This document shows, piece after piece, positions 1 through 61,270 of a stretch of DNA of 61,270 nt (the first letter of the stretch is position 1; the number at the start of each line of letters is the position of its first letter). Origin of the DNA: Marine Group II euryarchaeote MED-G34. Its GTDB lineage: Archaea; Thermoplasmatota; Poseidoniia; Poseidoniales; Thalassarchaeaceae. The notes beneath the pieces were generated by a model. That model did not search any database. It was not told where the DNA came from and was given only the letters and a program-made list of their open reading frames with translations. The stretch is from positions 1 to 61,270 of the forward strand of contig NTJT01000004.1 of the NCBI GenBank assembly GCA_002457605.1, in the 5' to 3' direction. The position numbers and the translations under genes are program-made.

Positions 1-48
1 ACTGGTACTGTAACGATGGCTGTTAGTGAGTATATTCCACACAGTAAC

Positions 49-81
49 GGATACCGTCCCCTGAAATACGGGGCGGTATCC
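49..81. terminator. Strong hairpin (12 bp stem with one bulge, 7-8 nt loop) just beyond the 3' end of the minus-strand adenosyltransferase gene
   Basis: ggataccgtcccc (49-61) pairs with cggggcggtatcc (69-81). It is flanked by an 11-nt direct repeat tatattccaca at 31-41 and 85-95. No clear T-run follows, so the terminator role is only a guess. Confidence 0.35.
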
Positions 82-110
82 AATTATATTCCACATCTAT
101 AATTTTAAGA

Positions 111-719
111 TTAATCTTCGCGCTTGCCAAGAGGAGTCCAAAGCTCCTCCTCCTCACCAGTCATTTTGGTAATCCACCTTCCGAGCACAAACATCCAGTC
201 TGACAGCCTGTTTAGGTAAGAGATTACTTCATCGCGAACTGCATCATCACCATCTATATCACGCATCGAACAGGCATGTCTCTCAGCCCGGCGCGCGACG
301 GTTCTAGCTACATGTAGCGTTGCTACGGGAGGTGAACCAGTGGGCATTATGAAAGACTCTAGAGGGTCTAGATTTTCAAGCCAAGAATCCATCTCGGCGA
401 CCAAGCGGTCGCCAGCATCTGAGCCGATGAGAACCATCTGCTCAGGCAACTTCCCAGGTATGCCTGAACACTCTCCGCCTACGTCGAATAGCTCCTGTTG
501 GACCCGACCCATGGCCTCGTCAGCGGAGTTTCGAGAATCGATCGAGATGCCTGGCATGCGGTTAAGCTCCATCCTCACTACCCCGACCTGCGAGTTGACC
601 TCGTCTATCGTCCCGTACAGTCTAACTCGAGGATGCTCCTTGCCTACCTCGGTACCATCCAACAGACGGGTTCGACCACCATCACCGGCTCCGGTGTGGA
701 CCTTGGTAATTCTAACCAT
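111..719 (-). CDS. ATP:cob(I)alamin adenosyltransferase, PduO/MMAB type
   Basis: 202-aa ORF. The N-terminus KVHTGAGDGGRTRLLDG...VRLYGTIDEVNSQVG matches the PduO-type signature (T-x-x-GD-x-G-x-T ... YG-x-x-DE-x-NS). Length is typical. Confidence 0.85.
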   Translation of the reverse strand: MVRITKVHTGAGDGGRTRLLDGTEVGKEHPRVRLYGTIDEVNSQVGVVRMELNRMPGISIDSRNSADEAMGRVQQELFDVGGECSGIPGKLPEQMVLIGSDAGDRLVAEMDSWLENLDPLESFIMPTGSPPVATLHVARTVARRAERHACSMRDIDGDDAVRDEVISYLNRLSDWMFVLGRWITKMTGEEEELWTPLGKRED

Positions 720-746
720 GCTGTTCTCCGATTCGGCTATGTGCTA

Positions 747-1463
747 TCAATCGTCCCGAATCGTCGCTGACTGGATTTGACCCAGAGCATCCTCAATAGC
801 TTCAATCCATGACTGGTCAACTGATTCCCATCCACCGGCCTTCTCGAGCTCGACGATATGCTCTTGCTCGGCCTCGATTTCACCTGCATGACGGTGAATC
901 AGAACGAGCGCGGCATGACTCATTGTATTGATCCACGGGTCCTCCATATCCCATGAACGCTCGAAGTGAGCAACTGCCCCGTTAGGGCCATGAATCAGGC
1001 CACGTCGGACTTGCCTAAGTCCGGATTTTGACCAAGAAATTCCCTGTACTCCGACCACGAGACCTCTGAATGCTAGGTATATCACTAGCATAACGAGAAG
1101 CGAGGCGACAGAGAAAGAACCAATCTGCTCGACCTGCCCCATTCCCGACCATCGATCTACCATCAGGCTGATCGCACCCATGCACAACAGGATACTTCCA
1201 AAGGGCGCAACTATCACATCGTTTCGGAGCATCGACATCTGAATCACCCCTATGACCACGGCAGCCCCTCCAACTACTGTGGCTACCACCGCTGGGACCG
1301 ACTCACTAGTCTCCCTAGGAGCAGTGGTGGACAACCAGAGAATGCTCCCTATCACAAGCAATACTAGAGCGAACCTACTACTAATCTCAGGGAAAGGCTG
1401 GTGCCGGGAGTAGTTGAGCACAGCAATACCGAGGCCGACAAACAAAGCAATCCAGAATAGCAT
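747..1463 (-). CDS. Hypothetical integral membrane protein (about 5 TM helices plus an acidic soluble C-terminal domain)
   Basis: The track ORF 747-1586 was trimmed to the internal ATG at 1461-1463 (MLFWIALFVG...). That ATG lies 5 nt from the stop of the upstream ORF (tca at 1468-1470). Hydrophobic segments are obvious. No family was recognised. Confidence 0.55.
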   Translation of the reverse strand: MLFWIALFVGLGIAVLNYSRHQPFPEISSRFALVLLVIGSILWLSTTAPRETSESVPAVVATVVGGAAVVIGVIQMSMLRNDVIVAPFGSILLCMGAISLMVDRWSGMGQVEQIGSFSVASLLVMLVIYLAFRGLVVGVQGISWSKSGLRQVRRGLIHGPNGAVAHFERSWDMEDPWINTMSHAALVLIHRHAGEIEAEQEHIVELEKAGGWESVDQSWIEAIEDALGQIQSATIRDD

Positions 1464-1467
1464 GGAA

Positions 1468-1791
1468 TCACTCCTCCAAGGACTCTTCACGCCACCCAGG
1501 GTTCCAGAACTCCTCGTTGTCCAGCCACTCCAGCCAAGTCTCCGCATCTGCTCGGAGCAGCTTGTAGGCCCTGCGCTCAAGACCATCCAGCAGTGAGGAG
1601 TCTACCTCCCCTCTGTCACGTGCCTCGTTCCACTCGGCCTGCATCGCGCTGACTTGACGCTGGCCTTCTTTGTGATCATCATAGCAGCGCTCGCAGATCT
1701 CCCTAAGGTCCTGAATCCACATTCGGGCCCCACGCATATGAGGCTCCTCTTCGAGAACCTTCTCCTTGCGTTTGAACGGCCACCATCCCAT
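1468..1791 (-). CDS. Hypothetical small soluble protein (107 aa, W/E/R-rich)
   Basis: ORF tightly coupled to the downstream membrane protein. No recognisable motif. Confidence 0.4.
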   Translation of the reverse strand: MGWWPFKRKEKVLEEEPHMRGARMWIQDLREICERCYDDHKEGQRQVSAMQAEWNEARDRGEVDSSLLDGLERRAYKLLRADAETWLEWLDNEEFWNPGWREESLEE

Positions 1792-1870
1792 CTCTATCGA
1801 TACTTCCGCTACAGCCGACTTTCTTGATGCTTTGCGAACCGCTCAAGTTGCAGACCGTACCCGAAGTGGC

Positions 1871-2305
1871 ATGGGTCGCATAGTCGTACACCTCCATGGC
1901 GCAGCGAAGAACACCTCTCATCGAGCATCTATTTCAGACTACTCAGCGAGGCTGAGAGGTGAGGGTGTGAAGATTATCGAGCACAGTGATAGAACCACTG
2001 CACAGGGTTACTTGGAAGAGGTACTCAGAGGCACAGAAAACAAGTCTGTGATGCTCTTGCAGGAGAGCGGTGAGGCGCATGACAGCGAGACTTTCGCCTC
2101 GACTTTTAGGCGCTGGCGACTGTCACGAGAGGAGACCCATCTAGTGGTTGGACCCGCCGATGGATTTGGCGATGATGGGATAGGCTACAAGGCAATATCA
2201 CTAGGTCCTTTGACCATGCAGCACGAGCTCGCTGCTGTAGTGCTGCTGGAGCAGCTCTACCGAGCCACCACAATCATCAGAGGGGGCCCCTATCACAGGG
2301 GTTGA
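1871..2305 (+). CDS. rlmH: 23S rRNA (pseudouridine-N3)-methyltransferase RlmH-like SPOUT methyltransferase
   Basis: The C-terminal LVVGPADGF...ISLGPLTMQHELAAVVLLEQLYRATTIIRGGPYHRG closely mirrors the RlmH motif (GG..G......S.S..T.PH.L.R..L.EQ.YRA..I....PYHR). Start moved to the ATG at 1871 (MGRIVVHL), giving the typical size of 144 aa. Confidence 0.8.
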   Translation: MGRIVVHLHGAAKNTSHRASISDYSARLRGEGVKIIEHSDRTTAQGYLEEVLRGTENKSVMLLQESGEAHDSETFASTFRRWRLSREETHLVVGPADGFGDDGIGYKAISLGPLTMQHELAAVVLLEQLYRATTIIRGGPYHRG

Positions 2306-2447
2306 TTACAATCACAATTCTAGAAACGTCTGAATAGGGTTGGCACGGGCTATGATACCGAACATACTTCGGTGATACGCACGCGCACACGCGAGGGGTT
2401 CTGTTGATAAGCAGGCCGAATTTGACGGAGCACTTCGGGGTCGAAAG

Positions 2448-5400
2448 ATGGACGAGAGCAAAGTAATGATTGGTGACAGAAAGAGGAGAAACACCGCAAT
2501 AGCAATCGTGGTGCTAATGCTGCTGAGTACGCAGATGTACAACATGCTAAACTTCGAAGAAGAAGATTCAGAAGAATCCGTCTGGGGTGCTGTTCCACAC
2601 AGGACTGCGTACCAGCAAATGAATCAGGCCTCGGGTCCAATGTCCGGAGACACACAGGGCCAACCTGCTACCGAGTTTGCTTTCGATCAAGCGAGTTTCA
2701 CCGACCCGTCGTACCATGACCCCGCATCATTCTACGGCCAAGTATCCAATCCAGCAGCCCTCAATCTCGATCCCGGATACGGCTTCTTCCTTGAGGAGAC
2801 TCAGACCGAGGACCACGACAACGATGGAATCGACGATTTGAATGATCTCGATGACGACAACGATGGAATTGTAGATCTGATAGAGCGCTTCGACGGATGC
2901 TACGGCACCGATCCCTTCGACCACGACAACGACGGCACCCTAGACGAATTCGATTGGGATGACGACAATGACGGCATCCTTGAGGGGCCCATTGACTACT
3001 CACAGGGAGCCGATCCTAGGAACGTCAGCGCTGACCGTTATGTAGATCCAGATACAGTTCACCCTTGGACAGGAACTCCTGTAGGAATCGGCTACCGAGT
3101 TGACCAGAATCCGATGGACCACGACAACGACGGTATTACCGATGACGACACCGATGGTACTGGGCCGGACTCATATGACGAAGACGATGACAACGATGGC
3201 CGCATTGACCAGTTTAAGTGGCCGTGCGATTTTGACGGCGACGGCTTCCAGGATTACTTCGATCTCGATGATGACAACGATGGTGTGTTAGACCTCTGGG
3301 ATGAGCACCCATGGGACAGCACAATGACCAACAACATCACTTCTACCGCTTCGCTATGGGAGTCGGCCAAGGAGTGGATAGCAGGTGCTACCACTCACAA
3401 TGTCAACATCATCAGCACAGGATTTACGCCCACCAATCTAAACATCAACGCCGGCGACACTGTGGTCTGGACCAACACTGACACCACAGATCACACCGTC
3501 ACCCATGACGGTCCCGCCTTCGACAGCTTCCCGATTTCACCAGGCGCCTCATGGAGTTTCACCTTCACCACCGCAGGGACATACAACTACTCCTGCTTGC
3601 TTCACCCGACAATGACTGGGACTGTCACCGTAACCTCCTCGGGGACTACTGTCAGCACCTACTCTCAATTTGTAGGAGGTGTCGATTATGTGCAGCGCGA
3701 GACCCTTTGGCACCCTAGGAACCAGACTTTCGACACGATTATCGATGGTGATTTGGATGGCGATGGAATTCCTAACTTCATTGACCCCGACAACGACAAC
3801 GATGGCACTCCCGACTCTGCCGACACCGACGACGACAACGACGGCTTGATGGACATGTACGATGTCGACGACGACAACGATGGTATTCCTGATACATGCT
3901 ATCAGGTTGACACCAATGGCGACGGTGAGGGTGACTATCCGGTACCATACACTAGAATAGAGATTCCCGGCATTGATTGCGAGTTGGACTACGACCGAGA
4001 TCTCGATGATGACAGGTACCGGCCGATAGACCAAGACTACGATTTGGTATGGGACTGGCTTGACGTGGATATGGGAGGTACGCCACTGCCTGACAATCCT
4101 TTGGGCGGCCCTTCGATGTTCCCCGACGACATCCCATTCGATCTCGATAACGACGGTATTCCCAATGAAGAGGACCCATTCATGGTATCGACCTACGATG
4201 AGGTTCAGGACTGGAACTGCCCAAGTCTCACCAATCCCAACCCGGTTAACTCGCACGAGAACTGCGTCCTGATGCGAAAGTCATACACTGGTAACAATGA
4301 CTGGGATGGTGACGGCATCAACAACTGGGAAGACGTTGACGACGACAACGATGGTATCCTTGACTGGCTTGACATCGACGAGGATTGCGATTTTGACGAC
4401 GACAACGACCTCCACATGTTGAACGGCTCGATGTTCCGTGACGACGGCCCAAACCACCTCGATACTGATATCGACGGAGACGGTCTGCCGAACGACACTG
4501 ACTGGGACGACGACAATGACGGAATCTCTGATTACTACGACCCCGATGACGGCAATTGCGGAATAGTCGACTCCGATCAGACAGACCCGTTCAACAGCCA
4601 ATACTATTCACACAGCGATGGTGACCCAATAGATGGTTCCGACGATGGAGGAATCTACTCACACGATGTCGCTCACTTCTTTTTCTGGAACCAGACTTGG
4701 ATGTTCAATCCATTCAGCCTAGACAACAATTTCGTCCTTGACTACAACGGCTACGATAACAACAACGGGACCATTACCAATGGCAAGGTTCCCGAGATGT
4801 ATTGGTACGTCATCAACAAGTGGAGTCCATACAATGGTGACAATTACTTCGACATCGACCTCGATGGCGACTCCCTGGTCAATGGTATCGACACAGATCA
4901 AGACGGCGACGGACTGCCGGACTGGTGGGATCAAGACGAGGGCAACGATGGCGTTCTCGATGTTGACGACATCAAGATGGGTGGAACCTTCGATGATGGA
5001 ACCTGCGGATCGAGTTTGGTTTGGGCGGTTATCCAACAGGCTGTTGCCGAGCATGCATGCGGCTTGGCATATGCCTGGTTGTATGGTTATCCCTTGCAAG
5101 GAGCGACTCAGACCCAACAGACCGTCTACACTGCGCCTTACAGTACTAGGCCCGACCATCAGTTCGACGAGGGCGCATACAATGGTAGTAACTCGCAGGG
5201 CCAGTGGACCTGCATCAAGAATTGCTTCTGGTTCGACTTCTTCGGAAATCAGGATGTAGGTCCCAGCTCAGCTGTCACCTACAACCAGATCAAGAATAAC
5301 CGCGACTTGTGGGTGGCCTACGTTGGTGTAAACTTCGGTTTATTCCAATGGAATTCTGATGGCAACGCCAACATGTTCCCAGACGAGGTAGCTGACCTAC

Positions 5401-8400
5401 TGAACAACGATGTCGACCCCGACGACGATTGCGGGGCACCCATCGCTGGTAACATGAATCCGCAGTGCATGTTCAATGACACTGCCGACCTCGATGATGA
5501 CTTCGATGGAATCTACGATCATTGGGATATCGACGATGACAATGATGGCATATGGGACTATTTCGAAGTCGATACCGACGACGACTGGGACGACGATGCC
5601 AGCACCGAGCCGGATGGCTCATTCTTCATTGGCACTAACTGTGAGGATAACGACGACGATGGCACTGACACTGATCCCGACGGCGACGGCTGGTTCCAAG
5701 CGGTTTGGGATAAGGGCGTTCTAGGGCAGGGACTGCTACATCCGAAGTACTATGATGTTGACAATGACAATGACGGGGTCCCTGATGGAGAAGATCCCGA
5801 CGATGACAACAATGGTCTCTTAGACATTGATCAGGAGCTGCTTTGCTTCACTGGTGAAGAACAATCACCATGGGATCACGACAATGACGGAGTCCTTGAC
5901 TGGGCTGATGACGACTGGGACGGCGACGGGCTGGTCAATATCCTCGAGCAGGCTTCTGCCACACCGTGGATTACCCCTTGGGACCACGACAACGATGGCC
6001 TAAGAGACGACGTCGACCTCGACGACGACTCCGATGGCATGCTCGACGAGGACGAGGTCATGCTGTGGCCATCGAGATTCGATAGCGAGTCGACCAACCC
6101 ATGGGATCACGATGACTTCGGCGACGGTACTGGCATAGCCAATCCTGCGGACCCCAACACCGGTCCCGACGCGATAGACCAAGACGACGACGCCGACAAC
6201 CGCACCGATATTGATTGGGACCACCTTGAGGAGGGCTGGACCTCTGACAACTGCACCAACGGTGCTGAGTCCAGCGACTGGGACCATGACAATGATTGCA
6301 TCCTCGATGAGGATGACAAGATACCCACTAGGATATCGATGACTGTACCAGAGGTTTTGTGGCTCGACAACCGCTTCCCGGCGAAATTCAATGGAACGGT
6401 GAACTGGCTTGATCCAGTACAAGGTGTATTCATGCCTGCATCAGATTTGCCAGTTCAGGTCCATATAGAGTGGTCAAGGAATGGAACTACAGCAATAGAA
6501 ACGGTAAACGTCCTAACTAATCAGGACGGCGATTTCGTAGTCGGACAATTCCTATTCCCCGAAGACATCCACGTCGGTGACAACACCACCTACGTGGTCT
6601 ACGCTGAGGTCACGGAGATGTTCGTGCATGACGGCTCCACAACCGAGCCTGTACCAGTCGAAGTGCGGGCCAATACCACCATCGACTATGTCGCATGGAC
6701 TTACTTCCGTAGCGACGAACAACCCCTCTTTGTCGACTTCAAGGTACACTATACTGCTGACTGGGAGCGCGGCATCTTCGGCAACAGACTATCTCATGCC
6801 CCAGTCTCATTCACCATCAGCGGCGGCATCTTCGGCAACTCCACCCACCCCACTGTGTTCGACGGCTACGGCTACGGCTACAGGGCGGATATGGGTGGAT
6901 GGGTCTCACTGACCTTCGTGCAAACGAGCGGCTCACAGGGTGTCTGGAAGCAGGTGCAGTGGAATTCGACCATGGACAATGGAGTTGGTAAGGTTCCTGG
7001 TGGCTACCAAGAGATCGTATGGGATAACTTCTCTAAGACTCACAATGTCATCGGGCGCTACAACTACACAAACACCAGCCTACCGATAGGGGACTACGCC
7101 TTTGTCGGATACTCTAGGCCGGACTTGGGTGCTGAGTGGCCGTGGCCTTTCCTTGAGGGAGATAACACAGATAGCTTCGCCATACGTTCCATGCACCGAA
7201 TGTATGTCGAGGCCGATATCATCACTCCGTCTATTAGACCAGTCTACTTCTGGGACTCGACTCAATTCACTGGCTCCTCCTTCGGGGCCTGGAGGGCGCT
7301 GTTCCACACCCCCTCACTAGTCAACGCCGGCATAGACTACGCCGATGCTAGTTTAGGAAAGCCATACGCCCTGCAGTGGGACGGAACCCCAGGGGGACTG
7401 ACCGGTCAGGCGGCCACGTTACGTCCGTTCCTGAACTCGAATGGTACTCACTGGTTCATCTCAATGCAAAATGGAGGCGATTTCAACGTGCCACCATGTG
7501 GTCCCGTGGATCCACTCGACCCTGACAGCGCCGTTCGCTGCGAGATCGTGCCTGAGATGTTCACAGGGGAGGAGTTCAGGGTCATCGGAACAGTCTGGAA
7601 TCGAACTATGACCGCTTGGCCGCATGATCCAATGGCCCTCCAAGTCGACGTCGATCACAACGGCGTCTTCGCAGGCGCTCAGGAGACAGGTTTCGCCCGT
7701 GTGCCTCAGATGGTAAACGGAGAAGCCACCTTCGACTACAACTGGACATGGTACTCACAGTACTCAGCCGGAGTCTTTGGTATCCGCGCTGACTTCACTA
7801 ACTCAAACTACTATTTCACAGGCAATCAGACTGCGGTACTAGCACCTACTGGAGCATACGCAAATGTCTCCGTAATCGGAACCACTGACTTCCAACTGAA
7901 TAATGTCCCACGCCTCTACCGTGGACAGAACACCACAATTGAGGCGAGGCTGATAGACAACGCGTACCAACCGGTTCGTGATGCCCCCGTCAACTTCACT
8001 TGGTCTGCCGATGGCACCAATGACCTCGCTGTGACTGATCACAACGGGGTTTTCTCGGTCAACCTGACCATCGACAAGCAGCACGAGCTCGGTAACTTCA
8101 CTCTAAGTTACTCTTATCCGGGAGATCCGATACGACAGGGTAGCTCTTCAGAGGTCCACCTATGGGTGGTCTCTAGGACCCTGATAACGCTACAGAGTGC
8201 TACATCAGGCGCCATGAGTAGCGGCGATATTTGGGAGTTCTCGGGGCAGGTCACCGACGACAACCGTACTCCTGATCCGACCGTATTCGATGCGGGACAG
8301 GCTCTCGATGGTTGCGGCGACAATGGCGGCGAGGTACTCATCATCTTCGAAGGAACCGACTTCGAGGATCGCACTCACCGCCAGATAGTCGAAGTTGCCT

Positions 8401-10439
8401 GCCCTAGTGCCGGTTCGATTCACCACGACATCACACTTGATCCGCAGTTGCTGAGAGACGATCCCGAATCTTTCCTTCCGGATGGTTTCGGACCGGTCAA
8501 TGTCATACTACGGTTCGGTGAGAATCTGCCGCACGAGGGTTGCGAACTCCTAGATGACGACATGCTGAGGACATCTGGAGCATGGGACCCGTGCACACAG
8601 ATCCTCAACAGCGAGCATTTCCGTAAGGTGCTGCATTTCAACGCACAGGGATTCTACCTAATTGGGCGAACAAACCTCGTGGTGGATGATCAGATTGTCT
8701 ACACCTCTGAGATCGACCAGACTACCGGCCAACCTATTGACAAGCCAATGACAGTCACCGGCCAGTTGCTTGATGAACTGGGAGGCAACCTTTCGCACAG
8801 GGCCATCCGTGTCGAGTACCAAATGCTCAACATGGAGACAGGTAGCCAGGTCTGCATACCGGGTACCACAGACAACGATGGCTTCTTCGAAATTATCTGC
8901 CCGTTGTCGGGTGTCGAGGCAGGCCAAGCCATGGTGACAATTTCTTATGATCCCTATGAGAGTCTCGATAACTGGCGCTACAAGCCTACGAACATTACCA
9001 AGATTTTCCCTGTGTTCTCCAATTCTACCATGCTGCTGGAGGAAGTCGGTCCTTTTAGGACCGATGTGGATACCTACACCTTTGCCAACGGCTCCGTGTT
9101 CCCTGTGCTTTACCTCAAGGAGTCATTCCACGTTGAAGCTCTGCTCACACAGACTAATGGCAACCCGATTGGCGGCAAATGCCTCAACATATACCTCGAT
9201 CCACTGACCAACACACGACCGATTGCCACCGCCACAACGATGGACGGAACTGGTGAGGTAGAGTGGTTCTCAGGCGACCCCGAGGACAACCCCAGCAGAC
9301 GAGGGGTCGAACCCAACGGCGAGCAGTTGGAGGGCTTTAGGACAGTACGCGTGGCCTATGAGCCCGACAAGGAACTACCGGGCGGATGCCGGGCCGAGAC
9401 CACCCCAGTGGTCAACGGATCATACATGGACGTCGAAGTCTTGGTGCGTAGCCGAGTCGATATTCTACTGAAGGAACACTGGGCTAAATCGGCGGGCTAC
9501 CAACCGGGAGAGAATATCGAAGGTGCCGTGACCATACTTCGGGATCGACTCGATCTCGCGGTAGAAGGCGAGACGGTGATATTCACCTTCCAGTATTGGA
9601 ATGGCACAGGCTGGGTTACTGGCTTCCCTCCAGAGTACGCCGTCACCAATGAACAGGGCACTGCCAACTTCACTTGGCCTGGAGAGGGCTATTCAGGAGA
9701 GAACGTGCCCGGTGAGATAGATTGCGCAGCCGGAGGGCCTTGTGTCCAGAATGGGAAATGGAGGGTGCTAGTACACTTCCAAGAATCACCGTTCTATGTC
9801 GAGGAGTTCCTCAATAGCACTCCCACCATCAAACTCGGAGACGAACCAGTGACGCAGCAGACTAGCTTCTTTACGGCCAGAGTTACAGTTGTGCTCCTCA
9901 TTGCAGTATCATTCGCGCTCTTCATCGGGGCAATCATGTATCGCAACTACGCCGAGCGCCGACGTATCGAAATCATTCGTGGCATACTGACTGACTCATT
10001 GATGTCACTCAAGGCCTCTAATGACTACATCCAGACCATCTTCAACTGCTACAAGGACCTAGTAAGATTCTTCAGGTCCAGAGGGGCGATGAAGAAGGTC
10101 TACGAGACGACTAGAGAGTTCGAGGACGCAATCAACTCGATGCTTGGAGGAATAGCGTCTCCGGAAGACCTCGACGAATTCTTCTCTATCTTCGAAGAGG
10201 CGCGATACTCCGATCACGAGATTGGTGCCGACCAGCGCGACAGAGCCATAGCAACTCTGCAATCAATTGTGAATCACCTGACCTCATCGTTGGGAGACTC
10301 AATGCTGAATAGGTCGTACTCGAACGAGTCTGGCCTATATGGCACCATCACCAAGGCCGGCGAGTTTGTAGACTCTGAGGGCCAGATCCGCATCGCCGGT
10401 ATCGATGAGGAAAACCAGAACGACGACTTCAAAATCTGA
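2448..10439 (+). CDS. Giant (2663 aa) surface protein with an N-terminal membrane anchor, TSP3-like Ca-binding repeats, a cupredoxin module, a long beta-rich N-glycosylation-sequon-rich region, a C-terminal TM helix and a DUF4129-like cytoplasmic tail
   Basis: Single uninterrupted ORF. N-terminus is RKRRNTAIAIVVLMLLSTQMY. There are dozens of D-x-D-x-DG-x-x-D-x-x-D / DDDNDG units. The cupredoxin segment ends YNYSCLLHPTMTGTVTV. The C-terminal half has many N-x-S/T sequons. The TM helix is VTVVLLIAVSFALFIGAIMY. The tail reads TTREFEDAI...FEEARYSDHEI. Confidence 0.9.
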   Translation: MDESKVMIGDRKRRNTAIAIVVLMLLSTQMYNMLNFEEEDSEESVWGAVPHRTAYQQMNQASGPMSGDTQGQPATEFAFDQASFTDPSYHDPASFYGQVSNPAALNLDPGYGFFLEETQTEDHDNDGIDDLNDLDDDNDGIVDLIERFDGCYGTDPFDHDNDGTLDEFDWDDDNDGILEGPIDYSQGADPRNVSADRYVDPDTVHPWTGTPVGIGYRVDQNPMDHDNDGITDDDTDGTGPDSYDEDDDNDGRIDQFKWPCDFDGDGFQDYFDLDDDNDGVLDLWDEHPWDSTMTNNITSTASLWESAKEWIAGATTHNVNIISTGFTPTNLNINAGDTVVWTNTDTTDHTVTHDGPAFDSFPISPGASWSFTFTTAGTYNYSCLLHPTMTGTVTVTSSGTTVSTYSQFVGGVDYVQRETLWHPRNQTFDTIIDGDLDGDGIPNFIDPDNDNDGTPDSADTDDDNDGLMDMYDVDDDNDGIPDTCYQVDTNGDGEGDYPVPYTRIEIPGIDCELDYDRDLDDDRYRPIDQDYDLVWDWLDVDMGGTPLPDNPLGGPSMFPDDIPFDLDNDGIPNEEDPFMVSTYDEVQDWNCPSLTNPNPVNSHENCVLMRKSYTGNNDWDGDGINNWEDVDDDNDGILDWLDIDEDCDFDDDNDLHMLNGSMFRDDGPNHLDTDIDGDGLPNDTDWDDDNDGISDYYDPDDGNCGIVDSDQTDPFNSQYYSHSDGDPIDGSDDGGIYSHDVAHFFFWNQTWMFNPFSLDNNFVLDYNGYDNNNGTITNGKVPEMYWYVINKWSPYNGDNYFDIDLDGDSLVNGIDTDQDGDGLPDWWDQDEGNDGVLDVDDIKMGGTFDDGTCGSSLVWAVIQQAVAEHACGLAYAWLYGYPLQGATQTQQTVYTAPYSTRPDHQFDEGAYNGSNSQGQWTCIKNCFWFDFFGNQDVGPSSAVTYNQIKNNRDLWVAYVGVNFGLFQWNSDGNANMFPDEVADLLNNDVDPDDDCGAPIAGNMNPQCMFNDTADLDDDFDGIYDHWDIDDDNDGIWDYFEVDTDDDWDDDASTEPDGSFFIGTNCEDNDDDGTDTDPDGDGWFQAVWDKGVLGQGLLHPKYYDVDNDNDGVPDGEDPDDDNNGLLDIDQELLCFTGEEQSPWDHDNDGVLDWADDDWDGDGLVNILEQASATPWITPWDHDNDGLRDDVDLDDDSDGMLDEDEVMLWPSRFDSESTNPWDHDDFGDGTGIANPADPNTGPDAIDQDDDADNRTDIDWDHLEEGWTSDNCTNGAESSDWDHDNDCILDEDDKIPTRISMTVPEVLWLDNRFPAKFNGTVNWLDPVQGVFMPASDLPVQVHIEWSRNGTTAIETVNVLTNQDGDFVVGQFLFPEDIHVGDNTTYVVYAEVTEMFVHDGSTTEPVPVEVRANTTIDYVAWTYFRSDEQPLFVDFKVHYTADWERGIFGNRLSHAPVSFTISGGIFGNSTHPTVFDGYGYGYRADMGGWVSLTFVQTSGSQGVWKQVQWNSTMDNGVGKVPGGYQEIVWDNFSKTHNVIGRYNYTNTSLPIGDYAFVGYSRPDLGAEWPWPFLEGDNTDSFAIRSMHRMYVEADIITPSIRPVYFWDSTQFTGSSFGAWRALFHTPSLVNAGIDYADASLGKPYALQWDGTPGGLTGQAATLRPFLNSNGTHWFISMQNGGDFNVPPCGPVDPLDPDSAVRCEIVPEMFTGEEFRVIGTVWNRTMTAWPHDPMALQVDVDHNGVFAGAQETGFARVPQMVNGEATFDYNWTWYSQYSAGVFGIRADFTNSNYYFTGNQTAVLAPTGAYANVSVIGTTDFQLNNVPRLYRGQNTTIEARLIDNAYQPVRDAPVNFTWSADGTNDLAVTDHNGVFSVNLTIDKQHELGNFTLSYSYPGDPIRQGSSSEVHLWVVSRTLITLQSATSGAMSSGDIWEFSGQVTDDNRTPDPTVFDAGQALDGCGDNGGEVLIIFEGTDFEDRTHRQIVEVACPSAGSIHHDITLDPQLLRDDPESFLPDGFGPVNVILRFGENLPHEGCELLDDDMLRTSGAWDPCTQILNSEHFRKVLHFNAQGFYLIGRTNLVVDDQIVYTSEIDQTTGQPIDKPMTVTGQLLDELGGNLSHRAIRVEYQMLNMETGSQVCIPGTTDNDGFFEIICPLSGVEAGQAMVTISYDPYESLDNWRYKPTNITKIFPVFSNSTMLLEEVGPFRTDVDTYTFANGSVFPVLYLKESFHVEALLTQTNGNPIGGKCLNIYLDPLTNTRPIATATTMDGTGEVEWFSGDPEDNPSRRGVEPNGEQLEGFRTVRVAYEPDKELPGGCRAETTPVVNGSYMDVEVLVRSRVDILLKEHWAKSAGYQPGENIEGAVTILRDRLDLAVEGETVIFTFQYWNGTGWVTGFPPEYAVTNEQGTANFTWPGEGYSGENVPGEIDCAAGGPCVQNGKWRVLVHFQESPFYVEEFLNSTPTIKLGDEPVTQQTSFFTARVTVVLLIAVSFALFIGAIMYRNYAERRRIEIIRGILTDSLMSLKASNDYIQTIFNCYKDLVRFFRSRGAMKKVYETTREFEDAINSMLGGIASPEDLDEFFSIFEEARYSDHEIGADQRDRAIATLQSIVNHLTSSLGDSMLNRSYSNESGLYGTITKAGEFVDSEGQIRIAGIDEENQNDDFKI
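2811..6318 (+). repeat. Coding array of thrombospondin-type-3-like acidic Ca-binding repeats (DxDxDGxxDxxD, DDDNDG)
   Basis: gacgacgacaacgatgg-type nucleotide strings recur throughout. The peptide motifs DHDNDG, DDDNDG and DTDxDGxPD repeat more than 30 times. Confidence 0.85.
3396..3634 (+). other. Cupredoxin (plastocyanin/amicyanin-like) domain inside the giant protein
   Basis: HNVNIISTGFTPTNLNINAGDTVVWTNTDTTDHTVTHDG...GTYNYSCLLHPTMTGTVTV. It shows the His...Cys-x2-His-x2-Met spacing of type-1 copper sites. Confidence 0.7.
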
Positions 10440-10448
10440 TTGAATATT

Positions 10449-10547
10449 CTCGGGGTGCTGCTCCGTTAATGGGAGGCGCGGCCTTCCGCCCCTTCGGGGC
10501 GCCCCGTAGCATTCATAACAGCGCCTCGGGTGGCCGCGCTACCCGAG
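10449..10547 (+). other. GC-rich multi-stem structured element between the giant gene and the r-protein operon (terminator, leader or small RNA)
   Basis: Nested complementarities: ctcggg (10449-54) with cccgag (10542-47), gcgcggcc (10476-83) with ggccgcgc (10532-39), and cgcccc-ttc-ggggcg (10487-10501). Confidence 0.3.
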
Positions 10548-10565
10548 TAACGTCGAGGGAGTCAT

Positions 10566-10931
10566 ATGAGTATGAACACGAGAAAGACCAATCAGGCCCT
10601 GGTCACCTTAATCGGTGATCTCAAGGACCACAGCAGGTCTACCGGTTCTGCACTGTGGCGAGACGTGGCTGCCAGACTTGAGAAGAGTCGCAGCAACTGG
10701 GCTGAACCTAACCTGAGCCGACTATCGCGACATGCTGCTGACGAGGATACTGTACTCGTTCCCGGCAAGTTGCTGGGAAGTGGTGATGTGTTGGGTAAGC
10801 CTAACGTCGCCGCCTACAGTGTCAGTTCTGGAGCCCGCTCTAAGATAGAAGCAGCAGGCGGACGCGTAATGTCGATCCGCGAATTGATGGATGAGAACCC
10901 TAAGGGGAAAGGGGTGAGGATACTTGGCTGA
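10566..10931 (+). CDS. rpl18e: 50S ribosomal protein L18e
   Basis: 121 aa. The sequence KTNQALVTLIGDLK...ALWRDVAARLEKSRSNWAEPNLSRLSRH...VLVPGKLLGSG...SGARSKIEAAGG is a typical L18e layout, in the canonical position before L13. Confidence 0.9.
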   Translation: MSMNTRKTNQALVTLIGDLKDHSRSTGSALWRDVAARLEKSRSNWAEPNLSRLSRHAADEDTVLVPGKLLGSGDVLGKPNVAAYSVSSGARSKIEAAGGRVMSIRELMDENPKGKGVRILG

Positions 10932-11409
10932 GGCATCAACACTAGTTTACGACGCCACGGATAAGATCCTTGGCCGTTTAGCCAGCCTTGTGGCCAAGCA
11001 GTTGATTTCAGCTCGTAAGGCGGGCCACGAGCAACGCGTCATCATCTACAATGCGGAACACGCAGTGGTTTCAGGACCCAGAACAAGGGTTCTTGCCAAC
11101 TACGGCGGTAAGTACAAACTCAATCACCCTAGGAAGGGACCGTTCTATCCGAGGATGCCCGACCAGATACTCAAGAGAACTGTTCGCGGCATGCTGCCAT
11201 ACCAGAAGAACAGCAGCGGACGCGGCGCGCTACGTGACCTCAGGGTGATGATTGGCAAACCCACTAACCTAGCAGGTGAGGAACTCCCCGACGGTCACGC
11301 GTGGGGCGACACAGTGTCTATCGACAAACCACTTCCACTCAAGTTCGTCCGACTCGGTGAGATAAGCTCTTCACTGGGTGTCGATGCATCCCGATGGGAG
11401 GGCAACTGA
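10924..11409 (+). CDS. rpl13: 50S ribosomal protein L13 (uL13)
   Basis: The motifs [20 protein letters not shown] and [11 protein letters not shown] are L13 hallmarks. The apparent start is TTG at 10924, overlapping rpl18e by 8 nt. There is no in-frame ATG before the conserved N-terminus. Confidence 0.85.
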
Positions 11410-11410
11410 A

Positions 11411-11851
11411 ATGGCCAAGAAGCCGAAAGGAAAGATTTCCGTCAATATGAGTGGCAAGCGCAAGACCGCTGTTGCCCGTGCCACCGTGCGAAAGGGCAAG
11501 GGACGCGTCCGAATCAATAGCAAACCAATCCACATTATCGAGCCAGAACTCGCTCGTCGCAAGGCACTGGAGCCTGTGCAAATTGCCGAGGCCATGGACC
11601 GCCTAGCAAACGCTGATGTCGAAGTAGACGTTCAAGGCGGCGGCCAGATGGGACAAGTCGATGCAATCCGCACGGCTATTGCCCGAGGACTGGTAAAGTG
11701 GAACGGTGGTGCTGAGGGCGATGATGAGGAATTGCGTGACGAGTATCTGAGGTTCGACCGTAGCCTACTCGTCAATGATCCACGTCGTAAGGAGCCGAAG
11801 CATCAAATGGGACGCGGTGCTCGAAAGAAGTGGCAGAAGTCGTATAGGTGA
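11411..11851 (+). CDS. rps9: 30S ribosomal protein S9 (uS9)
   Basis: [26 protein letters not shown] ... [22 protein letters not shown]. Start set to the ATG at 11411, 1 nt after the rpl13 stop. Confidence 0.9.
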
Positions 11852-11858
11852 TGATAGA

Positions 11859-12065
11859 ATGTTGATTCCAGTAAGGTGTTGGAGCTGTGGCAAGGTGATT
11901 GCCCACGTCTACGAGCAGTACAAGCAGGCAGTCGAGAGTGGCGAGGATGCTCAGAGTACCCTTGAGAATCTAGGTATCGAGAGATACTGCTGCAGGAGGA
12001 TGTTCGTAGGTCACGTAGATCTCCTCGATGAGGTTGCCCCATTCAGCATCGCCAGAGAGCAATAG
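11859..12065 (+). CDS. rpoN: DNA-directed RNA polymerase subunit N (Rpo10/RpoN)
   Basis: MLIPVRCWSCGKVIAHVYEQY...LGIERYCCRRMFVGHVDL is the classical Rpo10 Zn-binding fold sequence. Start set to the ATG at 11859, giving 68 aa. Confidence 0.9.
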   Translation: MLIPVRCWSCGKVIAHVYEQYKQAVESGEDAQSTLENLGIERYCCRRMFVGHVDLLDEVAPFSIAREQ

Positions 12066-12112
12066 TACCCGACAGGGCTTTGACCAATTCCCCCCTCGCT
12101 TTGAGAGCCCAA

Positions 12113-12190
12113 GGGCCTGTAGGTTAGTTTGGCCTATACTTCGCGGCTGGGGGTCGCGCGACCCAGGTTCAAATCCTGGCAGGCCCACCA
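12113..12190 (+). tRNA. tRNA-Pro, anticodon GGG by hand fold, with genomically encoded CCA
   Basis: Acceptor GGGCCTG/CAGGCCC. U8, A14, G18G19 and A21 are present. Anticodon stem is CGCGG/TCGCG with loop CTGGGGG (U33, G37). T arm is CCAGG-TTCAAAT-CCTGG, followed by discriminator A and CCA. The variable loop is 4 nt in my fold. Confidence 0.8.
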
Positions 12191-12225
12191 CTTTCATCCC
12201 AATCTTCCTCATGTTGCCCAAAAAT

Positions 12226-12244
12226 AGGAGCCCGTAGGGCTCCT
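12226..12244. terminator. Perfect 8-bp hairpin AGGAGCCC-gta-GGGCTCCT downstream of tRNA-Pro
   Basis: Seen directly. The T-run (aaaaat on the plus strand) lies on the side expected for a minus-strand terminator, so its function is unclear. Confidence 0.3.
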
Positions 12245-12283
12245 AAACCGCAAGTTGAAGGCACTAGGCCACCTTCGTGCACC

Positions 12284-14422
12284 ATGGCAGCGGAGCGGCC
12301 TAGCGAAGGCGGCGAGCAGACGCTCGTGGATTGGCTAGCCGAGCAGATAGCACACCACTCGCACCTTTACTACAACGAGGCTAGTCCTGAGATAACGGAT
12401 GCCGAGTTCGACAAGCTCTGGGATGAATTGAGCAGGCTAGCCCCTGAACATCCCCAATTGAAGAAGGTCGGCTCGGACCCTCCACCTGGTTCTGTCAAGG
12501 TGAATCACTTGTTCGTGATGCGTAGTCTTGACAAGTCGAGCACCGAGGAAGAGGTCAAACACTTCGTCGCCGAGACCACTGCTCAGAGCCGCAGGTTCGT
12601 GTGCCAGCCCAAATTGGATGGCTCCGCACTGTCTCTGGAATATCGTAGGGGCCGTTTGGTCAGAGCAGCTACCAGGGGGAGCGGGACTCGGGGTGAAGAC
12701 GTGACAGCAAACGTCCGCAGAATCCCGAATGTCCCGGAATCCATTGACTGGGGTGGCGACTGCCACATCAAGGGAGAAGTGGTAATGCCGTTACAGACTT
12801 TCAGAGAAAGCTACGCTGAGATAGCGCCGAACCCTAGGAATCTCGCTGCTGGCTCACTCAGGCAGAAGCACATTGAGGCTGGCAAGGGCAGAGCCGAGGA
12901 CCTCCTCTTCCTCGCTTACGGTGCTGAGTTTCCAGCTATTGGCCCAAGGCACCCAGACAGCCCCGATCCACCAGTGTTCGAGTACGATTCCGAGGTAATT
13001 TCGTGGTTGCAGACAGAGGGCATCGAGGTAGCCGGAAACGAAGTCGTAGGTGGCTCCGATGATGACTCAACCAGTGCGGCGATAATGTCGGTCGTACAGA
13101 GATGGACCGAGGGAAGAGACGCCGCTGATTGGGAGATTGATGGCGTCGTTGTCAAACTCGACAGACTGGACAAGCGAGAAATCCTCGGCATGACCGCGCA
13201 CCACCCGCGTTGGGCCCTAGCATGGAAGTTCCCTCCAGAGGAGGCTACCACTGTGTTAATGGATGTCGAATGGCAGACTGGGAGGACAGGAAACGTGACC
13301 CCTGTCTCCAGAGTGGCCCCAGTAAGGGTATCGGGAGTAACTGTGGAGAACACCACTCTGCACAATAAGGGCGAGGTGGAACGACTCGAGATTATGGTCT
13401 CAGACAAAGTTAGGGTGGTCCGCAGAGGGGATGTCATTCCCAAAATTGTGGAAGTGCTCGGACCTGCTAGCGTTACCGATCTCGAAGGTCGGCGACACTC
13501 CGACGGACAACCGTTTGCAGAAGCGTTGCCTGAGCGCCAACCTGTCATTATTCCAGTTGAGTGCCCGCGCTGCGCAACTCCTTTGATTGAAGATGGAGCT
13601 TTCATCCGATGCACAAACCTCGATTGCCCATCGAGACTAGAGAGGACAATTCTGTACTGGTGCAGGCACCTCGAGATGGATGGGATAGGCGAGAAACTGG
13701 CCGAACAACTCTGCGTAACAGGACTCGTCAGGACATTAGCCGACCTGTACAAACTCACTCATCAGGATATCGCGGGATTGGAAAGGATGGCTGATAGGTC
13801 AGCTAGTAACGTAATCGATGAACTAGAGGCCAGTCGGAGTATGACTCTCAGCACTTTCATCGCAGCACTAGGGTTGCCGAGGATAGGGCCCGAGATATCC
13901 TCAGTCATCGCGACGGAGGTAGGCAATCTCGAAACTCTTCTCGAACTGGTCGAGAAGAAAGACGAGGAAGCGGGCATGGGTGTTGATGGCAAACCGAACA
14001 AGTACAACGCGGCGATTAACCGTCTCATTTCCATCGACAGGGTAGGAGAGACGGTCGCGAGACTCCTCCTTGATGGTCTGGACACCCGTTCGACCATAGT
14101 GGAAGAACTCAGCCTAGAACTTGACATCACCGAGGAGTCGCCCAAGCAGGAGGCTGGTCCCCTGCGGGGTCTGACATTCTGTATCACAGGGGCCCTCAGT
14201 CGTCCGAGGAAAGAGATCGCCATATACATCAAGATAGCAGGTGGTAAGGTGGTGTCATCAGTCTCCGGGAAGTTGGACTACCTAGTTGCAGGGGAATCTG
14301 CAGGTTCCAAACTCGACAAGGCCAATAGACTCGGTGTCGAGGTCCTCTCGGAGTCCGAACTAGCTGAACTGATAGGGATGAACGCTCCTTTCGACCCCCA
14401 GAGTTCGCTGGTTGACTTCTAA
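12284..14422 (+). CDS. ligA: NAD+-dependent DNA ligase LigA
   Basis: 712 aa. N-terminal Ia-like region is HHSHLYYNEASPEITDAEFDKLWDEL. Adenylation motif is CQPKLDGSALSL. The OB region is present. The Cys4 Zn finger is CPRCATPL...CTNLDCPSR. HhH repeats are present. The C-terminal BRCT is LTFCITGALS...GGKVVSSVSGKLDYLVAGESAGSKLDKA. Confidence 0.92.
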   Translation: MAAERPSEGGEQTLVDWLAEQIAHHSHLYYNEASPEITDAEFDKLWDELSRLAPEHPQLKKVGSDPPPGSVKVNHLFVMRSLDKSSTEEEVKHFVAETTAQSRRFVCQPKLDGSALSLEYRRGRLVRAATRGSGTRGEDVTANVRRIPNVPESIDWGGDCHIKGEVVMPLQTFRESYAEIAPNPRNLAAGSLRQKHIEAGKGRAEDLLFLAYGAEFPAIGPRHPDSPDPPVFEYDSEVISWLQTEGIEVAGNEVVGGSDDDSTSAAIMSVVQRWTEGRDAADWEIDGVVVKLDRLDKREILGMTAHHPRWALAWKFPPEEATTVLMDVEWQTGRTGNVTPVSRVAPVRVSGVTVENTTLHNKGEVERLEIMVSDKVRVVRRGDVIPKIVEVLGPASVTDLEGRRHSDGQPFAEALPERQPVIIPVECPRCATPLIEDGAFIRCTNLDCPSRLERTILYWCRHLEMDGIGEKLAEQLCVTGLVRTLADLYKLTHQDIAGLERMADRSASNVIDELEASRSMTLSTFIAALGLPRIGPEISSVIATEVGNLETLLELVEKKDEEAGMGVDGKPNKYNAAINRLISIDRVGETVARLLLDGLDTRSTIVEELSLELDITEESPKQEAGPLRGLTFCITGALSRPRKEIAIYIKIAGGKVVSSVSGKLDYLVAGESAGSKLDKANRLGVEVLSESELAELIGMNAPFDPQSSLVDF

Positions 14423-15219
14423 CCATACATTGAGCCAGGAGCATCTCCAGTCTCACTGGGCGGGTTCAGATGCAAGGCCATCATCTCACGGATTTCGCCC
14501 TCAATTCTCTGTGCCTCTGCCAACAGCGGCTCGGGATCGAGGTGCACAGCAGGAAGTAGGTCGTCGAGGCACTCGATGATACGAGCCGCCGCTCTGGCAT
14601 CTGGCATACTACCGCCAATCTCGCCGTCGGACTCTGCAAGGATTGTCATCACGTCAATCTCTCTTCTCCTGCCTTCTCCCATCATGACTCCAGTGATGCC
14701 CCCGACAACGCCCTGTTTCAGCAGTGGCACCCCGAGCTCCTTCAGAGTACTACGCGAGGCATCGGTGGAACCTATGCCGAGAATGGTTTCTTCACTCCGG
14801 TCATCGTCAAAGATAGAGTGCTGCTGTCCAATTCCTTGTGCGTACGAGTCGATTAGAATAGTCGCCCCTACCCCATTCTCCGTGCACCAATCGAGTAGAG
14901 TGTCGGCCAGAGGTAGATTCAGTTCCGGGATGACTTGTATCTCAGATGCTATCAGAACCACCTTGTCGCACCTCTCCATAGTGCAGAGCGGCTCCCCTGA
15001 GTAGAATCTCATCGGCGGCAATGGCTTACCGTTTTGGACTAAGCATACAGGAGGGAGTTTGGGGTGTCTGACACCTCCGACTAACTCTAGATCTAACTTG
15101 TCGACAAGATAGTGCGCCACGATGCTACTGACAAAACCAATAGATGGGAAGCAATTGACAACTAGGGCACCAGCTGCATTAATCTTCGAGTCTACCTCTA
15201 CCTTCGGTGGCTCCGTCAT
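14419..15219 (-). CDS. PAC2-family protein (archaeal PbaA/PbaB-like proteasome assembly chaperone homologue)
   Basis: 266 aa. The N-terminus GALVVNCFPSIGFVSSIVAHYLVDKLDLELVG is typical of PAC2/COG1938. The extreme C-terminus ...SMYG fits the HbYX (hydrophobic-Tyr-X) proteasome-docking motif. Confidence 0.7.
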   Translation of the reverse strand: MTEPPKVEVDSKINAAGALVVNCFPSIGFVSSIVAHYLVDKLDLELVGGVRHPKLPPVCLVQNGKPLPPMRFYSGEPLCTMERCDKVVLIASEIQVIPELNLPLADTLLDWCTENGVGATILIDSYAQGIGQQHSIFDDDRSEETILGIGSTDASRSTLKELGVPLLKQGVVGGITGVMMGEGRRREIDVMTILAESDGEIGGSMPDARAAARIIECLDDLLPAVHLDPEPLLAEAQRIEGEIREMMALHLNPPSETGDAPGSMYG

Positions 15220-15250
15220 GTCACGTAATCCCAGCCAATGCTGTTAACCG

Positions 15251-16438
15251 TTGTCACGCCCGGACCTACCTTGGGGGAGAGGCTTGGAAGAAGGGTTCAC
15301 CGCGCACCAACTCTCACCTTCCTCATGGAATCGCTACGAGGATTGTCCTCGGAAGTACTGGCTCTCCCGACAAAGACTTCCTCGCAAGGCCAGTATGCCT
15401 GCTGCCATGGGTACAGCAGTACACAACTCTGTTGAGGACCTGTGCAATCTCGACCTTTCTGACAGGGAGGACTCCGAGGACGGTTGGCTCCCTCCGACAT
15501 CGAAAGCCGTACTCGACCGCCATTGGGCACTCGAACGTGACATCTTCCTTGCAACTCCGCGCCACCCTCGATGGAAGGACGAGATGATTACCAAAGCGCA
15601 CGACGGCCTGGTCGGAGCACTAAACATCCTATTCTCTAAGTCTAACATGGACAAGGTAGGACTCTCTGAAGTTACTGTTGGCCAGTGGAAACAGGTCCAG
15701 GACATTGTGCTGTCCAATGAGGGGACCCTAGTGTCTGAATGCGGCCGCCTGATGGGGCGCCTCGATCTGCTAGTAGCCGATCTTGACGAGAACGGTAAAT
15801 CGAGGGGTTGGATAGTCGCCGATCTCAAGACCGGAAATCCTCCCAAGCAAAAACTCAACGAGAAGGTCAGTCGTCAACTCAGGTTTTATCGAGATCTATT
15901 GAAGGAAATAAATCCTGATCATCCCCCTGTCTACGCCGAGGGCTGGTACTCATCGAACCAGACCGTGCACCGGGCTGACGGACCCTCGGTCCTCGACGAT
16001 GCTTTTGCAGCCTGGGAGGGCATGAGGTTCACAGAGGAGCCCTTGGAAGGCACCCCCGGAGAGATGCAGTGCGGGTTTTGCGAGTGGAAGGCCTGGTGCC
16101 CGGTGTGGTGGAATGCGAGGAGGGATGGCATCCTCCCTCCTGGCAGTATGTTCCGCGACGAAGTGGTCAGCACTGTCAGGTTCGACCCCGAATCAGGCGC
16201 CGCACTGTTCGAGCGAATGCCTCCAATCGGAGTTGATGGCGAGCTGGCGCACTCAGACCACCGCTTCGGAGCCATTCTGCGTGACCAAGCACTCGACCAG
16301 ATGCGCGAACTGATGGATTCGGGCTATGATGGGGCGATATATCTTGGCAGCGTCAGGGTGGACGGCCAGATAGTCCACCTCGGAGACTGGTGTGAGGTAC
16401 TCCCGTGGACACCACTACTCAAGTCAATTAGAAAATGA
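15251..16438 (+). CDS. Cas4/AddB-family PD-(D/E)XK nuclease with a 4-Cys Fe-S motif and a roughly 110-aa C-terminal extension
   Basis: The first Cys is in WNRYEDCPRKYW. The nuclease core is GRLDLLVADL...IVADLKTG...SRQLRFYRDLL. The C-x2-C-x5-C triad is CGFCEWKAWC (16070-16099). No in-frame ATG precedes the conserved N-terminus, so the apparent start is TTG at 15251. Confidence 0.75.
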   Translation: MSRPDLPWGRGLEEGFTAHQLSPSSWNRYEDCPRKYWLSRQRLPRKASMPAAMGTAVHNSVEDLCNLDLSDREDSEDGWLPPTSKAVLDRHWALERDIFLATPRHPRWKDEMITKAHDGLVGALNILFSKSNMDKVGLSEVTVGQWKQVQDIVLSNEGTLVSECGRLMGRLDLLVADLDENGKSRGWIVADLKTGNPPKQKLNEKVSRQLRFYRDLLKEINPDHPPVYAEGWYSSNQTVHRADGPSVLDDAFAAWEGMRFTEEPLEGTPGEMQCGFCEWKAWCPVWWNARRDGILPPGSMFRDEVVSTVRFDPESGAALFERMPPIGVDGELAHSDHRFGAILRDQALDQMRELMDSGYDGAIYLGSVRVDGQIVHLGDWCEVLPWTPLLKSIRK

Positions 16439-17002
16439 GTCGAGCAAGTCGTCGACCGAACCCTGGAACTTGTTGGGGTGGGCCTGCATTATCCTCCACA
16501 GTAGCAACAACGTTGCACCTGCATCTACATCGGCCTGATGACTCCTCTCCATAGCAATCCCGAACCTGTGACAGAGGTGTCCTAACGTGTGCCGCCCTGG
16601 TATCCCAAGCCTCCTTGCTAGGACTAGAGTGTCGATGATGGCCCGAGGTCGCGGAGTTTCGACGCCGGCGCGCATGCACTCCATCTCGAGGAAGCGCCAG
16701 TCAAACTGCAACACATTGTGCCCTACGATAATCGAGTCCTCCACTATTGAAGAAATCCCTGCGATGTGCTGGGCAAAGTCGCTTGCCTCCCTGACATCAT
16801 CATCGGTTATGCCGTGCACTTTGGTGGTCTCAGCAGGAATCTTCACTCTTGGATTGACTAGTGACTGCAGGTTGATGTGACTACCATCTGCATCGCTGCC
16901 AATAAACGCGAATTGCACAATTCTGTCAGACCTGTGGCTGAAGCCGGTGGTCTCGAGATCGAAACCAAGCACTCTGTAGCCAGTGAGCATTGCACCAGAC
17001 AC
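16424..17002 (-). CDS. DEDDh 3'-5' exonuclease (DnaQ / Pol III epsilon-like)
   Basis: ExoI is GFDLETTG, ExoII is VGHNVLQFDWRFL, and ExoIII is HQADVDAGATL. 192 aa. Confidence 0.85.
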   Translation of the reverse strand: MSGAMLTGYRVLGFDLETTGFSHRSDRIVQFAFIGSDADGSHINLQSLVNPRVKIPAETTKVHGITDDDVREASDFAQHIAGISSIVEDSIIVGHNVLQFDWRFLEMECMRAGVETPRPRAIIDTLVLARRLGIPGRHTLGHLCHRFGIAMERSHQADVDAGATLLLLWRIMQAHPNKFQGSVDDLLDSFSN

Positions 17003-17026
17003 ACCATCCGCTGAGCGGCACCGTCC

Positions 17027-18271
17027 ATGAACTCTCGTAAACCGCGCGGCAACGAGCCGGTTTCCAACAGCCCTATGAGTGGTCAGTTCGACAGTGTGCG
17101 CATGACTGGAAGCACTAGGGGAGTCTCGTCAGCAATTGTGGTGATGCTGCTAGCGACCAGTCTAGTCGGCTGCTCAGGCCTCAGTTCGACAACCCCTAAT
17201 GCCAGAATCAGTGCTGACCAGCAGGAGATTAACATTGGCGAGACCGTGAATTTCGACGCTAGGGAGTCTACTACACCAGAACCCACTTTCATCGACGAGT
17301 ACCGCTGGGACTTCGGTGATGGTGAGTCCCGCGACACCAAGCAGGGCATAGTGAGCCACACATTCGAATTAGCTGGAAATCACGAGGTCGAGGTCACTGT
17401 GCTCAATGACAACGGTGAGGTCGATAGGGCCTCACTGACCATCTTTGTGAACTCCCCTCCTACCATCGAAATCGAGATGCCCACTTACGTTAGAGCTGGC
17501 GAGACGGCTAGGCTCGACGCAAGCGGCTCGACCGATCCCGAGGGAGCTGCTGTCGAATTCATGTGGGACTTTGACCTAGGCACGGACTCTGACGGAGACG
17601 GCGAGAAGACCAACGATGCCGACTCTTCCTCACCCTACGTCGACCTCACCATCGACATCTCGGGAAATCGCACTGGCTCGGTCTCGGTAATCGACGACAA
17701 GGGGGCCATGAGAACAGAGATTTGGAGCCTGATGGTCATTTCACGCACCTTCAACGTGGTCTGGGAGGAGCAGCACGTAGAGGTTGATTGGTCGGGATAC
17801 CTAGAGCAGGGCCAGAGCTACGAGATTAGCCACGAACCGGGAGCAGGAGCGAGGATTATACAGGTTAACGCAACTCTAACTCTCGCAAGAGACCTACTAC
17901 CAATAATGTGGCCCGAGGATAATTTCACATTGTCACTCAGCGTCCCCGCCTCTGGTTGGAGCACCTTCGTCTCAACTCATCATGACAACTTCACCGAGAA
18001 CGCCAGTGGTAGTTTAGATCGAGGTGAAATGAACTCACGTCCAGAGAGTGGCTACACCATCACCGCTGACTCCTCCGATGGACTGGTCGAGGCACTATTG
18101 AACAAACCAGGAGAACGCTTTGGTCAAGGTACCTGGTACTGGACCATCACTGCTGATCAATGCGACCCTGACCTGCCGGTGGACGACGTAGACCCCGATC
18201 AGGGCAACGACTGGGAGTTAGTGGTCGAGTTTGTCATACTAGTGCCTCGAGTTAGCGAGATTGGCATATGA
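17027..18271 (+). CDS. Secreted putative lipoprotein with two PKD domains and an uncharacterised C-terminal domain
   Basis: The signal peptide is AIVVMLLATSLVGCSG (lipobox-like LVGC). PKD signatures are VNFDARESTT...YRWDFGDG...SHTFELAGNHEVEVTVLNDNG and a second FMWDFD... unit. The start could also be the ATG at 17075 or 17102. Confidence 0.75.
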   Translation: MNSRKPRGNEPVSNSPMSGQFDSVRMTGSTRGVSSAIVVMLLATSLVGCSGLSSTTPNARISADQQEINIGETVNFDARESTTPEPTFIDEYRWDFGDGESRDTKQGIVSHTFELAGNHEVEVTVLNDNGEVDRASLTIFVNSPPTIEIEMPTYVRAGETARLDASGSTDPEGAAVEFMWDFDLGTDSDGDGEKTNDADSSSPYVDLTIDISGNRTGSVSVIDDKGAMRTEIWSLMVISRTFNVVWEEQHVEVDWSGYLEQGQSYEISHEPGAGARIIQVNATLTLARDLLPIMWPEDNFTLSLSVPASGWSTFVSTHHDNFTENASGSLDRGEMNSRPESGYTITADSSDGLVEALLNKPGERFGQGTWYWTITADQCDPDLPVDDVDPDQGNDWELVVEFVILVPRVSEIGI

Positions 18272-18323
18272 GTCCAACATGTCTTCGTGCGAAGGGCTTT
18301 GAACTCAGCAGCGATGGCGCTTC

Positions 18324-18677
18324 ATGGTCAAGTCGATGGAGATAACCAAGGTCTCCATTCGCAACCGACTAGTCGTCGATGCAGAGGTCCGGATGAGCGA
18401 CCCGAAGGACTACGACTTCTCTCCAAGAGCTGACATCGAAGGTAGCACGCTGAGTCTGCGCAACGAGGGCGACGAGGGTGCTGTGACCTCAATCGAGTTG
18501 GACTCCGAGCAGATGAACACAGCTGAGAGAGATCGTATGCTAGAGTTGCGTGTAAAATTCGCAGTTGAAGGGATGCACGGAGTGTTGACTCACAAGACCA
18601 AGAATACCAGAATCGCACCCAACGCCAAGAAACTGGCTGAGCCACGCTGGAAGACCGTGCTTCCGCTAAGCATGTGA
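18324..18677 (+). CDS. Hypothetical protein (117 aa)
   Basis: Its composition looks protein-like, unlike the R/S/C/W-rich antisense ORF. No motif was recognised. Confidence 0.4.
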   Translation: MVKSMEITKVSIRNRLVVDAEVRMSDPKDYDFSPRADIEGSTLSLRNEGDEGAVTSIELDSEQMNTAERDRMLELRVKFAVEGMHGVLTHKTKNTRIAPNAKKLAEPRWKTVLPLSM

Positions 18678-18728
18678 TGCTTCAGATACCGTCGGGGTTA
18701 AACAGAGGCCTTCGCTCGAAATAGCGCT

Positions 18729-18805
18729 GGACCCATAGTGTAGCCTGGATATCACATGAGCTTGCGGAGCTTGTAACCCGTGTTCAAATCGCGGTGGGTC
18801 CGCCA
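18729..18805 (+). tRNA. tRNA-Arg (anticodon GCG), CCA encoded
   Basis: Acceptor GGACCCA/TGGGTCC. D arm has A14, G18G19 and A21. Anticodon stem is TGAGC/GCTTG with loop TTGCGGA. T arm is CCGTG-TTCAAAT-CGCGG, followed by discriminator G and CCA. Confidence 0.85.
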
Positions 18806-18867
18806 TCACAGAGTCAGCGTCCAGCATGCGACCGATTCAATTACTGAGGAGCCTTGGAGACGTCACT

Positions 18868-18944
18868 GGACCCATAGTGTAGCCTGGATATCACTCTAGC
18901 CTCCGGAGCTGGAAACCCGTGTTCGAATCGCGGTGGGTCCGCCA
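18868..18944 (+). tRNA. tRNA-Arg (anticodon CCG), CCA encoded
   Basis: Same acceptor, D and T arms as the tRNA at 18729, apart from one T-loop difference (TTCGAAT). Anticodon stem is CTAGC/GCTGG with loop CTCCGGA. Confidence 0.85.
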
Positions 18945-18989
18945 CTACGGTAAGGGAGCGTTCAAGCACCAGCCCCCCGAGGCTGCAAC

Positions 18990-19406
18990 ATGGCTTTCAC
19001 CTCGCAGCGTCGTGTCGACTTCCCAATGGTAGACCTAGCTCGAATCATCTATTATCCTCAGTTTTGGGACCTCGCTCACCGATTCTATGAGGAGTCCTGG
19101 GAACACTCATGTGGTATGCACTACAACGTTATCCTCCACGAGCACGGTCTTGGATTCCCCCTAGTTCATAGCGACGCTCAGTTCCTCCACCCTCTAGCCT
19201 ATGGTGACACCGTGCACTGCACCATAACAGTCCCACGTATCGGCAATACGTCTATCTCGTGGCGTTACGAGTTCCGAAATCAGGACAATGTGCTGTGCTG
19301 GACGTCTGATCAGGTCACAGTATGTGTCGATATGAACAATGTCAAGGAGAAAGTCAGAGTTCCCGATTGGATGCGAGATGGTCTTGCCAAGATGGCACCA
19401 GAATGA
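18990..19406 (+). CDS. Hotdog-fold acyl-CoA thioesterase (4-hydroxybenzoyl-CoA thioesterase / YbgC-like)
   Basis: 138 aa. RVDFPMVDLARIIYYPQFWDLAHRFYEE ... GLGFPLVHSDAQFLHPLAYGDTV resembles the 4HBT family pattern. Confidence 0.75.
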   Translation: MAFTSQRRVDFPMVDLARIIYYPQFWDLAHRFYEESWEHSCGMHYNVILHEHGLGFPLVHSDAQFLHPLAYGDTVHCTITVPRIGNTSISWRYEFRNQDNVLCWTSDQVTVCVDMNNVKEKVRVPDWMRDGLAKMAPE

Positions 19407-19793
19407 CTACTTTCTCGGCCACTTCTTTGCGAGTGCCTTACTCAACGACTCATCCATTGTCGCATCCCACCAGTTCGCATCACGCCAGACGGCGTACTTG
19501 CCACGAATCCCTCGCATGTCTGCGCCATCAAGACGAGCTCCTTGCAAGTTAGAGAGTCCCAGATGAGCCTTAATCATCCGCGCCCCTCGCAGGTCCGCGC
19601 CGTCCAGCGCGGCCATCTTCAGATTGGCCCGCTTCAGCGAGGCGTCACGCAGGTCACTACCTGACAGGTTTGCTTTCTCAAGGTCAGCCCCATCAAAGAT
19701 GGCCCGCCGCAAATCAGCACCTGAGAGATTGACCTCACGTAAATCTCGACCTACATGCGAGGTGTAAGATAGATCCTTGGCGGATTCAGTCAC
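19407..19793 (-). CDS. Pentapeptide-repeat protein
   Basis: Continuous A(D/N)LxG/A pentads: LSGADLRRAIFDGADLEKANLSGSDLRDASLKRANLKMAALDGADLRGARM... Confidence 0.85.
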   Translation of the reverse strand: MTESAKDLSYTSHVGRDLREVNLSGADLRRAIFDGADLEKANLSGSDLRDASLKRANLKMAALDGADLRGARMIKAHLGLSNLQGARLDGADMRGIRGKYAVWRDANWWDATMDESLSKALAKKWPRK

Positions 19794-19802
19794 AGACTCA
19801 AC

Positions 19803-20357
19803 TCACAGAGACATTTTCTCGAGATGGTCCAGACCGGCATCGGTTAGTACCACGAAACGATTCTTTTCTGGTTGATCTCCGGGGTACTCGAGTAGCGCTG
19901 CCCCTCCCTCCATCATCCTGTTGATGTACAGCGACATATTCCATTTGGCAACCTCATCCTCATCCCACTTCTCACTCTGAACTATCAGTCTCTTGATATC
20001 TCTAGGAGGTGTATCAGACTCTTTCTCAACAGACCTTAGGTAATGGATGGCTGCGAGTATCACGTCACTCTTCTTGTCGATACCGCAGGTGTCCATGAGG
20101 CGTCTGAAGGCAGACCCACGCTCCGGGATGCCTGATTTGAGCGCCACTTCGCGAGCCCGCTCGATGGCCTCCTGTCTGGCTAGGCGAATTCTTGAGAGAG
20201 TAGATTGCCAAGTGTCCTGCTTGGTGATATTGAGCCAAGCGTCATTGACTTCGCGGGCTGAGCCTGAGAGGTCAATCTCTTCAGATCCAACTTTGATGTA
20301 GATTCTGCCCACTCCACTGCTACTAACTCCGGCCATACAGGCCCCGCAACGCTTCAT
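19803..20357 (-). CDS. Hypothetical protein, possibly winged-helix at the C-terminus
   Basis: 184-aa ORF, 9 nt upstream of and co-directional with the pentapeptide gene. The C-terminal NRFVVLTDAGLDHLEKM looks like a wHTH wing. This is a weak call. Confidence 0.4.
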   Translation of the reverse strand: MKRCGACMAGVSSSGVGRIYIKVGSEEIDLSGSAREVNDAWLNITKQDTWQSTLSRIRLARQEAIERAREVALKSGIPERGSAFRRLMDTCGIDKKSDVILAAIHYLRSVEKESDTPPRDIKRLIVQSEKWDEDEVAKWNMSLYINRMMEGGAALLEYPGDQPEKNRFVVLTDAGLDHLEKMSL

Positions 20358-20466
20358 CGGTGTTAATTTATCGTAGCGTTCCTTAACAGTCAGAGTAGAG
20401 AATCAGGGGCATTATCGACATCTCTTCATCGTGGGATTCAATAATCCTCGATTGGGGGGGCAGTCT

Positions 20467-21243
20467 ATGGACGAGTACTCGAGCGGCGCCTATCCTCTCG
20501 TACTGCATGCTGATGCGGACCCGAACCGCTTGGGCGGTACCGCAATCTGTGGGTTCTCCACTGTCGGCTCTGTGGGAGTCATCGCTACCTCACATCTCAT
20601 CCAAACCTTAGAGCTCAGTCCGATGGGCACGGTGATGCATCCGAAATTCCCCGCTATCGCACTAATCCACGACTCGGTTCCTAAGCATCCTGTTAGAGTG
20701 TATCAAGGGGACGGAATTGGCGTGTTCACAGCAGAGATACAGTTCCCTAGCGATAACGACGTATATTTCGGTGAGACTGTCATGGAATGGTTCACCAAAG
20801 GTGGTTTTGAACGCCTGATTGTTATTGACGGTGTAGTCAGCAACGATTTGGGCATCAAAGAGGACAGTGATTTGTGGGGCGTCGCATCTACACGGATGAG
20901 TCGCGAACAACTTGACAATGCCGGCATTCAGAAAATTCAGCAAGGTATCGTGGCTGGTATCGCCGGTTATCTGATTGCAGAAGGCGAGCGCAGAGGGTTG
21001 GACGTGACGGCCTTGCTTGCTGAGTGTAACCCAATGTACCCAGACGCCAGAGCTGCATTGATTGCCGTAGAAGGCCTGAGCGAACTGATGGACCGTGAGA
21101 TTCCCGTGCAGGGGCTGCTCGACGACGCGCGAAACATCGAAGAGAGAGTCAGAGAGGCATTCGAAAGGGCTCAGGCAATGGCGCTGCCCGCGCCTGGTTC
21201 GGAAGATGACGACGACGATGACGACGTCCCAATGGTCCGCTGA
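20467..21243 (+). CDS. PAC2-family protein, second paralogue, with an acidic C-terminal tail
   Basis: TAICGFSTVGSVGVIATSHLIQTLELSPMG parallels the N-terminus of the 14419-15219 product. The tail is SEDDDDDDDVPMVR and has no HbYX motif. Start set to the ATG at 20467; a GTG at 20431 is also possible. Confidence 0.7.
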   Translation: MDEYSSGAYPLVLHADADPNRLGGTAICGFSTVGSVGVIATSHLIQTLELSPMGTVMHPKFPAIALIHDSVPKHPVRVYQGDGIGVFTAEIQFPSDNDVYFGETVMEWFTKGGFERLIVIDGVVSNDLGIKEDSDLWGVASTRMSREQLDNAGIQKIQQGIVAGIAGYLIAEGERRGLDVTALLAECNPMYPDARAALIAVEGLSELMDREIPVQGLLDDARNIEERVREAFERAQAMALPAPGSEDDDDDDDVPMVR

Positions 21244-21245
21244 CT

Positions 21246-21809
21246 CTAGTAGAACGGATTTGTACCCGCAGCGTGATCCGTGGCATCGACGACTTCTGAA
21301 ATTCCCGGCACGCTGTCCTTGATCATGACCTCGACCCCCTGTTTGAGAGTCACATCCACCATGCCGCAGCCTTGACAACCGCCTCCAAAGGCAATAATTG
21401 CCTTACCATCGTCCACCCCTATCAGGTCAACATGCCCACCATGTGAGGCGACCACCGGGTTGACCTCGCTGGCGATGATATCTGCGACCGCCTTGGAGAG
21501 CTCGTCTACCCACAGTGGGTTGGGATTATCAAAACTGAAGCCGCCACCCATCAACGTCTCCTTGTAATCTAGAGTGGTGCCCTCAAGGTACTGAGCACTT
21601 CTGGCTGCGACGAACACCATCATGCCCTCAATCTCTAATTCAAGATCGTCCTCCTTGCGGTCATCGGTGCCGATGAACTGGAGATCGTACAGGAATCCCT
21701 TGGGCCCCCTTCCAACAATCTCAACCCTGAGGATGAGTTCACTCGCCTCTTCCGCCTGATCTGCGAACTGGTCTAGCATCTCACGCGCCTTGGGACTGAT
21801 GCTCAGCAT
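21246..21809 (-). CDS. NfuA-type Fe-S cluster carrier (Cys-less A-type-like N-domain plus Nfu domain)
   Basis: The C-terminal Nfu domain is VNPVVASHGGHVDLIGVDDGKAIIAFGGGCQGCGMVDVTLKQGVE with CxxC. The N-terminal roughly 95 aa are IscA-like but contain no Cys. Confidence 0.8.
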   Translation of the reverse strand: MLSISPKAREMLDQFADQAEEASELILRVEIVGRGPKGFLYDLQFIGTDDRKEDDLELEIEGMMVFVAARSAQYLEGTTLDYKETLMGGGFSFDNPNPLWVDELSKAVADIIASEVNPVVASHGGHVDLIGVDDGKAIIAFGGGCQGCGMVDVTLKQGVEVMIKDSVPGISEVVDATDHAAGTNPFY

Positions 21810-21896
21810 GTTGTTCGATAACTGGCTGGCGCAACCCTCTATTCAACCTGTCCGAGTGCAGGCAAGCCTATTCATCGAGAAGCCCCACGCCAAAAC

Positions 21897-22907
21897 GTGA
21901 ATGATTCTGGAGTTGGCGACAGACTGGGCAGACCACTCAGAGATTTGCGGATATCGGTGACAGATAGGTGCAACTTCAGATGCAGGTACTGCATGCCAAG
22001 AGAGCGCTTCGGAGAGGATCACACATTCCTTCCTCGGAGGGCATACCTGTCCTTCGAGGAGATTGAAAAGGTGGTTCAGGCCTGCAAACCGCTTGGTCTT
22101 GAGAAGGTCAGAATCACTGGCGGCGAGCCCCTGCTCCGTCCCGATTTACAAGACTTAGTCTCGAGGTTGAAGCGTATCGGGGTCGAGACCGCACTCACCA
22201 CCAACGCATCGTTGCTCGCAGGTCAGGCCGACAGACTCGCAGCCGCGGGACTGGACAGGGTGACGGTAAGCCTCGATGCTCTGGACCCCGAGGTCCACAC
22301 TCAGATGACTGACAGCAACATCTCTGTGGAGACCGTCCTAGATGGGATTGAAGCTGCTGTGCAGGCAGGCCTCTCTCCAGTCAAAATCAACTGCGTTGTC
22401 CAAAAGGGCGTCAACGAGGGCGAGATTGCCTCGCTTGTACGCCGATTCAGAGGCACAGGTGTCACGGTGCGTTTCATTGAGTACATGGATGTGGGCAGGA
22501 CTAATGGCTGGCAATTAGGACAAGTCGTCCCATCAGCTAACATCCTTGAATATCTACAGAAGGAGTTTGATCTGATACCAGTCGAATCCCAGAGGCCCAG
22601 TGATGTTGCTAGACGCTGGGCCCATTCCGATGGCTCAGGCGAGGTTGGATTCATTTCTTCTGTGAGCGATCCATTCTGCGGAGACTGTGTTCGCGCTCGT
22701 ATATCTGCAGACGGCAGACTACACACCTGCTTGTTTGCTTCAGGTGGCCATGACCTGCGAGCTATCATCCACAACGGAGCCGACGGAAAGGCGCTCACTG
22801 ATGCTATAGCAGCAATATGGTCGAGACGTGATGATCGATACAGCGAGATACGTTCGCAGGAAACCTCTGCTCTACCTAGGGTGGAGATGTCATACATAGG
22901 TGGCTGA
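21897..22907 (+). CDS. moaA: GTP 3',8-cyclase MoaA (radical SAM, molybdenum cofactor biosynthesis)
   Basis: LRISVTDRCNFRCRYCMP is the radical-SAM cluster. The C-terminal second cluster is FCGDCVRARISADGRLHTCLF. The start codon is GTG. Confidence 0.9.
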   Translation: MNDSGVGDRLGRPLRDLRISVTDRCNFRCRYCMPRERFGEDHTFLPRRAYLSFEEIEKVVQACKPLGLEKVRITGGEPLLRPDLQDLVSRLKRIGVETALTTNASLLAGQADRLAAAGLDRVTVSLDALDPEVHTQMTDSNISVETVLDGIEAAVQAGLSPVKINCVVQKGVNEGEIASLVRRFRGTGVTVRFIEYMDVGRTNGWQLGQVVPSANILEYLQKEFDLIPVESQRPSDVARRWAHSDGSGEVGFISSVSDPFCGDCVRARISADGRLHTCLFASGGHDLRAIIHNGADGKALTDAIAAIWSRRDDRYSEIRSQETSALPRVEMSYIGG

Positions 22908-22921
22908 GCTCGGCACTCTAC

Positions 22922-23581
22922 TCAAGCCCTCCAGACAGCCCTGAACCGACTGACCTCAGGCTCGTCATCGGGCAGAGAGGAGATTTCAAGCTCGTCCATT
23001 TCCAAATCCCCTCCGATGCTTTCGATGAATAATCGGGGTAGCGGCCATGGCGGCCCCTCTTCTACCTCCAGACCCGTCTGGTAGCGCCCAATACAGACCA
23101 GACAGCCGTCTGGAGATACTAGGGGCGACAGCCGAGAGGCAGCTAGTATGCGAACAGACTCAGGTATGGCCTGTATAATGTGGACCTCGAGTACTAAATC
23201 GAACGACCCTCTCCATTCTTCTGGGAGGTTGAGAAGATCTGCAACAAGCCACTCTATCTTCGAGTTGGGATTTTGCTCCATAGCCCACTCGACAGCTGTG
23301 GCGGACAGGTCGAAAGCAGTCACATCCCATCCTTGTTGTTCTAGGAACACTGCGTCTTCTCCCAACCCGCAACCCACCACTAATGCTCTCCCCTTAGCCG
23401 ACTTTCCAACCGCCCACTCGACAACTAGTGGGTTCGGTCGGCCGTCGGACCAGGGAATCCACTCTTCGTCGCGGTTAGCGGAAGAGTACAATTCTTCGAA
23501 CCATGACAACGGATCATCTCCTTTGGAGGCGGCCTCTGACATAGCGAGCAACCGCTCCCTGATTTCATCCATTAGAGACAT
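22922..23581 (-). CDS. Class I SAM-dependent methyltransferase
   Basis: Motif I is ALVVGCGLGEDAVFLEQQGWDVTAFDLS. The start is ambiguous: ATGs at 23572, 23581, 23614 and 23731 all overlap the 3' end of trm1. Confidence 0.7.
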   Translation of the reverse strand: MSLMDEIRERLLAMSEAASKGDDPLSWFEELYSSANRDEEWIPWSDGRPNPLVVEWAVGKSAKGRALVVGCGLGEDAVFLEQQGWDVTAFDLSATAVEWAMEQNPNSKIEWLVADLLNLPEEWRGSFDLVLEVHIIQAIPESVRILAASRLSPLVSPDGCLVCIGRYQTGLEVEEGPPWPLPRLFIESIGGDLEMDELEISSLPDDEPEVSRFRAVWRA

Positions 23582-24902
23582 CTCCTCCTCTAATAGACGC
23601 TGAGACAATCTCATTCCAAGGAGCATCGGTCCTGAATGCTGGCTTCCCATATCTGGCAACGGCTGCCCTGTATCCAGCATCTCTGAGTATCTCAGCCATA
23701 CTGTTGGGGCTGACTGGTGAGCCGCAACCAAGCCAACTGGCGAGTTTGTCGACTAGGATGAGGTGTGGAGCGTCGATGACCCCAGCTTCCTCTGAGATGT
23801 GTCTTACGCTACGAATTACCTTCCTACGTTCATACTCAAAATCCCGCTCTGACCAGCCGACTGGGTCATCTTCAATGGCGCTAGGGCCACATAACTCGAG
23901 AGCACGCTCCTCGGTCATCGAGACCATCGCTTCTGTTTGGCCTAACGGACCTATCCACATCGGCCCAGAGATGCGCTTGTCAGAACGATTGACAGGGTGA
24001 GATAATGGAAGGAAACAGTGCATTGGCAGTGTGTCGATTGAAGTCTCCGGCTGAAGTCCTGATTCGATTGATGAAGAGACCTCTTCAGCAGTAGGAGAAG
24101 CCACTCTCCATCCGAGGGAATCCTCGACATCGTTAGCCCTCTCTATGCTACGCAGTACACGCACTGAGACCCTGAGATGGTGTGACTCCCATATTGAGAG
24201 AAGAGGCTCAATCGAACGCTCATGTCTCGCTGCCGTCCTCGCTACAGTTGCCAACAGTACTCTGAGCCCCGAGTCGTGCGCAAGTCCATCAGTCCGTACT
24301 CGCGCCCCGTAGCGACGCAACAAAGCGCTTTTTGAAGAACCTGTAAGGGCTGCACTATCGGTGGCGCTGATTTCGGCAACACCTCTTCTAGCTAATGACT
24401 GGATAGCGGTGTCGAGAAACGGCAGGGGCGATCCATATGGATCGATGTCGACCCAGTGCCTCCCGTGCTCTAACACACTCTTGCGCAAATCACCCAGATG
24501 CGGTAACAACTCACCTTTTCCGTGCTCTGGTGGAAACTCCTCGTGGCACTTCATGGCCCAGCTAAGGGCCACTGGATCCATGTCCCCCATCGTCGCGCTG
24601 ATGCGAGTCGCGCTCTGTGCCGGTAGTTCATTCAACCACCGTCTGGCTCTCAGCCCGGTGGCCGACAGCCCATCCAATGCATAGATTGAGCCATTTCCTA
24701 GCAATCCCTCCTCGATGCAATGCTGCAGCAGCAGCACACTGCGGGTACGACTTCCAGACATCGCTGGATTGTGGAATACATCCCCCTGCCCCTTCGCGGC
24801 CGGCCCCGTCCCCGATTCGCTCGGATCACGGGCCAACCTGCACAGGGTTCTCCCCTCACGGTGCAGCACGCCGGGCCAATCCTCAGGTTCTGTACCATCC
24901 AT
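23565..24902 (-). CDS. trm1: tRNA (guanine26-N2)-dimethyltransferase Trm1
   Basis: FHNPAMSGSRTRSVLLL and VDIDPYGSPLPFLDTAIQSL are Trm1 hallmarks. Confidence 0.85.
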   Translation of the reverse strand: MDGTEPEDWPGVLHREGRTLCRLARDPSESGTGPAAKGQGDVFHNPAMSGSRTRSVLLLQHCIEEGLLGNGSIYALDGLSATGLRARRWLNELPAQSATRISATMGDMDPVALSWAMKCHEEFPPEHGKGELLPHLGDLRKSVLEHGRHWVDIDPYGSPLPFLDTAIQSLARRGVAEISATDSAALTGSSKSALLRRYGARVRTDGLAHDSGLRVLLATVARTAARHERSIEPLLSIWESHHLRVSVRVLRSIERANDVEDSLGWRVASPTAEEVSSSIESGLQPETSIDTLPMHCFLPLSHPVNRSDKRISGPMWIGPLGQTEAMVSMTEERALELCGPSAIEDDPVGWSERDFEYERRKVIRSVRHISEEAGVIDAPHLILVDKLASWLGCGSPVSPNSMAEILRDAGYRAAVARYGKPAFRTDAPWNEIVSASIRGGDVSNG

Positions 24903-24952
24903 GCCGGTCCGAGATGATTATCGCACAAGGCATTGACGACTACAAGCCTCAT

Positions 24953-26056
24953 TCAGTAATGCTCGAAAACGATGTTAGGGTCATGATGAGTCACTCTTCT
25001 ACCATTGTCGTTCACTGAACCCACTCTGCGAGTTCCTGGAAGCCTCTCTGATAGCCACTGCCCAACCGCTTCAGCGGAGTCTTCTGATACAGCCAGCACC
25101 ATCCCCATCCCCATGTTGAAGGTACGATGCATCTCCCTACTGTCTACGGAGCCGACATCTGATATCCATGAGAACTCTGGATGCACCGGTAGGGGATTAT
25201 CGATGTGCCAGCCGAGACTGTCGTGAAGCCTGAGTAGATTGGATAGGCCGCCTCCGGTGATGTGTGCCATCGCCTTGAGGTCATCGGACGAGCAAGGCCC
25301 TTTTCCCTCCCTGCATGCAAGCACTAGATCGACGAGTGGGTCTACATAGATTCTAGTCGGATTGAGCATCACCTCACCTAGAGTGAATCCCTCATCCGAG
25401 GCCCACTTGGATATCCGCCCATCGTCGTTGATATCGAAAGGAACTGCATCATCGAGAGACTTTCCCGAGCGTTTCAAGACTGCTCTGACCAAGGTGTATC
25501 CGTTGGAGTGCAGACCGCTGCTAGGAAGTCCAATCAAAACATCCCCTGATTCTAGCCTGTCCCCGGTAATCGCATGCCCCACGGGGAACCACCCGAGAGC
25601 CGTTCCAGAGAGATCTAATTCGATTACAATCCCTGGGAGAGTAGCCGTTTCACCTCCGGCAAGAGTTACTCTGGCTAATCGGCAACCCTCAGCGAGTGAG
25701 GAGCCCAGCGCAGAGTGCACCGCAGGGTCGCTCTCTGGGACAGCGATGTAGTCAACGAAGGCGAGTGGTTCCGCGCCAACGCAGATAAGATCGTTGACGT
25801 TCATAGCTATACAGTCGATACCCACACCTTGCAGCCACCCCGCCTGACCGGCCAGCTGCAGTTTCGAGCCCACTCCATCGGTTGCCAAGGCGAGTCGCGA
25901 ATCACCGAATTCGATGATGCCTCCGAACCCACCAGGCAAGGGGACTGGAGCACCCTTCTCACCAGACGTCCTCACTGATGAGCCCAGTGCATCTACTAGG
26001 CTGGCTATAGCTCGTCCTTCAGCATCGATGTCGACGCCGCTGGAAGCGTAGTCCAT
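24953..26056 (-). CDS. purM: Phosphoribosylformylglycinamidine cyclo-ligase PurM
   Basis: YASSGVDIDAEGRAI...GGFGG...ALATDGVGSK...GIDCIAMNVNDL...TGGG. Start set to MDYASSG (26056); an upstream ATG at 26092 is possible. Confidence 0.9.
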   Translation of the reverse strand: MDYASSGVDIDAEGRAIASLVDALGSSVRTSGEKGAPVPLPGGFGGIIEFGDSRLALATDGVGSKLQLAGQAGWLQGVGIDCIAMNVNDLICVGAEPLAFVDYIAVPESDPAVHSALGSSLAEGCRLARVTLAGGETATLPGIVIELDLSGTALGWFPVGHAITGDRLESGDVLIGLPSSGLHSNGYTLVRAVLKRSGKSLDDAVPFDINDDGRISKWASDEGFTLGEVMLNPTRIYVDPLVDLVLACREGKGPCSSDDLKAMAHITGGGLSNLLRLHDSLGWHIDNPLPVHPEFSWISDVGSVDSREMHRTFNMGMGMVLAVSEDSAEAVGQWLSERLPGTRRVGSVNDNGRRVTHHDPNIVFEHY

Positions 26057-26255
26057 CGGTTCACCTCCCACAGCACTGCGGGGAGGCTGCACCCCATCAT
26101 CCTCACTATCTTCAGATTACTCGTGATACAGGAAAAACCGCAATTCCTGCTATAATTGGCACATTTTACTCTCCAATCGGTTTACCTTCGATAATTTTCG
26201 CGAATCTCTATAACGGGCACACATTGTCGCGGGCGGCACTAGAGTGTGAAACACT

Positions 26256-29200
26256 ATGGAAAATAAGAAAATAATTGCAATGATGCTTACCCTGAGCATG
26301 CTAGCGGCAGCGTTCGCTGGTTGTCTAGGGGGAGATGATGAACCGGAACCTGAACCGGAAGACGTACCGGGTTGTATGGACGCTACTGCGAACAACTACA
26401 ACGCCGATGCGACATCCGATGATGGGTCGTGTACGTACGACCCAACATGGTCCTTGACACCCGCAGCTAGCGTAAGTGCAGCGTGGGTAGCTTCGGACTG
26501 GGATCCCATCATCCCCAACCTGAATGCGGGAGATATGTGTGACGCTATTCTCTCGGCGATGACCAAGACGGATGAGAGAGACCAAGTGGTCGATTTCACC
26601 CGTGGCTATTACACTAGTAGCCAGGGAGTCATTGGAGCTAGCGGAGCTGCTGCCATCTCTGATGTCAGCGAGTTGAACGCGGCTGGAACTACGATTGCAC
26701 TTGCATCGGGAACCACCTCGGACATCTACGCGCAGGAGAACCTTGCCGCCGCTACTATCCAAGCCTACACCGACTGGCCTTCTGTGATACTCGCAATCAA
26801 CAACGGAGATGCGGACTACGCACTCGGCGACGCACCTGTGCTCGCATTGGAGGGCGCTCTTATGACGACCTTCTCTGACGAGACTTTCGGTCTCGCTATT
26901 CGCGAGGACTCTAATGAGCTCGAAGACGCTCTGAACGTCGCGATAACCGCGCTTGTAGATGGTGGTCAGTACGACGCCATCTTTGGAGCATGGTTCGAGG
27001 GCACTGTGGTCCTAACCGACGACAGGACAGCCGACACCGCTACGGCGTACCCGACACCTACCGAGGGCAGTACCCTCACTGGTGTGTTGGAGTCTGGCAG
27101 TCTAGAGTTCTGCATTGACCCGTTCTACCCACCGTTCGAGAACCTCGACGCGGATGGGAATGAGGAGGGCTTCGACATAGATATCGGAGACGCAATCGCT
27201 GAGGAGTTGGCCGCTCACTACATGGGCGCCGACAACCCTGATTTCGTACCTCCTGTTGTTGTGACCACGAAGATCGGACTACTGAACCCGCTGACTGGCC
27301 CGATTGCCGTTTACGCACCACCCTTCACATGGGCTGCGCAAGCTGCGATTGATGACCTGAATGCCGCGGCTGCGAGTGTAGGAGTTGACATGACCTTCGA
27401 GCTTGTCGAGGCCGACTCTGGCTGCAGCGGCGATGTCGCTTCTGGAGCCGCCCAGTCCCTAGTGGACGCGGGCGTTGTCGGTGTTGCAGGAGCTGCCTGC
27501 TCCGGCGCCTCAATGGCTGCTAACGCGGTCTTGAACGCTGCAGGAGTTCCGCAGGTCTCGTACGCGAGCACCAACCCCGGTCTGAGCGATGCCAGTGCCT
27601 ACCCAGGCTTCTGGCGAGTCGTTCCGAGCGACGCCATACAGGGTCCAGCCATGTCTGACATGGTGGGTGCTGCTGGCGTGTCCAACGTGGCTCTGATCCA
27701 CATGACCAACGACTACGGTGCTGGTCTGGCAGACGCCTTCGCGGACGCTTGGGGTGGCGCAGATTTCCTGTGCACCCAGATTGGCTACGAGGACACACAG
27801 ACTGACTTCGCTGCCGAGGTCCAGGCCATCGCTGACGCTGAGTGCGACTCGGTGGTCATGGTATCCTACTCCAGTGATGGAGCGGCTATCATGGAGACCA
27901 TGGCTGTGCTAGGAGTCTCAGTGCCTGTCTTCGGCGCAGACGGAATCGCAGACGCGGCTTGGCTGGAAGACTTCAGCGTACCCGCAGCTGCTAACGGCGT
28001 GATGGCTACCAAGCCTCGTGCTGGTTCCAGCGCGGGCGACTTTAACGACGAGTGCTCGATGGACGAGACGTGCGCTGGTGGTATCTACACCGCCGAGACC
28101 TACGACGCTGTGATGATGATCGGTCAGGCTGCAATGCATGAGAATGGAGCCAACATGGCATCCCACCTCAACATGGTCGGAGTGGACTACGCTGGTGCAA
28201 GCGGTTCGCACACCTTCCTCAGCAACGGAGACGTTGCTGGAGCGGGTTACGATATCTGCGAGTTCGTAGCACTGTCAAGCTCTGACATCTACTTCAACTG
28301 CATGGAGTGGTGGTCGGCTATCGACGGCATCCAGGACACCCCCTTCAACGGTGCTACCGTGAAGATTGGATTCCTGAACCCGATGACTGGACCTATCGCT
28401 GTTTACGCACCGGGCTTCGGTGCTGCGGCAACCATCGCCCTCGGGATGATGAACGCTGCAGGATGGAGCAACGGTCTACAGTTTGAGATGGTAATGGCTG
28501 ACTCTGGTTGCAACGGCGACGTCGCTGCTACCGCAGCTCAGACCCTAATCGATGCTGGAGTAGTCGGTGTAGTGGGAGCAGCTTGCTCAGGCGCAACAAT
28601 GGCCGCTAACGCGGTTCTCAGCGCTGCAGGTATCCCAATGATCTCGTACGCGAGCACCAACCCTGGTCTCAGCGACGCAGAAGCATACCCGAACTTCTTC
28701 CGAGTTGTGCCTAGCGACGCTATCCAGGGCCCTGCTCTGAATGACGTGGTCACAGCAGATGGCGGCACCGCTGTCGCTCTGATGTACATGACCAACGACT
28801 ACGGCTCAGGATTCGCTGACGCGTTCACAGCCGCTCATGGTGCAGACAACCTCTGTGCTTCGATTGGCTATGAGGAGACCACAACCGACTTCACCTCTCA
28901 GGTGCAGCAGGTTATAGACAACAGCTGTGGCAGTGTAGTAATGATTTCGTACGCTGCTGACGGAGCGGCCATCGTTGAGGAGCTCGCAGCTCAGAGCTTC
29001 TCTGGACAGATTTTCGGAGGCGACGGTGTCGCTGAGGAAGGACTGTGTGCTTCGATGACTGACCCAACACTGTGCGATGGTATCGTTGCCACCAAGCCGG
29101 CTTCGGCTACCCCGAATGAGCGCTCGGTGGCTTTCGCCGCTATTTGTGGAGCAATCCCTGACTGCGCTGAAGGTATCTACACCGCTGAGGCGTTCGATGC

Positions 29201-29441
29201 TATGATCATCATGGGATACGCTGTATTCGCGGGCGCTTCGAGCCCCGCGGGCACACCTCTCGGCTTGCTGATTGGTGCTGTTGGACAGGGCTTCGTAGGC
29301 GCCAGTGGCGTCCACACCTTCACCGCCGGTGGCGATGTAGGCGGCAACGGATACTGTGTTGGAACCTTCAACGCAGCAGACGATGGAACTGTCTCGTTCG
29401 ACTGCGACCGATTCTGGTCGCTGTCGGGCGGCATATCCTGA
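26256..29441 (+). CDS. Lipoprotein-anchored triple substrate-binding protein: family-3 (polar amino acid) SBP-like domain plus two tandem LIVBP-type (branched-chain amino acid) domains
   Basis: The signal and lipobox are MLTLSMLAAAFAGC. A Cys-bounded GCMDATANNYNADATSDDGSCTY module follows. The SBP_bac_3-like segment is MTKTDERDQVVDFTRGYY...GTTSD...ADYALGDAPV. Two LIVBP units each begin KIG(L/F)LNP(L/M)TGPIAVYAP. Confidence 0.88.
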   Translation: MENKKIIAMMLTLSMLAAAFAGCLGGDDEPEPEPEDVPGCMDATANNYNADATSDDGSCTYDPTWSLTPAASVSAAWVASDWDPIIPNLNAGDMCDAILSAMTKTDERDQVVDFTRGYYTSSQGVIGASGAAAISDVSELNAAGTTIALASGTTSDIYAQENLAAATIQAYTDWPSVILAINNGDADYALGDAPVLALEGALMTTFSDETFGLAIREDSNELEDALNVAITALVDGGQYDAIFGAWFEGTVVLTDDRTADTATAYPTPTEGSTLTGVLESGSLEFCIDPFYPPFENLDADGNEEGFDIDIGDAIAEELAAHYMGADNPDFVPPVVVTTKIGLLNPLTGPIAVYAPPFTWAAQAAIDDLNAAAASVGVDMTFELVEADSGCSGDVASGAAQSLVDAGVVGVAGAACSGASMAANAVLNAAGVPQVSYASTNPGLSDASAYPGFWRVVPSDAIQGPAMSDMVGAAGVSNVALIHMTNDYGAGLADAFADAWGGADFLCTQIGYEDTQTDFAAEVQAIADAECDSVVMVSYSSDGAAIMETMAVLGVSVPVFGADGIADAAWLEDFSVPAAANGVMATKPRAGSSAGDFNDECSMDETCAGGIYTAETYDAVMMIGQAAMHENGANMASHLNMVGVDYAGASGSHTFLSNGDVAGAGYDICEFVALSSSDIYFNCMEWWSAIDGIQDTPFNGATVKIGFLNPMTGPIAVYAPGFGAAATIALGMMNAAGWSNGLQFEMVMADSGCNGDVAATAAQTLIDAGVVGVVGAACSGATMAANAVLSAAGIPMISYASTNPGLSDAEAYPNFFRVVPSDAIQGPALNDVVTADGGTAVALMYMTNDYGSGFADAFTAAHGADNLCASIGYEETTTDFTSQVQQVIDNSCGSVVMISYAADGAAIVEELAAQSFSGQIFGGDGVAEEGLCASMTDPTLCDGIVATKPASATPNERSVAFAAICGAIPDCAEGIYTAEAFDAMIIMGYAVFAGASSPAGTPLGLLIGAVGQGFVGASGVHTFTAGGDVGGNGYCVGTFNAADDGTVSFDCDRFWSLSGGIS
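27270..29438 (+). repeat. Tandem in-frame duplication of a roughly 364-aa LIVBP domain (27270-28361 and 28362-29438)
   Basis: Long colinear peptide matches include ADSGC(S/N)GDVA..AAQ.L.DAGVVGV.GAACSGA.MAANAVL.AAG.P..SYASTNPGLSDA.AYP.F.RVVPSDAIQGPA in both copies. Nucleotide similarity is visible but diverged. Confidence 0.8.
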
Positions 29442-29475
29442 GTCCTTAGTGACTGAAAGGAAACTGGGAACGTAA

Positions 29476-29508
29476 AGCACCACGGCGGGCTAACTGCCTG
29501 CCGTGGTG
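29476..29508 (+). terminator. Perfect 10-bp intercistronic hairpin between the SBP and permease genes
   Basis: gcaccacggc (29476-85) pairs with gccgtggtgc (29499-29508) across a 13-nt loop. Confidence 0.4.
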
Positions 29509-29564
29509 CCCCCCAACAATGATTACTATCTACAGACAGCGTCAGACGGGCGGTATCACCGCCG

Positions 29565-32500
29565 GTGTTATCGATGCTCGACTCCCAACTTAGCAGGTGG
29601 AACTCTCTGTCTCGAGGGAGCCGTAGGACGGCCATCGCGCTGCTCATCATCATAGACGCCAATATGGGTCTACTGAACGGCTGGGGCCTACTCAATCTGT
29701 TAGACTCCCTCTCTGGGGGCAATGTACCCAATGATATGGTCTGGCTGCTGCAGGTCATTGAGTCAATTTCAGGTGGATTCTTCCTAGTCAAGATCCTATT
29801 CGACGATGTTCCTGCAAGTTGGCCAAGATCGATTGCCATCGCCTTGTCGCCAATATTCCTGTTGTTCATGGTGGGCATGAGTCTTGACAATCTATTCAAG
29901 GGCCTGAATGACGACGTCAGACTAACTCTCGACCTCATCTCCATAGGCACATCAACACTCACATGGTCATCGACCTATCTCGCAATCGCAGTCGGACTGA
30001 CTCTCACTTACAAGGTCCAGCGCTACGGTAACTTTGCCCAAAGTGAGTTCTTCATGCTCGGCATGTATCTCTCTATGGTCATGGTCTGGTCTGACTACTT
30101 CTTCCCGATGTACGATGCACCTCTGGACGGCACTCTGGCATGGTCTGTACTTCTCTGGACGCTTGTTGCCGCTTTCGTACTCACCGGTCTTGCTGGTATC
30201 ATCATCGACAGGCTCGTTTATCGCGGTTTCAGGAAGAAGGAAGCTTCACCGCAGGTGATGATGATTGCTTCTCTAGGGGTGGCTCTAGCTCTGAGGGCCA
30301 TCACCTACCTCCGCTTCGGCGCCGGCAAGAAGATGTTTGAGCCGGATGCTGATTGGAGAGTCCCAACTTTGAGGTGGGACATACCAACCCAGAAACTGCG
30401 ATTGAATTTAGGCGTCAGGGATCTCGAAGATGGTGATACATACACGCACGGTGGATGCGAGGCAGTAGGCACAGACGAGGCCGGTGCACCGCTGTACGAA
30501 CATATCACGAGTGAGGGCAGCAAGCCACTGTTTGATCTGTATAATCTAGCCAACGACTGTGTCACCGAGGCCACCACTGGCTATGCTTACTACAAGGGTG
30601 CAATCCCTGTCATAGTCTTCACCTCCGTCATTCTACTGCTGATCCTGCTCAGGAAGACTCGGCTCGGGCGCAGAATGAGGGCAGTAGCCGACAACCCCGA
30701 CCTAGCAGCCAGCAGCGGAATCAACGTCGAACGAATCCAACTAACAAGCGCATTCCTGTCAGCAGGAATTTCAGGAATGGGAGGGGCCATCTTCGCAATG
30801 ACCCTCAGGTTCACCCCGGAGACCGCCTTCACTCTCCTACTGCCCTCGTTTGCGGTAATCGTCCTCGGAACCATTGGCTCGATTCCTGGAGCCATTGTAG
30901 GCTCACTGATTGTCGGTTTCGTCAGAGCCCTCTCCTCACCTGTATTGATTGGAATCGGACTTCCTCTGGGGCGTTCCAACTACACTGCTCTAGACGGTGT
31001 GATGCCCTATGTCTTCCTTGTAGCAATACTCATGATTATGCCAGAAGGCATCGGGTCGGCATGGGAGAAATGGAAAGTCGACAGGTTACGCAAACGAGCT
31101 GAGGAGAAACCATCCAAAAAACTGGGGGCGATTCTCGCCATATCTCCTTTGGGTGTATTGGGGGCGCATAACTTCCAGCAGAGGAAAAACGCCAGAGGCG
31201 AATCGATGATGATCGTGACCATCGGGGCCTATGTGTTCAGCAGAATCACCCGCTTCATTGCTGGCAACTCATTCGCCCAGGGATCCTGCTCCGACGACTG
31301 CCAGGACTCTGGCTCAGTCGCAACTAACTTCGAGATGGTGACTGGCCGTACCGAGGGTGAATTCGTTCTCACCGACTCGCCATTTACAGAATCGGATGTC
31401 CAGATTAGCCCTCCCAGCGACATGGACTCCACCGCTGCAGAACAGTGGCTCGCAGACGCACTCGCTGATTTGAACAACTCATGGCTGAACTTGATGAACA
31501 CCGAACTTGGATTCGTCAACACCCTAGTGGACCTAGGTGACGTCATCTGGCCTGCCGTCCCGATACTGGTCTGGTTGATTGCTGTAATTGAGGGCTACTT
31601 CCTGTTTCAGGGTCGTGAAGATGACGCCTTGGAGCCACTGACTGACTTCATCGCAAACCTGACCGCGCCTATCACCCAGTCTAGGAACTCTAGCTCGGTA
31701 GCCGTTACTCAGGCCCTCGGTTCGGCACGGACTCCACTAGATTCTTTCCACACAACGTTGTACAATGGCTTAGATAGTTTCCAGTCGGGATTCGACCGTG
31801 AACAGAAATACATGCTTCTAGCCGTCTTAGTAGTAATTCTCGCCACAGTTCTTCCACCGTTCTTCGCAAGGGCCCTATTGATTCTAGTTCTTCTGTGGAT
31901 CGTCGGTCTCTCACTACTTGCTTGGAAGACGGGAAATCCTCCCCTAGGGGAACTGAGGCGCCTAGCGCCGTATGGCAGAGAGAGCCCTTTCGGATCGTGG
32001 GTCGCGTTCATCTCCCTGCTGGTATTCTTGCTGCTGTTCGTCGAGTGGCTGCCGGTAGCAGAATCCGAGAATCAGGCCTTCATCAAGACACTGCAAGTTT
32101 CCAACGTACTACTGACTCTCGCCATATTCTCGCTGATGGCCTTCTCTCTGAACTTGCATACTGGTGTTACGGGAATGGTCAACTTTGGAGTCATATTCTT
32201 CGTTGGGGTGGGGGCAATAACTGTGGGCATCTTGACCGCCCCCAAGGATTTGCATGGTTACGACTGGCCAATTTTCTGGGCGGTCGTAGCAGGGGTGCTC
32301 CTATCGGCTTTATTCGGCTGGTTATTGGCATACCCCACGGCAAGGCTCCGGATGGACTACTTCGCCATCGTGACAATATCACTCGGTGAGATTGTACGCG
32401 TACTGTTGATGGGCGAACCTTTGCTGAGGGCCGGTTCTTGGGGATCGTCAATAGGTATCTCGCGTTATCCTATGCCGTTTGAGAACTGGTGGTTCTGCGG

Positions 32501-33530
32501 CAGCACAGTTCCTAACAAACGCCTCATGGGGTCAGATTTTCAATTTGGAACTGCTGACGACATTATCCAGCCGATGACCCCTGATGATTGTGCAGAGGTA
32601 GTCGGAATAGGAAGCCCCGCCGAGTTACTTGGGCGCTCAAGTGGTAATTACACAAATGTCGAAGTGTTAAATCAGACATCAGGATTTACTGACGTTTCTG
32701 ATATTGTATATGAGGCAACACCGTACTCAATGGAACTTGGTCAACCAGCACCCTACATGATGATGCTAGCCATCATAGGAATAGTTAGCCTGATTGCGAT
32801 TTGGGGGCTACTGGAGACAGTGTTGAAGTCACCGTGGGGACGAATACTCCGCTCCATCAGGGAGGATGAAGAGGTCGCACAGCACCATGGACATGATGTA
32901 TTGACCCACAAGGCGGCAAGCCTCGCCTTCGGTGCTGCTATCGCTGGCTTCGCAGGAGCCCTCTGGGCTTGGAAACTCACAGGCTTCCAACCATCCTTCA
33001 TGGCGCCTGCAAGATCCACATTCTTAGTCTGGGCCGCATTTGTGATTGGCGGAGCGGCCAACAACAAGGGAATGATTATCGGCGCTTTCATCTATGTCAT
33101 CATGGAATTCGTCTTCAATGTTCTAGTAGCTGGTCAGGGCTCTTCAGACCTCCCACTCAATGAAACCGCTGCCATGATTGATCGCTTCTTTGAGTGGCTG
33201 GTAACAGGCAGTGAAATCTGGTTCTGGCCTCACTTCACTCCGTTTGAGACCTTCCTTGCGATTGGAGCGATAGGCCTCCTAATCAATAAATGGAGCATTG
33301 TCGAAACGGGTCTCTGTGGTGCCACTGTATTCTTCGCGAATGGGATTCTCCTAGGTGAGCGCTCGATAGACGAGGGCTTCATCAGCGGCACAATTCTTGC
33401 TGACATGGCCTACGTCAAGGTTCTACTGATTGGCTTGATGATAGTGTTCTCGCTGAAGTACAATCCGAAGGGTCTGTTGCCTGAAGTCCCGAGCAGACCA
33501 CCCCGTCGCATCGGAGGTGAAGCTGAATGA
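29565..33530 (+). CDS. Fused LivH-LivM branched-chain amino acid ABC permease (1321 aa) with an N-terminal extension and a long inter-domain linker
   Basis: The LivH half has AVGLTLTYKVQRYGNFAQSEFFMLGMY and RAVADNPDLAASSGINVERIQL. The LivM half has LNLHTGVTGMVNFG and RSIREDEEVAQHHGHDVLTHKAASLAFGAAIAGFAGALWA. The start is GTG at 29565 or ATG at 29574. Confidence 0.85.
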   Translation: MLSMLDSQLSRWNSLSRGSRRTAIALLIIIDANMGLLNGWGLLNLLDSLSGGNVPNDMVWLLQVIESISGGFFLVKILFDDVPASWPRSIAIALSPIFLLFMVGMSLDNLFKGLNDDVRLTLDLISIGTSTLTWSSTYLAIAVGLTLTYKVQRYGNFAQSEFFMLGMYLSMVMVWSDYFFPMYDAPLDGTLAWSVLLWTLVAAFVLTGLAGIIIDRLVYRGFRKKEASPQVMMIASLGVALALRAITYLRFGAGKKMFEPDADWRVPTLRWDIPTQKLRLNLGVRDLEDGDTYTHGGCEAVGTDEAGAPLYEHITSEGSKPLFDLYNLANDCVTEATTGYAYYKGAIPVIVFTSVILLLILLRKTRLGRRMRAVADNPDLAASSGINVERIQLTSAFLSAGISGMGGAIFAMTLRFTPETAFTLLLPSFAVIVLGTIGSIPGAIVGSLIVGFVRALSSPVLIGIGLPLGRSNYTALDGVMPYVFLVAILMIMPEGIGSAWEKWKVDRLRKRAEEKPSKKLGAILAISPLGVLGAHNFQQRKNARGESMMIVTIGAYVFSRITRFIAGNSFAQGSCSDDCQDSGSVATNFEMVTGRTEGEFVLTDSPFTESDVQISPPSDMDSTAAEQWLADALADLNNSWLNLMNTELGFVNTLVDLGDVIWPAVPILVWLIAVIEGYFLFQGREDDALEPLTDFIANLTAPITQSRNSSSVAVTQALGSARTPLDSFHTTLYNGLDSFQSGFDREQKYMLLAVLVVILATVLPPFFARALLILVLLWIVGLSLLAWKTGNPPLGELRRLAPYGRESPFGSWVAFISLLVFLLLFVEWLPVAESENQAFIKTLQVSNVLLTLAIFSLMAFSLNLHTGVTGMVNFGVIFFVGVGAITVGILTAPKDLHGYDWPIFWAVVAGVLLSALFGWLLAYPTARLRMDYFAIVTISLGEIVRVLLMGEPLLRAGSWGSSIGISRYPMPFENWWFCGSTVPNKRLMGSDFQFGTADDIIQPMTPDDCAEVVGIGSPAELLGRSSGNYTNVEVLNQTSGFTDVSDIVYEATPYSMELGQPAPYMMMLAIIGIVSLIAIWGLLETVLKSPWGRILRSIREDEEVAQHHGHDVLTHKAASLAFGAAIAGFAGALWAWKLTGFQPSFMAPARSTFLVWAAFVIGGAANNKGMIIGAFIYVIMEFVFNVLVAGQGSSDLPLNETAAMIDRFFEWLVTGSEIWFWPHFTPFETFLAIGAIGLLINKWSIVETGLCGATVFFANGILLGERSIDEGFISGTILADMAYVKVLLIGLMIVFSLKYNPKGLLPEVPSRPPRRIGGEAE

Positions 33531-34324
33531 AGACAGTGCTCCGAGTCGAAGGTCTACGCAAGGAGTTCGGCGGGCTTGTTGCTGTTGAGGACGTCTCCTT
33601 TGAGATTAGTCCAGGTGAATTCGTAGGCCTCATCGGACCCAATGGCTGTGGTAAGTCCACCACGTTCAACTGTATCAGTGGGCTGCTCGACCAGACCGCT
33701 GGAACAGTCGAGGTGTTCGAACAAGATGTCTCTACTAAGAGACCCGATGAGATTCAGAAACTCGGGCTTACTCGCACCTTCCAGCATACTAGACTGTGGC
33801 GCCGGATGACAGTCATAGAGAACCTCATGGTACCGCCGAGGAAGCAGTTTGGATTAGGCCTCACCGACTCCCTGCAAGCGCTTCTTAGACCCTACAGCAG
33901 TTCAGCGGAAGAAGAGCGCCTGGATAAGGCGTACTCGGTGTTAGACCAACTCGAGGTCCCTCACATGGCCCACAATCTGACCAGTGAACTCTCTGGAGGT
34001 CAGAGTAAATTAGTCGATATCGGGCGCTCTATGATGGGCGACCCAGAACTCCTCCTACTCGACGAGCCGGTAGCTGGTGTCGCCGGTCCGCTCGCTATGA
34101 AGATCTTCAACAACCTGAGGAACATCGTCGATGAGACCGGTATTTCGGTACTCATCATCGAACACAACATGGACTTCATCCTCAGACAGGGCGTTGACCG
34201 CATTATCGTCATGAACGAAGGCAAGATACTGATGCAGGGCACGCCCGATGAGGTCAGAGGCAATAGGGAAGTCATCGAGGCCTACTTGGGAGCGACTGGG
34301 GAGCCACAGGAGGAAGAGATATGA
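33527..34324 (+). CDS. livG: ABC transporter ATP-binding protein LivG
   Basis: Walker A is GPNGCGKST, the signature is LSGGQSK, and Walker B is LLLLDEP. It overlaps the permease gene by ATGA. Confidence 0.9.
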   Translation: MKTVLRVEGLRKEFGGLVAVEDVSFEISPGEFVGLIGPNGCGKSTTFNCISGLLDQTAGTVEVFEQDVSTKRPDEIQKLGLTRTFQHTRLWRRMTVIENLMVPPRKQFGLGLTDSLQALLRPYSSSAEEERLDKAYSVLDQLEVPHMAHNLTSELSGGQSKLVDIGRSMMGDPELLLLDEPVAGVAGPLAMKIFNNLRNIVDETGISVLIIEHNMDFILRQGVDRIIVMNEGKILMQGTPDEVRGNREVIEAYLGATGEPQEEEI

Positions 34325-35040
34325 CTCGAGTGCTTGAAGTGAAAGCCCTCGAAGGTGGGTATGGTTCAGTACAGATCTTGCATGGCATAGACATGTACGT
34401 TGACGAGGGCGAGTTCGTAACCGTAATCGGACCTAATGGATGCGGTAAATCTACTCTAATCAAGACCATCTTCGGTATCGCCACCCACTACTCTGGAGAT
34501 ATCCAGTATCGAGACAAAGACGTCTCTGGGTGGAGAACGGACCAACTGGTCAATCATGGGATAGCCTACGTCCCGCAAGTGAACAACGTGTTCCCCTCCT
34601 TGTCGGTTGAGGAGAACCTGCAGATGGGTGGTAACACACTCGACACCAGAACCCTCAATGAGAGAATTGAGAGATCACTCGAGATGTTTCCGGATCTGCG
34701 CAATAGAGTGCACGACCTAGCAGCCTCACTGTCTGGAGGCGAGCGCCAGATGCTTGCTATCTCACGAGCCCTAATTTCAGATCCTAGCTTTTTGCTGTTG
34801 GACGAGCCTACGGCCGCCCTCTCGCCGTTGTACCAGCAGCAGATTATCGACAGGATAGACTCGCTGCGAGAGCAGGGCATAACCGTTCTCATAGTCGAGC
34901 AGAACGCACGCCTTTCGCTTTCCCGCTCAGATCGTGGTTACATCATGGCGAGCGGTAAGATAGTCCACACCGGCGATGCGAGCCACATCTTGACAGATCC
35001 TGAAATCGCCGAGTACTTCCTAGGTGGCACCAGCGACTGA
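34321..35040 (+). CDS. livF: ABC transporter ATP-binding protein LivF
   Basis: GPNGCGKSTL, LSGGERQML and FLLLDEPTAALSP are present. It overlaps livG by ATGA. Confidence 0.9.
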   Translation: MTRVLEVKALEGGYGSVQILHGIDMYVDEGEFVTVIGPNGCGKSTLIKTIFGIATHYSGDIQYRDKDVSGWRTDQLVNHGIAYVPQVNNVFPSLSVEENLQMGGNTLDTRTLNERIERSLEMFPDLRNRVHDLAASLSGGERQMLAISRALISDPSFLLLDEPTAALSPLYQQQIIDRIDSLREQGITVLIVEQNARLSLSRSDRGYIMASGKIVHTGDASHILTDPEIAEYFLGGTSD

Positions 35041-35103
35041 GATTATTCGATACCGCAGAAAGAGAGCCGTAAGAACTCGCATCTTTCGTCCATCGCATTC
35101 GTT

Positions 35104-35532
35104 CTAGTCAAATTCCAGACCCAATAACTCAAACTCAGCAAGAGGACAACGCGTCATGGAGGCATGATCCATGACCCTGATATGAATTTCAGCTACAACA
35201 TGAACGGTTGCTTGAAACAAATGACCAGCATGGACGTTATTGTCATCATCAGACCAGCAGCAGTGGATATGGGTGAATGCATCTCCTTTCTCCGTGCGAG
35301 CAATATTGCCAGAGAGACTCACCAATTCTGATGGGGAGTCCAAAGACCGTCTTTGGTAAACTCCTTCCTCATCCATGTAACCATATTGATTGTCACGAGT
35401 TCGACCAATGCCGCTTGTGATAGCGGCCGCATCAAATCCAAGATCATCTGCCAATCCCTTTAGTGCCGCGTGAATTTCTTCCCCCGGGTCAATTCGCACG
35501 AGGATGTCACTTCCTGAACGCGTGTGTTCCAT
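35104..35532 (-). CDS. PPC/DUF296-domain protein
   Basis: ILVRIDPGEEIHAALKGLADDLGF.AAAITSGIG ... LSGNI......HIH......D..V.AGHL....V..VAEI fits the DUF296 pattern. Start set to the ATG at 35532; 35607 is possible. Confidence 0.6.
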   Translation of the reverse strand: MEHTRSGSDILVRIDPGEEIHAALKGLADDLGFDAAAITSGIGRTRDNQYGYMDEEGVYQRRSLDSPSELVSLSGNIARTEKGDAFTHIHCCWSDDDNNVHAGHLFQATVHVVAEIHIRVMDHASMTRCPLAEFELLGLEFD

Positions 35533-35699
35533 GAGTGGGCGATTGTGCAACGGTGCTTGAATGCCACCCAAGATAGTTTTCCCGTGGACCTCGGCCGAAT
35601 CAGCCAAGCACCTGCAGTGGAAGCCTCCATTCTCTCATTCGACGCCCTGCCCGGGTTGGTTCTCTCTACTGGAACAGCAGGGGTTGAGAAGGCTGGACC

Positions 35700-35711
35700 T
35701 TAGTATTATAT
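35700..35711 (+). promoter_or_regulatory. Candidate TATA box for mcm
   Basis: ttagtattatat lies about 40-50 nt upstream of the mcm ATG (35750). ggtggtga (35739-46) is a possible SD. The call rests on position only. Confidence 0.3.
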
Positions 35712-35749
35712 GCCGTGAACTCAGAGTCACAAAGCCCGGTGGTGAAAAC

Positions 35750-37927
35750 ATGACAATGGCGGCACACGACTCCTCGGCCAGATGGCGAACCTTCCTCACT
35801 GAGGCCAAGGAGGAGCAGATCCTCCTCTTGCTTTCCAAACAGACTCCTCCTCACTTAGTAATCCCTTTCCACGAGTTGCAGGGCTTCGATACGGAATTCG
35901 CTGGAGATGTTCTAGATGACCCTCGTCGGATTATTGATCGTGGTAGCGAGACCTTAATCGACATTTGTCGAGAAAGAGGAGAAGGGGACATAGAAGCAAT
36001 ACTTCGAGTCACCGAACTTCCGAGGGACAGCAGAAGGCAACTGAGGGAAATAGGAACTGCCGATATAGGACGTCTAAGAAGCGTGGAGGCAATCGTAACA
36101 AAGATTTCCGATATTAAGCCTAGAATACACACCGCTGTATTTACTTGCGAAGCATGTGGAAACTCAATTGAGATACACCAGCAAAATGAGAGAGAACTAA
36201 CCGAACCACTGCGCTGCCCAACTGATTCAGGGTGTGGCGGTAGTAGAAACTCAAAGGAAAACCCCACTCGATTCAATCTAGTCCTTAACATCTCTAGAAT
36301 GGTCAACAACCAGTGGATAGAGATTCAGGAACTCCCTGAGAATGTTCCCAGTGGTGCCCAACCCACCAGAGGTACCGTACTCGTTGAGGGAGATGATATG
36401 GTTAACAGGCACCTTCCTGGAGAGAGAGTAGTGGCAAATGTCCGGCCGTTTGTACGCAGCGAAGTCCGTCGTAACAAGAAGACCCCGATGTTTGACATCA
36501 CCTATCACCTCATGAGCTCTGAGCATGAGAGTGTGCCGTTCGATGAGATTGTAATCACTGAGGACGAAAAGGAGCAGATAATCGAGATGTCACAAAGGGA
36601 TGACCTGATGAGGCTCATGCAGCAGTCGATAGCACCCTCGGTGTTCGCGGTCGGTGTATTGCACTATGTCAAACGCTCTTTGGCCCTACAGCTCTTCGGA
36701 GGTGTTGCAAGAATCAACCAAGATAGAACTAGGACCAGAGGTGACATACATATCCTACTAATGGGTGATCCCGGGGTCGCTAAGTCACAACTCCTTACTT
36801 ATATCGCCAAAATTTCTCCCAGAGGAAAGGTTGCTTCGGGAGGGGGGACCTCAAAGGCGGGATTAACCGCTGCCGCGGTTAGAGATGCTTTCGGAGACGG
36901 ACGATTCGCACTGGAGGCAGGCGTCCTGCCACTGTCTGATAGGGGTCTGGCTGCAATAGATGAGTTTGACAAGATTAACGAGGAAGATCGCAGGGTTATG
37001 CATCCTGCAATGGAGCAACAACAGATACACGTTGCCAAGGGAGGAATCACTGCTACTTTGCCAGCAAGATGCTCAATATTGGCCGCTGCCAATCCAAAAG
37101 ACGGGAGATTCTCCAAGAGGGGGCAGAATCAAAGTCTAATGCATTCATTTGGAGAAGTTGATCTACCTCCTGCCTTAGCTTCTAGATTTGACATAATTTG
37201 GCTAATCAGAGATGACATCAACATTGAGGACGATGAGAGAATAGCCAGACACATTCTGGCAACGCGCACCAAAGGAATCAGCGAGACAAAAATCGAAGGA
37301 GGAATGGTACTTGATCCAGTTGAGAATCAGGAAGATTTGGTTTTCTCCACGGGTCCAGATAACGTCGAGCACCTAACGATAGGTTTCCTGCGCAAGTACA
37401 TCGCTTATGCAAAGCGAAACATCCACCCAGATCTCAATAATGATGCTAAATCACTCATTTTGAATTACTATACTGAGGAGCGACAGTCTTTCTCCAGAGA
37501 GGATCAATTTGAGGCTGGTAGAGCAGATGACGAAGCAGTCATTCCTGTTACAGCACGTGCTTTGGAAGCACTAATCCGCCTGACTGAAGCCCACGCTAGG
37601 ATGCACCTCAGACAGGAGGCAAATGTCGATGACGCCAAAGTCGCGTTAGCCGTATTCAAGCATTGGAGGGAAGAATCTGCAATTGAGGATGAATCCGAAC
37701 TCTACTCCGGTGTTTCAGCAAAGGTACGCAATGCTAACACTGTGGTTCGTTCCATCATAAGAGAGATATGTTCTGAGGGAGATGGAACTGCTCAAATCAC
37801 AGAAATCTACAACAGAGCCTCCGTCAGAAGGATTACAGAAAATACCGTAGATGAGACTATTTCAAGGATGTCGATTAGCGGCGAGGTGTTCAGTCCTCGC
37901 AATGATGTGTACCAGTTCGCCCGCTGA
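35750..37927 (+). CDS. mcm: MCM replicative helicase
   Basis: The Zn finger is CEACGNSIE...CPTDSGCGG. Walker A is GDPGVAKSQ, Walker B is AIDEFDK, sensor/Arg finger is SRFD, and there is a C-terminal wH. Start moved to the ATG at 35750, giving 725 aa. Confidence 0.92.
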   Translation: MTMAAHDSSARWRTFLTEAKEEQILLLLSKQTPPHLVIPFHELQGFDTEFAGDVLDDPRRIIDRGSETLIDICRERGEGDIEAILRVTELPRDSRRQLREIGTADIGRLRSVEAIVTKISDIKPRIHTAVFTCEACGNSIEIHQQNERELTEPLRCPTDSGCGGSRNSKENPTRFNLVLNISRMVNNQWIEIQELPENVPSGAQPTRGTVLVEGDDMVNRHLPGERVVANVRPFVRSEVRRNKKTPMFDITYHLMSSEHESVPFDEIVITEDEKEQIIEMSQRDDLMRLMQQSIAPSVFAVGVLHYVKRSLALQLFGGVARINQDRTRTRGDIHILLMGDPGVAKSQLLTYIAKISPRGKVASGGGTSKAGLTAAAVRDAFGDGRFALEAGVLPLSDRGLAAIDEFDKINEEDRRVMHPAMEQQQIHVAKGGITATLPARCSILAAANPKDGRFSKRGQNQSLMHSFGEVDLPPALASRFDIIWLIRDDINIEDDERIARHILATRTKGISETKIEGGMVLDPVENQEDLVFSTGPDNVEHLTIGFLRKYIAYAKRNIHPDLNNDAKSLILNYYTEERQSFSREDQFEAGRADDEAVIPVTARALEALIRLTEAHARMHLRQEANVDDAKVALAVFKHWREESAIEDESELYSGVSAKVRNANTVVRSIIREICSEGDGTAQITEIYNRASVRRITENTVDETISRMSISGEVFSPRNDVYQFAR

Positions 37928-37958
37928 GTCTATTGAACAGGGCCTTCTCTGGAGGTCG

Positions 37959-40067
37959 ATGGCGTTGGAGCCGCGCGGCGATGTCGACAACCCGCAAAAC
38001 CTCGATCCGACCGCCCTTGGATTCATGTGCGGCTTGGAAATCCATCAGCAGTTAGCCACCGGGAAACTGCACTCGAGGATGCCAAGCAAGCTGTTCGATT
38101 ATGGAATCGAAGAGGTGCCAGATGGCTGGCCCCGCTCGAGTCGCCGCCTTCGGGCTTCTAGGGGGGAGGCGGGTCAGATTGACATCGCTGCTCGCTTCGA
38201 GCATAGGAGGAACCGATCCTTCGTCTATGTCCAGCCTCCCAATGCCGGATTAATTGAGATGGACGAGGCTCCTCCCCTTGAGCACGATGACGACGCAGTC
38301 GATGTGGTCCTCACCATGGCTGCGATGATGGATGCGAAACCAGTCACTGCCCTCCAAGCTATGCGCAAGACGGTAGTGGATGGATCTAACACCAGTGGTT
38401 TTCAGCGCACCACGCTCATCGCTACCGATGGTATGGTCGACACCCCCTCGGGTGTGGTTGGTGTAGATGTGATATGCCTAGAGGAAGACTCAGCTAGGAA
38501 ACTGGATACCCAGTCCTCCTTATCGGGAGAGACGGTCTTCTACACCCTCGACAGACTCGGTATGCCGCTAGTTGAGGTCGCTACGGCCCCGGATGTGCAA
38601 ACTCCTGAGCACGCCAAGGAGACCGCACTAACTCTGGGCACCCTGCTCAGGGACACTCGCAGAGTTAGGAGAGGGTTGGGTTCAATCAGACAGGATCTCA
38701 ATGTGAGCATCGCCTGTGGAGACCGAGTGGAGATTAAGGGATGTCAGGACCTTGATTGGATTCCACGGATAATCAGTCTTGAGATGGCACGACAACTACA
38801 CATGTATCGGCTCGCCAATGAGCTCCGCAGTGAGGCCAATCTACCTCCACTACCTCCAGACAGGGACGACGACAATATTCCTGTCGAAAACCGAGTGTCT
38901 GCTGCTACAACGTCCCGACTTTCTCTCAATATTCATGATCTCTCAGAATGTTTCACAGCTTGCGAATCAGAGATGGTGCGTGACTCACTCTCCACAGGTT
39001 CGCGAGTGCAGGGAGTAGCGCTTTCTGGTTTCGCCGGTAAGATTGGAAGCAAACAACTCGACGGTGATGGAGCACAACTTCCTCGACTCGGTAGGGAACT
39101 CGCCAGCGCAGCGAAACTAGCCGGTGTTGCCGGAATCTTCCACTCGGACGAGTTGCCTGCTTACGGAATATCAGAAACCGAGGTAGCAGAGGTCCGCCAG
39201 ACACTCTCATTGGAAGCCTCTGATGCCTTCGTGCTGTGCGTCGCTCCAGCATGGCAGTCGGAACTTGCTCTGGAAGCAGTAATTGAGCGTGCCAGAGGTG
39301 CCTATCACAGAATCCCTCGCGAGGTTCGTAATGTCGTAATCCAGAAGGGGCAGCCCGCTGATGGAACGACGACAGCGATGAGACCACTTCCAGGTGGAGC
39401 GCGAATGTATCCTGAGACCGACATCCCAATTCTGAAGGTCTCCATCGAGCACTGGGATGACATCCGAGAAAATCTGCCACTGAGTACGGAGCAGAGGCGC
39501 GAGCGGCTACAGAATCTTGAACTGTCTCAGAATCAGATGGAAGCGATACTGCGGTCCGAGATGGACGACGTCCTCATCATCGGAGTGGAGGGCGGGCTAT
39601 GTGGTTGCCCTCCGCTGCCCGCCAAGGCGTGGGCCTCAACGATTCTCGACAATACTCGTGCAGAAATAGCGGAAGGCACCGGACACAACGAATCAAAGGT
39701 CCCATGGCCAGTGCTCACACTAGCTGTGCATGCGCGTGAGGAAGACATCATCACACGCGATGGACTAATCCCTCTGGCTCGCAAGCTCTGGCTGGAAGGA
39801 CCGTCCTCCACTGATATCGAGTTCAAGGAGCGTCTGGAGTGGTTTGCACAGCAAGCCGAGGAAGCGGGGTTCACTCCGGCTGACACCGGGGCGGTTGAGA
39901 CCGCGGTCGAGGAGGTTATCTCTGAGAACATGGATATGATTGGGGAACGTGGTATGGGTGCTATGGGTCCGTTAATGGGTGCTGTGATGCAGAAGCTAGG
40001 CGGTTCAGCCGATGGCAAAACTGTGAGCGAAGCTCTACGTAGAAAAATATCAGAGTTGGGCGATTAG
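37959..40067 (+). CDS. gatE: Glutamyl-tRNA(Gln) amidotransferase subunit E (GatE)
   Basis: GLEIHQQLATGKLHS, DLNVSI and YPETD motifs are present, and there is a C-terminal YqeY-like MGPLMGAVMQKLGGSADGKTV. The start ATG at 37959 is preceded by ggaggt. Confidence 0.9.
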   Translation: MALEPRGDVDNPQNLDPTALGFMCGLEIHQQLATGKLHSRMPSKLFDYGIEEVPDGWPRSSRRLRASRGEAGQIDIAARFEHRRNRSFVYVQPPNAGLIEMDEAPPLEHDDDAVDVVLTMAAMMDAKPVTALQAMRKTVVDGSNTSGFQRTTLIATDGMVDTPSGVVGVDVICLEEDSARKLDTQSSLSGETVFYTLDRLGMPLVEVATAPDVQTPEHAKETALTLGTLLRDTRRVRRGLGSIRQDLNVSIACGDRVEIKGCQDLDWIPRIISLEMARQLHMYRLANELRSEANLPPLPPDRDDDNIPVENRVSAATTSRLSLNIHDLSECFTACESEMVRDSLSTGSRVQGVALSGFAGKIGSKQLDGDGAQLPRLGRELASAAKLAGVAGIFHSDELPAYGISETEVAEVRQTLSLEASDAFVLCVAPAWQSELALEAVIERARGAYHRIPREVRNVVIQKGQPADGTTTAMRPLPGGARMYPETDIPILKVSIEHWDDIRENLPLSTEQRRERLQNLELSQNQMEAILRSEMDDVLIIGVEGGLCGCPPLPAKAWASTILDNTRAEIAEGTGHNESKVPWPVLTLAVHAREEDIITRDGLIPLARKLWLEGPSSTDIEFKERLEWFAQQAEEAGFTPADTGAVETAVEEVISENMDMIGERGMGAMGPLMGAVMQKLGGSADGKTVSEALRRKISELGD

Positions 40068-40104
40068 GATTGTTCAATAACCGATTCAACTGACTTCAGG
40101 CTCC

Positions 40105-40656
40105 GTGTCCGACTCTTTGAAACCAATCTCACTGGGAATACTTGTTCTGCTACTGGTATCATTCCCAAAAATCAGTACTGAGTGGGCTAGGATGACCGCG
40201 GAATTGGTTGATGAGGAAGATGACCCACACTTTGGCTTACCCGATATTTGGGATGGCCAACAAGTCGTTTGCATCCACTTCCCCGAAGCTGAGGCACCCG
40301 AGGATTTTGACCAAGGTCGAATACACATAGATTACGATGGGACCGAGTTCATGAGTGACGTTGAATGGAACGAGACCGGAGCATGCATCGGTGGATTTTC
40401 TGATCACGACAATGGCTGGTCGCTGCTCAACGCCGCAATCAATTCTACAGGGGACACTTTCCTACTGAACATCACACAATATTCGTTCGGGCTAATGGTC
40501 GACTCAATAGCGGGAGTTGATCCTAGTCAGATGTCGGGAAATTTCAGTGGAGCTTATTGGTCACTCTACCACAATGGAGCACTCTCGATGATTGGGATTA
40601 CTGAATTGGAATTGGATTCTGACAGCGTCATCACATGGCGCGTGGACACTTGGTGA
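40105..40656 (+). CDS. Membrane-anchored extracellular protein with a DUF4430-like (transcobalamin-beta-like) domain
   Basis: The N-terminal TM is ISLGILVLLLVSF. The C-terminus GWSLLNAAI...YSFGLMVDSIAGV......YWSLYHNGALSMIG...ELDSDSVITWRV resembles the DUF4430 pattern (fG.fv.sI.g....yW.y.vNg......g......l..GD.i.w.y). The start codon is GTG. Confidence 0.55.
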   Translation: MSDSLKPISLGILVLLLVSFPKISTEWARMTAELVDEEDDPHFGLPDIWDGQQVVCIHFPEAEAPEDFDQGRIHIDYDGTEFMSDVEWNETGACIGGFSDHDNGWSLLNAAINSTGDTFLLNITQYSFGLMVDSIAGVDPSQMSGNFSGAYWSLYHNGALSMIGITELELDSDSVITWRVDTW

Positions 40657-40714
40657 GACCATATGCAGGACAACCATGAAGTGCAAGTTGAATCTCACTA
40701 GTAAGGGGGCGCAC

Positions 40715-41371
40715 ATGTTCGATGCACACGCGGTAGCACTTGGACCTCAAGGTATGCTCGTAATCAACATCACAATGCTCTCATTGATTGGATGGGCGTT
40801 GTGGAGGGCAGAACAGAAATTGTCCTCTGGAAGCGACCTAATTATCCTCGTTCTCTTGGGTGCATTTGCAGTCTCAGGACGTATACTCCTAGATCCGATA
40901 CCCAATGTTCAACCAGTTACTGTCATCGTGCTGCTGGCTGGTATCCATTTCGGTGCCTCCCGCGCTATTGCTCTTGCGGCGGCAGTGGCACTGTGCTCGA
41001 ACATGCTGTTGGGGCACGGATTATGGTCACTCTACCAGGCTGTCGGATGGTCCGTTGTGGGGATTGCGGGGGCGGCTCTGTCGAACCGACTCTACGTCAA
41101 CGGTCGCATACTGATTCCAACTCTTGCTGGATTGGCCGCCGTCTCAGCCTTCGCATTCGATTGGATAGTATCACTCAGTGCACTCCACTCGCTCAGTAAC
41201 GAGGTGTTCCTGGTCTATCTGATGACCGGTATTCCGTACGACCTACTGCATGCAGCGGGTAACGTAGTCTTTGTCGCATGGCTGGCAAACCCTCTCAGTG
41301 AAGTCATGACTAGGCACATTGCACCCCCTACTCCAACGGCGGTGAGGGACCCTGTCTCAAGCAGAGTCTGA
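40715..41371 (+). CDS. Polytopic membrane protein, possibly an ECF-type substrate-capture (S) component
   Basis: About 6 TM helices and the motif DPIPNVQPVT. The start ATG at 40715 is preceded by aaggggg. The family call is tentative. Confidence 0.5.
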   Translation: MFDAHAVALGPQGMLVINITMLSLIGWALWRAEQKLSSGSDLIILVLLGAFAVSGRILLDPIPNVQPVTVIVLLAGIHFGASRAIALAAAVALCSNMLLGHGLWSLYQAVGWSVVGIAGAALSNRLYVNGRILIPTLAGLAAVSAFAFDWIVSLSALHSLSNEVFLVYLMTGIPYDLLHAAGNVVFVAWLANPLSEVMTRHIAPPTPTAVRDPVSSRV

Positions 41372-41378
41372 GATTACG

Positions 41379-41723
41379 ATGGTGATGGTCACTCGTAGTG
41401 ACTTGAAACTCTCTAGGGGCAAGCTTGCAGCCCAATGCGGCCATGCAGTGGCTGAGTGCGTTCTGAAGGCCAAGCGTGAACAGCCAAGGATGCTCAAGCG
41501 CTACATGAGTGAAGGAGCGAGGAAGATAGTCTGCGAAACTCCCGATCTAGAATCACTGAAGAGATTGTTCGGAGATGCTAGAGTCTGCGGATTGGTGTGC
41601 TACATGGTGACAGATGCTGGTCACACAGAGATTCCTGCAGGAACTGTCACCATGCTCGGTATAGGCCCCGGTCCACGCTCCGAAATCGACCCACTGACAA
41701 GCAGTTTACCTCTAGTCAAGTGA
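41379..41723 (+). CDS. pth2: Peptidyl-tRNA hydrolase, archaeal/eukaryotic type (Pth2)
   Basis: KLSRGKLAAQCGHAVAECVLKA ... VTDAGHTEIPAGTVTMLGIGP. 114 aa. Confidence 0.9.
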   Translation: MVMVTRSDLKLSRGKLAAQCGHAVAECVLKAKREQPRMLKRYMSEGARKIVCETPDLESLKRLFGDARVCGLVCYMVTDAGHTEIPAGTVTMLGIGPGPRSEIDPLTSSLPLVK

Positions 41724-41738
41724 TATAAATTGAGAAAA

Positions 41739-41807
41739 CCCACCGTGAGCGAATGCTCTAGACGGTGGGTATAACGGCTGGACTGGGAGGCATTTGCCCC
41801 CCAGTCC
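41739..41807. terminator. Two adjacent 8-bp hairpins between convergent genes
   Basis: cccaccgt (41739-46) pairs with acggtggg (41762-69). ggactggg (41780-87) pairs with cccagtcc (41800-07). Confidence 0.4.
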
Positions 41808-41845
41808 GCCTTACGTAATTCTGTCAGTCTAGTTTCCCAGAATGA

Positions 41846-42403
41846 TCAGGTCATTTCGACAATCTTAACCGAAGCCATTGCTCCGATACCAACCATCACG
41901 CCGTCCATAACCCAGTGGCTAGCCATAGCAGCTATATCGCCACCATCGCCCATTAGGTTAGACGCCATGCCAGTAGCACCGCCGACCATTGTACCCATAG
42001 CCATCACCACGAAAGCGGTGACCCATGCGTCGCAGCGGTCGTAGACGGTCCACAGCAGTGCACCGCCGGCAATCAAGCCCAGTGCCGGCCACATGTCGAA
42101 TGCCCACATGTCAGGGGCTTCCACTGCGGACGACTCGCCACTGGTAATCAGCAGTACTGCTAGCACTGCACCAATTACTTGCGCAACCAGGCGGCTTCCA
42201 TTGTCTATCCAACTGTCCGAATCAGTAACGTCACCTGTCATTATGTGACCCCACGTGATAACGGGCAGTATGTGGGCTCCACCGATGGCCATCCAAGCTG
42301 CAGCTAGTACGAGGGCACCCTCCAGGGAGCCAACACCACCAGCGAGCCAGGCTACCATGAAGGCGCCGCCCATTTCATTCATCATTGTGTCTGTATCAAC
42401 CAT
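41846..42403 (-). CDS. Hypothetical G/A/M-rich polytopic membrane protein
   Basis: 185 aa and about 5-6 TM helices. A strong SD (ggaggaaa on the coding strand) lies just upstream of the ATG. Family unknown. Confidence 0.6.
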   Translation of the reverse strand: MVDTDTMMNEMGGAFMVAWLAGGVGSLEGALVLAAAWMAIGGAHILPVITWGHIMTGDVTDSDSWIDNGSRLVAQVIGAVLAVLLITSGESSAVEAPDMWAFDMWPALGLIAGGALLWTVYDRCDAWVTAFVVMAMGTMVGGATGMASNLMGDGGDIAAMASHWVMDGVMVGIGAMASVKIVEMT

Positions 42404-42571
42404 TGTTGTTTCCTCCTCACCTTAGTGAGTGGTTGCCGGCTTTCCTGACGATTTATAATAGAATCCTACGAAATCCGGAAACGACCCCCCCAAATGAGGG
42501 TCTTTTCCGAACACCGGTGTTGCAGGAGATACCAGATTACTCCCACTACAGCGAGCTTTCCTAACAAATCC

Positions 42572-42634
42572 GGTGCTACGCACCGAACACGGAGGCCAGA
42601 ATGTGCTTAATTGTAAAATTCCTGCTACGCAGGA
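42572..42634 (+). promoter_or_regulatory. Two palindromes sharing the core GCTACGC in the promoter region of the CDO-like gene
   Basis: GGTGCTACGCACC is at 42572-84 and TCCTGCTACGCAGGA at 42620-34. The second lies between an AT-rich box (ttaattgtaaaatt, 42608-42620) and the ATG at 42641. Confidence 0.4.
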
Positions 42635-42640
42635 ACCGTC

Positions 42641-43192
42641 ATGAGGCCCTACTACTCCCCGGAGGACGTGGTAACTCAGATTACGTTCGATCCCGGCGTC
42701 CGAGATGGGTTGCTTGCAGAATGCTCAGGCCTTTCAGGCCTGATTAAATGGCTCGACTCCATTGAAAGAAGACCCGGTCTAGCGGAGCTAGACCATCGAC
42801 TAGAGGGCCTAGAGATCAATCTAGCAGCTCTCAAGGAATGCATCGGCTACGCCGATGACGGCTACCAAAGGAACGTGATTAAGAAATCCGAGTTCTACGA
42901 ACTAGTCGCAGTCTGCTGGCTTCCAGACCAAGAGACCCCGATTCACGATCACGTCGGCAGCGACTGCGCCTTCCTCATCGTTGACGGTATCTCTACTGAG
43001 ACAATCTATGAAACCAACGAAGAGGGGCTGGCGTATCCGATAACCTCCAGACATTATCAGCCCGGAGAGGTATGCGCAGCAGAGGAACCAGACATCCATC
43101 GCGTCTCAAATGATACCGATTCTGAGCTCGTTAACCTGCACATCTACACCCCACCACTGCATGCGTACAACATCTACGCTCCAGCCGAGTGA
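42641..43192 (+). CDS. Cysteine dioxygenase type I-like cupin
   Basis: TPIHDHVGSDCAFLIVDGISTETIY ... EPDIHRVSN...LVNLHIYTPPL matches the CDO cupin layout. Confidence 0.7.
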   Translation: MRPYYSPEDVVTQITFDPGVRDGLLAECSGLSGLIKWLDSIERRPGLAELDHRLEGLEINLAALKECIGYADDGYQRNVIKKSEFYELVAVCWLPDQETPIHDHVGSDCAFLIVDGISTETIYETNEEGLAYPITSRHYQPGEVCAAEEPDIHRVSNDTDSELVNLHIYTPPLHAYNIYAPAE

Positions 43193-44487
43193 TTAGCAGT
43201 CACGGCATCGAGCCTGTATTCTTCAAACACTTCACTGAAAATTTGAATATCGGATTCAAACGTCTCTGGCAACAACGGTCCGAAAGAAAAACGGAAGAAT
43301 CGAGAATATGGTGTCACATAGTTTGGGTCTTTTGAATGTGGACGAGACATGTCACATTCAGAAGCGCATAGAATTGCGGCACCACGCTTGAACAGTCGCT
43401 TGTTGAGCTCAGCACTCGTCATCCCCTCTGGAAGCTCGAGCCAGTGGTAGAATCCACCGTTCCCAGTGTGAACTCCGAGGCCCATGTCCTCGAATGCCTT
43501 CCCGTATCGTTCTCGTTGCCAGTTGTAGTGCTGCTCCACGGCCTTACGAGCCTTTTTGACGCGGCCAGGCTCGAGAAGTTTGACGGCGTAGTGCTGCGAT
43601 GGATGACTCACACCACCCATGCCGAAACTAGAGTAGTTGGCCATCGTCTCGATGTTCTTCTTACTGGCGATAATCCAACCGATGCGAATTCCAGGGGACT
43701 GCAGGCCCTTCGTGCAGGCCGCTGCGATGAACACGTTGCTGTTATCCAAGTCCTGCACGTATTCGATTGCACTAACGGAAGGGGAATGAAACATTTCGTA
43801 TGCTTCATCCAGTAGTATTCCGTTTCCAGGCTGCTCAGCCATTTGGATTAACTCTCGCAACTCCTCGCCTGAACGGGTCTGGCCAGATGGATTCTGAGGA
43901 TTGGATATGACAGGCATTAGCCGCGTCTCAGGATTTAGGCCTGCGCGATCGAAGTAGGTTGCATTGTTTGGATGGAAACCATTCTCCTTGGTGAAGGGGA
44001 CGACTTCGAAGTTGGTTTTGGTCTGCTCCATGATGTCCAGATAAGCGGGCCACTCGATGTTCCCGATTCTCACTTGCACGTGATCTTTGAGGAACGCCAT
44101 AACGGTATAGATTCCAGGCCGGCCCCCCGCGAAGACCATGACGTTCTCTGGTGTAATCTTGGAGCTGTATTGGGAGTTGTAGTACTCTACGATGGCCTCT
44201 CGCAACTCCGGATGACCCCATGCCTTAGGGTAGAAACGATCTTCCCAAGTGACATCTATACTCGCAGGAAGAGGAGGGCCACCGAACTTCTCCAGAGGCG
44301 TCGTCAGAGGGAATCCCTGTGACCACGGGTGCGTGCCTTCGGTGCCCATGAAACTGCCGAAAGAGTCCCTGAATGCGTACAGCGTCTCGTAGATTCCCAT
44401 TGGAGGGCAATTGTCAGACAGGAAGGACTCCACTTGGCGAGATTCAACGCCTTTGGTATCACCTGACACGTCTTTTTGCTCTGCCAT
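43174..44487 (-). CDS. Class I/II PLP-dependent aminotransferase
   Basis: NPQNPSG, LLDEAYEMF and the PLP-lysine motif ACTKGLQSPGIRIGW are present. Start set to the ATG at 44487; 44562 is possible. Confidence 0.8.
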   Translation of the reverse strand: MAEQKDVSGDTKGVESRQVESFLSDNCPPMGIYETLYAFRDSFGSFMGTEGTHPWSQGFPLTTPLEKFGGPPLPASIDVTWEDRFYPKAWGHPELREAIVEYYNSQYSSKITPENVMVFAGGRPGIYTVMAFLKDHVQVRIGNIEWPAYLDIMEQTKTNFEVVPFTKENGFHPNNATYFDRAGLNPETRLMPVISNPQNPSGQTRSGEELRELIQMAEQPGNGILLDEAYEMFHSPSVSAIEYVQDLDNSNVFIAAACTKGLQSPGIRIGWIIASKKNIETMANYSSFGMGGVSHPSQHYAVKLLEPGRVKKARKAVEQHYNWQRERYGKAFEDMGLGVHTGNGGFYHWLELPEGMTSAELNKRLFKRGAAILCASECDMSRPHSKDPNYVTPYSRFFRFSFGPLLPETFESDIQIFSEVFEEYRLDAVTANHSAGA

Positions 44488-44594
44488 GCCTCGCCGTGAG
44501 GCTGCAAACAAATGAGTTTGACCTCTCAGTGCATTCATCGTAATCCAAGGGTACTCGAACAATTGTTAAATCTCGTGAGAGAAGTCAGGGTGCT

Positions 44595-47500
44595 ATGCGC
44601 CAGCCTAGCCGACACCAAAACGTCCTCCCGATAGCCCTCGTGATACTGCTTTTGGGGATGTCAGCCTCAGTAACTATTGACTCGGGAGACAGATCCAAAT
44701 TGGCTGAGGATAAGCCCGCCCTTGAGACTCATGCGAACTCCACTCTTCACTTCCCCGGATCTCAAGCCGGCTCGATATATTCGTCCTCCACAGTATCTGC
44801 CTCATATGACAATACTTGTGCAGTATTGGATAACAATTCAGTGAAGTGTTGGGGTGAAGGCCAGGTCGGAAGAGGGGGTTGGGGTGACAACAGTGATCGA
44901 AGAACTCCAACACATGTTTTACTCGGCTGGCAGTCCGGAACGCCCAGTTTAGCCACCGAAGTTGGACAGGGCTCCGGGGCCTCGGGACACCACACTTGTA
45001 CTATTATGGTCGATGGCACAATTCAATGCTGGGGTGAGGACTTCAGTGGCCAAATCGGCCACGGCGGAAATTCTGGGTGGCATACTACTCCATATCCAGT
45101 AACGATGCCTGCAGGAAAAACTGCTATACAAGTATCAAATGGAGGGCATCACACTTGCGCTATTATGGATGACCATTCTCTCTATTGTTGGGGAGAAAAT
45201 AGTGAAGGAATAGTAGGAACCGGTCAACGTGGCAACGATCATACTACTCCTTACCCAATCGACCTACCCGCCGGCCGAACCGCTGTTGCTGTGTCTACTG
45301 GATGGAAAAACTCCTGCGTTATCTTGGACGACGGCACTGGAATGTGCTGGGGCCTGAACACGGTGGGCCAAATAGGGGATGGAACTACTACTAACAGAGA
45401 CGAACCGACACCGATAACAATCCTCCCAACAAGCAGTACGTTGGCTGCGATAGCAATTGGTGGTGGCGGTGGCACTGGTGCTACTAATGGCAGCGAATCT
45501 GGGACAACAACCTGTGCACTATTGAATAATGGTAGTGTAGCTTGCTGGGGCAAAAACGATGTTGGCCAATTTGGAGATGGAACAACCATATCCTCCACCT
45601 CTCCCAAGTATGCCTTACTACCACCCGGCCGAACCGCGATATCGATTGATGTAGGAAGATTCCACGCCTGTTCAATTCTAGATGACAACAGTAGCGTATG
45701 TTGGGGGAACAACACCGATGGACAAATCGGTGATGGGACTACTATTACTCGACTCACACCAACATATGTGGACTTCCCCAACGGACATTTCTCAACTATA
45801 TCCACAGGGCAGTACCACACCTGTGGTGTCGCATCCAATGCATCAGTACACTGTTGGGGTAAGCATGAGGATGGCGCACTCGGTTTGGGCACTTCTGACG
45901 GCGTGAATATTCAAGATAGCGACATCCCTGCATATGTTGAACTAGGAGATATAACTCCGAACTCGACGGTTCTTGCATCCGCCTCCTTAGGCGAGAGAGA
46001 TCACGACAACGACGGCATTGTTTCAATATTCGATTCTACTCCATGGGTTGCTGAATCATGCTCTCCGGGTCAGTATTTGTCTGGTCTGCAGTGCATAGAC
46101 GCCTCTCCCGGGCACCACGTACCTTACCATGACATGACTGAGCAATACGAATGCTACCCTGGAACCTATCAACCAAATTACGGGCAGAGCTCTTGCATAG
46201 ATACCTCGCCCGGGTACTTCACCGACGTCAATGGCTCGATCGACCAGAGCCCATGCTTCGCAGGGACCTACCAGCCTGCCGATGGTCAATCTTCGTGTAT
46301 TGATGTCGATCGAGGAAATTACAGCGATGCAGGATTAGCCTATCAGATACCCTGTCCACCGGGAACCTACCAGCCCGACCCCGGCCAACCATCTTGCTTA
46401 GATGCAGATCCGGGGAACTATGTTTCTGAACCCCAACAATTCGACCAGACCAAATGTTCGCCGGGAACCTATCAGCCCGTGGCAGGTAAGACCGGCTGCT
46501 TCTTAGCAACGGAAGGGCATTACGCGCCAGGCTTTGGTTCTACAGATCAACTGGCATGTGAGCCTGGGACCTACGCACCATCGTCTGGCATGGACTCGTG
46601 TCACCCTGCCGACCCCGGGTACTATGTCACCGATGGTGGGGGCATAGCTCAGATGGCCTGTCCGGCTGGTTCGCATCAACCGACTCCCGCATCGATTGGT
46701 TGCTCTCTGGTCGATCCAGGGCACTACGCACCTGAGCCAGGGACACCCTTCCAGATACCATGCCCAGCGGGCAACTATCAACCAGGCACCGGTTCACAGG
46801 ATTGTATCGAAGTCGCTTCAGGTCACTATGCACCAGGCCCTGCCGCTACTTCACAAACTGAGTGTGATGCTGGTAGTTATGCACCTGAGAGCGGTATGGG
46901 TGAATGTCTGTTCGCTGATCCAGGCCACCATGTCCCCGATGTAGGTTCAGACTCACAGACTGCATGTTCTGCCGGATACCATCAGCCGGCTTCGGGCGCT
47001 TCGGAGTGCCTAGTCAACCAGATCGGACATTACACGGATGAGAGTGGAATTGCAGAACAGATACCTTGCTCACCCGGGACCTACCAGTCGATGATTGGTG
47101 CAACATCCTGTTCCGAGGCCGACTATGGTTTCCATGTCCCCAACTCGGGCTCCGCGGGCCAGGAGGGCTGCCTGATAGGCACCTATCAGTCACATACCGG
47201 ACAATCAGAATGCATCGACGCTGAGGCGGGACATTACGTTGACACCCGCGAGGCTGCAGTGTCCACCGCTTGCGAGCGCGGGACCTACCAGCCTGAGAAA
47301 GGACAGACGGAATGCATAGACGCAGATGCGGGCAAACATGTCCCTTCGACCGGCTCTCCAACTCAGACACCTTGCGAGCGCGGCACCTTCCAAGAAATGA
47401 TGGCACAGGCAGAGTGTATTGAATCTCAACCTGGATATTATGTATCAACCAGTGGTGCTGATTACCAGACGGCCTGCAAGGCAGGCACGTATCAAGACAC

Positions 47501-47867
47501 TGCAGGTAAGATGAGTTGCAAGGAGGCAGACGTCGATCACTTCGTCGCTGAATCCGCAGCGACCAATCAGGAGAAGTGCAAGGATGGCTCAACGCAGCCT
47601 GAGCAAGGGCAGACGAGTTGCATTGAGGCTGACAACTCTGTAATCATGATGGGTGTGGCAGCCGCCGTCGCAGCAATCGGATTCATAGTAGTCTATACTC
47701 AGTTTCAGAAAAAGGAGAAGGCACCAAAGCGCCGTAAGAAAATAGACTCTAAACTAGGTCATTTGGGCGATCAGAAGGGCAAGCGCAGAAAGCGACCCGC
47801 GAAGGGCAAGCGCAGAAAGCGACCCGCGAAGGGCAAGCGCAGAAAGCGACCTCCTCAAGGTGAGTGA
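44595..47867 (+). CDS. Secreted, C-terminally anchored protein with RCC1-like beta-propeller repeats, about 17 ephrin-receptor-like Cys repeats, a TM helix and a poly-basic tail
   Basis: The signal anchor is VLPIALVILLLGMSA. The RCC1 pattern (C..L.D.SV.CWG.N..GQ.GDGTT..R..P) occurs about 7 times. The C-PGTYQP--GQ-SC----PG-Y repeats follow. The TM helix is VIMMGVAAAVAAIGFIVVY. Confidence 0.85.
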   Translation: MRQPSRHQNVLPIALVILLLGMSASVTIDSGDRSKLAEDKPALETHANSTLHFPGSQAGSIYSSSTVSASYDNTCAVLDNNSVKCWGEGQVGRGGWGDNSDRRTPTHVLLGWQSGTPSLATEVGQGSGASGHHTCTIMVDGTIQCWGEDFSGQIGHGGNSGWHTTPYPVTMPAGKTAIQVSNGGHHTCAIMDDHSLYCWGENSEGIVGTGQRGNDHTTPYPIDLPAGRTAVAVSTGWKNSCVILDDGTGMCWGLNTVGQIGDGTTTNRDEPTPITILPTSSTLAAIAIGGGGGTGATNGSESGTTTCALLNNGSVACWGKNDVGQFGDGTTISSTSPKYALLPPGRTAISIDVGRFHACSILDDNSSVCWGNNTDGQIGDGTTITRLTPTYVDFPNGHFSTISTGQYHTCGVASNASVHCWGKHEDGALGLGTSDGVNIQDSDIPAYVELGDITPNSTVLASASLGERDHDNDGIVSIFDSTPWVAESCSPGQYLSGLQCIDASPGHHVPYHDMTEQYECYPGTYQPNYGQSSCIDTSPGYFTDVNGSIDQSPCFAGTYQPADGQSSCIDVDRGNYSDAGLAYQIPCPPGTYQPDPGQPSCLDADPGNYVSEPQQFDQTKCSPGTYQPVAGKTGCFLATEGHYAPGFGSTDQLACEPGTYAPSSGMDSCHPADPGYYVTDGGGIAQMACPAGSHQPTPASIGCSLVDPGHYAPEPGTPFQIPCPAGNYQPGTGSQDCIEVASGHYAPGPAATSQTECDAGSYAPESGMGECLFADPGHHVPDVGSDSQTACSAGYHQPASGASECLVNQIGHYTDESGIAEQIPCSPGTYQSMIGATSCSEADYGFHVPNSGSAGQEGCLIGTYQSHTGQSECIDAEAGHYVDTREAAVSTACERGTYQPEKGQTECIDADAGKHVPSTGSPTQTPCERGTFQEMMAQAECIESQPGYYVSTSGADYQTACKAGTYQDTAGKMSCKEADVDHFVAESAATNQEKCKDGSTQPEQGQTSCIEADNSVIMMGVAAAVAAIGFIVVYTQFQKKEKAPKRRKKIDSKLGHLGDQKGKRRKRPAKGKRRKRPAKGKRRKRPPQGE
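46059..47621 (+). repeat. Coding array of about 30-aa Cys-bounded repeats (ephrin-receptor-like / GCC2_GCC3-like)
   Basis: CxxGTYQPxxGQxxCxxAxxGHYxxxxGxxxQxxC repeats head to tail. Confidence 0.75.
47774..47851 (+). repeat. 27-bp perfect tandem repeat, about 2.9 copies, encoding (KGKRRKRPA)3
   Basis: gaagggcaagcgcagaaagcgacccgc occurs at 47774-47800 and 47801-47827. A third copy from 47828 diverges after 24 nt. Confidence 0.9.
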
Positions 47868-47911
47868 AGGCCTAGCGCACTTGATATGCGAGAGGGACTC
47901 AGGGAGGTCCT

Positions 47912-48979
47912 GTGAAGGACTATCCGGGCGAACGAGTCGACCTGCGCAGTGACACGGTCACACAGCCCACGCCCCCGATGCGCGAGGCAATGGCAGCAGC
48001 GGTAGTGGGCGATGATGTCCTAGGCGACGACCCCACCGTGATAGAGCTACAGAATCGCATTGCAGAGATGCTCGGAAAAGAGGCTGCACTGTTCGTTCCT
48101 TCTGGGACTATGTCCAATGCGGTAGCAATCAAATCGCAGACCAAGCCAGGCGATGAAATTGTCACTCATCGCAAGAGCCACATTTACATGTACGAGGCAG
48201 GCGGATACGCGGTACTAGCAGGATGCTCAATCTCTTTGGTTGAAGGGGAGATGGGGCAAATGTCTCCTGAGGATGTTCAGAGGGCAATCCGAAAGGTAGC
48301 CGGAAGCGATTCACATTATCCAGAATGCACTCTGATTTGCGTTGAGAATACAGCAAATGTAGGTGGCGGGTCAATCTACGATCAGGAGACTTTGGATGCA
48401 ATCTGTGAAGTCGCACATAAGAACGACTGTCGTGCCCACATGGATGGTGCAAGGATGTTCAATGCAGTTGTTGCCAGTGGTACTAATCCAGCAAGGATGG
48501 TTAGAGACTTCGATACTATCTCGATATGTTTGTCAAAGGGCCTTGGTGCACCCATAGGCTCCGTCCTTGTAGGGGATGCCGCTACCATTGCCGAGGCTCA
48601 CAGATGGCGCAAGATGTTTGGTGGAGGTATGAGGCAGTCAGGGATACTCGCAGCTGCTGGATTGTATGCCTTGGAGAACAATATCGATAGGCTCGGAGAG
48701 GACCACGCCCGAGCCCGGCGCCTCGCCGAAGCATTGGACGCTATGGAGGCGTATTCAATTGACCTCGGAGCAGTGCAGTCAAACATGGTGTACATCAATT
48801 GTAAGAAGGATGGAGCAAAGAATCTCGTCAATAGCCTAGCCGAGCAGGGCGTCGATGTTCTAGACTTAGAGCAGGGTGTTGACTATGGTGATATATCCAC
48901 TGTCAGAGCGGTAGTGCATCTGCACATCACCGATGAGGATGTCGACCGGGTCATCGCTGCTTTCGATGCCGCTCAATGA
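47912..48979 (+). CDS. ltaE: Low-specificity L-threonine aldolase
   Basis: [19 protein letters not shown]...[14 protein letters not shown]...[17 protein letters not shown]. The start codon is GTG. Confidence 0.85.
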
Positions 48980-49950
48980 CCCGGAAGCATTCAATATCCC
49001 AATATGCAGGGACTAATGTGAGAGTGACGCCATTTCTCTTGGTCGCACTGCTTCTAACAGCCTCAACCCAAGTCATTGCTACCAGTGAGCAGAGCTCGAT
49101 GTGGATCGATGCAAGACGAGGAGCCGACGGAGGAGTCCTTGGTGCTCTAGAGATTCCTCTGACCAATGAGACAACAGACAGTGAAACCTTACTCAACTAC
49201 TCTGAGATGATTCCAGTCGTCGAAGTCTACACCGCCACATGGTGTTTCAACTGCGTGACCACAGAGCAGGCCCTTGACGAGGCCATAGGTGATTCTGATA
49301 TCATGCGTATCCATTACCACAGGCACAGGTCCGAACCAGAGGACCCCTTCGGCAACAATGCCACGGAACATCGCTGGGAGTCTACTTACGGCGACGCCTC
49401 GAATGCAGAGGCGGGATTGTCCAGAGTGGCTCCGTCCACGGTGTTTGATGGTGAGAGGATGCATTTGGGGACCTCACCGAGCTCAAGCACCCTCACGAAC
49501 GATTACTCTACATCATTGGCCACCGGATCTTCTTGGAGCTTCATAGGAACCGCTCAGTTCTCTGTTTCTGTTACCGAATCAGGTGAGACGAAGTTCTCAT
49601 GGAACATCACCGATTTGAGTGTTGACAACGATGATGTGCACTGGACCTTTACTCTGACACCATGGCTTCTCTTTGTCGAGGACAGCGCCAGTTTCCCAGA
49701 CGGCTCGAATGGTGTCGAGGACTACCTGCATGTGCTGCATGATGCCATTGAGTTGGATGGATTAGAAGGCTCCATGATTGTAGAATCTCCATCGGCATGG
49801 GATGGTGATGATGTCTCAGCCGTGCTGTTAATAGATTGGTCAAAGAGAGGACCTTCAGTTTGTTGCGGCCCCTCTCTACCGGGCCCGGGGATGGTAGCCG
49901 TACTGCTGTGTTTCCTTGTTGCTTCTCTGCCGTCACGCAGAGAGCGATGA
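48976..49950 (+). CDS. Secreted thioredoxin-fold-like protein with a CxxC motif and a C-terminal PGF-CTERM-like anchor
   Basis: The signal is [14 protein letters not shown]. The redox-like motif is [13 protein letters not shown]. The C-terminus is [24 protein letters not shown]. It overlaps ltaE by ATGA. Confidence 0.55.
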
Positions 49951-50010
49951 TATCTTAGATTCGGTATCAGACCCTTAGGTGGGTTGAATAACCCCACCCC
50001 ACCATTGCGT

Positions 50011-53000
50011 ATGCTCGGTGATGCCATGTCCTCGGAAACCCTCGTTCAAGTGACTTGTGAAGAGGTGCCTAGAGGCAATAGCCCGGCATGGCTCACAGAG
50101 CATATTCTGAGACAGTCGTTGGGTCCAACAGGATCCGAGTCAGATCTCTCAGGAAGAGTTCTGGTCGTCTACCCTAATGATGAATCCAGAAAGCAGGCTC
50201 TTGCTGAAATGCCGATAAATCAGGCGATTGACAGCACACTCCACCATACCATCGACTCTCTAAAGTCCTCACTGGTGGCGGATTTGAGGTTGCCAAGGGT
50301 TCTGAGCACTGAGGGCGGCTTTGAACTGGTGTTGCATGAGGCCTGTCGTCGCGAGGCGGCAAGGCTAGCATTTCCGATGATTAATCCACTGCCGGAGATG
50401 AGGTGGGGCAGGGGAAAGACCGCAGCTCTGGCGGAGTTGCACTCGTACCTGACGCGAGAGTCGGCCGAGGCCGCTTGGGACGGCCCAGGGATTGTTTCCT
50501 TTGGCTTCATCATCAGGAAGCTCGAGAGGCGATTGGGAGGAACTCACCCTGATTTGGTCGCCTCTCGCATCATCGGTGGATTGAACAGAGGGGAGAAGCC
50601 GTTCTCTCTGCTCGATGTCGATGGCATAATCATGCTCGACCATCCTCCAGAGCTCCCCCGCTCGCACATTGAACTCATGCTAGCAGTTTCGAGGCACTGC
50701 CCCATCCACCAATTGGCCCACCCAGGAAACTTTAGGCTTGGACACCACGGCATGCTCCTACTGGACCAACACCCAATCAAGACCCAATCAGACCTTCCTC
50801 TATGGGTGCCGCCGCACCAGCCAGAATCAACTCCTCCCGAGTCGTCTACCGAGCGCATGCTGCTGCAGAGGGAGAAACATTCCTTCGAGGTGACGATTGA
50901 GTTGATACGAGAACGTCTTGAGTCAAACACTTCTTCCAATCTTATCATCGTGGATCCGGCGCTGGAATCTAACCTACCACAATGGAAGAGGTGCCTGAAG
51001 GCACTCGGGGTACCACTTCCTCCTTCGCGCCAACCGGCACACACTCATTCTCTGGGCCACTGGCTAATCGCTTTGGCAACCCTGCCCCACGGTCCCGATG
51101 CATTCTCCCTTGAGGCATTGAGGTCTTTCTCTCTACAAGCGACACTCAAGCCATTCGAAAGCCCCGATGCTCACCCCACGGAGAACAAGATCAGTCCGCT
51201 TGCTGATCCTGACATGTTGACGGAAATGGCTCGCAGCGAGCATGTGCTGGGTGGCCCCGGAGCTCTCGCTAGATGGCTACAGACGATAGCGAGACCGCCG
51301 ATATCGGAGCGCGACCAGTTCAGAAAAGAGTCGACGCAGTGGTGGCTTCTTTGCCTCGTTGATTCCCTGAGGCCGTTACTCACGGGGGAGGATCGCGCAG
51401 TCCTCGATGAGGCCAGCAGAGTGGGCTGCCACACAGGGCAAAAACTCCCGATGATTGAGTCTTCAGCCAGTGCCGATAACTGGCTGCTCTCCATACTCGG
51501 AATGATTGACCTAGAGTCCGCGATGGAGTCGTGTGACGGTGAGGGCCCCACTCCGTCAGCGGTGGCTCAAGCCGTAGTCAAGGACATTCAGGCGCTCAGG
51601 TTGATGCAGTCCAGTATGGGTCACAACGCACCTAAAATGGGCCCAAAATGGGTTGATGAGTTCACTCCACTCGTCCGCTCCTCAAGCATCCAAAGCGGTT
51701 CTTCACTAGCCTCTGGAAGGGTCAGGGTACTCACTCCATCTGCCGCTCTTGGCTGCACTGCCGATACCATCATTTTAGCAAATCTGTCGAGCTCCTCGTG
51801 GGATCTCAGAGCCCCGAAGATGGCCTTTCTCGGCGACGAGGAGAGACATTCACTGGACCTGCTCCGACCGGATGGCCCAATCAGAGCAGCAAGGCACCAA
51901 CTCGAACACCTTCTCGCCGCGGCTCCCGAAGTCTTAGTCCTCGATCCGAGCCTCGATGATGCGTCCCCGGCAGCCGCTCCTATTCGAGAGTGGGCAGCAG
52001 CTCACGACCCCAGTGACGACGCCGAGGTGATGCGCACTGAGCCCGAGCAACCGGTCAGCCCACGCGATCTCAAGCAGTCCGACGGAATTTCCCTCAGGAA
52101 CATGCTTCCTCTAGCCCGTGCACCTCTCAACCCCAGTGCCATATCAGTATCAATGGACTCGGAATTGCAGCGCAATCGCGAGAGACGGCAACCGAGTCAT
52201 GCCGATGACGATGGATACCTAGCCCTAACTTCTGTCCAACACCTGTTCTCTATTGACAGGACAGATCTGACCCGTCGGACTCCGCCTGGCATCGAACCTC
52301 CTCGCTCGCATGACAGGTGGCCCGTGGTTGGAGGCTTTGTCGCTGGAGGCAAGAGGACCCCTACCATCGACCCCCGGCCATTCGTCCCTCATGCAACCGG
52401 TACGAATGTCAGCGATTCGAGGCACGGTCATTCAGTAGGAGCTGAGCAGGATGTCCCTATCTGGTCGCCGAGCAGGCTACATTACTGGCTCAAGTGCCCG
52501 AGAATGGGTTGGTTGTCGAATGGACTCAGAGCAGAGGAGGACGAACTGCAGGCTGAGGACCTAGATCCACGTACCCACGGTGAGCTACTTCACAATGTCC
52601 ATCACGATCTAATCTGTCAGACTCTTGGGTTCGAAATTGGTATTGAGAGGCCTTTCGGAGAAGGCAGCTCTGTCAGCAGCGTCGCCCAATCTGGTAGGAG
52701 CGAGGACGAGCTGATGCAAATAGCACTCGAGTCTCTAGACAGCCGAGCCCCTTGGCTCGACAGGACTGACGCGGTTTCTACTCATAGGCTGATGATACTG
52801 ACTGGGATGAGCAGAGACGAGTGGAATCGATGGTTGACTAATCCCTGCCCTGTACCACCATCGGGAAGGGTTGGGACCATTGTAAGGGCCGAATCAACAG
52901 TCAGTCATGCCTCACCGGTTTGTCTAGAATGGAGCGTGGCTGATTTCGATGAGAAAGGAATCGAGATATCGATACCAAAGAATCTCTCTGGAGGCGAGCA

Positions 53001-53598
53001 GCTTCCGCCGATTCGGGTTCGAGGCTACATAGACAGGGTCGACATCCTACCGCTAGATGAGTCCACTAAAGAGTGGCTAGATCCTGATGGTGAGGAGAGC
53101 GTCGCTCCACTCAGAATCCACGGTTCGGGGTGGAGACCGCGCCGCTTAGTGGCAATTAGGGACCTCAAGACCTCTGAAAGCAAGGCCGCAAAGATACGAC
53201 ATTCCGATGGATTGCTCGATGAACTCCAATTGGCGTTGTACGCGAGGGCATGGGAGATTGCTCACCCAGGTGACTTGGTGGTCGCTGCTGGGATCTCCCT
53301 GTTCAGTCACCACACCGAGCACATGCTGGAACTATCTTCGCATTACTCTGCAGCCCACAGTAATCTCCTGCTCGGTACTCGTACGGACATCACCACATCA
53401 CTGCACAGATTTCCCGACGAGCCGCCTTCTCCGCACAGTGACCACTTCAGGGCATGGCTCACACAGCGCCTAGCAGTGGCGCTACGTGTCGCAGCCGGGG
53501 CTGCTGCGGGAAGAGTCCACCCGACTCCCTCACCAGGAGTGTGTGGCTACTGTCCGGTGAGGAATGCCTGCGAAGTCAGGATGGAGGCTGGTTTCTGA
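50011..53598 (+). CDS. AddB/AdnA-like subunit: degenerate helicase-like scaffold (no Walker A seen) plus a C-terminal RecB-family Fe-S nuclease
   Basis: The C-terminal nuclease reads YWLKCPRMGW ... GYIDRVD ... IRDLKTSES ... LQLALYARAW ... CGYCPVRNAC. The start is uncertain: TTG at 49984, or ATG at 50011 or 50026. Confidence 0.75.
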   Translation: MLGDAMSSETLVQVTCEEVPRGNSPAWLTEHILRQSLGPTGSESDLSGRVLVVYPNDESRKQALAEMPINQAIDSTLHHTIDSLKSSLVADLRLPRVLSTEGGFELVLHEACRREAARLAFPMINPLPEMRWGRGKTAALAELHSYLTRESAEAAWDGPGIVSFGFIIRKLERRLGGTHPDLVASRIIGGLNRGEKPFSLLDVDGIIMLDHPPELPRSHIELMLAVSRHCPIHQLAHPGNFRLGHHGMLLLDQHPIKTQSDLPLWVPPHQPESTPPESSTERMLLQREKHSFEVTIELIRERLESNTSSNLIIVDPALESNLPQWKRCLKALGVPLPPSRQPAHTHSLGHWLIALATLPHGPDAFSLEALRSFSLQATLKPFESPDAHPTENKISPLADPDMLTEMARSEHVLGGPGALARWLQTIARPPISERDQFRKESTQWWLLCLVDSLRPLLTGEDRAVLDEASRVGCHTGQKLPMIESSASADNWLLSILGMIDLESAMESCDGEGPTPSAVAQAVVKDIQALRLMQSSMGHNAPKMGPKWVDEFTPLVRSSSIQSGSSLASGRVRVLTPSAALGCTADTIILANLSSSSWDLRAPKMAFLGDEERHSLDLLRPDGPIRAARHQLEHLLAAAPEVLVLDPSLDDASPAAAPIREWAAAHDPSDDAEVMRTEPEQPVSPRDLKQSDGISLRNMLPLARAPLNPSAISVSMDSELQRNRERRQPSHADDDGYLALTSVQHLFSIDRTDLTRRTPPGIEPPRSHDRWPVVGGFVAGGKRTPTIDPRPFVPHATGTNVSDSRHGHSVGAEQDVPIWSPSRLHYWLKCPRMGWLSNGLRAEEDELQAEDLDPRTHGELLHNVHHDLICQTLGFEIGIERPFGEGSSVSSVAQSGRSEDELMQIALESLDSRAPWLDRTDAVSTHRLMILTGMSRDEWNRWLTNPCPVPPSGRVGTIVRAESTVSHASPVCLEWSVADFDEKGIEISIPKNLSGGEQLPPIRVRGYIDRVDILPLDESTKEWLDPDGEESVAPLRIHGSGWRPRRLVAIRDLKTSESKAAKIRHSDGLLDELQLALYARAWEIAHPGDLVVAAGISLFSHHTEHMLELSSHYSAAHSNLLLGTRTDITTSLHRFPDEPPSPHSDHFRAWLTQRLAVALRVAAGAAAGRVHPTPSPGVCGYCPVRNACEVRMEAGF

Positions 53599-56500
53599 TG
53601 CGTCTGAATACCGCCCAACGCCTCGCGCTCAATTTGGATGCACACATAGTCGTCGACGCTGGGGCAGGCACCGGCAAGACCAGTACGATTGTTGATCGCG
53701 TCATCGAGCACTATCTGACCGAGGATCAGAGAGCAACTCGACTACTCCCTAAGCCCGAGCGCCCATCCAAGTTGCAAGGGGGTATGATAGCCGCCCCAGC
53801 AGCAGAGCGTATAGATCTCAGGGAGTGGGGAGGCTTGCTTCCAGGGGAAGTAGTGCTGCTGACCTTCACCAACCGTGCAGCCGATGAGATGAGAGACAGA
53901 CTGCGACGAAGCATCGCCCGGCTGCGGCCCGGACCCATAGGGGATGACGGGACTTGGCGCAGCGATCCTAGAATCAGGCACAAGGGATTCAGCGAACAAC
54001 TCCTGACGCTGCTCGAGGACGCACCAATAGGAACCATCGATGCGTTCCTCAATCAACTGGTCTCACCGTACCGAGGTATCCTCGGAGACGCTCTAAGCCG
54101 AGACAACGTCTCGGACGCAGGCAGGATTCTGCTGGTGGAGTCTGCCTTGAACACCCTCTGGAGGTTGCCGAGTTCGGTCTCTCACATCGGAGAGGCGGTT
54201 GATGCGGGCATCCCAGCTGAAATCGCTCCAGATGTACTAGCAGCCAGAGACAGGATTGCGCGACATTACTCAGGGCGGCGCTCTGCAGCTAGGGTGCTGC
54301 GCAGCCTAGTGGGAAGTTCCGTGTTCATTGAGGAGGCAGCTCGCAGGATAATGGATGGCGACACCATCACCTCCGAGTTGCTACACCAACAGATTATGGC
54401 ATCAGTAGATGCCAACGAGGTCGCCGAACACGCGACTGAGATCCATTCTATCGCACAGCGTTTCTGTGATTTGGTAAGGGAAAATTCAGCATCCATGGCG
54501 CTCACTGGGTGGCCAGCTGATTCTAGGATGGCCTGCTTGGACTCCCTATGCAGCGAGGGGCCGCCTGAAGATGCATGGGGGCAACTGACATGGCTGAGTC
54601 ACACTCTAGTCTGCACCCTCAACTCCTCAGCCCTAATGAAGAATAACCCGACTTTCTTCCCTCATTCTCACCTCCCCTCTGATTCATGGGAGGCTGGTAT
54701 AGAGAAGTACTCGAAAATTCAAGACGCTCACTCCAAGGCACGCGTCAAGGATGAAATCAGTGACATAGTAACAGATCTCAAAGCCGCTTGGTCCTCCGAT
54801 CGCGGCAGACTGATGCTGCACTTCACGCGAGTTGCCATGCTGCTCAGTGACTCAACTCCTCCTGCTTCTCCCGCAGATTGGACTCCTCCGTTAACCCCTC
54901 TCCAGATTCCTCTACCTGAGCGAATCGATGGCTCTGCTTCCAGTCACTACTTTACTCTCGATGCCGAAGTTCGCAACCTACAGGATCTATACCTCGCTCA
55001 CCGGGGCTTCCAAGGTATCATCAGGAAACTCAAGGAGAGGGACGAGGTCCACGACTTTGACGACATCCAGAGACTAGCCGGAGATTTGCTTTTGGCTAAC
55101 TGCCCCTCAACATGCAGATCGTTCTACCACTCTTCGATGCAGGATGCTCTGGACTCGTTGACGGATAGCCCATGGCGTGATGATCACATCGATGCGGCGT
55201 TCGCAGCCCTCGAGCGTCTGGAGGCCAATCCTAGTATGGCCGGAGAGGCGGCTTCGAGCCTCGGCGCCATCCGCGCCGACCTCGAGAGCAGGTATAGCCG
55301 ACTGATGACAATCAGGAGACGCTACCGAGCCTTCATCATCGACGAGGCTCAAGACAACTCACCACTCCAGTGGAGACTACTCTCGAGATTATGGGGTGAG
55401 AGGCGCGTAGACGAAGGAGAACCGAACGCTCCCGATACTCCATGGCAGCCAACAGTTTGCTACGTGGGAGACGTTAAGCAGAGCATTTACGCATTCAGAC
55501 AAGCAGAGGTCACTGGTTTCCTCGAATTCGCGAGGCAGTTGATGGCGGTTAATGACCACGAACTGGCGGGAGTCCCAGAGTTAACACGCAAGCCAGCGCT
55601 CAGAAAAGACTCCCACAGTCGCGATCCAAGGAACGCACACTCTCTGACCATCGCAACAGCTACTGAATACATGGAACAGGGAGGGAGGGATCTAGTTGCT
55701 TGGATACCCTTCGACGCGACCGATCGCGACCTGCCCGCTCCGAGTGGGGCCGAGGTCAAGAACCGCAGGAGGGGATTGATTGCTCTGCAGGTGAACTATC
55801 GCACCAGTGGAGGACTTCTGAGGGCGATGAACGAGTGGTGGGAAGACGTCTTTTCAGACAGACACCGACTTTTTCCCAACGGTGATTTCTACGCCACCCC
55901 TCAGACGTTATTCGCATGCCCGGACAAGCGCGATACTCCAGGAGCCATTGAGTGGTTATGTCCTTTGAGCACCGGAGGAGATTCCAATCCACCCACTGAC
56001 TTGACCACGCACCTAGATCCGTTCGGTGAGGGCAAGCCAGACTCTCTCGAGCGCCAGGCCCTGCTGATAGCTCGACGCGTTGGTAGCCTCATCGACGGTT
56101 CACCAGTCAATGTTAGGTCAGCAGATGGGAAGTGGCATCAAGTGGATGCTGAAGACCCTGTTTCTCCCAGTGAAATCATGATACTGCTTCCCACTAGGCC
56201 GAATATCAGGGACGTGGTTATCAGACATCTCCATGACCACGGAATTCCAGCTCAGGCAGACCGGGAGGGAGGATTGCTGGACAGACCGGCCGCACACGCC
56301 CTTGAGGGATTGCTACAGTTTGTCGCTAGACCTAGGTCGCGCCACCACGCTTCCTGGGTAGCCCGCTCCGTTCTGATTGGTCTGGACGACGCCCAGTTGC
56401 AGGACTACATCGGAGGTGCACAACGGGGGGAAGATTTGCTGTCCCGATTAGTGGAGCATTGCTCGAGTGATTCTCAACGGGCCTTGGTAGAGAGGTGGCG

Positions 56501-58514
56501 ACAACTGTCCGAATCGGGACGTCTAATCGATCTTCTGGATGAGACCATAGACAGGTCTGATTTACTTACTGCCTACCCCGATCCCGTCTCACGTCAAGAC
56601 GTCGAGCAAATTGTTGATGTCATCAGAGCATTGGCTGCTGAGGTCGGAGGTGACGCAATGGTCCTAGCGGACAGGATACGCGATCTCAGAGAGCGTAGCG
56701 CCGGCGCCCTTGAGGCCATCACCATCCCACCCAGTGATGCTGTCAAGGTGATGACAATTCACAGCGCCAAAGGGCTTGAGGCCAAGGTAGTGGTATTGGC
56801 CGATGTCTTCTCCAACAGGCAGACCAACATGAGGAACGAGAACCTCAGCCGTCTGATAGTGAGTCCTGAACTCTTCGCAGGAAATCCCAAGCCGTGGTCT
56901 AGCGAACCCTCTCCTCACTCTGCGCTGTGGTCCCACGTTCAGGTGTTGCATCAGGCTCGCAAGGATGCTGAGGCTCGAAGGCTGCTGTATGTAGGTGCCA
57001 CACGTGCGGAGGAGAGACTGATTGTGGTGGGCTCGAATAGAGGAACTGAGTGGGCCGAGGGAGAGGGTCTACGGATGCCTTGGTCCTACGACAAGAAGAT
57101 ACCTCAATTGGGTCAAATGTGGATCGAATCATTGCGCCAAGGCTCGTTGAGGCGAGCGGAAACTGCTTCACCGTGGCTAGATGAGGGTGACGACAACGAC
57201 GCTCCAGCCATCAGAACCAGAGGCCAGCGCACCTTCGATCCCACCAGAATGTTCTCCAACGCCTCTCTAGGCGGCAACTCAACTCTCCCTGGCATGCTTG
57301 TAATCCACCACCCAGACTGCTTCGAGGATGCTGACAATTCACCTGTGCTGACGCCGCTACAACGTATCGAGAGGCTGGATGATGCCGCCAACTCCTTGGT
57401 AGAGTCTGAGGACCCTGCTCCTCCTAGACAGGACTCAGCACCTCGAATCAGAATCACTCCGAACAGACTCCCGGTGTTCCAAGAGTGTCAACGGCGACAG
57501 TGGTTCGAGACCAAGGGTGGCCTGAGTCCGGATCCGATAGTACCCAGTGAACAAGCACATTTATCGAAAGGGATGCCAGCTAACGTTGATCCTGCGACTC
57601 TCGGTACCGTTTTCCACAGGATACTGGAGATAGGAATCGGCAATCCTGGTCTCGACGGCGAGCCGGCGAGCTCCCCACTCCAAGCATCATGGACGGAACA
57701 CAGAGAGAATCTTCTGTCAGATCCAGAGACTCATTCCACGGTGTTCACAGAACTTCTTCCTCCTGACGCTGACCTTCAGCGAACCCGCCTTCTGGTTGAG
57801 AGCATGGCAGAGCGCATTGGCTCTGGACCCATGGGCAGGATGGTGCAGCGTGAATTGGTGGACGACCACAGACTCGAAGGACTCAGAACGGAGATGCCGT
57901 TCCATATCTCCATTGATGTCGATACAGGGGGCTCAGTCAGGCAACGTTGGAGCCCTGAGGGACCCGAGCTCTTGGCGAACATGGATAAGGCCACTATCGA
58001 GATGAACGGAATCATCGATCTCGTGCTGTGCACGACGACTCCAAACGGTGGTTCTGCTATCCGAGCTGTCGATCTAAAGACCGAGGATGCCGGATTAATC
58101 GATAACGACTCCTCTGAGGGTCTCCTCGAAGCCCTCGGCTCGGAGGACTCTGGACCCGCTTGTGAAGCCGAACTCGAGATACTGAACAAGCACCGCATGC
58201 AACTGGCCCTGTACTATCGTGCGTTACAGAGCATAGAGGACGCGAGAAAAGCGGCCAATCTAGGGTGCAGGACTGTCTTGCCCCCTGCCATACTGGTTGG
58301 AGTGACTGGCAGGATGGTCGAGTACCCAAAGGAGATGCTCGATCTAGCATCACAGGAGTTGGAAGAACTGCTTGTTAGGACTGCTGGCATGGCTCTGGCT
58401 TCAGACGCCCCGCTGTCAGATTTCGACAGGCTCCCGGCAGAGTCCGCCCACATATGCGAGAACTGCCCATTCCATCGCGGTGCGCTACCTATCTGTGGTC
58501 CTGCGGAGCATTAA
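53598..58514 (+). CDS. AddA/AdnB-like UvrD-family SF1A helicase fused to a C-terminal RecB-family nuclease (1638 aa)
   Basis: Helicase motifs are DAGAGTGKT, LLTFTNRAADEM, FIIDEAQDNSP, VGDVKQSIYAFRQA, VNYRTSG, MTIHSAKGLEAKVV and LLYVGATRAEERLIVVG. The nuclease reads IIDLVL ... VDLKTED ... QLALYYRAL ... CENCPFHRGALPIC. The start ATG overlaps the upstream stop (TGATG). Confidence 0.88.
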   Translation: MRLNTAQRLALNLDAHIVVDAGAGTGKTSTIVDRVIEHYLTEDQRATRLLPKPERPSKLQGGMIAAPAAERIDLREWGGLLPGEVVLLTFTNRAADEMRDRLRRSIARLRPGPIGDDGTWRSDPRIRHKGFSEQLLTLLEDAPIGTIDAFLNQLVSPYRGILGDALSRDNVSDAGRILLVESALNTLWRLPSSVSHIGEAVDAGIPAEIAPDVLAARDRIARHYSGRRSAARVLRSLVGSSVFIEEAARRIMDGDTITSELLHQQIMASVDANEVAEHATEIHSIAQRFCDLVRENSASMALTGWPADSRMACLDSLCSEGPPEDAWGQLTWLSHTLVCTLNSSALMKNNPTFFPHSHLPSDSWEAGIEKYSKIQDAHSKARVKDEISDIVTDLKAAWSSDRGRLMLHFTRVAMLLSDSTPPASPADWTPPLTPLQIPLPERIDGSASSHYFTLDAEVRNLQDLYLAHRGFQGIIRKLKERDEVHDFDDIQRLAGDLLLANCPSTCRSFYHSSMQDALDSLTDSPWRDDHIDAAFAALERLEANPSMAGEAASSLGAIRADLESRYSRLMTIRRRYRAFIIDEAQDNSPLQWRLLSRLWGERRVDEGEPNAPDTPWQPTVCYVGDVKQSIYAFRQAEVTGFLEFARQLMAVNDHELAGVPELTRKPALRKDSHSRDPRNAHSLTIATATEYMEQGGRDLVAWIPFDATDRDLPAPSGAEVKNRRRGLIALQVNYRTSGGLLRAMNEWWEDVFSDRHRLFPNGDFYATPQTLFACPDKRDTPGAIEWLCPLSTGGDSNPPTDLTTHLDPFGEGKPDSLERQALLIARRVGSLIDGSPVNVRSADGKWHQVDAEDPVSPSEIMILLPTRPNIRDVVIRHLHDHGIPAQADREGGLLDRPAAHALEGLLQFVARPRSRHHASWVARSVLIGLDDAQLQDYIGGAQRGEDLLSRLVEHCSSDSQRALVERWRQLSESGRLIDLLDETIDRSDLLTAYPDPVSRQDVEQIVDVIRALAAEVGGDAMVLADRIRDLRERSAGALEAITIPPSDAVKVMTIHSAKGLEAKVVVLADVFSNRQTNMRNENLSRLIVSPELFAGNPKPWSSEPSPHSALWSHVQVLHQARKDAEARRLLYVGATRAEERLIVVGSNRGTEWAEGEGLRMPWSYDKKIPQLGQMWIESLRQGSLRRAETASPWLDEGDDNDAPAIRTRGQRTFDPTRMFSNASLGGNSTLPGMLVIHHPDCFEDADNSPVLTPLQRIERLDDAANSLVESEDPAPPRQDSAPRIRITPNRLPVFQECQRRQWFETKGGLSPDPIVPSEQAHLSKGMPANVDPATLGTVFHRILEIGIGNPGLDGEPASSPLQASWTEHRENLLSDPETHSTVFTELLPPDADLQRTRLLVESMAERIGSGPMGRMVQRELVDDHRLEGLRTEMPFHISIDVDTGGSVRQRWSPEGPELLANMDKATIEMNGIIDLVLCTTTPNGGSAIRAVDLKTEDAGLIDNDSSEGLLEALGSEDSGPACEAELEILNKHRMQLALYYRALQSIEDARKAANLGCRTVLPPAILVGVTGRMVEYPKEMLDLASQELEELLVRTAGMALASDAPLSDFDRLPAESAHICENCPFHRGALPICGPAEH

Positions 58515-58557
58515 TGCTCAGCGAAGACTCCATGTGCTGAGGGCCTCACACAAGCCC

Positions 58558-59970
58558 ATGGAACCTGATCTTGATGCCCTCGCCCAACGTAGTGACGAGT
58601 TATGGGAAGAATCGATACTCCCCAGCCTGATGGATTTCGTGGCCATCCCCGCTCTTTCCCCTGGATTCGATCCCAATTGGGCCGAGACTGGGGATCTGGA
58701 CGCCACCGTAGAATTGTTCTGCGGCTGGCTCGACACACAGTCCATCGACGGTATGTCGTACGAGGTCCACCGTATTGGGGAGCGCAGCCCAGTTCTGTTA
58801 GTGACAATTGAGGGCACGGGTCCCGGAGAGGTCCTGTTTTACTCCCATCTCGACAAGCAACCGGCTCGCCCTGAGTTGTGGTCAGAGGGTCTGCACCCAT
58901 GGAAGGCGGTCCGACGTGAGCCTTGGCTTTTCGGCCGTGGAGCACTCGACGATGGGTACGGTGGCTACCTGTGCGTGACCTCGGTCAGGATGCTACAGGA
59001 GCAGGGCGTTGCATACCCTACCTGCCGTTTTATCATCGAAACCTGTGAAGAATCTGGCTCGTACGATCTCCCTGAGTATCTTGACGCCCTAACCGACGAC
59101 CTCGGCAGCCCCAATCTCATTGTCGTACTCGATACTGGAGGCGGTGATTACGAGCACATCTGGGTGACCGATGCTCTGCGTGGACTACTGGCTGGAACCC
59201 TCTCTGTACAGGTTTCCCACGAAGGCATACACTCAGGTCACGGAGGAGGTGTAATACCCTCATCCTTCAGGATAGCAAGGATGCTACTCAACAGGGTCGA
59301 GGACTCGGATACCGGTGAGGTGCTAATCCCTGGGATGCACGTGCCAATCACCGAGGAGGTCAGAGCACAGTCTGATTCACTAATCGAACTTCTAGGCGAC
59401 ACGGTATGGGACGATCTCCCGGTGGTCGATGGCATGCGACCCCAGACACCGGGTGCGGCAGAGATGCTCCTGAACATGAACTGGAGGCCGTGCATGTCGG
59501 TAATCGGGGCCGATGGGATGCCCCCAATACAGACGGCTGGAAATGTTCTCAGGACCAACACCGATCTCAAACTCAGTTTCAGAATCCCTCCCGGGGTTGA
59601 CTCAGAGGCCGCCATCTCTGAGGTCAAGAGGATCCTCGAGGAGGACCCGCCATACGGTGCAAAGGTCACATTCACACCAGATGCAGTCTCTGACGGCTTC
59701 CGCGCCCCCCCTCTCTCCTCAAGTGCCAGTCAAGCCCTCTCTGAGGCCGCGAACAGCATTAGTGGGCTGCCACCAATGACAATCTGGCTGGGGGGAACAA
59801 TTCCATTCCTAGCGATGATTCAGGGCAAGTACCCCGACGCCCAGTTTCTGTGCACCGGCACAGGGGGGCCAGGCAACAACGCTCACGGGCCGGATGAGAA
59901 ACTGCACATCCCAGCTTCAAAGAGGCTCACTGCGGTACTGTCTGCAACTGTAGCCGCAGTTTCTAGATGA
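58558..59970 (+). CDS. M20-family metallopeptidase (dipeptidase-like)
   Basis: LMDFVAIPALSP..DP.W ... VLFYSHLDKQP ... GRGALDDGYG ... ETCEESGS ... NAHGPDE. Start set to the ATG at 58558, after the addA-like stop. Confidence 0.85.
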   Translation: MEPDLDALAQRSDELWEESILPSLMDFVAIPALSPGFDPNWAETGDLDATVELFCGWLDTQSIDGMSYEVHRIGERSPVLLVTIEGTGPGEVLFYSHLDKQPARPELWSEGLHPWKAVRREPWLFGRGALDDGYGGYLCVTSVRMLQEQGVAYPTCRFIIETCEESGSYDLPEYLDALTDDLGSPNLIVVLDTGGGDYEHIWVTDALRGLLAGTLSVQVSHEGIHSGHGGGVIPSSFRIARMLLNRVEDSDTGEVLIPGMHVPITEEVRAQSDSLIELLGDTVWDDLPVVDGMRPQTPGAAEMLLNMNWRPCMSVIGADGMPPIQTAGNVLRTNTDLKLSFRIPPGVDSEAAISEVKRILEEDPPYGAKVTFTPDAVSDGFRAPPLSSSASQALSEAANSISGLPPMTIWLGGTIPFLAMIQGKYPDAQFLCTGTGGPGNNAHGPDEKLHIPASKRLTAVLSATVAAVSR

Positions 59971-60051
59971 GCCGGATAACCCCGTGATGGGATGAGATTG
60001 ATTCCGCCGAGGTTAAAGCGGATGCACCGGTCGAGCACCCTGAGGACTCGT

Positions 60052-60693
60052 ATGAGCGAGGAAGAGGAAATCATCACTCCTGAGTTACAGACGCGACAGC
60101 TCGAGGAGAGGTTGGCCGAGGAGACCGACCGCCTCGAGAAGCTTTACGTGGCTTACAAGAAGGTCGAAGACGAGTTGGCAGAGAAGAATGCCATCATCGA
60201 GGTCCTCGAGAAGGAAGCCATCGACAAGGAGATCGACAAGGAGGGACTAGAATCACTCCTATCCGAGAAGGAAGCGAGAATCCACGAAATCGAGATAGAG
60301 GGGGCCAAGACCGGCAAAAGGGTCGAGCATCTTGAGCCAGAACTCGAGAAGATGGAGGAGCTGTACACTCGCGAGAAGGCTCGCCTTGGACGTGTCTTCG
60401 AGGTCACCGAGGAACTCGACGAGCGCAATCGGGTAGCTACTGCAGAACTCTCCGCGCGCGATGACTGGTATGTCCAGCACATGCAACTCTTCGAGCAACT
60501 CAACGAGGCCATCGACACCCGCTACACAATGATAGACAGGGCAGTTGAAGCGGCAAGGGACGTGCTGGCCAGTCAAGAGACCTTCAAGGAGCGCATGGAG
60601 GAAGCCCTCGATGCCGTCAAGGAGACCGTCGATGACATAGTCGATGGCGATGACGAAGAGGACACCGACGAGCCCGAAGCGGACGAGTCCTGA
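60052..60693 (+). CDS. Acidic coiled-coil protein, function unknown
   Basis: There is heptad-like E/K/L periodicity throughout and an acidic tail DGDDEEDTDEPEADES. Start chosen at MSEEEE (60052); 59992 is possible. Confidence 0.5.
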   Translation: MSEEEEIITPELQTRQLEERLAEETDRLEKLYVAYKKVEDELAEKNAIIEVLEKEAIDKEIDKEGLESLLSEKEARIHEIEIEGAKTGKRVEHLEPELEKMEELYTREKARLGRVFEVTEELDERNRVATAELSARDDWYVQHMQLFEQLNEAIDTRYTMIDRAVEAARDVLASQETFKERMEEALDAVKETVDDIVDGDDEEDTDEPEADES

Positions 60694-61248
60694 TTACTTC
60701 GGTTGATGCTTGTAGCAGAAGTCTTGGTCATGCGTGCTTTTCGTTGACTTCCTGTGATTACACATTTTCCCGTTGTCAGCAACATGCTTGCAAAGGTTAT
60801 CCGATCTGCTAGCAGCCTCCTTCAACTTCCTCTTAGCCGCTGTTTTGAATCCTACCAACCTTGTTTGTCGCAAAAGAGATTGCTCCTGTACACCAAATGT
60901 ATTACTCGTCTTAATCGCCCTTCGCTGGCCTCCACTAATATGCCACAACTTCTCCATTTTCCCCCACCGCCTGAATTTTTCTCGCCGCCTGAATTGTTTT
61001 CGCCAGACACGAGTTGTGTTTTTTCCGAGAGGCCGCCCTAAAGCATCAATCTCTCCTGGGCCAGAAAACCAGGTTGATCCGCATACCGTGCAATGGCCAA
61101 CATTCGACACCCCACATTGGTATATGTCCGGTAATTGGCCGATGACACTCTTAACCCAAAAATACCATTCGACCGCGAAATTGGTAAGCGCAGTCTCGCC
61201 ATCTAACAGGTCACTGTCGGAACTACAGGTGGGGCATTCTACACTCAA
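60694..61248 (-). CDS. Hypothetical basic, Cys-rich protein (possible Zn-ribbon modules)
   Basis: CPTC...(about 45 aa)...CTVC at the N-terminus and C-x9-C-x14-C-x2-H at the C-terminus. The middle is K/R-rich. It lies in a visibly more AT-rich segment at the window edge. Confidence 0.4.
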   Translation of the reverse strand: MSVECPTCSSDSDLLDGETALTNFAVEWYFWVKSVIGQLPDIYQCGVSNVGHCTVCGSTWFSGPGEIDALGRPLGKNTTRVWRKQFRRREKFRRWGKMEKLWHISGGQRRAIKTSNTFGVQEQSLLRQTRLVGFKTAAKRKLKEAASRSDNLCKHVADNGKMCNHRKSTKSTHDQDFCYKHQPK

Positions 61249-61270
61249 CCCCTCCTCGATGACTTCGGGG

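Follow-up and report, generated by a model that had tools for sequence, protein, structure and literature searches.

DUF4129 is a domain that, according to its Pfam entry, follows transglutaminase cores, and TgpA-like transglutaminase membrane proteins combine it with a large extracytoplasmic domain and a transmembrane helix. A MoxR-DUF58-TGase gene neighbourhood is found in the bifidobacterial PFNA cluster (PMC8430577). From the DUF4350/MoxR/vWA neighbourhood (arCOG01314), Makarova, Galperin & Koonin (2015) predicted a secretion or membrane-remodelling complex; Ig-like surface proteins, classed as predicted S-layer proteins, are part of the same neighbourhood (PMC5898192). Marine Group II (MGII) is uncultured and globally abundant, and few archaea outnumber it in surface seawater. 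No description of its cell envelope was found in the literature searched, which contains only general mentions of "thrombospondin" or "adhesion-domain" genes (PMC6461757, PMC4511931) and yielded nothing specific on a giant protein, an S-layer or DUF4129 in this group. The gene described here encodes an MGII protein that belongs to a Thermoplasmatota surface family built of a signal peptide, an Ig-like array, a transmembrane helix and a DUF4129 tail. In lineages other than MGII, the corresponding gene lies immediately upstream of genes for DUF4350, a MoxR AAA+ ATPase, a DUF58 (vWA-like) protein and a polytopic membrane protein. The window, that is, the whole 61,270-nucleotide stretch of DNA that was analysed, comes from the Thalassarchaeaceae/MGIIb side of the Poseidoniales; in it, one open reading frame at 2448..10439 (+ strand, ATG start, stop codon included) encodes the entire protein, a probable giant envelope glycoprotein of 2663 aa.

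The C-terminal end holds the helix and tail shared with this family. A transmembrane helix at aa 2475-2499 (9870..9944, + strand) reaches a Kyte-Doolittle value of 2.77 at aa 2479-2497 and is also present in the AlphaFold2 model, where it begins at model residue 1016. The sequence YRNYAERRR follows it directly, in agreement with the positive-inside rule, and this RRR-rich flank suggests that the tail lies on the cytoplasmic side. The tail (aa 2500-2663, 164 aa; 9945..10436, + strand) is a conserved helical domain, with five helices predicted in the model and 70-73% identity across the order, and it matches DUF4129 (PF13559) at aa 2534-2604 (nt 10047-10259) with 28.2 bits against a threshold of 24.8; the DUF4129 annotation is precomputed for most orthologues. 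The earlier note on this DNA, made from the letters alone, had proposed both the C-terminal helix with a tail of about 160 aa and, as a guess, DUF4129, and was right on both. It had also described the protein as double-anchored. The C-terminal anchor stands, but the N-terminal one is unproven: the hydrophobic segment at aa 15-36 (2490..2555, + strand), which comes after RKRR, is weak (Kyte-Doolittle 1.65), and in distant relatives, whose C-terminal module is the same, the N-terminus looks like an ordinary cleavable signal peptide with an AxA-type site. Across orthologues the uncharged run has a median of 23 aa and the Kyte-Doolittle value is at least 1.6 in 46 of 57. The MGII segment lacks an AxA site and has a long n-region and 21-25 uncharged residues, which leaves it ambiguous between a Sec signal peptide and an uncleaved signal-anchor.

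When 1.84 billion representative proteins were searched, matches of 600-2989 aa turned up that have the same transmembrane helix and DUF4129 tail together with Ig-like domains, and that are named in their sources as Thermoplasmata DUF4129 proteins. BLASTP aligned the helix and tail to one such relative, P0169, with an E-value of 7e-14. In Pfam, the Thermoplasmata/MGIII relatives show Big_3_5, CarboxypepD_reg, MG2/MG4 and DUF4129. They resemble the MGII protein in their homologous helix and tail, Big_3_5/CarboxypepD_reg-like repeats, N-terminal export signal and many sequons, and some carry a few distal DxDxDG motifs, whereas the MGII protein differs from them by a 1200-aa polyacidic expansion with 34 of these motifs, by a Cys-rich domain without repeats and, in the window's subclade, by a cupredoxin. 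The order [DUF4129 protein]-DUF4350-MoxR-DUF58-membrane protein was seen in all three relatives that were looked up; the DUF4129 and DUF4350 genes are adjacent in all of about 25 MGIII/Thermoplasmatota loci, and MoxR and DUF58 come next in nearly all of those whose contig reaches far enough. MoxR-DUF4129-DUF58 adjacency also occurs in one cultured Haloarcula, Haloarcula sp. NS06. These relatives share the MoxR and DUF58 neighbourhood with the MoxR-DUF58-TGase clusters. Like the TgpA-like proteins, the MGII protein has a large extracytoplasmic domain, a transmembrane helix and DUF4129; unlike them, it has no transglutaminase core by Pfam, and its ectodomain consists of the Ig-like array and acidic repeats.

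The MGII gene stands outside this operon, upstream of rpl18e, with MoxR and DUF4350-DUF58 at two other loci. A tblastn search of the 61-kb window for MoxR, DUF58 and DUF4350 found none of them, and a DUF4129 gene lies within 9 kb of the MGII DUF4350 gene in 0 of 56 loci. DUF4350, DUF58 and a 5TM protein stand together in 56 of 56 MGII loci, and MoxR, which is 57-61% identical to the operonic MGIII MoxR, stands alone; these partner genes were seen in MGII genomes as a group. The topologies of the partner proteins agree with a membrane complex. Because there is no adjacency in MGII, the functional link to the module rests on homology of the tail (25-31% identity) and on the operons of other orders.

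The N-terminal half of the ectodomain is strongly acidic. The DxDxDG motif occurs 34 times from aa 122 to aa 1197, 13 times in the full DxDxDGxxDxxD form and nine times as DDDNDG, whereas composition-preserving shuffles of aa 41-1250 give 1.1 +/- 1.1 and never more than 7, which bears out the repeats of Ca-binding motifs that had been read in this half. Asp makes up 21.7% of aa 41-1250, and the net charge of aa 41-1290 is -287. The motifs fall into three acidic regions on the + strand: region I (aa 101-300; 2748..3347), defined by motif positions, without a Pfam match and 67-81% identical across the order; region II (aa 430-842; 3735..4973), defined by motifs and conservation and containing conserved Cys; and region III (aa 1010-1290; 5475..6317), again defined by motif positions and conservation. 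Between the last two lies a small non-repeat alpha/beta domain (aa 843-990; 4974..5417, + strand; pLDDT 60-83) whose four Cys, C853, C871, C922 and C926, are 100% conserved among orthologues. A Pfam search with eight sub-segments assigned no family to the acidic regions or to this domain. The AlphaFold2 model of aa 264-1463 has a mean pLDDT of 53, with the acidic regions below 50 and no confident fold; the low values in region II would fit ion-dependent folding, and the motifs themselves suggest that the acidic half may need Ca to fold.

These repeats share with thrombospondin type-3 repeats the tandem DxDxDGxxDxxD motif, its spacing of about 13 residues and an extracellular, Cys-containing context. 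The label "TSP3-like" given by the earlier note holds at the level of the motif but not in Pfam: the best segment scores 10.6 bits with TSP_3 (PF02412; threshold 25), TSP3_bac (PF18884) gives no match, and the Cys pattern of animal TSP3 is missing. A separate 974-aa TSP3_bac gene lies upstream of the MGIII homologue. An origin of the N-terminal half by fusion with that gene was considered and rejected, its product being alignable to the MGII protein at the motif only (BLASTP, repeat-motif matches). Expansion of DxDxDG in place is likelier, because the N-termini of the relatives themselves contain a few such motifs.

Between regions I and II, a cupredoxin domain of the type-1 blue-copper-like kind is inserted at aa 301-398 (3348..3641, + strand), which the first reading had overlooked. 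Pfam scores it above threshold with Cupredoxin_1 (30.2, threshold 27) and Copper-bind (28, threshold 21.2), and in a PDB sequence search of the whole protein it is the only domain to find matches (9cck, E 1e-12, and also amicyanins). Its model has a pLDDT of 82-89 and superposes on 5fc9 with a Foldseek TM of 0.81 and an rmsd of 1.2 A. The Nitrosopumilus maritimus cupredoxins (PDB 5fc9 and 9cck) share its fold, 30-35% identity and the H...C-x2-H-x2-M spacing. The candidate copper ligands are H349 or H353, C383, H386 and M389, with the C-x2-H-x2-M spacing of amicyanin; the full His/Cys/His/Met set is present in the window protein and in its three closest aligned relatives, from which an intact copper site of the amicyanin type is predicted in the window protein. 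Amicyanin and plastocyanin are soluble electron carriers, whereas here the domain is inserted into a giant surface protein. It is a lineage-specific insertion: only one subclade has it (7 of 38 species loci), most orthologues being without it (31 of 38), and P0014, P0018 and P0021 no longer have the ligands.

The second half of the ectodomain (aa 1291-2465; 6318..9842, + strand) is a chain of about 10-11 Ig/MG-like beta-sandwich domains, sequon-rich and with conserved Cys. AlphaFold2 models aa 1464-2463 as a beta-sandwich chain (mean pLDDT 79, about 80-90 in the array). Pfam finds Big_1 at aa 1827-1878 (39.4, threshold 34.9) and no family in the first 528 aa of the beta region. There are 29 N-x-S/T sequons in aa 1251-2470 against 9.8 +/- 2.8 in shuffles, while the N-terminal half shows no enrichment (10 against 10.2); the sequon-rich beta region, as originally described, is thus confirmed both by count and by model. 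The enrichment recurs in every orthologue, with a mean of 27.7 sequons against 11 in shuffles, and 20 of the 41 sequons of the protein are conserved in position in at least 80% of orthologues, 17 of these 20 being in the beta array. Enrichment and positional conservation together suggest that the protein is probably N-glycosylated. Most Cys are invariant among orthologues and occur in even numbers; those of the stalk probably form disulfide pairs. The motif and sequon counts support the earlier view of a large extracellular, Ca-motif-rich and probably N-glycosylated cell-envelope protein.

The top Foldseek matches of the beta array are MG-domain chains (E about 1e-17, but TM no higher than 0.14), and weak Pfam MG2/MG4 matches also recall the chain of MG-like domains in alpha-2-macroglobulin, complement C3-C5 and TEP. 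The likeness goes no further than domain type, the rmsd being about 50 A. The C[GS]EQ thioester motif was looked for in the protein and not found, and neither were A2M, TED, CUB or a bait region by Pfam. Membership of the alpha-2-macroglobulin family is ruled out by the low TM, the missing thioester motif and the lack of A2M and TED domains.

The gene is a vertically inherited, syntenic core gene across the Poseidoniales. More than 100 full-length orthologues of 2500-2714 aa, named Thalassarchaeaceae, Poseidoniaceae or Poseidoniales, are 51-95% identical, and the beta region is nearly gap-free in an alignment of 57 non-redundant sequences across the order. The genes rpl18e-rpl13-rps9 lie directly downstream, and in 33 of 36 species-level loci, drawn from both families, rpl18e follows at a distance of no more than 1.2 kb. 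The intergenic stretch at 10440-10565 does not fold meaningfully better than shuffles (z -2.1) and gave no match in an Rfam search. RNA contigs of four metatranscriptomes run along the gene; their depth, which is a poor measure of expression, resembles that over the neighbouring ribosomal-protein genes and greatly exceeds that over the genes upstream. Constant length, conservation, synteny and transcription level argue for a housekeeping structural role rather than for a variable, niche-specific adhesin.

We therefore read the protein as, on balance probably, a constitutive core envelope glycoprotein of the Poseidoniales, anchored at its C-terminus and with a tail that docks the MoxR/DUF58 module. 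Sequence and models suggest the following arrangement. The N-terminal signal segment would direct export via Sec, and the C-terminal helix would stop transfer, leaving about 2440 residues outside and the 160-aa DUF4129 domain in the cytoplasm. The 10-11 or so Ig/MG-like domains would form a stalk next to the membrane, with N-glycans probably at the roughly 20 position-conserved sequons. Distal to the stalk, the 1200-aa polyacidic region with its 34 DxDxDG loops would make the outermost layer of the cell; it may need bound Ca2+ (or Mg2+) from seawater to fold or become stiff, and in the window's subclade it would hold the inserted blue-copper (cupredoxin) domain. The DUF4129 tail would serve as a cytoplasmic dock for the chaperone-like MoxR/DUF58 module, a predicted contact, and the docked module would assemble, insert or set the state of the surface complex. 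In MGII every partner would have been kept while the operon was scattered beside housekeeping genes. A bolder version, in which the protein is the principal outer component of the MGII envelope, a Ca2+-loaded glycosylated canopy on Ig-like stalks under cytoplasmic control via DUF4129-DUF58-MoxR, is put forward only tentatively, as a proposal with a low chance of being right.

Arrays of DxDxDG and Ig-like stalks are typical of adhesins, and the earlier note had indeed taken the protein for a Ca-dependent adhesin or cell-envelope protein. As an adhesin, it would let MGII cells stick to particles, to phytoplankton or to one another. Two reports on MGII point the same way: thrombospondin genes are widespread in Poseidoniales and listed as adhesion-related (Rinke et al. 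2019; PMC6461757), and Ca-dependent adhesion domains occur in MGII proteins of particle fractions (Orsi et al. 2015; PMC4511931). The protein nevertheless fits this description poorly. The sequence of an adhesin and the number of its repeats usually differ between strains or species, and its distribution is patchy; repeat-variable giant adhesins (RTX/Bap-like) have near-identical tandem repeats in variable number. The MGII protein shows neither such repeats nor a variable number of them, and its near-constant length, gap-free beta region, order-wide conservation, fixed synteny and transcription at about the ribosomal-protein level are not what such a protein would show. It is present in both families, although North Sea MGII populations are mostly free-living (PMC6864105), and a ligand-binding domain (lectin, vWA, cadherin) was looked for by Pfam and not detected. 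We consider the adhesin unlikely; structural and adhesive roles are not mutually exclusive.

Universal occurrence, conserved sequons, a C-terminal anchor and transcription comparable to that of ribosomal-protein genes would also suit the main protein of an S-layer-type lattice covering the MGII cell, for which the DUF4129 tail would be a mere membrane anchor, and this is favoured by Makarova et al. (PMC5898192), who count the Ig-like members of the DUF4350 neighbourhood among predicted S-layer proteins. However, a 2663-aa subunit with 1200 polyacidic residues is unlike known S-layer proteins, the strong conservation of the 160-aa cytoplasmic domain suggests a role beyond anchoring, and RNA depth is close to that of the ribosomal-protein genes, not far above it. 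We regard the lattice protein as quite improbable.

The signalling to the cytoplasmic tail that had been suggested from the sequence acquires a concrete partner in the DUF4350-MoxR-DUF58 link, which the first reading had overlooked. An outside-in receptor, in which the transmembrane helix relays binding of Ca2+, Cu or a ligand to the DUF4129 tail and from there to MoxR/DUF58, would account for the conserved tail, for the cupredoxin with its intact predicted copper site in the window's lineage and for the fact that in other orders DUF4129 genes are linked to one for an AAA+ ATPase. Yet Pfam found nothing recognisable as a signalling domain (kinase, HAMP, GGDEF and so on), a single helix under a 2400-aa ectodomain is a poor transducer, and the cupredoxin, missing from most loci and with its ligands lost in some, is therefore not a core function; a receptor seems highly improbable.

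The weakest alternative, that the reading frame is an artefact of collapsed or expanded repeats or a chimera, is effectively refuted, since the DxDxDG-coding DNA is repetitive only at a low level (33-78 nt, 60-80% identity, no tandem arrays found in the DNA of the reading frame), contigs of four independent metagenome runs cover the gene in colinear order, at flat depth and without indels or gaps, one 3231-nt contig bridges its most repetitive part, and length is constant among orthologues from many assemblies, including one contig of 1.97 Mb. Apparent joints in the layout of contigs on the gene, which could be taken for deletions, are spurious cross-matches of 20-23 nt on one side that come from other DxDxDG-coding genes. 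The single 8-kb reading frame of the earlier note is real, and the repeat collapse or expansion that it had named as a possible refutation is contradicted by the colinear contigs, the divergent repeats and the steady orthologue length.

As a universal, syntenic and well-transcribed surface protein of 2.6 kaa, probably glycosylated, it is a leading candidate for being the dominant structure that viruses, grazers, particles and trace metals meet at the MGII surface. On so abundant a plankter, a polyacidic ectodomain with this net charge may matter for the binding of Ca and trace metals at the surface. The gene product could readily be targeted by metaproteomics, antibodies and FISH-type labelling and in the interpretation of cryo-ET. 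Through its tail it is connected with the DUF4129/DUF4350/MoxR/DUF58 gene set, found widely among archaea and bacteria. If the protein does form the canopy proposed above, it would provide the first functional handle on that module and the first molecular picture of the MGII cell surface, which in the cupredoxin-bearing MGIIb subclade would also carry a copper centre.

The reading frame at 2448-10439 (+) is the sole long one at that place, and its 2663-aa product has a distinctive composition. Asp makes up 21.7% of the N-half (aa 41-1250), the net charge is -287 over aa 41-1290, and DxDxDG motifs number 34 in this acidic region, against 1.1 +/- 1.1 expected from composition-preserving shuffles. 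N-x-S/T sequons are enriched in aa 1251-2470 (29 versus 9.8 +/- 2.8 expected) and not in the N-half. A weak hydrophobic segment (aa 15-36, Kyte-Doolittle 1.65) is preceded by RKRR, and a strong one (aa 2479-2497, Kyte-Doolittle 2.77) is followed by YRNYAERRR. The earlier note, which described this ORF, its acidic repeats, its sequons and its two hydrophobic segments, was therefore correct in coordinates and description. That the frame might be an assembly artefact, through collapse or expansion of repeats, is contradicted by the divergence of the repeats (33-78 nt, 60-80% identity, with no tandem arrays in the DNA of the gene), by contigs of four independent marine metagenome runs, which lie colinearly along the gene, free of indels and at even depth, a single 3231-nt contig crossing its most repetitive part, and by the constant length of more than 100 full-length orthologues found by protein search (all 2500-2714 aa, one on a 1.97-Mb contig). 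Apparent joints in the contig layout were rejected as deletions: one side is just 20-23 nt long and comes from other DxDxDG-coding genes. Contig depth jumps in all metagenome runs at 11966-12300, because of a tRNA gene at 12113-12187; two further tRNA genes lie at 18729-18802 and 18868-18941.

The DUF4129 domain anticipated by the earlier note scores above the Pfam threshold at aa 2534-2604, as do Cupredoxin_1/Copper-bind (aa 301-395) and, in a separate scan of its segment, Big_1 (aa 1827-1878). TSP_3 misses its threshold (10.6 versus 25 bits) and TSP3_bac gives no Pfam match, even with isolated repeat segments; the term "TSP3-like" therefore holds for the motif but not for the Pfam family. 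An AlphaFold2 model of aa 1464-2663, built with 57 orthologues (mean pLDDT 79), consists of a beta-sandwich chain that leads through a long TM helix to a cytoplasmic domain of five helices. Foldseek matches it to the MG-domain chains of complement C3/C5, alpha-2-macroglobulins, CD109 and TEP1 (E ~1e-17), but with TM-scores <=0.14, so that the likeness is limited to domain type; the giant protein has no thioester motif. For aa 264-1463, model confidence is good in the first beta-sandwich, a small alpha/beta domain (aa 843-990) and the cupredoxin, and low (pLDDT <50) in the acidic repeats.

The cupredoxin (window 3348-3641; pLDDT 82-89) is nearest to Nitrosopumilus maritimus cupredoxins and to amicyanins, whose C-x2-H-x2-M ligand spacing it shares. 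It matches 9cck by sequence (E 1e-12) and 5fc9 by structure (TM 0.81, rmsd 1.2 A); since both of these closest solved relatives come from N. maritimus, a marine thaumarchaeon, the domain may have been acquired by gene transfer among co-occurring planktonic archaea. The insertion is present in 7 of 17 aligned orthologues and 7 of 38 species loci. The predicted copper ligands are whole in the closest relatives and gone in three other cupredoxin-bearing orthologues. The domain is a recent add-on within one MGIIb subclade and cannot explain the core function of the protein.

Orthologues bear the names Thalassarchaeaceae (the closest), Poseidoniaceae and Poseidoniales. Among 57 of them with pairwise identity below 85%, the beta region is nearly gapless, at 50-76% identity, and the cytoplasmic domain has 70-73%; variation is confined to aa 1-100 and the cupredoxin region. 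Every orthologue is sequon-enriched (mean 27.7 versus 11 expected), 20 of the 41 sequons of the window protein keep their position in 80% or more of orthologues, and Cys residues are mostly invariant and even in number. Directly downstream, rpl18e-rpl13-rps9(-rpoN) follows in both families of Marine Group II (MGII), rpl18e starting within 1.2 kb of the giant gene in 33 of the 36 species-level loci with enough sequence. This conservation, with the constancy of sequons and Cys and the rpl18e synteny, marks a housekeeping gene that is inherited vertically and strongly constrained in structure, not a fast-evolving adhesin. RNA contigs assembled from four metatranscriptomes, of four studies, cover the length of the gene. 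By contig depth, a rough measure, the non-repetitive beta region (5-14 in the metatranscriptome X25, 2-12 in X27) compares with the neighbouring ribosomal-protein genes (5-16 in X25, 2-13 in X27) and lies far above the upstream genes (0-3). A few kb beyond the ribosomal-protein cluster, 12284-14422 encodes a DNA ligase of the bacterial, NAD-dependent type (LigA domains), whose position is kept in both MGII families.

Other large genes lie further along the window. At 26256-33530, the gene of a fused solute-binding protein (1061 aa; SBP_bac_3 and two Peripla_BP_6/ANF_receptor domains) precedes one for a 1321-aa protein that has two BPD_transp_2 permease domains; the pair resembles an ABC transporter of branched-chain amino-acid type in an unusually fused form. 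The 1090-aa product of 44595-47867, which has RCC1 and Ephrin_rec_like repeats, is probably another large surface protein. The adjoining genes at 49984-58514, encoding 1204 aa (PDDEXK_1) and 1686 aa (UvrD helicase and PDDEXK_1), resemble a bacterial AddAB-type helicase-nuclease, though the genome is archaeal.

A HMMER search with aa 1464-2663 against 1.84 billion representative proteins gave 500 matches. Besides MGII orthologues and their fragments there are many proteins, 600-2989 aa long (25-33% identity), that have in common a TM segment and DUF4129 tail at the extreme C-terminus and several Ig-like stretches; two are recorded as Thermoplasmata DUF4129 proteins. Their Pfam domains include Big_3_5, CarboxypepD_reg, MG2/MG4 and DUF4129. 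In the distant relatives the n-regions are short and the sites AxA-type, as usual for cleaved Sec signal peptides, which argues, from sequence, for a type I family anchored only at the C-terminus. The MGII N-terminal segment has an n-region of 15-20 aa and 21-25 uncharged residues, and lacks an AxA site. It may be a signal-anchor that escapes cleavage, which would give the double anchor of the earlier note.

In all three relatives examined, the gene order is DUF4129-tailed gene, DUF4350, MoxR (AAA_3), DUF58 and a membrane protein. A DUF4350 scan of species-representative genomes gave 80 loci, which were then searched by tblastn. The DUF4129-tailed gene adjoins DUF4350 in all of about 25 loci from MGIII and other Thermoplasmatota, with MoxR and DUF58 next in nearly all those on long enough contigs. 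A separate 974-aa MGIII protein with bacterial-type (PDGWE-type) TSP3 repeats, encoded directly upstream of one DUF4129-tailed gene (L007:4991-7915), does not align with the MGII N-half beyond the motif. Whereas these operons hold MoxR inside, all 56 MGII DUF4350 loci (L030-L087; e.g. L050:6234-12643) read Cdc48-DUF4350-DUF58-5TM protein, the Cdc48-type double-AAA ATPase gene lying directly 5' on the same strand, and none has a MoxR or DUF4129 gene within 9 kb by tblastn. The Cdc48 gene could reflect coincidental synteny or a swapped ATPase partner. MGII MoxR (57-61% identity to the operonic one) stands alone after aIF5B, flanked by aIF5B/NDK genes and a MinD/ParA-like ATPase gene (L088-L090; e.g. 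L090:5953-6945). MGII therefore keeps the DUF4129/DUF4350/MoxR/DUF58 set whole, though dispersed beside housekeeping genes. Some of the contigs with these genes, which are clearly of Poseidoniales, belong to MAGs labelled Salinimicrobium, Verrucomicrobiales, Acidimicrobiaceae or Gammaproteobacteria (L031, L187, L207, L212), probably through binning errors in public records.

DUF4350 (signal segment and C-terminal TM helix), DUF58 (N-terminal hairpin), the last gene (5-7 TM helices) and the soluble MoxR look like a membrane complex. One cultured Haloarcula has a MoxR-DUF4129(435 aa)-DUF58 cluster. The DUF4350/MoxR/vWA neighbourhood, to which Ig-like predicted S-layer proteins belong, was predicted (Makarova, Galperin and Koonin 2015; PMC5898192) to encode a novel complex for secretion or membrane remodelling. 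In its tail and Ig-like modules the giant protein is homologous to proteins from DUF4350-MoxR-DUF58 operons; its architecture, order-wide conservation and synteny, transcription and the MGII retention of all partners are directly supported.

Databases name the family "hypothetical", "DUF4129 domain-containing" or even "plastocyanin". The MGII literature searched goes no further than "thrombospondin" or "adhesion" genes in general, and in the searched literature we found no description of the specific architecture and syntenic core-gene status, of the cupredoxin insertion, or of the DUF4350-MoxR-DUF58 link with operon dispersal in MGII. The protein is not a new category: it belongs with the giant Ig-array surface proteins that archaea encode in the arCOG01314 neighbourhood. 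It would be exported via Sec, the C-terminal helix stopping transfer; the stalk would be N-glycosylated, and the polyacidic distal half would fold Ca2+-dependently in seawater. The MoxR/DUF58 module may dock on the cytoplasmic DUF4129 bundle and so assemble or regulate the surface complex. A specialised adhesin is less likely, given order-wide conservation and fixed synteny unlike those of a fast-evolving adhesin; a constitutive structural role in the envelope is more likely, and an adhesive role is compatible with it.

Follow-up and report, generated by a model that had tools for sequence, protein, structure and literature searches.

A probable AddAB-type helicase-nuclease gene pair in the core genome of the archaeal order Poseidoniales, with a predicted four-cysteine cluster in each nuclease

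RecBCD is an enzyme of three subunits, including the SF1B motor RecD, and its RecC subunit has no nuclease catalytic residues. AddB proteins of alpha- and epsilonproteobacteria are not known to have a Walker A motif. Gabija pairs GajB, a UvrD-like helicase, with GajA, an OLD-family nuclease. In mycobacterial AdnAB, the upstream subunit, AdnA, carries an Fe-S nuclease at the fork junction and keeps a nucleotide-binding, motor-like domain, with AMPPNP bound in the structure (PMC13000450). UvrD-Cas4-like single-chain fusions are reported from bacteria and mesophilic archaea, either as stand-alone genes or with links to type III restriction-modification or Dcm systems (Hudaiberdiev et al. 2017, PMC5704561). 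According to reviews and recent papers, archaea have neither RecBCD nor AddAB, and their end resection is the work of Mre11-Rad50-HerA-NurA. We found no literature linking Marine Group II to AddAB, RecB, Rad50, or Mre11.

We analyzed a stretch of 61,270 nucleotides (the window) whose lineage is Thalassarchaeaceae (Poseidoniales, Marine Group II). In surface seawater, Poseidoniales outnumber all other planktonic archaea. The original prediction was of an AddAB/AdnAB-like gene pair in an archaeal backbone. The backbone is indeed archaeal: MCM, GatE, Trm1, and PAC2 are encoded within the window, a Ca. Thalassarchaeum MAG matches it at 98% identity, and the close relatives are all Poseidoniales. 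Elsewhere the window encodes a bacterial-type LigA, a solo Cas4-like nuclease, and a DnaQ-like exonuclease, so that its DNA enzymes form a mixture that is in part of bacterial type. The pair itself consists of the following features.

50011 to 53598, plus strand: gene B, AddB-like subunit, 1195 aa (ORF; 174 homologues of ~1190 aa)
50011, plus strand: ATG start of gene B; alternative starts are TTG at 49984 and ATG at 50026
50011 to 52452, plus strand: N-terminal body of B, residues 1 to ~814, helicase-like, lacking ATPase motifs; taken to be an SF1 scaffold that has lost its activity
51661 to 51954, plus strand: degenerate helicase motif V/VI-like stretch of B, residues 551-648, RVLTPSAALGCTADTIILANLSSSSW ... 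RPDGPIRAARH
52453 to 53595, plus strand: nuclease domain of B, PD-(D/E)XK with a four-Cys quartet (PDDEXK_1)
53596 to 53600, plus strand: TGATG, where the stop of B overlaps the start of A and couples the two genes
53598 to 58514, plus strand: gene A, AddA-like helicase-nuclease, 1638 aa (ORF open from 53454)
53598 to 57047, plus strand: motor region of A, residues 1 to ~1150, SF1A UvrD-type with all motifs (Pfam UvrD-helicase, AAA_19, UvrD_C)
57450 to 58511, plus strand: nuclease domain of A, residues 1285-1638, PD-(D/E)XK, predicted Fe-S "iron-staple" of the Cas4/AddB type (PDDEXK_1, model positions 1-243 of 247)

The two genes are adjacent and codirectional with the nuclease-only subunit upstream, as in AddAB, and this order is that of every AddB/AddA-like pair we saw at bacterial and haloarchaeal loci. 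Reading the sequence bore out the translational coupling that had been proposed. The TGA stop of B (53596-53598) and the ATG start of A (53598-53600) share one A, a 1-base overlap, and a T(G/A)ATG overlap is kept in 32 of 33 orthologous loci.

Subunit A has the layout of an AddA-type subunit, a complete SF1A motor followed by a RecB-family PD-(D/E)XK nuclease, and each motif of the claimed full set could be located: Walker A GAGTGKT at residue 22, Ia TFTNRA at 89, II DEAQD at 582, III GDVKQSIYAFR at 624, IV NYRT at 733, V TIHSAKGLE at 1053, and VI VGATRA at 1132. Motifs I, Ia, and II to VI are all invariant in 15 orthologues, and between Ia and II the motor is enlarged by long insertions. Pfam searches matched UvrD-helicase (3e-29), UvrD_C (6e-13), and, at residues 1285-1626, PDDEXK_1 (3e-10). 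The best NCBIfam matches, addA_alphas (1e-39), recB (8e-34), and addA_Gpos (2e-31), rank above the PcrA/UvrD models, and the best PDB sequence match is B. subtilis AddA (3u44_A, 5e-18). HMM searches name AddA/RecB as the best family for A, but both subunits fall short of the curated cut-offs. Against the curated equivalog models (TIGR02784/02785 for AddA and TIGR02786/02773 for AddB), A reaches 136.7 bits with a cut-off of 860.75, and B reaches 14.4 bits with a cut-off of 486.5. By those models the two proteins are therefore not equivalogs but remote relatives.

In subunit B, a regex search found neither Walker A nor motif II, as had been predicted for Walker A, and Walker A is absent from 31 of 32 representatives of the B family, the lone regex match being probably a chance one. 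Its sole Pfam match is PDDEXK_1 (1e-12, residues 1047-1188), the same nuclease type as in A, and the body has no Pfam domain. Sequence matches of the body to AddB are confined to residues 551-648, which match addB_alphas (TIGR02786) at E 0.0075, or at E 0.0016-0.0086 in two relatives, and a haloarchaeal AddB-like protein at an hhalign E of 2e-4. When we searched 1.84 billion representatives with a B profile, only 254 proteins came back, and the top 150 at least appear to be members of the family or fragments. Canonical bacterial AddB was not detected in numbers by this profile, which makes B a sequence orphan; at bacterial loci the profile picks out AddB-like partner ORFs. In database records B goes by no other name than "hypothetical" or "PD-(D/E)XK nuclease family protein." Profiles of B and of the A nuclease found nothing significant among PDB sequences, and we therefore used fold searches. 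For B, Foldseek ranked AddB (1.4e-9), AdnA (8.9e-9), and RecC (2.9e-6) at the top, then UvrD/Rep/PcrA; the full-length model has low confidence (pLDDT 57.8, pTM 0.36, TM-scores to AddB of ~0.23), so these matches are a ranking and not a structure. With its body fold taken from that low-confidence model, B has the non-motor helicase-like body and four-Cys nuclease of an AddB-type subunit. This ranking, together with that of A against the AddA/RecB models, agrees with the AddAB/AdnAB-like layout that had been proposed.

Both nucleases carry a cysteine quartet, at exactly the positions given in the original prediction. In B, it consists of C829 (nt 52495-52497) and C1178-x2-C1181-x5-C1187 (nt 53542-53571). 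The quartet is invariant in 32 of 32 orthologues, as are the catalytic residues D1008, D1051-x-K1053, and Q1073..Y1077, and the CxxCx5C tail is found in 31 of the 32 family representatives. In A, it consists of C1297 (nt 57486-57488) and C1620-x2-C1623-x9-C1633 (nt 58455-58496), with invariant catalytic residues D1474, D1492-x-K1494, and Q1535..Y1539. C1297, C1620, and C1623 are invariant in 29 of 29 orthologues and C1633 is kept in 24; in the remaining five the end reads C-x-C-x2-C-P, which still gives three C-terminal cysteines. Quartets are thus kept, in this sense, in every orthologue examined. Copies of A with as little as 30-39% identity still have the C-terminal triad, and the quartet is complete in the one that has diverged most. 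Judged from these alignments, the conservation of motifs and cysteines in A and B is far beyond chance expectation.

Fold searches with the A nuclease gave a top 10 made up entirely of Fe-S nucleases (AdnA, Cas4-family ACE1, AddB, and Dna2), ahead of RecB, and the domain matches this type rather than AddA or AdnB. The AlphaFold model, from an alignment built from database fragments, has a core pLDDT above 90 and a Cys-tail pLDDT below 50; the Cys tail is of low confidence in the B model as well. The sequences point to a four-Cys metal cluster in each nuclease domain, most likely [4Fe-4S], and an enzyme with such a cluster in both would carry two. We also considered the A nuclease as a duplicate of the B nuclease. 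The two align end to end in hhalign, including the first Cys and the CxxC (97%, E 5e-11), but at equal power, with a profile against a single sequence, the match falls to ~1e-4, similar to that with haloarchaeal nucleases, and duplication is therefore not demonstrated. By BLASTP, the B nuclease matches an AddB-like nuclease of Halalkalicoccus at 7e-5.

The claim that a four-Cys nuclease is not typical of AddA stands in part. The fold of the A nuclease is that of Fe-S nucleases and not of AddA or AdnB, but some bacterial AddA-like proteins have the quartet too. Among bacterial AddA/UvrD loci returned by a generic motif II pattern scan, the sample used for both the Cys-tail survey and the neighbor-joining tree, AddA-like proteins with a Cas4-type tail occur in Phascolarctobacterium, Ignavibacteria, Planctomycetota, and several Actinomycetota.

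The locus is conserved across the order. All 39 genomes of the first scan share the gene order RCC1 protein, threonine aldolase, an ORF, B, A, and M20 peptidase, and the arrangement from MCM and GatE to B, A, and M20 is also found on a 3.0-Mb contig. A wider scan returned 177 relatives, of which 80 were kept, all Poseidoniales; homologues of B also carry the name Poseidoniaceae. The dN/dS ratio is 0.06-0.08 for A and 0.09-0.12 for B. The neighbor-joining tree groups the A proteins of Poseidoniales in a single clade (100/100) that falls within the AddA-like radiation, apart from short UvrD/Rep helicases and single-protein UvrD-nuclease fusions. Their grouping with haloarchaea has 16/100 bootstraps, and the tree singles out neither a sister group nor a donor. 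The pair is old, vertically inherited across the order, and strongly diverged. The choice first offered, between a horizontally acquired machine and a diverged variant, is therefore not an either/or: the divergence is extreme, and the inheritance within the order is vertical.

These observations bear on whether bacterial contamination, a chimera in the assembly, or recent transfer might account for the pair, a reading invited by a protein family that is bacterial in type and by Marine Group II genomes that are mainly metagenome bins. The same locus with archaeal neighbors recurs in 39 independent assemblies, which include single-cell genomes and contigs of 0.5-3 Mb. GC over the pair is 0.55-0.57, within the window range of 0.49-0.57, and MCM and GatE lie on the same contig. 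No bacterial homologue is close, the highest-scoring A from bacteria in the sample reaching 103 bits against the A profile. We give this explanation practically no credence.

Synteny and selection also bear on a role mainly in antiviral or anti-plasmid defense, with the pair as kin to UvrD-Cas4-like fusions or Gabija-like helicases. UvrD-Cas4-like fusions are reported to be defense linked (PMC5704561), and A shares their domain architecture, with a Cas4-type nuclease. Haloarchaeal AddAB-like pairs adjoin BREX, restriction enzyme, and transposase genes on megaplasmids, which marks those pairs as mobile or defense associated rather than core. RecBCD and AddAB themselves are known to degrade foreign linear DNA. 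In Poseidoniales, however, the synteny is fixed and the flanks are housekeeping genes in 39 of 39 genomes, with no methylase, restriction, or other defense gene near B or A, in agreement with the earlier view that there is no defense island here. Against PADLOC, B had no match, and the matches of A to the Gabija GajB models were at most 67 bits, the level of a generic helicase, compared to 137 bits for AddA. Presence throughout the order under strong purifying selection is unlike the patchy distribution of defense genes. No relatives were found in viral contigs, and the single-protein UvrD-nuclease fusions branch apart. We consider a mainly defensive function unlikely.

We think it probable that the products of B and A together form an AddAB-type heterodimeric helicase-nuclease that belongs to the core genome of Poseidoniales, and that the pair most likely acts as a double-strand-break resection machine. 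By analogy to B. subtilis AddAB and mycobacterial AdnAB, the complex would bind a double-stranded DNA end. The lone active SF1A motor, in A, would move 3′ to 5′ on the 3′-ended strand and unwind the duplex, with the C-terminal nuclease of A cutting the 3′ strand and the nuclease of B cutting the 5′ strand. B would serve as an ATPase-dead, helicase-like scaffold, perhaps one that searches the 3′ strand for a Chi-like signal. The product would be a 3′ single-stranded tail for the recombinase, here RadA. The enzyme is predicted to carry two clusters rather than one, and it would also degrade unprotected linear foreign DNA, as RecBCD and AddAB do. In this scheme we infer from known systems the formation of a heterodimer, the strand assignment, the polarity, the type of cluster, control by Chi (if any), and joint action with RadA.

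The pair could instead serve another chromosomal task, such as work on stalled or reversed forks, Dna2-like processing of flaps and Okazaki fragments, or strand removal in excision repair. The A nuclease fold also matches Dna2, motors of the UvrD family are known to work in several repair pathways, and the window holds the LigA, Cas4-like, and DnaQ-like enzymes noted above. But Dna2 is a single chain with an SF1B motor, no uvrABC or replication genes are linked to the pair, and only AddAB, AdnAB, and RecBC(D) have a layout of two subunits, two nucleases, and one motor beside a partner that is ATPase dead. Such a task seems to us quite unlikely. A bolder form of the resection reading, that the AddAB-type machine is the main resection enzyme of Poseidoniales, feeding RadA, perhaps under Chi-like control, and replacing or dominating Mre11-Rad50-HerA-NurA, can be entertained only tentatively. 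We know of no Chi in archaea. If this form were true, Archaea would have their first AddAB-driven recombination system of the Chi type, one that naturally combines bacterial resection with strand exchange of the archaeal/eukaryotic type.

An AddAB-type pair among the conserved core genes of a whole, globally abundant archaeal order would run contrary to the usual statements of absence. If the enzyme is active, it becomes testable how a bacterial-type resection motor passes DNA to RadA and whether Chi-like signals exist in archaeal genomes. One would also ask why an aerobe of iron-poor, brightly lit surface water would keep two Fe-S clusters per repair enzyme. Fe-S nucleases on the AddA-type subunit may represent a widespread, little-studied AddAB variant.

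Compared to known systems, the pair departs from RecBCD in that the conserved locus has no third helicase gene and the nuclease residues of B are intact. It is not a Gabija GajB system: the helicase matches are generic, there is no GajA neighbor, and B has no PADLOC match. UvrD-Cas4-like fusions resemble A in joining an SF1A UvrD-type helicase to a pfam12705 Fe-S nuclease, but they have no conserved AddB-like partner. The domains of A fit this class, whereas its context (an AddB-like partner and housekeeping flanks) and its position in the tree differ, single-chain fusions of ~1000 aa branching outside the Poseidoniales clade. AdnAB (PDB 6PPR, 9NP6), like the proposed complex, is a heterodimer of two UvrD-like/nuclease subunits, and AdnA ranks top in fold searches with the A nuclease and fourth with B. 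AdnAB has UvrD-like motors with nucleotide-binding motifs in both subunits, whereas Walker A and motif II are both missing from B, and the AdnAB cluster is described in AdnA only, whereas here both subunits have a Cys quartet.

Poseidoniales are not alone among archaea in having AddAB-like genes, as haloarchaeal megaplasmids carry canonical pairs. Examples are Halomicrobium salinisoli NZ_CP084467.1 and Halalkalicoccus NZ_CP144124.1, annotated as "PD-(D/E)XK nuclease family protein" and "UvrD-helicase domain-containing protein." Like the Poseidoniales pair, they have archaeal hosts, overlapping B-then-A genes, and a B subunit without Walker A but with CxxCx5C. Outside Poseidoniales, their A proteins match the A profile better than any others in the sample (127-154 bits), but they lack the C-terminal Cys triad, and the pairs are of canonical size (~1060 plus 1210 aa). 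Nor is the double quartet unique to Poseidoniales: at least two bacterial pairs, from Tumebacillus lacus and Ca. Aquicultor, have a distal Cys and a CxxCx5-9C tail on both nucleases. The best models for these bacterial pairs are addA_Gpos and addB_Gpos, with scores below the cut-offs. They are of canonical length and AddB-like by sequence (112-175 bits), whereas Poseidoniales B gives no significant match. In a limited literature search, we came across no characterization of either these pairs or the bacterial AddA-like proteins with a Cas4-type tail.

AddAB (RexAB), above all its alpha- and epsilonproteobacterial type, comes near to the Poseidoniales pair but differs from it in several respects. 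Poseidoniales A is ~400 aa longer, with its large insertions, and its nuclease has a Cys quartet of its own, AddB/Cas4-like rather than AddA-type. B is not recognized by AddB models, both subunits score far under the curated cut-offs, and the host is archaeal, with RadA as the recombinase. The likeness lies in the order of addB then addA, in one active SF1A motor with a RecB-family nuclease in A, and in a B subunit with an ATPase-dead, helicase-like body and a 1+3 Cys nuclease. AddAB is also the best sequence match for A and the best fold match for B (PDB 3U44 and 4CEH, B. subtilis AddAB).

The pair consists of two long, co-directional genes in the ORF listing of the window:

50011-53598, plus strand: B, the AddB-like subunit gene (1195 aa), ATG start at 50011, stop TGA at 53596-53598
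49984, plus strand: in-frame alternative TTG start of B
53598-58514, plus strand: A, the AddA-like helicase-nuclease gene (1638 aa), ATG start at 53598-53600

The junction reads TTTCTGATGCGT, so the B stop and the A start have one base in common, as originally predicted, and this T(G/A)ATG overlap is retained at 32 of 33 loci. The prediction also held for the domains. A matches the UvrD-helicase, AAA_19, UvrD_C and C-terminal PDDEXK_1 Pfam families and has a complete UvrD-type SF1A motif set (GAGTGKT at residue 22, TFTNRA at 89, DEAQD at 582, GDVKQSIYAFR at 624, NYRT at 733, TIHSAKGLE at 1053 and VGATRA at 1132). B ends in a nuclease of the same type, C-terminal PDDEXK_1 being its only Pfam match, and a motif search of B found no Walker A. 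Downstream, the mechanical ORF of an M20 peptidase (58372-59970, plus strand) begins inside the 3′ end of A; orthologue alignment indicated that the gene really starts near 58531, some 17 nt past the A stop. A or B is split in two frames in a few assemblies (L016, L022, L034 and L116, the last from a contig with 1.4x coverage), which probably reflects faulty assembly and not pseudogenes.

In HMM searches, A was nearest to AddA and RecB: the best models were alphaproteobacterial AddA (1e-39), RecB (8e-34) and Gram-positive AddA (2e-31). These scores exceed those of PcrA, UvrD and Rep, yet lie far under curated cut-offs. The solved structure nearest to the A profile is B. subtilis AddA. PADLOC matched A only to generic GajB helicases, more weakly than AddA, and gave no match for B. 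In a neighbor-joining (NJ) tree, the Poseidoniales A proteins form one long-branched clade (100/100) within the AddA-like radiation, and no sister group of this clade emerged from the tree.

By sequence, B is an orphan: among 1.84 billion representatives, a profile search returned only 254 proteins, at least the best 150 of which look like family members or fragments, and no PDB sequence matched B. Weak sequence links to AddB are confined to the nuclease domain and residues 551-648, a degenerate motif V/VI-like stretch; the B profile also matches AddB-like partner ORFs when run against a small set of AddAB-like loci. With a low-confidence AlphaFold model of B as the query, the top Foldseek matches were five B. 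subtilis AddB chains and AdnA (E 1e-9 to 1e-8); RecC ranked lower, and only after it came the UvrD, Rep and PcrA helicases. The top matches of this model are precisely the partner subunits, ATPase-dead or motor-like, of the three known end-resection machines.

Each nuclease is bracketed by one distal and three C-terminal Cys, whose predicted positions and coordinates were exact. In B, C829 and C1178/C1181/C1187 are invariant across 32 orthologues, and 31 of 32 family representatives have the CxxCx5C tail. The A-side Cys are kept as well: all 29 orthologues have C1297, C1620 and C1623, and 24 of them have C1633, while the five remaining lineages end in C-x-C-x2-C-P, so that three C-terminal thiols are available there too. 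This shortened C-terminus, which replaces C-x2-C-x9-C in the Thalassarchaeaceae loci L020, L024, L028, L032 and L039, is an alternative way to supply three thiols. The C-terminal triad of A survives at 30-39% identity, and the whole quartet in the most diverged lineage. We infer that the quartets bind a cluster. Further A Cys are invariant across Thalassarchaeaceae (C502 and C506, window 55101-55115; C621, C788, C1241, C1478) and partly lost in the most diverged lineage, L115; they include an NCPxxC motif in the large insertion that separates helicase motifs Ia and II. A second metal site in A is possible.

In the model of the A nuclease, the core has pLDDT >90 and the Cys tail is not well modelled. 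Among its PDB fold matches, iron-sulfur nucleases (AdnA, the Cas4-family ACE1, AddB and Dna2) take all of the first ten places; RecB is at rank 11, and AddA and AdnB are absent among the matches listed. The A and B nucleases align end to end, from the first Cys through CxxC (hhalign 97%, E 5e-11). In equal-power comparisons, this similarity was no stronger than that to haloarchaeal nucleases, and we therefore make no case for a domain duplication.

A third Fe-S type PD-(D/E)XK nuclease lies in a small DNA-enzyme cluster (12284-17002), interleaved with a PAC2 proteasome-chaperone gene:

12284-14422: LigA, bacterial-type NAD-dependent ligase with a BRCT domain
15251-16438, plus strand: solo Cas4-like protein (395 aa), pattern complete (CPRKYW ... 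DLKT ... QLRFY ... CGFCEWKAWC; PF12705, 4e-22)
16424-17002, minus strand: DnaQ-like RNase_T 3′-5′ exonuclease

The window showed no CRISPR-cas genes.

The predicted archaeal backbone was confirmed: the window carries genes for MCM, GatE, Trm1 and two PAC2 proteins, with the bacterial-type ligase alongside these archaeal genes. A scan of one genome per species gave 39 loci at 51-98% identity, every one in a Poseidoniales/Thalassarchaeaceae assembly and the top one (98%) in a Ca. Thalassarchaeum MAG. A profile scan gave 177 relatives, of which 80 were kept; these belong without exception to Poseidoniales and reach down to 40% identity. Poseidoniaceae are also named among B homologues. Within reach of each contig, the order RCC1-repeat protein, threonine aldolase, unknown ORF, B, A, M20 peptidase, coiled-coil protein holds at 39 of 39 loci, and MCM-GatE...B-A-M20 is kept on a 3.0 Mb metagenomic contig that carries the most diverged copy. 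GC over the pair (0.55-0.57) is inside the window's range. Compared with four orthologues, A has a dN/dS of 0.06-0.08 and B one of 0.09-0.12, and IMG/VR viral contigs contained no relatives of B. Taken together, these results make contamination, a chimeric assembly, recent transfer and a mobile defence island all unlikely, the last in line with the original view of the flanks. The host is an archaeon, and the B-A locus is core. Two very large proteins in the window are probable surface proteins:

2448-10439, plus strand: 2663 aa, with cupredoxin, Big_1 and DUF4129 domains
44595-47867, plus strand: 1090 aa, with RCC1 and ephrin-receptor-like repeats; the conserved upstream neighbour of the B-A locus, fast-diverging (33-99% identity)

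The best-supported reading is that B-A is an AddAB-type machine. A would hold its one SF1A motor and B would be an inactivated helicase-like scaffold, with one nuclease per DNA strand, each stapled by a four-Cys cluster. Such a machine would supply RadA with 3′ tails and would break down unprotected linear DNA as well. By analogy, we infer heterodimer formation, strand assignment, cluster chemistry, Chi control and RadA coupling.

This kind of system is already known, and the Poseidoniales pair is a strongly diverged variant. Four features distinguish it: A exceeds typical AddA by about 400 aa, AddB models fail to recognise B, both subunits carry Cys quartets, and an abundant archaeal order has the pair as a fixed part of its core genome. 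Interest is limited by the well-known interdomain gene transfer into Marine Group II and by the existence of other archaeal pairs and bacterial double-Cys pairs. Our literature search found no paper describing the Poseidoniales pair, and a 2026 preprint still declares RecBCD and AddAB missing from archaea. Archaea are not otherwise devoid of the family; haloarchaeal megaplasmid pairs contradict that blanket statement:

L118 3755-10571: Halomicrobium salinisoli plasmid NZ_CP084467.1, canonical AddB-like + AddA-like, overlapping
L119 2263-9301: Halalkalicoccus plasmid NZ_CP144124.1, canonical AddB-like + AddA-like, overlapping

Their 1060-aa PD-(D/E)XK protein resembles B in having four Cys and no Walker A; the 1210-aa UvrD-PDDEXK protein, unlike A, lacks the Cys tail. 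These pairs adjoin BREX (PglZ, BrxL), restriction enzymes, a transposase and an integrase, and carry only generic names in the records.

In characterised enzymes, the Fe-S cluster is described in AddB and AdnA, not in AddA or AdnB (AdnA: PMC13000450). The prediction that the staple is typical of AddB and not AddA stands for model systems, but Cys on the A side are no peculiarity of the Poseidoniales pair. A rough survey covering 80 bacterial AddA/UvrD-like loci placed the Cys tail on the B-type subunit only at about 17, on the A-type subunit only at about 10 and on both at two; several AddA-like proteins with the tail have a partner without it (including L123, L131, L139, L144 and L180). The two double loci, checked residue by residue, have the distal Cys and CxxCx5C tail in both subunits: an AddAB-like pair of Tumebacillus lacus (L188 1673-8630) and one of Ca. 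Aquicultor sp. (L156 701-7241). A link to defence has been described for single-chain UvrD-Cas4-like fusions of bacteria and mesophilic archaea (PMC5704561); Poseidoniales A differs from them by its context, its conserved partner and its separate branch in the NJ tree.
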